DNA from: a virus
IMG/VR virus record: IMGVR_UViG_3300045988_106984
Strand: one strand, 5' to 3'
Length of the DNA stretch: 16,464 nucleotides
Part shown: positions 1 to 16,464 of the stretch, in pieces
Position numbering within the stretch: position 1 is the first letter of the stretch
Layout: every line of letters starts with the position of its first letter
Program-made: the position numbers and the translations under genes
Notes under the pieces: model-generated
The model's database searches: none
Seen by the model: only the letters and a program-made list of their open reading frames with translations
Told to the model about the DNA's origin: nothing

Positions 1-119
1 TAAAGTTTTATGTGAGTATTTCAATGGTTCAACAACTAGAACTGGGTTATGTGTAGTTTCAGAAGATAGAGTTATTGAAGTATTAGGGTTAAACAACTAT
101 GACGGAAAACGGGTTCTTG
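1..119. repeat. Left inverted terminal repeat (ITR), 119 bp
   Basis: The reverse complement of 16346-16464 is identical to 1-119. Identity ends at position 120 (c here versus t in the reverse-complemented right end). ITRs are the hallmark of protein-primed linear genomes. Confidence 0.95.
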
Positions 120-178
120 CTATGATGTACGAATTAAAATTAACAGAACGTCAGAACGGAATGGTAGTAATTTAATAA

Positions 179-194
179 TGTTTCACATGAAACA
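179..194. promoter_or_regulatory. Palindromic motif copy 1 (TGTTTCACATGAAACA), candidate operator
   Basis: Near-perfect 16-bp palindrome 29 nt upstream of the first early gene's ATG (223). It is one of four copies in the window. Confidence 0.5.
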
Positions 195-222
195 AATTAA
201 AACAGAAAAAGGAGAAAAAATA

Positions 223-375
223 ATGCGAAAACAGTATATTAAAATTGGAAATGAACTATTTGAATTGAAAGAAAGTGTAGCATTTACACGAATTTATAAA
301 ACATTGAACGATTGTTACACAAGACCTAGTAATACAAAAAAGAAATTTATGATTTTTGGCTTAAATGGTTTATGA
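223..375 (+). CDS. Hypothetical early protein (probably the N-terminal fragment of a disrupted ~100-aa gene)
   Basis: ATG 223 is preceded by AAAGGAG at about 8 nt. The track's ATG 178 has no RBS and lies inside the palindrome. The frame ends at TGA 373-375. Confidence 0.5.
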   Translation: MRKQYIKIGNELFELKESVAFTRIYKTLNDCYTRPSNTKKKFMIFGLNGL

Positions 376-520
376 AAATAGTAATAACACACTAGATTTT
401 ATTACTATTTATAGTTATAATACTTATATGTTTACTTTAGTTGGGTCAATTGAAATTAATAATGTAAAGTATAGATTTTATATTACACCATTTCATAATT
501 TAATAGCAAAAGAAAAATAA
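365..520 (+). CDS. Hypothetical protein fragment (probable C-terminal part of the same disrupted gene)
   Basis: 51-codon ORF (MVYENSNNTLDFITIYSYNTYMFTLVGSIEINNVKYRFYITPFHNLIAKEK) overlapping the preceding ORF, with no RBS of its own. It is below the track's length cutoff. Confidence 0.3.
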   Translation: MVYENSNNTLDFITIYSYNTYMFTLVGSIEINNVKYRFYITPFHNLIAKEK

Positions 521-533
521 TAGGAGAAAAAAT

Positions 534-803
534 ATGGTTAAAATTTATGAGGTAGATACAAAAAATAGCTTACACGATATAATGTTTGACGCATGGGAGC
601 AACATCCAATAGTATTTATCAATGGAATACCGTATAGAACATTATTGATGACACTTGCGTATGATTTTGAAAATGATAGTTATGAAATCTATAAAAAGAG
701 CGACAGTTGTTTAGAGTTGCCGATTGCAGTTTATACTGCACAAGACATTAAAGAAGTAATTGCTTACGAAAAGATTACTAAGTTTTCACGTGAAACAGAT
801 TGA
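534..803 (+). CDS. Hypothetical early protein (89 aa, acidic)
   Basis: ORF with AGGAG RBS 8 nt upstream. Tightly packed in the + strand early block. No recognisable motifs. Confidence 0.7.
   Translation: MVKIYEVDTKNSLHDIMFDAWEQHPIVFINGIPYRTLLMTLAYDFENDSYEIYKKSDSCLELPIAVYTAQDIKEVIAYEKITKFSRETD
782..797. promoter_or_regulatory. Palindromic motif copy 2 (GTTTTCACGTGAAACA)
   Basis: 12-bp perfect core TTTCACGTGAAA at the 3' end of the 534-803 gene, 19 nt upstream of ATG 816. Confidence 0.45.
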
Positions 804-815
804 AAGGAGTGCAAT

Positions 816-1037
816 ATGAAATTATCATTTTTATTAGAAAATTACCGTGAAATTTATTCTATAACGTTTAAAGATAAAACATATGCTTTATTTGAATACC
901 GTGAATATAACCCATATATTAAACGTTTAGTTGTAAATGTAAACGATTTGGTATTTACACAGGTAGATAATTGTCCGTTTACTGACTACGTTTATTGCCC
1001 AAAATGTCATCAATGGAGAGAATTAGAAAGGGGTTGA
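816..1037 (+). CDS. Hypothetical early protein (73 aa, C-terminal CPxxxxxxCPKCH motif)
   Basis: ORF with AAAGGAG RBS. It has a Cys/His cluster near the C-terminus and no family is recognised. Confidence 0.7.
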   Translation: MKLSFLLENYREIYSITFKDKTYALFEYREYNPYIKRLVVNVNDLVFTQVDNCPFTDYVYCPKCHQWRELERG

Positions 1038-1042
1038 AAAAT

Positions 1043-1321
1043 ATGATTATAGTTAAAGCAGTAAGAACAGTGTTTATAGCGCAAGGGCATATTGATTTTG
1101 GTGGAACGCCTAACGACCGTACTATAACAAAAGAATTTATATATGATTCTGAAAAAATACCGAGTTCTAAAGATTTATTAAATTTTTCTAATCGGAATAT
1201 AGAACATGTCAATTTTAATAAAATTGTTTCACGTGAAACATACGAAATAAAATTATCAATGACATTTAATGAGTTTTATAAATTTGCACACGAAAATAAT
1301 ATAAAGAAAAAGGAGATATAA
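1043..1321 (+). CDS. Hypothetical early protein (92 aa)
   Basis: In-frame ATG 1043 has an AAAGGGG RBS at about 8 nt. The track's start at 995 has none and overlaps the previous gene. Confidence 0.65.
   Translation: MIIVKAVRTVFIAQGHIDFGGTPNDRTITKEFIYDSEKIPSSKDLLNFSNRNIEHVNFNKIVSRETYEIKLSMTFNEFYKFAHENNIKKKEI
1225..1240. promoter_or_regulatory. Palindromic motif copy 3 (TGTTTCACGTGAAACA, perfect 16-bp palindrome)
   Basis: Perfect palindrome inside the 1043-1321 gene. Confidence 0.45.
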
Positions 1322-1322
1322 T

Positions 1323-1559
1323 ATGTTTAATTTAACCAACTTTACATCCGCATTAAACGATATGGGAGTTAAGATATCAATACCATTTGACGATTTTTCT
1401 GTTTGGTTATTTAAAGGAAAATATGATATAACACTTACAAAACAAGAAATTGATAAATTAATGAAAGAACTAGGTGTAGATAGTGCAATACAAATTATAG
1501 GATTACTAGCAATAGCAAAAGGTGAAGTAGAAAAAATAAAAGAAAGAAAACTGATATAG
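1323..1559 (+). CDS. Hypothetical early protein (78 aa)
   Basis: ORF with AAAAAGGAG RBS, abutting the previous stop codon. Confidence 0.7.
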   Translation: MFNLTNFTSALNDMGVKISIPFDDFSVWLFKGKYDITLTKQEIDKLMKELGVDSAIQIIGLLAIAKGEVEKIKERKLI

Positions 1560-1613
1560 AAAATTAAAATATTGTTAAAAAATTAACTAGCGTACCAGAA
1601 AAGGAGAAAAACA

Positions 1614-1883
1614 ATGACAGTTAAAGTAGAAAAAACAATGTCAGCATTTTTTGCAAATAAGGTTAGAAAAGCATTACACAAAAAAATTAAAGGCTATTCA
1701 AAATGTTGGGTACAGGACGACGTTTTGATTGCTGATATTCAACCCTTAGGCATTTACACATACCATTTCACAATATCGGAAATATCCAATCACATTTCCC
1801 ACGGCTTAACCGCCGAACAGGTTTCAAAAGATATTATAAAGGGCTACAGAGATTATATATTATCCGAGCATTTTTTTAAATAA
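1614..1883 (+). CDS. Hypothetical early protein (89 aa, basic N-terminus)
   Basis: ORF with AAAAGGAG RBS. Confidence 0.7.
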   Translation: MTVKVEKTMSAFFANKVRKALHKKIKGYSKCWVQDDVLIADIQPLGIYTYHFTISEISNHISHGLTAEQVSKDIIKGYRDYILSEHFFK

Positions 1884-1895
1884 TCAAATAAAGTA

Positions 1896-1924
1896 TTGAC
1901 ATTTATAACAAAATAAGGTATTAT
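1896..1924 (+). promoter_or_regulatory. Consensus sigma-A-type promoter for the leader RNA and replication operon
   Basis: TTGACA (1896-1901), 17-nt spacer, TATTAT (1919-1924). The -35 context TATTGACATTT is shared with the late promoter at 7056-7066. Confidence 0.8.
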
Positions 1925-1999
1925 ATAAGAGTAATGAGGAACAACAAGTTACATTTGCCACAGGTGTGGCGGTATTCAATCCGCCCACCTCTACCCCAT

Positions 2000-2118
2000 G
2001 AATAGGTAGCAAAGAGGTAATGCGCCGTTAATGTCATATATTGATATTTTCATGTAGTGTAAATTTACACTAAGGTCGAGGACATCGGTTATCGTGGGTT
2101 CAAATCCCACCCTATTCA
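2000..2118 (+). ncRNA. tRNA-like RNA with an expanded arm instead of an anticodon stem-loop (not a canonical tRNA)
   Basis: Acceptor GAATAGG (2000-2006) pairs with CCTATTC (2111-2117). T8 and A9 are present. The D arm is GCA/TGC with loop equivalents of A14, R15, G18, G19 and A21. The T arm is GTGGG-TTCAAAT-CCCAC (2094-2110). There is a 5-nt variable loop. Positions 2025-2088 form a 64-nt extended arm with no 7-nt anticodon loop. No credible ORF lies in 1884-2181. Confidence 0.6.
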
Positions 2119-2181
2119 ATCCCTCATAAGAGGGTAGTTGCATAAAAATACAAAAAATCTTAAAGAAAAAGGAGAAAAATT

Positions 2182-2499
2182 ATGGCAAGATTACCAATGG
2201 TTACAAGAACCATCACAACAACAAAAGTAAACTTAATGTGTTTAGACATTGAACACGCAGAACCATGCAACAGGGTTATTACAATCCCACGTACCTACAA
2301 AGATGAGGAAACAATTCTGAAAAAGGTAAAACCTCTTTTAGAAACCGAAACACTTAAAGTAGTGCATGTAGTAGGCACTGAAACAGAAGAAACACTTTAC
2401 GGTATGACCGAACAGGAGTTTGTAGAGTTTGCACACCCCCTGTTAGATAGAACAGGAAAAACAGAAGAAGCAACAGAACCAGAAACAGAAAACGAATAA
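2182..2499 (+). CDS. Histone-like dsDNA-binding protein, phi29 p6-like
   Basis: 105 aa, close to phi29 p6 size. The N-terminal RTITTTKVNL resembles p6 REITKTTVNV as I recall it. There is a central VVxV...E..Y motif and an acidic C-terminal tail (TEEATEPETENE). It is the first gene of the replication operon, as in phi29 order 6-5-3-2. Confidence 0.6.
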   Translation: MARLPMVTRTITTTKVNLMCLDIEHAEPCNRVITIPRTYKDEETILKKVKPLLETETLKVVHVVGTETEETLYGMTEQEFVEFAHPLLDRTGKTEEATEPETENE

Positions 2500-2520
2500 T
2501 TAAAAGGAGAATAGAAAATT

Positions 2521-2877
2521 ATGATTACAATTAAAAAAACATCAAGAGAGTTTACACCAGTTGAAAAGTATCTTATGACAACATCTCCCGATATTACATC
2601 AATGAAAGATGTAGCAGACGGTGAAAAAATCACAGTTGACGGTTATCTCACATTTGATGATGTGAAAGAAAAAACAGGTGAAGTTGTAGAGGTGTTGAGC
2701 ATTATCACACCAGATAAAAAAGTTTACAGCTGTCAGTCAGCAACTTTCAAACGTTCAATCAGTGATATTAATGATGTAATGGAAACCACACCATTTACAG
2801 TTATCAAAATTAGTGGTAAAACAAAAGCGGGGAGAGATTTTATCAACTGTGTTCTTGATGTAGAATCAATCAGATAA
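2521..2877 (+). CDS. Single-stranded DNA-binding protein, phi29 p5-like
   Basis: 118 aa (phi29 p5 is about 124 aa). Its position lies between the p6-like and terminal protein genes. The pattern DG..I...........G......V.TI...DG..YS..S......... matches my recollection of p5. Confidence 0.55.
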   Translation: MITIKKTSREFTPVEKYLMTTSPDITSMKDVADGEKITVDGYLTFDDVKEKTGEVVEVLSIITPDKKVYSCQSATFKRSISDINDVMETTPFTVIKISGKTKAGRDFINCVLDVESIR

Positions 2878-2891
2878 AGTTGATTTTAACA

Positions 2892-2914
2892 GGGGGGGCA
2901 ACCCCCCTTATTTT
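2892..2914 (+). terminator. Rho-independent terminator/attenuator between the SSB and terminal protein genes
   Basis: G7 (2892-2898), CAA, C6 (2902-2907) hairpin followed by TTATTTTATT. Confidence 0.6.
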
Positions 2915-2931
2915 ATTAAAGGGGTGAAATT

Positions 2932-3678
2932 ATGGCAAAGAAACGGAAACAAACAGAAACAGAAAAGTTATACTCAAAACAACTAAAAAGAATCAAACAA
3001 TTTATTCGTCGAGCAGAAAAACGCGGATTTATATTTAAAGAAGATATAATCCCACAAAAGCCTAAAAAAGTAACAAAAGCAAGTGTAAGAAAATTAGAGA
3101 AATTAACGCCAGAAAAGTTATATAAAAAATCGTTATATGTAGAAGAATCGACAGGTGAAATTGAAGAAGCACAGAAAAGACGAAAAGAAGAAAGAAAACA
3201 AAGTGCTAGAAAAGCCGTTAAAACTAAAAAAGAAAGACAGAAACAACGCCGTAGTTGGTCTTTTAAAGATGCAGAAAAACACCGCGAGCAACTACCATCA
3301 GAGGGAAAAGAGGTCTTTAAAAATATAATAGATGATTTTGTAAGTAGATTACAAATTGATACAAGTTGGGTAGGAAGAAAAAGGCGCAGACCTGTAGCAC
3401 TACAAGAAACTATACGTTCACAAAGTTTATTATTGAGTTTAATCAATCAGCAAATAGCGTTATTTGGTGAAGAAGAAATCGGAAATAGATTACAAGCAAA
3501 CTCAGATAAACTGACAGAACTAATAACTATAGTATTATGGGACAGTAAAGCGGAAGCAATACAGTCAGCAACTCGATTATTTATGGAAACATTAATAGGT
3601 AATAGTTTAACGCCCTCACAGTTACAAGATTTAGATTTAGAATCAGAATATAATGAGGATTTTGAACAACCAGAATGA
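2932..3678 (+). CDS. Terminal protein (replication primer), phi29 gp3-like
   Basis: 248 aa (phi29 TP is 266 aa), directly upstream of the DNA polymerase with an ATGA overlap. The N-terminal half is highly basic, with Y..QLKRIKQFIRRAEKRG resembling phi29 EYARLVKNTKAKIARTKKKYG. The C-terminus is acidic. Confidence 0.65.
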   Translation: MAKKRKQTETEKLYSKQLKRIKQFIRRAEKRGFIFKEDIIPQKPKKVTKASVRKLEKLTPEKLYKKSLYVEESTGEIEEAQKRRKEERKQSARKAVKTKKERQKQRRSWSFKDAEKHREQLPSEGKEVFKNIIDDFVSRLQIDTSWVGRKRRRPVALQETIRSQSLLLSLINQQIALFGEEEIGNRLQANSDKLTELITIVLWDSKAEAIQSATRLFMETLIGNSLTPSQLQDLDLESEYNEDFEQPE

Positions 3679-5663
3679 AACAACGTGAATATCGTTATTT
3701 TATGGGAGATTTTGAAACAACTGTGTACAAGGGGCAAGTAAACACAGAAGTGTGGGCTAGTGCGCTTGTAGAGTTATTTACCGATAAAGTCACAATTCTG
3801 CATAGCATAGCCGAAACTTTTGATTATTTAGTATCATTAAATTGCAACGTTGTTGTTTATTATCACAACTTAAAATTTGATGGTGCTTTTTGGTTATCAT
3901 ATTTATTAGTTGATAAAAAATTTACACAGGCATATGACAAAATTGGAGACAAAGAAACTGACGTAAAATGGAAACAGCAATTTAAAATGTTTAACAATAC
4001 CTTTAAATACTCCATATCTGATAGAGGGATGTGGTATTCTATCATAGTAAAGGTAAAAAATCATTTTATAGAAATACGTGATTCTCTTAAACTTTTACCT
4101 TTTTCAGTTAAAAGAATAGGTGAAAGTTTTGGTACAAAGCATAAAAAATTAGATATGGAATATACAGGTTTTCGGTATGCTGGCTGTGATATAACAAAAG
4201 AAGAACAAGAGTATATAGCGAATGACGTTCTTGTAGTGAAAGAAGCCTTAGAAATTATGTTTAAACAGGGGCATAACAAATTAACTATAGGTTCATGCTG
4301 TTTGGAAGAATATAAAAAAATATGCCGGTCATCTTTAGAAATTCAATTAGATTACACCGAAATGTTTCCTAATCTATATGATTTTAAAATTGATAAACAA
4401 GAACACAAATATGATAATGCTGGTGATTGGTTACGGAAATCATATAGGGGTGGCTGGTGCTATTTAGTAAAAGGAAAAGAAAACAAAATAAAAACGAATG
4501 GGACAACGGCTGATGTAAATTCTCTTTACCCCTCTATGATGAGTAGTAAAAGTGGAAATAAATATCCTATAGGTTTACCAAAATTTTGGACTGGAAATTT
4601 TATTCCAGAAGAAGCGCTAAAAGAAAATATGTATTACTTTGTAAGAATAAAAACAAGGTTTTACATAAAAGACAACTATTTGCCATTTATTCAAGTAAAG
4701 GGGGATTTAAAATATAAAGGTACAGAATCACTAGAAGATAGCGACGTATATAACCATGAAAACGGTCAAAAGTTTCCGTATTACATAGATAAAAACGGAA
4801 ATATACAACAGGCTAAAGTTGAACTAACTTTAACCATGACAGATTATCAACTAATAAAAGAGCACTATGAGTTAGTTGATTTTGAAATTATTGATGGCTG
4901 TTACTTTTATTCTATGGTTGGTATTTTTGACGAATACATCAACAAATACGCTAAAATAAAAAAGGAAAGTAAAGGTGCGTTAAGAGAGTTAGCAAAGCTA
5001 TTTTTAAATAACCTATATGGGAAAATGGCAAGTAGCACCGATTCTTCTTTTAAGATTGCATACGTTAAAGACGATAAATCTATAGGATTTATGCAAGTAG
5101 TAGAAAACGAAAAGAAGCCGGGTTATATTGCTATAGGATCTGCTATTACATCATATTCAAGAAATTTTACAATACGAGCTGCACAGAAAAATTATTATGG
5201 AGCAGAAAAAAGGGGGTTTATATACGCAGATACAGACAGCATACATTGTGATTTATTACCGCAAGAAATAAAAGGAATTGAAGTAGACGACAAAGAATTT
5301 TGTTGCTGGAAATTAGAAAGTTGTTGGGATAAAGCTATATTTACAAGGCAGAAAACTTATATTGAACACGTTACACACGAAAATCTTATACCATTAGAAG
5401 AAAGTAAACAATACAACAATATTAAATGTGCTGGTATGCCGAAAAAATGCAAAAATTTGTTTGAAATATCTATGCAAGGTACAGCTGATGTAAATGAAAA
5501 CTGGAGTGATGAAGAAAAAGAATTTTTATTTGATAAAAACAACAAGCCGATTGTTAGAGATTATAGCGACTTTAAAGTTGGGTTGAAAGTGCCAGATAAG
5601 CTTAGACCAATTCGTATACGTGGAGGCGTATTACTTGTGAATACTACTTATGAAATGAGGTAA
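3675..5663 (+). CDS. Protein-primed family-B DNA polymerase, phi29 gp2-like
   Basis: Motifs present: ExoI DFETT; ExoII YHNLKFDGAF; ExoIII YIANDV; motif A DVNSLYPSMM; motif B KLFLNNLYGKMAS; motif C YADTDSIH; KxY RQKTYIE. All closely match phi29 polymerase motifs. Confidence 0.97.
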   Translation: MKQREYRYFMGDFETTVYKGQVNTEVWASALVELFTDKVTILHSIAETFDYLVSLNCNVVVYYHNLKFDGAFWLSYLLVDKKFTQAYDKIGDKETDVKWKQQFKMFNNTFKYSISDRGMWYSIIVKVKNHFIEIRDSLKLLPFSVKRIGESFGTKHKKLDMEYTGFRYAGCDITKEEQEYIANDVLVVKEALEIMFKQGHNKLTIGSCCLEEYKKICRSSLEIQLDYTEMFPNLYDFKIDKQEHKYDNAGDWLRKSYRGGWCYLVKGKENKIKTNGTTADVNSLYPSMMSSKSGNKYPIGLPKFWTGNFIPEEALKENMYYFVRIKTRFYIKDNYLPFIQVKGDLKYKGTESLEDSDVYNHENGQKFPYYIDKNGNIQQAKVELTLTMTDYQLIKEHYELVDFEIIDGCYFYSMVGIFDEYINKYAKIKKESKGALRELAKLFLNNLYGKMASSTDSSFKIAYVKDDKSIGFMQVVENEKKPGYIAIGSAITSYSRNFTIRAAQKNYYGAEKRGFIYADTDSIHCDLLPQEIKGIEVDDKEFCCWKLESCWDKAIFTRQKTYIEHVTHENLIPLEESKQYNNIKCAGMPKKCKNLFEISMQGTADVNENWSDEEKEFLFDKNNKPIVRDYSDFKVGLKVPDKLRPIRIRGGVLLVNTTYEMR

Positions 5664-5667
5664 AAAT

Positions 5668-5817
5668 ATGACATGTGGTGAGTTATTAGGTTTTCTAATA
5701 GAAGAATGTGATAACACAGACTGTGAGCATTGCGTTTTAGAGGAAACATGCAAAGAGTACAACACAACGCCAGAAAAAACTAAAGAGTATTTAATAAAAT
5801 GTGAAAAAGAAATATAA
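5668..5817 (+). CDS. Small Cys-rich hypothetical protein (49 aa, 6 Cys)
   Basis: ATG 5668 is preceded by GAGGT at about 8 nt. Product: MTCGELLGFLIEECDNTDCEHCVLEETCKEYNTTPEKTKEYLIKCEKEI. It ends just before the terminator and is below the track's length cutoff. Confidence 0.5.
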   Translation: MTCGELLGFLIEECDNTDCEHCVLEETCKEYNTTPEKTKEYLIKCEKEI

Positions 5818-5820
5818 AAT

Positions 5821-5866
5821 AAAATAGCGTGAGGAGAAGAAAAATCTTCTTTACTCACGCTATTTT
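5821..5866. terminator. Bidirectional rho-independent terminator between the convergent replication operon and ATPase transcript
   Basis: A 13-bp outer stem (AAAATAGCGTGAG 5821-5833 / CTCACGCTATTTT 5854-5866) plus an inner GAAGA/TCTTC stem. T-rich on the + side and A-rich (U-rich for the minus transcript) on the other side. Confidence 0.8.
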
Positions 5867-5868
5867 TA

Positions 5869-5980
5869 TATCTGTAACTTTTGTACCATTTAAAGCGGTC
5901 AGCGAAACCGAAAAGTAAACAGGCAGTATTTTTTCAACCGTGCTACCCTGTTTATTCATTAATGGAAACAAAAGCAGATA
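5869..5980 (-). ncRNA. Structured RNA, candidate prohead/packaging RNA (pRNA-like three-way junction); strand uncertain
   Basis: An 18-bp interrupted closing helix (5869-5890 with 5961-5980, including a 3-nt bulge and a 1x2 internal loop) encloses hairpins 5896-5910 and 5914-5956. No ORF with an RBS is present. The element lies between the ATPase stop codon and the terminator, so the minus strand has both a promoter and a terminator for it. Confidence 0.45.
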
Positions 5981-5981
5981 C

Positions 5982-7016
5982 CTAATAACTTAAAGCTGAT
6001 AACACAGCTTCCTTGCAACGCATATCTTTAAATCGAAAACAACCATGCTCAAAGAAATAGCGCAAATTCGATAAAAAGAAATCATTATGTTTCAACATAA
6101 TATAATTTATATTATGGTCGTCAGTCGTGACTGAAATTCTAGTTAAAAAAGAACTATCTGCCTTGTCGTCACAGTAGATTAGACCACTTTCAGTATATTC
6201 GCGTAACGCAAAGTCACTTCCTTTATATCTTAAAGTACAAAGGTATTTTGACTTTCCAGCTGGTTTTTCAACAAAAGCCTTGTTATCATTCAGATACACG
6301 CATTCACTACTATAGGCAGTATAGCTATTTTTAGAAAAAGCTCTGTTAAATCCGCTATTTTTTTGCTCTATACTTGCACTTTCAATATACCCTTGTTCAA
6401 GTACAAAACCGTCCCCCCTTAAAAACTTTGTGTCGTCTTTGAGTCTGCCAGAAATACCCATTTCAACATAGTACGGATTTATAATGCTGACTGGATTGCT
6501 TAACATATAAACTGGGACATATCGAACTTGTTCACCTTGTCCTCTAGCTATTGAGGTGTGAATACTTATAAATTTCTTAGTTTCATTATCGCAATAGTGA
6601 TTTGTTTCGCTCTGAAATTCATCAAAAATCATACGCTGAATATCTGAAAATAAGTGGCTATATTTTTTAATTTGGTCTGCATTATTTAAGCTTAATGCGT
6701 AACCACAGCTTTTATCATTTAAAAACAATTCTTGAAACGTACCTTTTGCTCTGCGCTTTGATTGCATAGTATAAGTTGGAAAGAACAAACTACCTAAATC
6801 TTTGTAAAACTTATCGACAATATCATCTAGTTCATAATTATATCTATATAATAAACCAAACTTTTCACCTTTATCTAAAAAACGATTTATACATAGTCGC
6901 CCAAAATAAGTGGTTTTTCCACCTGTCCTGTTAGTAGTGCACATATATATTTCTGGTTTATTTCCATTTATATCAAGCATTGATAAAAGTTTAGTCCCAT
7001 CATAATATTTGGTCAT
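5982..7016 (-). CDS. DNA encapsidation (packaging) ATPase, phi29 gp16-like
   Basis: 344 aa (phi29 gp16 is about 332 aa). Walker A-like NRTGGKTT and Walker B MIFDEF. AAGGAAAAGGAG RBS. This is the only strongly supported minus-strand gene. Confidence 0.85.
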   Translation of the reverse strand: MTKYYDGTKLLSMLDINGNKPEIYMCTTNRTGGKTTYFGRLCINRFLDKGEKFGLLYRYNYELDDIVDKFYKDLGSLFFPTYTMQSKRRAKGTFQELFLNDKSCGYALSLNNADQIKKYSHLFSDIQRMIFDEFQSETNHYCDNETKKFISIHTSIARGQGEQVRYVPVYMLSNPVSIINPYYVEMGISGRLKDDTKFLRGDGFVLEQGYIESASIEQKNSGFNRAFSKNSYTAYSSECVYLNDNKAFVEKPAGKSKYLCTLRYKGSDFALREYTESGLIYCDDKADSSFLTRISVTTDDHNINYIMLKHNDFFLSNLRYFFEHGCFRFKDMRCKEAVLSALSY

Positions 7017-7042
7017 AATTTATCGCTCCTTTTCCTTATTAA

Positions 7043-7071
7043 ATTATAGCACACCTATTGACATTTTTCAA
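7043..7071 (-). promoter_or_regulatory. Promoter for the packaging ATPase transcript
   Basis: On the minus strand: TTGAAA, 17-nt spacer, TGcTATAAT (extended -10). Confidence 0.75.
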
Positions 7072-7086
7072 GATTTAGTTTATAAT
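7058..7086 (+). promoter_or_regulatory. Late-operon promoter
   Basis: TTGACA (7058-7063), 17-nt spacer, TATAAT (7081-7086), 35 nt upstream of the holin ATG. Confidence 0.8.
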
Positions 7087-7121
7087 AAAATTAAATTGAA
7101 TAAGAAAGGAAGTGAAAAAGT

Positions 7122-7466
7122 ATGCAGTTTTACCCTGTTATTATTGCACTGATTTTTAATGCTCTTGATTTAGTAACTGGTATTATTTCCGCAGTAAAAT
7201 CAAAAGACATTAAATCAGCAAAACTACGTGATGGGTTATTTAAAAAGGTTGGCTTTATACTTTGCTACCTTGTCGCATGGTTGGTTGATACACAAGGGAA
7301 ATATATTGGTTTTCATATAGATGTATCAATTCTTCCTATTATAATTCTTTACGTGTGCACAACTGAATTAGTTTCAATTCTGGAAAATATCAGTAAAATT
7401 AATTCAGACATTTTACCAGACAAATTAATGGAGTTATTTCACATTTCAGACATTAATAAGGAGTGA
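7122..7466 (+). CDS. Holin (phage_holin_4_1 / LL-H-TcdE-like family)
   Basis: 114 aa with about 3 hydrophobic segments. Characteristic LDLVTGIISAVKSKDIKSAKLRDGLFKKVG and ELVSILENISKIN motifs. It lies immediately upstream of the endolysin. Confidence 0.85.
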   Translation: MQFYPVIIALIFNALDLVTGIISAVKSKDIKSAKLRDGLFKKVGFILCYLVAWLVDTQGKYIGFHIDVSILPIIILYVCTTELVSILENISKINSDILPDKLMELFHISDINKE

Positions 7467-7472
7467 TTAAAA

Positions 7473-8117
7473 ATGAAAGTGTATCTTTCACCGTCAGACC
7501 AGTGGTCAAATATAGTAGCTGGTGGTAAACATTCGGAAGCTTTTCACTGTATCAAGATTGCTGATTATGCTAGAGCATATTTAGAATTGAATGGATATGA
7601 AGTTAAGGTAGGCTCATCAGTAGCAGAAAATACCTATAAAGACAGAGTAAAAGAAAGTAATGAGTGGGGGGCAGATTTACATATTCCTATTCACACAAAC
7701 GCTGGTGGAGGTTATGGCACTCTGGTGTTGTGTTATCCTACAAGAATAAACAACAGACATGTTATAAACATTTACAAAGAAGTTGCAAAACTTACACCCA
7801 CAAAAGATAAAGGAATTCAGACGACAAACAATCTATACGAAATTAATGCTACAAAATGTGTAACTATTTATCTTGAATGTGAATTTCACGACAATGAAGA
7901 TACTGAAAAATGGATTGATAGCCACGAAAAAGAGTTAGGCAGGGCAATTGCAAAAGGGGTATGTGATGCAGACGGAAAAGCTTATTTTGCGGAATTAACG
8001 AACCGTAAGAAAATTTATAAGGTGCAAGTTGGTGCATTTCATAACAGAAAAAACGCTGAAAAGCTGAAAAAAGAATTGACTGATAAAGGGTACAGCTGTT
8101 ATATTGTAGAGGAATAA
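7473..8117 (+). CDS. Endolysin: N-acetylmuramoyl-L-alanine amidase (Amidase_3) with C-terminal SPOR domain
   Basis: Amidase_3 signatures (DLHIPIHTNAGGG, ECEFHDN). The C-terminal KIYKVQVGAFHNRKNAEKLKKELTDKGYSCYIVE matches the SPOR consensus. Confidence 0.85.
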   Translation: MKVYLSPSDQWSNIVAGGKHSEAFHCIKIADYARAYLELNGYEVKVGSSVAENTYKDRVKESNEWGADLHIPIHTNAGGGYGTLVLCYPTRINNRHVINIYKEVAKLTPTKDKGIQTTNNLYEINATKCVTIYLECEFHDNEDTEKWIDSHEKELGRAIAKGVCDADGKAYFAELTNRKKIYKVQVGAFHNRKNAEKLKKELTDKGYSCYIVEE

Positions 8118-8118
8118 T

Positions 8119-9177
8119 ATGCCAGATATTAACAAGGCTTATTCATGGGCTATTGAAACATGTAACGCTCCAAACGTAGGATATAGTAACGCATATCGGA
8201 ATCAACAAACAGTTGGTGGCATAACCTATTATGACTGTAGTTCATTTATAAATTATGCGTTACTAGCTGGTGGTTTTGAAACCCCTAATTATGCCCCTGA
8301 TCACAACTCATTTACAACTTATGATGAAGCAGAAGTGTTATTATCACTAGGCTTTACAGAAGTATCTGCAACCGGAGAGTATTTAGCTGGTGATATAGGT
8401 CTAAACCCAACACACACAGAAATGTGTTACCAAGGAGGGCAAGGCTCTGGTATTTTCATGGGAGCACATACAGATAAAAGACCACTAGCAGATCAAGTAA
8501 ACATAAGCCCTTATACATCATCATTTCAGAGGTTGTTTAGGTATGGTGACGGTGGTGTAACAGGATACGGCGCAAGCATTTATGTAGTATCCGCTATGTG
8601 CGGTAATTTTTGGCAAGAGTCAAATATTAACCCCGGAGTTTGGGAAAAAGAGCCACACGATTGGACAGCTTTAAACGTAGGGTACGGTCTAGGTCAATGG
8701 ACTAACACAGACGGAGATACACACGGTAGACTTTATCAGTTGCATGAATGGTTACAATCAAATGGTTATGCTGATGATGATGGAAACGGACAGTGCGCTT
8801 ATATCGTACATGAAAATGTGTGGATGCCTAAAACTGGGTATCAAGAGTACGCTACACTGGAAGATTTTTTAAAGTCAACTAGCACTGACATTGAAAGTCT
8901 GACGCATTATTGGAATATGTGCTGGGAGGGAATACACGATTCGTCATGGGACTATCGAGTAGAACGCGCAAATGCTTGTTATAATTTCATTTCAAGTAAT
9001 GCAAACAACGCCGATATTACTAACTGGATAACAAAAGACGGATATTTAACAGAAGCAGAAATTTTGAACAATGCAGTAATGTTATACCGTTATTTTAGTG
9101 CTGGTGGCGGTGGTGGTGGGTTACCATCAAAAAGAAAAACAAAATTGCCACTTTATATGATGATACGTTATTTTTAA
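8119..9177 (+). CDS. Tail-associated peptidoglycan hydrolase (NlpC/P60-CHAP-like peptidase + phage tail lysozyme-like domain), functional analogue of phi29 gp13
   Basis: The N-terminus has YYDCSSFINYAL ... THTEM (Cys/His peptidase). The C-terminus has CGNFWQESNINPG ... GYGLGQWT (tail lysozyme-type motif). A Gly6 linker is followed by a basic tail. Confidence 0.7.
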   Translation: MPDINKAYSWAIETCNAPNVGYSNAYRNQQTVGGITYYDCSSFINYALLAGGFETPNYAPDHNSFTTYDEAEVLLSLGFTEVSATGEYLAGDIGLNPTHTEMCYQGGQGSGIFMGAHTDKRPLADQVNISPYTSSFQRLFRYGDGGVTGYGASIYVVSAMCGNFWQESNINPGVWEKEPHDWTALNVGYGLGQWTNTDGDTHGRLYQLHEWLQSNGYADDDGNGQCAYIVHENVWMPKTGYQEYATLEDFLKSTSTDIESLTHYWNMCWEGIHDSSWDYRVERANACYNFISSNANNADITNWITKDGYLTEAEILNNAVMLYRYFSAGGGGGGLPSKRKTKLPLYMMIRYF

Positions 9178-9178
9178 A

Positions 9179-9194
9179 TGTTTCACATGAAACA
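9179..9194. promoter_or_regulatory. Palindromic motif copy 4 (TGTTTCACATGAAACA)
   Basis: Starts 2 nt after the lysin stop codon. 9177-9195 is 19/19 identical to 177-195. Confidence 0.5.
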
Positions 9195-9220
9195 ATTTAT
9201 AAGAAAAAGGAGTTGATAAA

Positions 9221-9370
9221 ATGTTATTTACAAAAGGAAAGTACAAACACGAAACAGGTTTTGAAATTATGGTAACAGAAAACGGAGATATTCTTATTTC
9301 ACCAGACCACCCACTTTCTTTAAGATTATCTGAGATTTTCGATAAAAACAAGTGGACAAAAGTTGAGTAG
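9221..9370 (+). CDS. Small hypothetical protein (49 aa)
   Basis: ATG 9221 has an AAAAAGGAG RBS. Product: MLFTKGKYKHETGFEIMVTENGDILISPDHPLSLRLSEIFDKNKWTKVE. It fills the gap before the scaffold gene and is below the track's cutoff. Confidence 0.55.
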   Translation: MLFTKGKYKHETGFEIMVTENGDILISPDHPLSLRLSEIFDKNKWTKVE

Positions 9371-9381
9371 GAGGTTATAAT

Positions 9382-9681
9382 ATGGCTGTAAGAAATAAAG
9401 AGGAAATTTTAGAAGCAATTAGAACAAGAGTAGGAGAGCAGACAGATGATGAAACAATTTCATTTCTTGAAGATGTTAGTGACACGTTCACCGACTTAGA
9501 AACAAGGGCAAATGGTGACGGTGAGGACTGGAAAACAAAATATGAAGAAAACGATAAATCGTGGCGAGAGCGTTATACGAACCGTTTTTTCAGTAAAGAA
9601 CCAGAGCCAGACCCTAAACCAGAGCCAGAACCAGAGCCAGAAGTGAAAAAAACATTTTCAGATTTATTTAAGGAGGGTTAA
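9382..9681 (+). CDS. Scaffolding protein, phi29 gp7-like
   Basis: 99 aa (gp7 is 98 aa), acidic and predicted helical, directly upstream of the major capsid gene. Contains an (E/D/K-P)n linker. Confidence 0.7.
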   Translation: MAVRNKEEILEAIRTRVGEQTDDETISFLEDVSDTFTDLETRANGDGEDWKTKYEENDKSWRERYTNRFFSKEPEPDPKPEPEPEPEVKKTFSDLFKEG

Positions 9682-9683
9682 AT

Positions 9684-11093
9684 ATGCCTAGACGGGTTGC
9701 TGTTAGCACATTAAACGCGACAACAATGGACATTCTTAACGTAATCAGACAGAATGCTAGTTATGATTATCAGCAGAGTGTGCCAGAAGTTACAAAGACA
9801 ACAGATATTCCAAAAGTAGGTGAAGTTATTTATGGCACACCAGCTTTTGCGAATCAGTTCATTAACGCACTTGTAAATCGTATTGCAATTGTACGAATGC
9901 AGAGTGCAACATTCAACAATCCATATGCAATTTTGAAAAAAGGGTATCTTGAATTCGGTGAAAGTGTGGAAGATATTTTCGTTTCAATTGCCAAAGCTGT
10001 TGATTTTGATGTTGAAAAAGCGCCAAAAAGAGAATTTCAGAGAACAGTGCCAGGTGTGAGAAGCGTATTCCATACAATGAACTGGCGCGTTGTCTACCCT
10101 GTTACCATACAGGATGAAGATTTAAGACAAGCTTTTCTTTCAATTGATGGTGTGCAGAACCTTATTGCAAAAATCGTTGATTCTGTTTACACTGCCGCTG
10201 AATATGACGAATTTTTGCTGTTTAAGTATCTGTTAATTAAAGCTATTAGTCACGGAAAAATGTTTCCTATTTCTACTGGACAGGCGAACGATTTAACAGA
10301 TGCGGCTGCGAAATTTAGAGGTACATCAAATCTTTTACCGTTTATGTCATCAAACTATAATGAGTCTGGCGTTAAAACAAACACGCCAAAAGACCGACAG
10401 GTTATTTTCATGGATGCAACTTTCAATGCAGAATTTGATGTATCTGTCCTTGCTTCTGCATTCAACATGGAAAAGGCTGATTTCATGGGACGGCTGTTTC
10501 TTATTGACAGTTGGTCTGAGTTTGACAACGAACGCTTTGACGTTATCAGAGAAAATTCTGACGGTATTGAAGAAGTTACCACAGCTGAATTAAATCTGAT
10601 GAAAGACGTAAAAGCGGTATTGCTTGACGAAAATTGGTTCCAGGTTTATGACAACAATAACAAGTTTACTGAAAAGTACGTTGCAAGCGGTCTGTATTGG
10701 AACTATTTCTACCACACATGGAAAACTGTTTCTTACTCGCCATTTGCGAACGCTGTTGTATTCGTTCAGAGCACAGCAACAATTACGTTGCCAGATACAC
10801 TAATAGTCGAAATTATCAGCAAAGACCACAGTGAAGAAGCTACCGTGTTTGCGTTAAGTGCTGATACAGACGGAGCTAGCCTTGAGCCGAATAGTGTTCA
10901 TTTTGTACAGGATGAAAGCTCCACTACAAACGGAATTGCTATTCAGAAATACGGCGCTGTTATTATTCCAGCTTCAAAAGCGGCTACCGAAATAACTTTA
11001 GTGGCAGAGGTTAATGGTCAGACTTATAAGGGAGCTACAGCAATTTCAAGTGCTAACAATGTTGGGGACACTGTCACAATGAACAAAGCGTAA
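9684..11093 (+). CDS. Major capsid protein, phi29 gp8-like, with C-terminal Ig-like domain
   Basis: Blocks such as VLASAFNMEKADFMG, DENWFQVYDN and GLYWNYFYHTWKTVSYSPFANAVVFV match my recollection of gp8 ([51 protein letters not shown]). Confidence 0.9.
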   Translation: MPRRVAVSTLNATTMDILNVIRQNASYDYQQSVPEVTKTTDIPKVGEVIYGTPAFANQFINALVNRIAIVRMQSATFNNPYAILKKGYLEFGESVEDIFVSIAKAVDFDVEKAPKREFQRTVPGVRSVFHTMNWRVVYPVTIQDEDLRQAFLSIDGVQNLIAKIVDSVYTAAEYDEFLLFKYLLIKAISHGKMFPISTGQANDLTDAAAKFRGTSNLLPFMSSNYNESGVKTNTPKDRQVIFMDATFNAEFDVSVLASAFNMEKADFMGRLFLIDSWSEFDNERFDVIRENSDGIEEVTTAELNLMKDVKAVLLDENWFQVYDNNNKFTEKYVASGLYWNYFYHTWKTVSYSPFANAVVFVQSTATITLPDTLIVEIISKDHSEEATVFALSADTDGASLEPNSVHFVQDESSTTNGIAIQKYGAVIIPASKAATEITLVAEVNGQTYKGATAISSANNVGDTVTMNKA

Positions 11094-11102
11094 ATAGTCA
11101 AT

Positions 11103-11136
11103 CTAGGGTGAGTTAATAACTCGCCCTAGAGTTTTG
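11103..11136 (+). terminator. Rho-independent terminator/attenuator after the capsid gene
   Basis: 10-bp stem CTAGGGTGAG / CTCGCCCTAG (one G-U pair) with a 7-nt loop, followed by AGTTTT. Confidence 0.6.
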
Positions 11137-11150
11137 AAAGAGGTTAATAT

Positions 11151-12686
11151 ATGTATATCGAGCCTAATAGTAATATTCGTATTTTAAAAGACGTTCCTTT
11201 AGATAAAACATTTGACCATACCATATATTTTGGAAACGCCAGCGCACAGGCGACTTATTTCATGGGATTACAGAAATATAACTTGAATAATTACACCTAC
11301 CAGAGAGTTAAGCGTGGTTATGCAAGGGTTGGAATAAAAGCTGATAATTTGTATGACTGTAATTATATGATGTTTCAAAACACCTCATATGGTAATAAAT
11401 GGTTTTACGCGTTTATCACTTCTGTTGAGTATTTAAACAACGAATGTTCACAGATTGAATTTGAAATTGATGTAATGCAGACATGGTTTTTTGATTACAG
11501 TTTAGACCAATGCTTTGTTGAAAGAGAGCACACAGTAACAGATAATATTGGTATTCACATTGAACCAGAAAACGTGAATTTAGGTGAATATGTGTTTAAT
11601 GATTACAAAGACTTATCGGTTGCACTTAACAAGCTTGCAGTCTATGTAGCTGTGGTTGATACTGACACTCAACCAAGCGGAACTGTGTATGATGGTGTAT
11701 ATGGGGGTTGCACATTACACGCGTACCCACTAGATAAACCAGAATCAATAAACACTCTTTTAACGAAATACGCACAAAAACCGGATGCAGTTGTAGCTAT
11801 GTATATTGCACCAGCTATCGCCACTGGTACTGTTATACCAGATGAGGGAATGACAATTGTTTTTTCAAAAAATGCGTATTCGTTTAATAGTTCAAGTGGT
11901 GCGGTAAGTGATGAAATGAAAATAGATGGATATAAACCGAAAAATAAAAAACTATACACATATCCATATAATTTTTATTGTATTACAAATGCTGGCGCTT
12001 CTTCACTAAATTTAAGATATGAGTTTTTTGAAAACCTAACGCCAGCCTGGAATATAACAGTACCAATGACAATGCCTATACAATGTGTACTAAGACCGCG
12101 CAATTACAAGGGTGCTGAACTAAATTTAAACGAAACCTTAACACTGGCGAATTATCCTATGTGCTCGTGGAGTACAGATGCGTTTCGCGCATGGCTGGCG
12201 CAAAATGCTTTACCATTAGTGACAGAAACAGGGGTTAAAATGGTAAGCGGTTATTTAGGTGGTGGAGTTGTAGGTGCGACTGTAAACACTGCAAACACAG
12301 TTATGAAATCACTGTCGGAGGGGTATCAAGCTTCAATTCAAGCGGATGTTGTAAGGGGTAGTATTAACACTGGTAACAATAGTGTTGCTAGTGGACTACA
12401 ATCTTTTTACGGCGGTAGATGTTCCATAAGTGCCCAATATGCCAGAATGATTGATGATTATTTCACTGTTTATGGATATGCTGTGAAAAGACTGAAAATT
12501 CCAAACAGAGATAGTCGTCCACATTGGAATTATGTTAAAACTATAGGGTGTACAATAACAGGTAGCATTCCAAGTGATGATATGCAGTTAATTTGTAGCA
12601 TTTATGACAACGGTATTACATTTTGGAAAAATGGGTCTGAAATAGGTGATTATAGCTTAGATAATAGTCCACAAGGGGGTGAATAA
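11151..12686 (+). CDS. Tail knob (distal tube) protein, phi29 gp9-like
   Basis: YMMFQNTSYGNKWFYAFITSVEY...EFEIDVMQTWFFD matches gp9 YIMFQNADYGNKWFYAFVT...FEIDVLQTWMFD as I recall it. Gene order is the same as in phi29. Confidence 0.85.
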   Translation: MYIEPNSNIRILKDVPLDKTFDHTIYFGNASAQATYFMGLQKYNLNNYTYQRVKRGYARVGIKADNLYDCNYMMFQNTSYGNKWFYAFITSVEYLNNECSQIEFEIDVMQTWFFDYSLDQCFVEREHTVTDNIGIHIEPENVNLGEYVFNDYKDLSVALNKLAVYVAVVDTDTQPSGTVYDGVYGGCTLHAYPLDKPESINTLLTKYAQKPDAVVAMYIAPAIATGTVIPDEGMTIVFSKNAYSFNSSSGAVSDEMKIDGYKPKNKKLYTYPYNFYCITNAGASSLNLRYEFFENLTPAWNITVPMTMPIQCVLRPRNYKGAELNLNETLTLANYPMCSWSTDAFRAWLAQNALPLVTETGVKMVSGYLGGGVVGATVNTANTVMKSLSEGYQASIQADVVRGSINTGNNSVASGLQSFYGGRCSISAQYARMIDDYFTVYGYAVKRLKIPNRDSRPHWNYVKTIGCTITGSIPSDDMQLICSIYDNGITFWKNGSEIGDYSLDNSPQGGE

Positions 12687-13580
12687 ATGGGAAACAGAAA
12701 AAGAGAAAAAACACTATTCGGTGAAAGTGCTACTGTAAATAATCTAACATATATGCAGTATTTGAACAGATTAACAGAGTTGAGCGTATCTATGTTTGAA
12801 TGGAAAAATTTGCCACCTACAGTAGACGCAAGATACCTTGAATTACATTTGTTTGAGACTGGGTCTATGGTTTATTTTGATGATGACGTAATAGGCAATC
12901 TTTGTTTAGACTGTTTACCTAGTGGTAGATTAGATGTTTACGGAAATCCAGTGTTAAGGCGTGCTTATTCTGCATATAATAACTACCAGAAATTGTTGAA
13001 AGAAAGCAACAGTGTAATTATCTGGAATAACTATTTGCACACCAATTCAATTTTAGAGGTGAAAATGTTTGCAAGAAGATTGTATAACCTGGATAGAATT
13101 ATAGATGTAAACGCTAACGCACAGAAAACACCAGTGCTGATACAGGGTACAGAGCAACAGAGATTGACCTTAAAGAATTTATATAAAGAGTTTGATGGTA
13201 ATTCACCTTTCATTTTTGGTGATAAAAACCTTGACTTAAATTCTTTAAAGTGCTTACAGACTGGTGCACCTTATGTTTGCGATAAATTGTATAATTTGAA
13301 ACAAATGTATTGGAATGAAGCGTTGACCTATTTAGGCATTAATAACACTGGAGCACAAAAGCGTGAACGTATGTTAGCTATAGAAAGTTCACAGGCACAG
13401 GGTGGAACTATTTCAAGTAGGTATTCCAGATTGCAGAGCAGAAGAGAAGCTGTTGAAAAAATCAATGCTATGTTTGGCACTAATATTGAAGTCAATTATA
13501 GAGAAGATTTTATGAGTATCTATGATGGACAAGGTGCTGATACCACAGAGGGAGAAAGCGAGGGTGAGTTGAATGAGTAA
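12687..13580 (+). CDS. Head-tail connector / upper collar (portal), phi29 gp10-like
   Basis: [17 protein letters not shown] and [37 protein letters not shown] match gp10 LFEWENLPPTINPSFLE and [37 protein letters not shown]. Basic N-terminal NRKREK. Confidence 0.9.
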   Translation: [297 protein letters not shown]

Positions 13581-14436
13581 ATATACAACTGAGGTTCGTT
13601 TTATCTGTGAAAGTAAGTCGGGACTTGAAAATTCTAAAGGGTGCGATGATGTTGACGAAATTTTAAGTAATAGCTGGAATAAAATTTTTACAACAAAAGC
13701 TGAAATTTTCGACGAAAATTACAGGGCTGTTATTTGCAAAAAAATTTTAAAACATTATTATTTAAGAGAAATTTGCTCTGAAACTGTCGGCATTTGGAAG
13801 TTGTGGTTAAATACACGGTTAGAAGAAATTTTACCATATTATAATCAACTTTACAAAAGCGCACTGTTAGAATTTAACCCACTGTATGATGTAAATGTTA
13901 CGAGAACGCATAATCGAACTATTGACGAAAATAAAACAGAAAACGGAACTACCACTGAAACAAGCACAGATAAAAATACTGGAAGTGGGACAAGGGATAA
14001 TACTGCAAGTGGAACTAATAACAATAGTGGTACGAGTAATGTTAGTAATAGTGGTTCTAGTAATAGTAAAGACTTGTACAGTGATACACCACAGGGAGCT
14101 TTAACTGGGGTTGAAACTGAAACGTATTTGACTAATGCTAGAAAAATTAGTAATACAGATAGCAGTACGAGTGAAAGTACTAATAGTGGTAGTGATGAAT
14201 ATGAAGATACTGGAAACGTTAAATATACTGATACAAGTGAAAGAGCAAATACAAAAAATGGAAGTAATAGCAATACCGGTACAGTGAATAATACAGAGGA
14301 ATATTTGGAAACGGTTAGCGGTAAACAGGGCAGTGGGAGTTATAGCGGAATGCTGAAAGAATATCGTGATACGTTTCTCAATATTGACAGAATGATTATT
14401 GCTGAATTTGATGATTTATTTTTCGGGCTATGGTAA
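13573..14436 (+). CDS. Lower collar protein, phi29 gp11-like, with long S/T/N/G-rich low-complexity regions
   Basis: 287 aa (gp11 is 293 aa). It overlaps the connector gene by 8 nt and is syntenic with gp11. It has an N-terminal TTEVRFICE motif and a central YSDTPQG motif. Confidence 0.75.
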   Translation: MSKYTTEVRFICESKSGLENSKGCDDVDEILSNSWNKIFTTKAEIFDENYRAVICKKILKHYYLREICSETVGIWKLWLNTRLEEILPYYNQLYKSALLEFNPLYDVNVTRTHNRTIDENKTENGTTTETSTDKNTGSGTRDNTASGTNNNSGTSNVSNSGSSNSKDLYSDTPQGALTGVETETYLTNARKISNTDSSTSESTNSGSDEYEDTGNVKYTDTSERANTKNGSNSNTGTVNNTEEYLETVSGKQGSGSYSGMLKEYRDTFLNIDRMIIAEFDDLFFGLW

Positions 14437-14448
14437 AGGAGAGAAAGT

Positions 14449-16185
14449 ATGAGTGATGAAAGAACTATAAAACCTAATGCGCCAGCTGATTTTACACCAC
14501 AGTTGGGAGATTATAAAACTTTGCAACCGTTTAGATATTGGTGTCAGAAAGTGTTACCACTTGTTTATGATGATAGTTTGAGTTATTATGAACTACTGTG
14601 CAAAGTTGTAGATTATTTAAATAAGTCAATGGAAGATATTGAAACATTAAATGGCGTTGTTAATAGTTTACACACAGCTTACACTGAATTGCAGAATTAT
14701 GTAAATAACTATTTCAGTACACTTGATGTACAGGAAGAGATTAACAATAAATTAGACCAGATGGCTAACGACGGAGCATTAAATATATTACTTCAAATGC
14801 ATGCAAGAATGGTTCTACCTAGTAATGATACTACTGGTGAAACAGATACTTTAAACATTCAGAAAATGATTGATAAATTTGGGTATGTAGAATTATTCAC
14901 TGGTATTTATTACACAAATGCACCTATTAAATTAAAAAGTGGAAACGTAATTATTGGCAGTGGAAATGAAAATACTGTAATAGAATGTTCATCTGATTTT
15001 TGCACATTTAATGAAGATAATAGTGCTGACAATTTAGTGTTAAAAAATTTTCGTGTAAATGATGCAAGTGGTGAACATATAGGTTTAAATTTCGTTGGAA
15101 CAACTGTACAACCTTATACTGGAATAAGGTACTCATTTATTGAAAATATTCGCTTATTTGGGTTTAATACTTGTGTGACTATAAGAGGTGCATGGTGTGT
15201 CAAATTCAACCGTTGCAGATTTGAAAGCAACAATATGTGCGTAAATCAAAGCGGATCGTGCAATAACGTTGAATATGTAGAATGTCAATTTTACGGTAAA
15301 GAAAATGTATCAACAGGTGTTAGATTAACTGGCGATGGTGGTGCTGAAAATTACGGTGTATATTTTAATAATTGTGACTTTGAAAAACACCTTTATGGTC
15401 TTAACTTATACTTCTGTGTTGGTGTTTATATAAACAATCTATACGTTGAACATATAGATACCGTAATAAACGCAGATAACGCTATAAATCTTGTCCTAAA
15501 TGGTGGAACATTAAATTATATAAATAAAGCTGCTAATGTTGCGAAAACAGAGGAAAATAATTTTTACAACGTAACAACATTTACTATGTTAAACGTATGT
15601 GCGCGTTATGATAAAACTGAAAAAAGTTGCTTGGTATATATATCTAACGGTGTTCCTGTATATATTGAAAACATTACAGTCATAAACCTAAAAGGTGGAA
15701 GTGTGTATTTGAAAAACACTGATGCCGAAACAAATTATAATTATAATGGTGACTATTATATCGAAAATTTAAGTACACCAAACTTCAACGGTAGATACAC
15801 AACTAGCAAAGGAAATATTGTAAAAACAGATGAAATAAAAAGAAGAGATAGTGTTAAGTTAATAGGTGCTAATATTGAACTAATAAATGGTGCAACAATA
15901 GACAACAATACGGGAGTACATTTAGTAAATAAAGACGGTACAATTTTATATCGGTTTTATATCAATCAGGGTACTTACGAAAGTGGGCATATATTTAATG
16001 GTGAGGTACTAAGTAGTACCTACGATTTAATAACCAGAGATATTAACGTTAGTGCGTCATTTATAAGTCCAACAGGAAATACTGATGTACAATTTAAGTG
16101 CAACTGTAAATTCGCTATTGGTGAAATGCAACCGAGAGCACAAGTGTTAATAGCTACAAATAAAGTGGTAGAAACTGATATATAA
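14449..16185 (+). CDS. Pre-neck appendage / tailspike, phi29 gp12-like (right-handed beta-helix)
   Basis: N-terminal anchor motif VLPLVYDDSLSYYELLCKVVDYLN. It is followed by repeated short beta-strand/Gly-Asn turn periodicity typical of pectate-lyase-like beta-helices. It is the last late gene. Confidence 0.8.
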   Translation: MSDERTIKPNAPADFTPQLGDYKTLQPFRYWCQKVLPLVYDDSLSYYELLCKVVDYLNKSMEDIETLNGVVNSLHTAYTELQNYVNNYFSTLDVQEEINNKLDQMANDGALNILLQMHARMVLPSNDTTGETDTLNIQKMIDKFGYVELFTGIYYTNAPIKLKSGNVIIGSGNENTVIECSSDFCTFNEDNSADNLVLKNFRVNDASGEHIGLNFVGTTVQPYTGIRYSFIENIRLFGFNTCVTIRGAWCVKFNRCRFESNNMCVNQSGSCNNVEYVECQFYGKENVSTGVRLTGDGGAENYGVYFNNCDFEKHLYGLNLYFCVGVYINNLYVEHIDTVINADNAINLVLNGGTLNYINKAANVAKTEENNFYNVTTFTMLNVCARYDKTEKSCLVYISNGVPVYIENITVINLKGGSVYLKNTDAETNYNYNGDYYIENLSTPNFNGRYTTSKGNIVKTDEIKRRDSVKLIGANIELINGATIDNNTGVHLVNKDGTILYRFYINQGTYESGHIFNGEVLSSTYDLITRDINVSASFISPTGNTDVQFKCNCKFAIGEMQPRAQVLIATNKVVETDI

Positions 16186-16202
16186 ATAAAAGTATAACTA
16201 AT

Positions 16203-16243
16203 ACCCCCAAAGTAGGTGCAAACTGAAATGGGGGTTTGAGTTT
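16203..16243 (+). terminator. Possible late-operon terminator
   Basis: ACCCCCA (16203-16209) pairs with TGGGGGT (16229-16235), followed by TTGAGTTT. The 19-nt loop is large, so this is weak. Confidence 0.35.
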
Positions 16244-16277
16244 AAAGGGGGCAAATTATAATTGTACTATTTTCTAC

Positions 16278-16306
16278 TTGACAAGTACAAGAATATGTGA
16301 TGCAAT
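16278..16306 (+). promoter_or_regulatory. Promoter-like site facing the right genome end
   Basis: TTGACA (16278-16283), 17-nt spacer ending in TGa, then TGCAAT. The -35 box sits in the palindrome TACTTGACAAGTA. No downstream ORF. Confidence 0.3.
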
Positions 16307-16345
16307 GGTGAAATGAGGTACGCCCTTGAGTTGAATGGGGTCCAA

Positions 16346-16464
16346 CAAGAACCCGTTTTCCGTCATAGTTGTTTAACCCTAATACTTCAATAACTCTATC
16401 TTCTGAAACTACACATAACCCAGTTCTAGTTGTTGAACCATTGAAATACTCACATAAAACTTTA
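16346..16464. repeat. Right inverted terminal repeat (ITR), 119 bp
   Basis: Exact reverse complement of 1-119. Confidence 0.95.

What the first reader, a model, noticed from the sequence alone, without database searches (positions are those of the whole stretch)
2000..2118. tRNA-shaped RNA with a 64-nt arm replacing the anticodon stem-loop, embedded in a ~250-nt untranslated leader
A consensus promoter (1896-1924) is followed by about 250 nt with no credible ORF before the p6-like gene (ATG 2182), and this stretch is visibly more GC-rich than its surroundings. Positions 2000-2118 satisfy most tRNA tertiary-fold rules. These are a 7-bp Watson-Crick acceptor stem (GAATAGG/CCTATTC); U8 and A9; a D arm GCA/TGC whose loop AAGAGGTAA supplies A14, R15, G18, G19 and A21 equivalents; G26; a 5-nt variable loop TTATC whose C can form the Levitt pair with G15; a T arm GTGGG-TTCAAAT-CCCAC with G53-C61; and discriminator A2118. 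Where the 17-nt anticodon stem-loop should be, there is instead a 64-nt arm (2025-2088). It consists of CCG/CGG, a 3-nt bulge, ATGTC/GACAT, then 45 nt containing the perfect hairpin TAGTGTA-AATT-TACACTA (2055-2072). There is no 7-nt anticodon loop and no encoded CCA, so it cannot decode. A 5-bp hairpin CCCTC-ATAA-GAGGG (2121-2134) follows immediately. Possible roles, all inferential: an RNase P/RNase Z processing (punctuation) signal that releases the replication-gene mRNA with a protective 5' hairpin; a decoy for tRNA-directed host enzymes or defences; an alternative packaging RNA; or a decayed tRNA carrying an insertion. I do not know of such an element in phi29-like phages.
Basis: partly seen in the sequence, partly recalled or inferred. 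Interest (0 to 1): 0.8.

Follow-up and report, generated by a model that had tools for sequence, protein, structure and literature searches.

The report
Anticodon-less tRNA-like module in phage leader
A small gut phage related to phi29 carries, in the untranslated leader of its replication-protein operon, a real tRNA-shaped RNA whose anticodon arm is replaced by a 64-nt folded "cargo"; related phages keep a tRNA top half at this spot, so it most likely recruits the host's tRNA-cutting enzymes.

Summary
Rfam's tRNA model matches window 2000-2118 (+) exactly, at 48.3 bits (threshold 29), with a 58-nt insertion in the anticodon arm. ARAGORN finds no tRNA.

The window is a complete 16.5-kb phi29-like genome with 119-nt inverted terminal repeats. 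About 70 related gut phages, including cultured Clostridium phage CS229P2, keep the same layout:
- promoter and leader hairpin;
- a tRNA top half (7-bp acceptor stem plus T arm);
- a hairpin 0-3 nt after the discriminator, in 46 of 54 distinct flanks;
- the ribosome-binding site of the p6-like/SSB operon.

All four scaffold helices show compensatory changes. The middle of the element is interchangeable. It ranges from bare minihelices (43-56 nt) to at least four cargo types. One relative has a canonical tRNA-Gln in this slot, and another has two tandem copies.

Near-identical genomes (~92%) differ by a clean swap of this module alone. The window's cargo type also occurs in a temperate-phage early leader.

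Best reading: a tRNA-derived processing module cut by host RNase P and RNase Z. Cutting would release a tRNA-scaffolded small RNA and leave the mRNA with a 5' hairpin. Cleavage is inferred, not shown, and the cargo's function is unknown.

A packaging-RNA role, a decayed tRNA and an intron-bearing tRNA are all disfavoured.

The parts
1896..1924 (+). Sigma-70-type promoter: TTGACA, 17-nt spacer, TATTAT. The predicted transcript start is near 1931.
   Evidence: Scores 11 of 12. Both hexamers are nearly invariant in the alignment of relatives.
1931..1952 (+). Hairpin at the 5' end of the transcript: GTAAT 1931-1935 pairs with GTTAC 1948-1952.
   Evidence: Present in the minimum-free-energy fold. 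The same GTAAC..GTTAC arrangement is visible in relatives.
1954..1997 (+). Leader hairpin with conserved flanks: TTTGCCA 1954-1960; stem AGGTG-(T)-GGCGG 1962-1972 / CCGCC-CACCT 1981-1990 with bulged T1967; loop TATTCAAT; then ACCCC 1993-1997.
   Evidence: The stem changes by compensatory substitutions across relatives, for example GGCGG/CCGCC to GACGG/CCGTC and GGGTGGC/GCCACCC to GGGTGAC/GTCACCC. The flanks stay constant. Function unknown.
2000..2118 (+). Whole tRNA-like RNA (119 nt): acceptor stem 2000-2006/2111-2117, D arm 2009-2023, T arm 2094-2110, discriminator A2118. No CCA is encoded.
   Evidence: Rfam tRNA match at 48.3 bits. 17 of 18 scaffold pairs show changes on both sides across 26 distinct relatives. 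11 of 12 top-half pairs do so across 40.
2025..2088 (+). Cargo arm in place of the anticodon stem-loop, folded as a three-way junction: P1 2025-2027/2086-2088; H1 2030-2036/2042-2048; J12 TTCATG 2049-2054; H2 2055-2061/2066-2072; J23 AGGTCGAGGACAT 2073-2085.
   Evidence: H1 and H2 show compensatory changes, and 10 of the 13 J23 positions are invariant, in 8 distinct type-A sequences, including the temperate-phage contig L168.
2121..2134 (+). Hairpin CCCTC-ATAA-GAGGG, starting 2 nt after the discriminator. It would become the 5' end of the mRNA after 3' cleavage of the tRNA-like RNA. No T run follows, so it is not an intrinsic terminator.
   Evidence: A hairpin starts 0-3 nt after the discriminator in 46 of 54 distinct relatives, with different sequences.
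2135..2181 (+). A-rich spacer and Shine-Dalgarno sequence (AGGAG 2170-2174) ahead of ATG 2182.
   Evidence: Sequence. The element ends 57-71 nt before the ATG in 44 of the 54 distinct relatives (range 36-115 nt).
2182..2909 (+). Downstream operon: p6-like gene 2182-2499, phi29-type SSB 2521-2877, then a strong intrinsic terminator 2891-2909 before the terminal-protein and polymerase genes.
   Evidence: phrog_6370, dsDNA-binding protein, E = 5e-4. PF17427 Phi29_Phage_SSB, E = 1e-8. Terminator.

Best explanation
Positions 2000-2118 encode a tRNA-derived RNA that cannot decode. It sits in the 5' leader of the early operon for the p6-like DNA-binding protein and the SSB.

The acceptor stem, T arm and D/T elbow are kept because host tRNA-maturation enzymes recognise them. 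I propose the following steps.
1. RNase P cuts between U1999 and G2000.
2. RNase Z cuts after A2118. No CCA is encoded, and the CCA-adding enzyme probably then adds one.

This would have three consequences.
- The structured 69-nt 5' leader is detached.
- A stable tRNA-shaped small RNA is released, with a 64-nt three-way-junction cargo grafted onto the anticodon stem. This would be a natural counterpart of the engineered tRNA scaffold.
- The replication mRNA starts 2 nt before a hairpin (2121-2134). That hairpin should shield its 5'-monophosphate end from 5'-dependent decay in a Firmicute host.

The processing role is what is conserved at this slot. The cargo is an optional, exchangeable passenger whose own function (protein binding or decoy) is unknown.

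What is shown: the fold, its conservation and covariation, the fixed position, and the module swap.
What is inferred: the cleavages, the mRNA stabilisation, and any activity of the cargo.
For: - **tRNA-like fold.** Rfam's tRNA model scores 48.3 bits at exactly 2000-2118. At the same position in other lineages it passes its threshold with 23-61-nt insertions: L148 51.3, L129 48.7, L121 47.5, L095 39.0 and L112 37.5 bits; L171 48.0, L045 44.1 and L022 41.4 bits.
- **Conserved position.** A top half with a 6/7- or 7/7-paired acceptor stem, a T stem with at least 4 of 5 pairs and a T loop ends 36-115 nt (mostly 57-70) before the p6-like ATG in 66 of 74 leaders scanned, including cultured Clostridium phage CS229P2. 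L112 and L114, two of the eight the scan missed, carry the element further upstream. In many more distant relatives it ends about 1450-1500 nt before the polymerase gene.
- **Covariation.** 17 of 18 scaffold pairs have changes on both sides, and the covariation score is 0.95 against about 0.1 for slid controls. The G53-C61 pair is invariant in 40 of 40 top halves.
- **The minimal substrate is what persists.** Several lineages keep only a 43-56-nt acceptor/T minihelix.
- **Flanks suit RNase P and RNase Z.** U is at -1 in 40 of 54, no CCA is encoded in 0 of 54, a pyrimidine is at +1 in 47 of 54, and U is at +2 in 43 of 54. RNase Z cuts CCA-less precursors right after the discriminator in Firmicutes (PMC8549757).
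- **A real tRNA fills the slot in one relative.** L025 has a canonical tRNA-Gln(UUG), 63.9 bits, with the same upstream and downstream hairpins.
- **Downstream hairpin.** It starts 0-3 nt after the discriminator in 46 of 54.
- **Module swap.** Genomes about 92% identical differ by replacement of exactly the segment between ACCCCA and the discriminator: 119-nt type A against 69-nt type D.
- **The cargo is itself under selection.** H1 and H2 covary. Type A recurs in a temperate-phage early leader, L168. L045 carries two tandem elements.
- **Precedent.** Plant mitochondrial t-elements direct RNase P and RNase Z cuts that set mRNA ends (PMC1920247). MHV68 TMERs pair a tRNA-like element with downstream hairpins released by tRNase Z (PMC4838037).
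Against: - No transcript ends or cleavage data exist for any member.
- If processing alone mattered, a minihelix would do. Yet large cargo arms are maintained and covary, so the released RNA may be the main product.
- A promoter placed directly at the hairpin would give the same mRNA without any processing, so the benefit of the detour is unexplained.
- My parser selected for pairing, so the percentages of paired cells are partly circular.
- Rfam's filters missed L081, which is 91% identical to the window. Prevalence by Rfam is therefore underestimated and rests partly on my own scan.
- The hosts are unknown for most contigs, so the presence of RNase Z is assumed from general Firmicute biology.
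Confidence: 0.6

Rival explanations
1. The excised tRNA-shaped RNA is the real product. It would act in trans as a sponge, decoy or regulator, for example against host enzymes or defences that bind the tRNA acceptor/T region, or against a phage regulator that binds the cargo. The effect on the mRNA would be incidental.
For: - Cargo helices covary, and a 13-nt junction strand is nearly invariant across phages whose p6-like and polymerase proteins are only about 60-65% identical to the window's.
- The same cargo type occurs in an unrelated temperate-phage early leader.
- Modules are swapped between near-identical genomes, which is the pattern expected under diversifying selection.
- L045 has a tandem duplication.
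- The type-D cargo is the same 16-bp palindrome that sits just upstream of several ribosome-binding sites in these genomes. This suggests a protein-binding hairpin.
Against: - Many lineages keep only a cargo-less minihelix at the slot, and one has an ordinary tRNA-Gln. No single cargo function can therefore explain why the slot is conserved.
- No partner was identified.
- There is no significant complementarity to the phage's own genome.
Confidence: 0.2
2. The structure is an uncleaved cis-regulatory element of the leader. It would control translation or transcription elongation of the p6-like/SSB operon, for example by binding a tRNA-binding host factor.
For: - It lies in a 251-nt structured leader that folds better than shuffled controls, z = -4.2.
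- Conserved single-stranded motifs (TTTGCCA, ACCCC) and an additional covarying hairpin lie upstream.
- A terminator at 2891-2909 inside the operon could be a target for antitermination.
Against: - A true tRNA occupies the slot in L025 and has to be excised to function.
- In some relatives the element is intercistronic, with no promoter of its own.
- The flanks match processing-site preferences.
- No Rfam cis-regulatory family matches.
Confidence: 0.1
3. It is the functional equivalent of phi29 prohead RNA (pRNA), linking the gp16 ATPase to the connector during DNA packaging.
For: - The genome encodes a gp16-type ATPase and a gp10 connector.
- No Rfam pRNA match exists anywhere in the genome, so the packaging RNA, if there is one, is unidentified.
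- The element has paired 5' and 3' ends and a multi-helix junction, as pRNA does.
Against: - Phages about 92% identical across the connector and ATPase genes carry unrelated modules, 119-nt type A against 69-nt type D.
- Other relatives have a bare minihelix or an ordinary tRNA-Gln.
- Type A also occurs in the early leader of a temperate phage with a different replication module.
- The H1 and H2 loops show no conserved mutual complementarity (sequences).
Confidence: 0.04
4. It is a decaying tRNA pseudogene that acquired an insertion and has no function. Alternatively, it is an intron-containing tRNA that is spliced into a decoding tRNA.
For: - It plausibly derives from a real tRNA, since L025 has tRNA-Gln at the slot.
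- ARAGORN calls odd 92-96-nt 'tRNAs' in type-C and type-B relatives.
Against: - Compensatory changes occur in all scaffold helices and in the cargo helices.
- Position and flanks are conserved in about 70 genomes.
- There is no anticodon loop.
- The insert is far smaller than bacterial group I tRNA introns, and no intron family matches in Rfam.
- Minihelix versions have no anticodon arm at all.
Confidence: 0.05

Closest known systems
Canonical tRNA (Rfam RF00005)
   Same: - 7-bp acceptor stem, U8/A9, and a D arm with GG.
- T arm with TTCAAAT and G53-C61, a 5-nt variable loop, and discriminator A.
- The model scores above its threshold.
- Likely the evolutionary source, because a relative has tRNA-Gln in the same slot.
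   Different: - It has no anticodon stem-loop. A 64-nt three-way junction replaces it.
- ARAGORN does not call it.
- It cannot decode.
- It is embedded in an mRNA leader.
Plant mitochondrial t-elements (PMC1920247)
   Same: - Non-decoding tRNA-like structures inside mRNA untranslated regions.
- They are defined chiefly by the acceptor stem and the GGTTCRANYCC T arm.
- Their ends coincide with mRNA ends made by RNase P and RNase Z.
- CCA-type nucleotides are added to the released element.
   Different: - Organellar rather than viral.
- No large conserved cargo arm and no exchangeable modules.
- Cleavage has been shown there and has not been shown here.
MHV68 TMERs: viral tRNA-like element followed by pre-miRNA hairpins (PMC4838037)
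   Same: A virus-encoded tRNA-like element that is not used for decoding sits directly upstream of hairpins. tRNase Z cleavage at its 3' end frees the downstream RNA.
   Different: - Eukaryotic RNA polymerase III transcripts.
- The downstream product is a microRNA precursor, not an mRNA.
- The tRNA-like part keeps a normal-sized anticodon arm (from memory).
MALAT1/mascRNA, and the engineered tRNA scaffold of Ponchon and Dardel (both from memory)
   Same: - In MALAT1/mascRNA a tRNA-like fold recruits RNase P and RNase Z to define the ends of flanking RNA.
- In the engineered scaffold, a foreign RNA grafted onto the anticodon stem is processed and stabilised like a tRNA. This is exactly the topology seen here.
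   Different: mascRNA is eukaryotic and carries no cargo. The scaffold is man-made. A natural bacterial or phage counterpart with swappable cargo has not, to my knowledge, been described.
Phage P1 C4 and satellite P4 CI RNAs; T4 species 1 and 2 RNAs (from memory)
   Same: Small stable phage RNAs are cut out of longer early transcripts by RNase P, thanks to an acceptor-like stem. C4 and CI lie in the leader of the operon they control.
   Different: - C4 and CI act as antisense RNAs on nearby targets. No such complementarity was found here.
- No Rfam C4 match.
- They lack a full D/T elbow.
phi29 pRNA (Rfam Phage_pRNA)
   Same: A non-coding RNA of a phi29-like phage, made from an early promoter, with paired 5' and 3' ends and a junction.
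   Different: - No sequence or structure match.
- The module is swapped between phages with near-identical packaging genes.
- It lies in an mRNA leader rather than being a separate gene at the genome end.
tmRNA tRNA-like domain
   Same: Acceptor stem and T arm, with the anticodon arm replaced by a long helix that leads into other structure.
   Different: - No tag reading frame, no pseudoknots, no G3-U70 and no encoded CCA.
- ARAGORN and Rfam tmRNA models find nothing.

Membership tests
tRNA (Rfam RF00005) | Covariance-model score at or above the curated gathering score | tested here: met
   48.3 bits against 29, model positions 1-71, at 2000-2118 +.
tRNA (Rfam RF00005) | Acceptor, D and T helices supported by compensatory changes in homologues | tested here: met
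   17 of 18 pairs have changes on both sides and 99.8% of cells are paired, against about 40% in slid controls. Top halves were tested in 40 distinct sequences. Caveat: my parser selected for pairing.
tRNA (Rfam RF00005) | Conserved tertiary-fold nucleotides (U8, A14, G18 G19, T54 T55 C56 A58, G53-C61) | tested here: met
   All are present in the window. G53-C61 is invariant in 40 of 40. T loops of the form TGCAAYT occur only in lineages that lack GG in the D loop.
tRNA (Rfam RF00005) | 5-bp anticodon stem with a 7-nt loop carrying U33 and an anticodon | tested here: not met
   A 64-nt three-way junction takes its place. ARAGORN finds no tRNA, and Rfam aligns it only through a 58-nt local insertion.
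tRNA (Rfam RF00005) | Aminoacylation and decoding | not testable with these tools
   Needs biochemistry. Decoding is excluded by the lack of an anticodon loop.
tRNA-like processing elements (t-element type) | Non-decoding tRNA-like fold, with at least an acceptor stem and T arm, inside an mRNA untranslated or intercistronic region | tested here: met
   It lies between promoter 1896-1924 and ATG 2182. The same slot is occupied in about 70 relatives.
tRNA-like processing elements (t-element type) | Transcript ends coincide with the element's 5' and 3' boundaries (RNase P and RNase Z cleavage) | not testable with these tools
   There are no transcript data. Indirect support only: U at -1 in 40 of 54, no encoded CCA, and U at +2 in 43 of 54.
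phi29 pRNA | Match to the pRNA covariance model | tested here: not met
   No hit in the window at the gathering threshold, and none at E up to 10 on 1850-2200.
phi29 pRNA | RNA co-evolves with the connector and ATPase it binds | tested here: not met
   The window and type-D relatives align at about 92% identity from about 1230 to 14770, yet carry unrelated modules.
phi29 pRNA | Two loops with conserved intermolecular complementarity for ring formation | tested here: not met
   H1 and H2 loops are TATAT/AATT in the window, GCTAT/AAAT in L081 and TT/TTACA in L129. There is no conserved complementarity (read by eye).
tmRNA | tRNA-like domain plus tag reading frame and pseudoknots | tested here: not met
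   ARAGORN's tmRNA search finds nothing. No Rfam tmRNA hit in the window.
C4/CI-type RNase P-processed antisense RNAs | Loops complementary to target sites in the same phage's transcripts | tested here: not met
   The longest perfect complement of the cargo in the genome is 11 nt, and 31% of shuffled cargos reach that length. The J23 strand has no complementary site.
Intron-containing bacterial tRNA | Group I intron in the anticodon loop that restores a normal anticodon arm when spliced | tested here: not met
   The insert is 58-64 nt, no intron family matches, and no anticodon loop can be rebuilt from the flanks.

The most novel reading that the evidence does not exclude
These phages use the tRNA body as a natural expression chassis. 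Host tRNA enzymes would excise, end-repair and stabilise whatever RNA is grafted onto the anticodon stem. The grafted cargo arms would be trans-acting aptamers or decoys, such as sponges for a phage regulator or for host defence or tRNA-directed enzymes. Phages, including unrelated temperate ones, would exchange them as modules in an arms race. That would be a new class of modular phage non-coding RNA.
Probability: 0.3. Interest if true: 0.8.

Novelty: new variant of a known kind. Interest (0 to 1): 0.6.

Why it matters
If the model is right, small protein-primed phages of gut Firmicutes borrow the host's tRNA-maturation machinery to shape the mRNA for their most abundant replication proteins. 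The same step would manufacture a stable small RNA.

It would be the first bacterial or phage counterpart of plant t-elements and herpesviral TMERs, and a natural version of the tRNA scaffold used in RNA engineering.

The clean swapping of cargo types between near-identical genomes points to a fast-evolving RNA function that annotation pipelines miss. ARAGORN misses the window's element and most relatives, and Rfam's filters miss some copies.

It also narrows the search for the still-unidentified packaging RNA of these phages, by arguing that this element is not it.

Cultured relatives (Clostridium phages CS229P1-3 on Clostridium symbiosum) make the model directly testable.

Tried and rejected
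- **Packaging RNA.** Rejected on the module swap and on the temperate-phage homologue.
- **Antisense regulator of the phage's own transcripts.** The conserved strand GAGGTCGAGGACA has no complementary site. The best perfect complement of the cargo is 11 nt, which is within the shuffle range. A full RNA duplex-energy scan timed out and gave nothing.
Rejected, because relatives change one side only.
- **Resemblance of AGGTCGAGGACA to the sarcin-ricin loop, or to a GAG-triloop hairpin.** Considered by eye and dropped. The L095 and L103 variants (AGGTCAAGCACAC, AGGTCATGCACAC) do not keep either.
- **Metagenome pattern scan** (GGTCRAGGACA...GGTTCRANTCC). Most of the hits I inspected are GC-rich protein-coding sequence, apparently isoleucyl-tRNA synthetase genes by eye. 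Only L171, a close relative, was useful.
- **Viral-contig scan for the type-A motif.** It returned only contigs already in hand.
- **RNAalifold on the upstream leader hairpin.** It gave no structure because MAFFT misaligned the stems. The covariation there is read directly.
- **Rfam scans of relatives.** They under-detect the element: L081, 91% identical to the window, is missed.
- **Own covariance model.** Not built, because the variable linker makes a top-half model impractical.
- **BLAST of the 119-mer.** It finds only the two closest type-A contigs, L081/L013 and L085/L003. The phage database has no DNA match to the leader.
Full report
**What the window is.** The 16,464-bp window has perfect 119-nt inverted terminal repeats. 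It encodes the following:
- a protein-primed family B DNA polymerase (phrog_1907, E = 4e-127);
- a phi29-type SSB (PF17427);
- a gp16 packaging ATPase (PF05894);
- a gp10 connector (PF05352);
- a gp9 tail knob.

It is therefore a complete genome of a phi29-like podophage. The nearest database records are human faecal contigs. The nearest cultured relatives are Clostridium phages CS229P1-3, which infect Clostridium symbiosum and have 63% polymerase identity.

**Checking the observation.**
- Rfam's tRNA model matches exactly 2000-2118 on the + strand. The score is 48.3 bits (gathering score 29, E = 7e-8), it covers the full length of the model, and it carries a 58-nt local insertion in the anticodon arm.
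- No other Rfam family reaches its threshold in the window, and none comes close in 1850-2200.
- ARAGORN finds nothing, as expected without an anticodon loop.
- The element and the whole leader fold better than all shuffles.
- The promoter at 1896-1924 scores 11 of 12.
- No + strand ORF of 50 aa or more lies in the leader.
- G+C is 0.425 across the element, against 0.26-0.38 in the 400 nt upstream and 0.33-0.36 just downstream.
- A loose top-half pattern finds only this site on the + strand. Because such a pattern arises by chance about 0.17 times per random genome, I rest the case on the model score and on relatives.

**Relatives.**
- Searches with the polymerase and with the p6-like protein brought in 154 viral loci.
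- In 66 of 74 leaders scanned, a tRNA top half ends 36-115 nt (mostly 57-70) before the p6-like start codon. The top half has a 6/7- or 7/7-paired acceptor stem, a T stem with at least 4 of 5 pairs, and a T loop TTCRANN or TGCAAYT. L112 and L114, two of the eight the scan missed, carry the element further upstream.
- In many more distant relatives (57-66% polymerase identity) it ends about 1450-1500 nt before the polymerase gene. The window's distance is 1557 nt.
- The Rfam tRNA model independently passes its threshold at this slot in eight further loci from several lineages, each with a 23-61-nt insertion.
- Formal pair counts on 26 distinct full scaffolds give 17 of 18 pairs with changes on both sides. 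The covariation score is 0.95, against 0.25 for shuffles and about 0.1 for slid controls.
- On 40 distinct top halves, 11 of 12 pairs show changes on both sides and G53-C61 is invariant. My parser required pairing, so the paired percentages are partly circular. The variety of pair types and the fixed position are not.
- T loops that lose U55 (TGCAAYT) occur only in lineages without GG in the D loop. This fits a real D/T elbow.

**The middle is exchangeable.** The element ranges from 43-56-nt minihelices (for example L141-146, L145, the cultured phage CS229P2, and the large L047-L080 group) to 119 nt.

| Type | Length | Examples | Notes |
|---|---|---|---|
| A | 117-119 nt | the window, L095, L129, L131, L112, L022; looser variant in L148 | three-way-junction cargo |
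| B | 93-96 nt | L096 group | |
| C | 91-92 nt | L121 group | ARAGORN miscalls these as Leu or Phe |
| D | 68-71 nt | L082 and L084 group | cargo is a 16-bp palindrome |

- L025 has a canonical 72-nt tRNA-Gln(UUG), 63.9 bits, in exactly this slot with the same flanking hairpins.
- L045 has two tandem anticodon-less elements.
- The window's closest relatives are about 92% identical over roughly 13.5 kb, including the connector and ATPase genes. They carry type D instead of type A.
- The alignment shows near-identical flanks up to ACCCCA and again from the base after the discriminator, with unrelated sequence in between. The module is therefore a discrete, swappable unit.

**The window's cargo arm.**
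- Comparison of eight distinct type-A sequences supports a three-way junction: P1 CCG/CGG; H1 2030-2036/2042-2048; H2 2055-2061/2066-2072. Compensatory changes occur in H1 and H2.
- 10 of the 13 positions of the junction strand AGGTCGAGGACAT (2073-2085) are invariant in these sequences.
- A scan of one genome per bacterial species found one further type-A element, at 39.5 bits. It lies in a Ruminococcaceae contig, in the long leader between divergent cI-like and cro-like genes of a temperate-phage early region with SNF2, VRR-NUC, HD and AAA_24 genes.
- It shares the H2 stem and the junction strand with a close relative of the window (L171). The cargo type has therefore moved between unrelated phages.

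**Flanks.** Across 54 distinct cases:
- U is at -1 in 40;
- the discriminator is A in 37 and U in 17;
- CCA is never encoded;
- position +1 is a pyrimidine in 47;
- position +2 is U in 43;
- a hairpin starts 0-3 nt after the discriminator in 46.

In the window that hairpin is 2121-2134. No T run follows it, so it is not a terminator. The operon behind it encodes the p6-like protein and the SSB, then a strong terminator at 2891-2909 ahead of the terminal-protein and polymerase genes.

**Mechanism.**
- The only part kept everywhere is the acceptor/T-arm unit, with the D/T elbow in the larger forms. From established knowledge, this is the minimal determinant for RNase P, RNase Z and the CCA-adding enzyme.
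- RNase Z cuts CCA-less precursors immediately after the discriminator in Firmicutes (PMC8549757).
- I therefore propose cleavage at 1999/2000 and after 2118. This would release the tRNA-scaffolded RNA and leave an mRNA that begins 2 nt before a hairpin.
- In Firmicutes such a hairpin should protect a 5'-monophosphate end from 5'-dependent decay. That step is inference.
- This matches plant mitochondrial t-elements (PMC1920247) and the tRNA-like-plus-hairpin layout of MHV68 TMERs (PMC4838037).
- The cargo looks like an optional passenger with its own selected structure.
- The type-D cargo is the same palindrome, TGTTTCACRTGAAACA, found 23-31 nt upstream of three ribosome-binding sites in the window and conserved in relatives. 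This hints that cargos are protein-binding hairpins.
- None of the cleavages or downstream effects has been observed.

**Rivals.**
- A packaging-RNA role is unlikely because of the module swap, the tRNA-Gln and minihelix variants, and the temperate-phage copy. However, no Rfam pRNA match exists anywhere in the genome, so the packaging RNA of this clade remains unidentified.
- A dead pseudogene is contradicted by the covariation.
- An intron-bearing tRNA is contradicted by size, by the absence of any intron match, and by variants with no anticodon arm.
- A purely cis-acting uncleaved regulator cannot be excluded. It fits poorly with a true tRNA in the slot and with the intercistronic copies.
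- The view that the released RNA is the main product is a serious alternative. It is compatible with most of the evidence.

**Novelty.**
- Full-text searches found no description of a tRNA-like element in phi29-like phages.
- A 2024 review states only that some clusters are predicted to encode tRNAs, and that pRNA is known only in Bacillus phages (PMC11476376).
- The element is best filed as a new variant of a known kind: tRNA-derived processing elements and tRNA-like viral RNAs. Its unusual feature is an exchangeable cargo in place of the anticodon arm.

Noticed in passing
window 1-119 and 16346-16464: Perfect 119-nt inverted terminal repeats, so the window is a complete linear protein-primed genome. 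In some relatives the similarity between the two ends extends further inward.
   Followed up: partly
window 179-194, 782-797, 1225-1240, 9179-9194: A 16-bp palindrome, TGTTTCACRTGAAACA, occurs four times where 0.1 is expected. In three cases it lies 23-31 nt upstream of a Shine-Dalgarno/ATG pair, and it is conserved in relatives. The same palindrome forms the cargo hairpin of type-D tRNA-like elements. It is probably an operator for a DNA- or RNA-binding regulator.
   Followed up: partly
window 16284-16185, minus strand: A strong inward-facing promoter sits at the right end (11 of 12; 16284-16255). It is followed by TTTGCC, then a hairpin ACCCCCA 16235-16229 / TGGGGGT 16209-16203, then U-rich sequence. 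This may be a small RNA, and it shares the TTTGCC and ACCCC motifs of the leader studied here.
   Followed up: partly
window 1954-1960 and 1993-1997: Single-stranded motifs TTTGCCA and ACCCC flank the covarying leader hairpin. They are kept across cargo types A-D, while the L135 group has CACCTCC instead. No partner or function was found.
   Followed up: partly
window 2891-2909: A strong intrinsic terminator (GGGGGGGCAACCCCCC followed by Ts) lies inside the replication operon, between the SSB gene and the terminal-protein gene. This suggests high p6-like/SSB output and lower output of terminal protein and polymerase.
   Followed up: no
window about 5668-5870: A short Cys-rich ORF of about 49 aa follows the polymerase gene. 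It resembles in position an annotated 52-aa CDS in CS229P2. After it comes a long hairpin at 5824-5864, flanked by A and T runs, which looks like a bidirectional terminator between the convergent polymerase and gp16 genes.
   Followed up: no
L025 2118-2189: A relative with 65% polymerase identity carries a canonical tRNA-Gln(UUG), 63.9 bits, in the slot that the tRNA-like element occupies elsewhere.
   Followed up: yes
L045 1421-1541 and 1548-1647: Two tandem anticodon-less tRNA-like elements with different large central arms lie ahead of the downstream hairpin and ribosome-binding site.
   Followed up: partly
L168 896-1006 (Ruminococcaceae MAG contig CABUCT010000016.1): A type-A tRNA-like element (39.5 bits) ends 28 nt upstream of a cro-like gene, in a temperate-phage immunity and early region. 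It lies outside the phi29-like clade.
   Followed up: yes
L136 376-440; L141 278-328: Sub-threshold hammerhead ribozyme matches in two related phage contigs: type II at 34.8 bits (threshold 37) and type III at 25.3 bits (threshold 48.5).
   Followed up: no
window 4804-4904, minus strand: A second loose top-half pattern lies antisense within the polymerase gene. It is within the chance expectation and is not supported by Rfam.
   Followed up: no

Follow-up and report, generated by a model that had tools for sequence, protein, structure and literature searches.

To our knowledge, the prohead RNA (pRNA) is the only RNA known to serve as an essential structural component of a viral motor for DNA packaging, and it has become a workhorse of RNA nanotechnology. 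The phages known to have a pRNA (RF00044, three-way-junction core) are the Bacillus phages phi29, PZA, Nf/M2, B103, SF5 and GA-1 and relatives of the Bacillus cereus group (PMC5066667; PMC12670572). Reviews up to 2024 describe the pRNA as confined to phi29 and its relatives among the Bacillus phages (PMC11476376, PMC5066667), a structure-based search of 2025 added Bacillus phages only (PMC12670572), and the time at which the pRNA originated has been stated to be unknown (bioRxiv 10.1101/2020.07.06.188573). We found no report of a pRNA outside Bacillus phages in the full-text literature; it should be noted that most subscription journals lie outside the coverage of that search, and that absence is not proof.

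Here, we describe a conserved RNA element of 114 nt in a small gut phage, IMG/VR record IMGVR_UViG_3300045988_106984, of which the whole stretch of 16,464 nt was analysed (referred to below as the window). The pRNA genes of the phi29 type are placed under their own early promoter at the left genome end (A1 in phi29, A1b in GA-1, A1 in Nf), whereas the element lies mid-genome and abuts the stop codon of the DNA-packaging ATPase gene, and the hosts differ as well, being Bacillus in the case of the phi29 family and gut Clostridia (Lachnospiraceae-type) in the case of the phages considered here. The features of the genome that matter for the argument are the following, the terminator hairpin having been derived from the fold of 5806-5981.

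5868-5981, minus strand: the whole pRNA-like RNA element, 114 nt, its first base directly after the ATPase stop codon (UAG followed by GUAUCU...)
5982-7016, minus strand: gp16-type DNA encapsidation ATPase gene, 344 aa (Pfam PF05894 Podovirus_Gp16, E 3e-29), with its stop codon at 5982-5984
7043-7071, minus strand: promoter-like site of the ATPase transcription unit, TTGAAA-17-TATAAT with an upstream TG (11/12 in a consensus scan; activity not shown)
7058-7086, plus strand: promoter-like site TTGACA-17-TATAAT, back-to-back with the previous one (12/12 in a consensus scan; activity not shown)
5822-5866, minus strand: terminator hairpin directly 3' of the element, with a U-rich tail at 5810-5821, at the position of domain II of the phi29 pRNA
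12687-13580, plus strand: connector (portal) gene of the gp10 family (Pfam PF05352 Phage_connector, E 1e-65), with the basic N-terminus MGNRKREK

The ATPase, 26% identical to gp16 of phi29, is encoded by the sole substantial minus-strand gene of the genome. Pfam matches in the genome comprise Podovirus_Gp16, Phage_connector GP10, DNA_pol_B_2 (PF03175), Phi29_MCP and the gp9 tail knob, and the genome has terminal inverted repeats of 119 bp. The phage thus shares with phi29 the connector (gp10), the ATPase (gp16), a type B polymerase for protein-primed replication and terminal inverted repeats. It has the genomic company expected of a pRNA as regards the type of connector (gp10), an ATPase of the gp16 type that lacks a nuclease domain, and replication by protein priming. 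The translation bears out the connector N-terminus, with its RKR patch, as the earlier note on this DNA had given it, and basic connector N-termini occur in the clostridial relatives too. Such an N-terminus is not diagnostic, however, because the connector of GA-1 lacks it and GA-1 nevertheless has a pRNA; that the connector is the docking partner of the RNA is presumed, without binding data.

When the minus strand of the element was folded with ViennaRNA, a three-way junction was obtained (-27.2 kcal/mol, z -2.35), and the plus strand returned the same junction (-28.2 kcal/mol, z -3.85). For the minus-strand RNA of 176 nt that includes the terminator hairpin (5806-5981), the energy was -54.1 kcal/mol (z -6.5), and none of 200 shuffled sequences was as stable. 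The earlier note had predicted a three-way junction closed by a bulged 18-bp helix and had proposed its comparison with shuffled controls. All of its helix pairs (5869-5874/5975-5980, TATCTG/CAGATA; 5878-5884/5968-5974, CTTTTGT/ACAAAAG; 5886-5890/5961-5965, CCATT/AATGG) are present in the sequence, as are its hairpin CGGT-CAGCGAA-ACCG (5896-5910) and its stem 5914-5923/5947-5956, and the covariance model adds one G-U pair to the ends, which gives 5868-5981. The 23-nt loop that it placed on this stem did not survive: it resolves into a 6-nt bulge (5941-5946), a covarying 4-bp helix (5937-5940/5924-5927) and a 9-nt loop (5928-5936). The parts of the element, in 5' to 3' order of the RNA, are as follows.

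5975-5981, minus strand: outer segment of helix A, 5' strand GUAUCUG, pairing with 5868-5874; the core GUAUC/GAUAU is almost invariant in the family
5968-5974, minus strand: middle segment of helix A, 5' strand CUUUUGU, pairing with 5878-5884
5961-5965, minus strand: inner segment of helix A, 5' strand CCAUU, pairing with 5886-5890 and followed by the junction UAAUGAA
5947-5954, minus strand: C helix, 5' strand UAAACAGG, pairing with 5916-5923 (MFE fold)
5941-5946, minus strand: bulge GUAGCA on the 5' side between the C and E helices, counterpart of the right-hand (CE) loop of phi29
5937-5940, minus strand: E helix, 5' strand CGGU, pairing with ACUG at 5924-5927
5928-5936, minus strand: E loop UGAAAAAAU, 9 nt, with an almost invariant motif UGRAA (conservation line of alignment A1)
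5924-5927, minus strand: E helix, 3' strand ACUG (alignment pairing)
5916-5923, minus strand: C helix, 3' strand CCUGUUUA (MFE fold and model-based alignment)
5911-5915, minus strand: U-rich strand CUUUU of the junction, joining the C and D helices (UUUGU in the family consensus)
5896-5910, minus strand: D hairpin, stem CGGU/ACCG with the 7-nt loop UUCGCUG (5900-5906), counterpart of the left-hand (D) loop of phi29
5886-5890, minus strand: inner segment of helix A, 3' strand AAUGG (alignment pairing)
5878-5884, minus strand: middle segment of helix A, 3' strand ACAAAAG (alignment pairing)
5875-5877, minus strand: 3-nt bulge UUA on the 3' strand of helix A
5868-5874, minus strand: outer segment of helix A, 3' strand CAGAUAU (sequence and alignment pairing)

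Conservation and covariation of the element extend over hundreds of related phages. Of 60 sequence clusters, standing for 240 related loci with ATPase identities down to ~58%, 59 have it on the ATPase strand, and a relative at 44% identity has a fold of the same plan. The copy of Clostridium phages CS229P1-3, which are cultured on C. symbiosum DA229, is at L002:5658-5770. When 49 diverse copies were aligned with MAFFT, blind to structure, the full structure was paired in 89.9% of the cells, compared with 67.0% when shuffled and 32-42% when slid, with a covariation score of 0.579 versus 0.162 in the control; in a second alignment of 59 model-aligned copies, the values were 93.3% and 0.633. RNAalifold, applied to the 49-copy alignment, recovered the D hairpin as well as helices A and E; 21 of the 25 pairs show compensatory changes. 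Such changes are seen in all helices except for the conserved closing pairs GUAUC/GAUAU, where the outer pairs U-A, A-U, U-A and C-G are found in 48-49 of the 49 sequences with hardly any variation. The segments of helix A are 84-99.7% paired, and all 12 modelled pairs of the middle and inner segments show compensatory changes (six in the middle segment, with 98.6% of the cells paired, and six in the inner one, with 84-90%). In the model-based alignment, the inner five pairs of the C helix are 97.8% paired, four of them with changes on both sides. All four pairs of the E helix are compensatory (e.g. CGGU/ACUG, CACU/AGUG, UGGC/GCCA and CGUU/AACG), and the same holds for the four pairs of the D hairpin stem, which is 96% paired. 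The UGA in the junction UAAUGAA is almost invariant. These data refute the view that the fold is merely an inverted repeat that arose by chance in a spacer rich in A+T: the modest single-sequence z of the minus strand is what could be said for it, and against it stand conservation in nearly every cluster, compensatory changes beyond the closing pairs, and shuffled and slid controls that fall far below the observed values. We regard its likelihood as negligible; the element is a real, selected structure.

Coding potential was considered and rejected, the overlapping open reading frames being only 29-38 aa long and unconserved, with single-base indels between relatives. Neither does the element, which is branched and A+U-rich, fit the description of an intrinsic terminator or a simple 3' stabiliser, i.e. 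a single, unbranched G+C-rich hairpin with a U tract. In MT836152, a weak match of model R1 (15.8 bits, E 0.25) lies directly after the ATPase stop codon; this match was not counted as evidence because in the MFE fold the "bulge" preferentially pairs with the "D hairpin" over 8 bp.

The pattern of substitutions also identifies the strand. Across the relatives, the nested helices contain 117 G-U/U-G cells and 20 A-C/C-A cells, and this excess indicates that the element is an RNA read in the direction of the ATPase gene. All 59 model hits are on the ATPase strand, and a terminator lies 3' of the element only in the ATPase-sense direction. The plus strand had been a candidate for the functional strand in view of its better single-sequence z, but it is ruled out by these counts and by the position of the terminator. 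The same evidence bears on a function at the level of DNA, in which a cruciform, or an inverted repeat bound by protein, would serve replication, convergent termination or packaging recognition. Such a function could be accommodated by the site between convergent transcription units and beside a bidirectional terminator, by the closing helix, which is entirely Watson-Crick in the window, and by the slightly better fold of the plus strand (z -3.85 vs -2.35). Yet G-U pairs tolerated far above A-C mismatches are expected only for an ATPase-sense RNA, and a branched fold with covarying long-range pairing is not known in protein-binding sites of DNA, so that we consider this explanation very improbable.

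With respect to transcription, the minus-strand promoter that the earlier note had placed at 7043-7071 was found again, as a sequence match only. No promoter was detected directly upstream of the element, either in the consensus scan or by eye in the 60 nt upstream, the best candidate (TTGCAA-18-TTTAAG) being poor. Consequently, a discrete RNA would depend on processing, of which the present data give no sign. The terminator at 5822-5866 is bidirectional, as its A tract pairs with its U tract; it is missing from the output of a simple terminator scan because its stem is interrupted. Inspection by eye revealed a G+C-rich hairpin and a T run after the element in the relatives as well.

The single-stranded parts of the element carry a second layer of covariation. 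The bulge sequence UAGC (5942-5945) is complementary to GCUG (5900-5903) in the D loop, and this pairing covaries. In the structure-blind alignment, the bulge/D-loop helix is 85.3% paired, compared with 67.2 +/- 1.7% when shuffled (reached by 0 of 500 shuffles) and 22-61% when slid; its covariation score is 0.454 versus 0.129, and all five pairs show changes on both sides. The contiguous complementarity, which involves the last 4-5 bases of the bulge, amounts to at least 3 bases in all relatives and at least 4 in 51 of 58, the other 7 having only 3 bp, and its mean run is 4.17 as against 3.49 with shuffled partners. The variants observed include UAGC/GCUG, UUGCA/UGCAG, AAGCA/UGCUU, ACGC/GCGU and AGUA/UACU, and further GGCA/UGCC, ACACA/UGUGU, UAACA/UGUUA and CUGUA/UACAG. 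This is the conserved contact; the loop-loop contact AACCG/CGGT that the earlier note had put forward must be abandoned, all four of its pairs being present in only 4 of 58 relatives. A bulge/D-loop pairing is the criterion that a 2025 paper of the Guo laboratory uses for authenticating new pRNAs (PMC12670572). We infer that the contact is made between molecules, in a ring, rather than within one molecule as a pseudoknot, but this has not been shown, and sequence analysis cannot distinguish the two.

This layer of covariation also bears on whether the element could be a trans-acting small RNA of the phage with another job, such as regulation by base pairing or sequestration of a host protein, its likeness to pRNA being convergent. 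Small RNAs derived from the 3' UTR of mRNAs share the terminator of the parent gene and usually have a conserved single-stranded seed against other mRNAs. The element resembles them in being located directly 3' of a coding sequence, in sharing its terminator and in having no evident promoter of its own, and its structure and exposed loops are conserved without a match to any known family. It differs from them in its exposed sequences, which are not fixed but change in step with one another. The bulge and D-loop sequences vary freely provided that their mutual complementarity is kept, which is the signature of self-pairing and not of a fixed external target, and the strict linkage to gp16 across clades would be left unexplained; we therefore hold such a role to be improbable.

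When the consensus structure of RF00044 is compared with model R1, the two follow the same plan. In the element as in the phi29 pRNA, the 5' and 3' ends pair in a bulged helix A; reading 5' to 3', next comes the C helix, which is separated from an E helix of 4 bp and its loop by a bulge confined to the 5' side, and a U-rich junction then leads to the D hairpin, after which the chain returns to helix A. The sizes are similar, 114 nt for the element and 117-120 nt for domain I of the phi29 family (Rfam model, 118 nt). The U-rich junction strand has a counterpart, UUU, in phi29, and a 3' hairpin/terminator domain follows in both. The bulge and the D loop are complementary and covary in both cases, as AACC/GGUU in phi29 and UAGC/GCUG in the element (PMC5066667; PMC12670572). 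There are differences in detail: helix A has 18 bp in three segments in the element and ~22 bp in phi29, the junction strands are 5, 5 and 3 nt long instead of 1, 3 and 0 nt, and the D hairpin has a 4-bp stem and a 7-nt loop instead of 6 bp and 5 nt.

These similarities are not captured by the curated family. RF00044, the first check that the earlier note had proposed, gave no match in the whole window (E up to 10) or in 5800-6010 (211 nt) with laxer filters, at a gathering threshold of 100 bits and with the phi29 pRNA as a positive control scoring 145 bits (145.4), which means that the element is not a member of this family as modelled. Searches of Rfam with the window, the 211-nt region, seven related genomes and 14 loci of other clades yielded no pRNA or other relevant family. 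The lone overlapping match, STnc410, reached 21 bits against a threshold of 50 bits and was dismissed as chance. Elsewhere in the window, the Rfam tRNA model gives a match at 2000-2118, while ARAGORN found no tRNA. Model R1, built from clostridial-phage copies only, has the element as its sole match in the window (113 bits, E 2e-26; the runner-up has 14 bits). On Bacillus phages, it gave full-length alignments exactly on domain I of the pRNA of phi29 (209-314, minus strand, 11.0 bits), with every helix matched correctly, and of GA-1 (1767-1880, minus strand, 9.0 bits). Those scores do not rise above noise, unrelated background reaching the same level, and the Nf pRNA was not matched; we roughly estimate the chance of each of the two positional coincidences to be below 1%.

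Elements of the same plan were found in other gut clostridial phi29-like phages, namely in the clades of Clostridium phage CI461P2 (with CI55P1) and Hungatella phage CH17P1 and in IMG/VR relatives, when the gap in front of the ATPase gene was folded; in their case, covariation was judged by eye and the folds are of single sequences only. Like the element, they are next to gp16 and on its strand, and form a three-way junction. Their E helix is short, and the bulge on the 5' side is complementary to the loop of the D hairpin (ACCA/UGGU, GCUA/UAGC). Their E loops are GGUGAAAU, or UUGAGU like that of phi29. They differ in being located between a sigma-70-like promoter and the ATPase start codon, with a U tract behind them, and in having diverged beyond the reach of R1, which gave no significant match on CH17P1, CI461P2 and CI55P1; RF00044 matched none of the 14 loci at E up to 1. 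No description of these 5'-leader elements was found in the literature searched. Thus, the linkage to gp16 is kept although the position differs between clades.

This linkage is open to another reading, namely that the element is a cis-acting structure in the 3' UTR of the ATPase mRNA that protects it from exonucleases or serves as an autoregulatory binding site for gp16, without a role in the motor. The element does start right behind the stop codon without a promoter of its own, its association with the ATPase gene is constant, and the 5' leader in which the other clades have an analogous element is a plausible place for autoregulation. But a 3' position in one clade and a 5' position in others are hard to square with such a role, and in three loci a small ORF comes between the ATPase gene and the element, at a spacing of ~240 nt. 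In addition, a block at the 3' end is already provided by the terminator hairpin, and protection requires neither a three-way junction with covarying tertiary pairing nor near-invariant single-stranded motifs. We consider a purely cis-acting structure possible but unlikely.

The explanation that we prefer, to which we assign a probability of roughly 0.7, is that the element is a divergent prohead RNA co-transcribed with the ATPase gene, its function in packaging being inferred. What the earlier note had proposed, a pRNA-like three-way-junction RNA linked to a gp16-type ATPase in a phi29-like phage outside Bacillus, is supported by conservation, covariation, the reading on the ATPase strand, and the gp10 and gp16 genes. 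In the absence of expression or biochemical data, the existence of a discrete small RNA, its binding to the prohead and its need for packaging are inferences and have not been shown. Transcription of a prohead RNA at this site would begin at the ATPase promoter (7043-7071), the RNA forming the 3' end of the gp16 transcript, which would end at the terminator at 5822-5866; the RNA would then have to be released by a cut in the mRNA just past the stop codon, or else arise from an unrecognised internal start. The released RNA would fold into the three-way junction, of which the C-E arm and the D hairpin would, by analogy with phi29, bind the connector end of the empty prohead. The UAGC in the bulge of one copy may then pair with the GCUG in the D loop of its neighbour to form a ring. 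The gp16 ATPase ring, which drives the linear, protein-primed genome into the head, would be docked by helix A, a long helix whose GUAUC/GAUAU end is invariant.

If the element is indeed a prohead RNA, the annotation based on RF00044 overlooks an entire group, and the presence of a divergent pRNA in abundant clostridial phages of the human gut would place the origin of the RNA-dependent motor far deeper in the phi29-like lineage. A further possibility, on which we are evenly divided, is that prohead RNA is an ancestral and widespread part of gp16-type motors in the phi29-like podoviruses of Firmicutes, originally forming a cassette with the ATPase gene, as a 5' leader or a 3' trailer depending on the clade, and that the separate early gene at the genome end of the Bacillus phages is derived. 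In that event, the hundreds of variants in gut metagenomes would be ready covariation data for the pRNA ring and its protein contacts. Were the element a pRNA, more than 200 natural sequences would be at hand with compensatory changes in the helices beyond the closing pairs and in the ring-forming contact, and the invariant GUAUC/GAUAU end of helix A, the UGA of the junction and the UGRAA of the E loop would be candidate contacts with proteins. The question of pRNA evolution could then be put to the test, since cultured relatives exist (Clostridium phages CS229P1-3).

The perfect 119-bp terminal inverted repeats of the window (1-119 and 16346-16464), which are much longer than those of phi29 (6 bp), indicate that it represents a whole linear genome of the protein-primed type. 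All sizeable ORFs lie on the plus strand with the sole exception of 5982-7016 (-), and Pfam identified, besides the two genes given below, a protein-primed type B DNA polymerase, a major capsid protein of the phi29 type and a gp9 tail knob.

5982-7016 (-): Podovirus_Gp16 encapsidation ATPase (Pfam)
12687-13577 (+): Phage_connector GP10 (Pfam)

The closest deposited genomes are those of the uncultured human-gut phages MT835814 and MT835854 and of the Clostridium symbiosum phages CS229P1-3, and the ATPase is merely 26% identical to gp16 of phi29. Based on these genes, genomes and identity, the phage is a phi29-like podovirus of gut Clostridia, distant from the Bacillus phages.

An earlier note had proposed that a three-way-junction RNA directly 3' of the ATPase gene is a candidate prohead RNA (pRNA). 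Every base pair listed there is present in the sequence, and ViennaRNA recovered the junction on both the minus strand (-27.2 kcal/mol, z -2.35) and the plus strand (-28.2 kcal/mol, z -3.85), while a 176-nt RNA that includes the minus-strand 3' terminator hairpin folds at -54.1 kcal/mol (z -6.5). Being predictions from one sequence, these folds are suggestive, not compelling, and do not identify the strand.

Three IMG/VR scans with the ATPases of the window, CS229P2 and MT835854 yielded 237 loci, to which three GenBank genomes were added (240 in all), and the 300 nt 3' of each ATPase stop codon gave 223 distinct sequences in 60 clusters. Nearly all clusters contain a block of ~110-115 nt between GUAUC and GAUAU that begins 3-13 nt past the ATPase stop, with a G+C-rich terminator hairpin on its 3' side; in some, an insert of 25-60 nt precedes the block. 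When 49 diverse copies were aligned by MAFFT without structural input, RNAalifold returned the three closing-helix segments, the small hairpin and a 3-bp helix within the large loop of the earlier note, with compensatory changes in 21 of 25 pairs. The full structure adds to this fold the C helix, a fourth pair in the E helix and, between bulge and loop, a pairing spotted by eye. Its parts, named as in phi29 pRNA, are given in RNA positions p of the 114-nt element, which correspond to window coordinates 5982 - p.

RNA 1-7/108-114, 8-14/98-104 and 17-21/92-96 (-): helix A, with a UUA bulge at 105-107
following the 5' strand of helix A (-): junction UAAUGAA, UGA near-invariant
RNA 28-35/59-66 (-): C helix
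RNA 36-41 (-): bulge GUAGCA, 6 nt, on the 5' strand only
RNA 42-45/55-58 (-): E helix CGGU/ACUG
between the E-helix strands (-): E loop UGAAAAAAU, UGRAA near-invariant
between the C and D helices (-): U-rich junction strand CUUUU
RNA 72-86 (-): D hairpin CGGU-UUCGCUG-ACCG, after which a short strand returns to helix A

What had been described as a 23-nt loop is in fact the E helix with its loop, together with the bulge. In the structure-blind alignment, 89.9% of the cells are paired in the full structure, versus 67.0 ± 0.7% with 3' partners shuffled and 32-42% with partners slid, and the covariation score is 0.579 versus 0.162; a model-based alignment of 59 copies gives 93.3% and 0.633. The only pairs without covariation information are, in the closing helix, four near-invariant inner ones (U-A, A-U, U-A, C-G) and, in the C helix, an invariant G-C. 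The check for covariation in relatives that the earlier note suggested thus found compensatory changes. We regard it as practically certain that the element is a selected structured RNA; that such a fold arose by chance is scarcely credible.

Read in the ATPase sense, the nested helices contain 117 G-U/U-G cells versus 20 A-C/C-A cells; on the opposite strand the former would be A-C mismatches, so the element functions as an ATPase-sense RNA (window minus strand). In agreement with this, a terminator lies 3' of the element in the minus-strand direction only. The same asymmetry counts against an element acting at the DNA level, which is very improbable.

The covariance model built from the structure-blind alignment has a single match in the window (5868-5981 (-), 113 bits; runner-up 14 bits) and matches 59 of the 60 cluster representatives, every one on the ATPase strand. 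The only representative missed, L240 (44% ATPase identity), folds to the same plan (z -4.4). Three loci carry the element ~240 nt past the ATPase stop with a small ORF in between, and it thus need not strictly abut the stop codon.

L120, 2770-2881: displaced copy (covariance model)
L239, 2776-2889: displaced copy (covariance model)
L233, 2776-2836: displaced copy, cut by the contig end (covariance model)

Several variants deserve mention. An extra block of ~40-60 nt separates the ATPase stop from the element start GGUAUC in L036, L027, L030, L001 and relatives; it contains a conserved hairpin (CCACAU-UAGU-AUGUGG, flanks GUUAUC...GAUAAC), and the block may be an extension of the RNA or the mark of a processing site. 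The MT835854-clade element is longer, 131-133 nt (L003 5977-6109 (-); L164-L206 and L229 ~2535-2667 (+)), its D arm being replaced by a GGUC/GACC helix around two small hairpins, which makes a four-way junction, and its bulge/loop complementarity is down to GCA/UGC. In MT836152 (41% ATPase identity), a structured element of 88 nt directly past the ATPase stop (8702-8789 (+)) gave a weak model match (15.8 bits, E 0.25). Its lowest-energy fold lacks the junction and instead joins the would-be bulge to the would-be D hairpin by 8 bp, so that this may be a form that is reduced or folds in an alternative way.

The D-loop bases GCUG (5900-5903) have their complement, UAGC (window 5942-5945), in the last bases of the bulge. 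Both vary in the family yet stay complementary (UUGCA/UGCAG, AAGCA/UGCUU, GCGC/GCGU, ACGC/GCGU, CGCA/UGCG, AGUA/UACU, GGCA/UGCC, ACACA/UGUGU, UAACA/UGUUA, CUGUA/UACAG). Taken alone, this 5-pair helix is 85.3% paired in the structure-blind alignment, versus 67.2 ± 1.7% shuffled (reached in 0 of 500 shuffles) and 22-61% slid, with both-side changes in all five pairs; the model-based alignment gives 85.9%, which is not circular because the pairing is absent from the covariance model. At least three contiguous bases are complementary in 58 of 58 full-length copies and at least four in 51, the mean run being 4.17 versus 3.49 ± 0.08 with partners shuffled. The AACCG/CGGT contact proposed earlier involves an E-helix strand and the D stem and is complete in only 4 of the 58. 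The interpretation as a pRNA is supported, with a corrected loop-loop contact. The self-complementary covariation of these exposed loops counts against a cis-acting 3' UTR element with a stabilising or autoregulatory role, the least implausible of the rivals and still an unlikely one.

According to the Rfam consensus, phi29 pRNA consists of helix A with a 3-nt bulge, the C helix, a 9-nt 5'-strand bulge, a 4-bp E helix, a 6-nt loop, UUU, the D hairpin and the return to helix A. The element agrees with it in helix order, in the side of the bulge, in having an E helix of 4 bp and in its U-rich junction, and its pairing bases are placed like those of phi29 (AACC/GGUU), the last bases of the bulge facing the D loop; the sizes are 114 versus 118 nt, and a 3' hairpin domain follows. 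The suggested search with RF00044, the Rfam Phage_pRNA model, gave no match in the window at any threshold tried, the phi29 positive control being found at 145 bits, and the element does not belong to RF00044 as that family is modelled. With filters off, our covariance model aligned at full length to phi29 209-314 (-), within the pRNA (201-318), matching each helix to the true A, C, E and D helices (11.0 bits, no better than background), and to GA-1 1767-1880 (-), where the annotated pRNA is 1719-1879 (9.0 bits, likewise no better than background); on Nf the pRNA was missed. On score alone these matches are nothing. Their positions, however, are unlikely to coincide with the pRNAs by chance, for which our rough estimate is a few in a thousand per genome (~5-11 background matches, ~40,000 strand positions). 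We read the placement as confirming a shared architecture; it does not establish common descent.

The model detected nothing in three phages with ATPases 22-26% identical to that of the window, namely Hungatella phage CH17P1 and, from the C. innocuum group, CI461P2 and CI55P1. All three have an unannotated gap of 150-235 nt directly upstream of the ATPase gene, and such gaps fold, after a sigma-70-like promoter, into a three-way junction built to the same plan, with a U tract between helix A and the ATPase ribosome-binding site. Bulge and D loop are complementary in CI461P2 (ACCA/UGGU) and CH17P1 (GCUA/UAGC), and the IMG/VR relative L296 carries the phi29 E-loop letters UUGAGU (fold z -5.2). 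The upstream-type elements of these other gut clostridial phi29-like clades are placed as follows.

L244, 4667-4772 (+): upstream-type element
L243, ~13683-13790 (+): upstream-type element
L296, upstream of 1201: upstream-type element
L248-L298 generally: upstream-type elements

Neither Rfam nor our model detected them, and they are a lead rather than a result because they were examined only by eye and by single-sequence folds. With this reservation, they suggest that the RNA accompanies the ATPase gene on whichever side, which fits a trans-acting gp16 partner better than a position-specific cis element. The linkage to gp16 also counts against an unrelated trans-acting small RNA, a distinctly unlikely reading.

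The initial observation is thus confirmed, and, as far as can be judged without experiment, the element meets all structural and contextual pRNA criteria except for a promoter of its own at the genome end. We put the probability that it acts as a prohead RNA at roughly 0.7; biochemical data are lacking, and the function is inferred. ATPase gene, element and terminator would form one minus-strand transcription unit, the only one of the genome, driven from a strong promoter-like site at 7043-7071, which would couple the production of RNA and ATPase. Cleavage directly past the stop codon (UAG|GUAUC...), an inferred step, would release the RNA; by analogy with phi29, its C-E-D region would bind the connector, neighbouring copies would form a ring via the bulge/D-loop pairing, and helix A, with its invariant GUAUC/GAUAU end, would be presented to the ATPase. 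The basic connector N-terminus (MGNRKREK) pointed out earlier has similar patches in all clostridial relatives examined; it is consistent with RNA binding, and is not diagnostic of a pRNA because GA-1 lacks it.

To current knowledge, pRNA is unique to phi29 and related Bacillus phages according to a 2024 review of phi29-like phages whose data set includes CS229P1 (PMC11476376), and a 2016 pRNA review likewise confines it to them (PMC5066667). A paper on C. perfringens podoviruses names pRNA solely as the partner of gp16 (PMC3362512), and the 12 new pRNAs of a 2025 structure-based search are from Bacillus phages throughout (PMC12670572). Our literature search, incomplete in coverage, turned up no pRNA reported from any phage other than those of Bacillus.

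Other features of the genome were also observed. The near-consensus promoter-like sites at 7043-7086 lie back to back, facing the ATPase unit (7071-7043) and the plus-strand late genes (7058-7086), and their -35 regions overlap, which suggests that the packaging unit and the structural genes are coordinately controlled. The 14-bp palindrome GTTTCACGTGAAAC has four copies with at most one mismatch (180-193, 783-796, 1226-1239, 9180-9193; 0.1 expected by chance). Many phi29-like gut phages, related and distant alike, contain it too: in CS229P2 (5781-5794) and L237 it is placed after the ATPase stop and before the RNA element, and the MT835854 clade has it inside the terminator region. It has the look of an operator that a phage regulator would bind. 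Finally, within the non-coding gap 1884-2181, the Rfam tRNA model matches 2000-2118 (+) at 48.3 bits (threshold 29), with a 58-nt insertion at the anticodon-loop position. ARAGORN did not call a tRNA in this region, and Rfam found none at gathering score in the relatives L001-L003. Inspection by eye placed a TTGACA-17-TATTAT site (1896-1924) upstream of the match and a second T-arm-like hairpin, GGCGG-UAUUCAAU-CCGCC, at ~1968-1986; the matched region could represent a tRNA that is interrupted or degenerate, or else an RNA resembling a tRNA.
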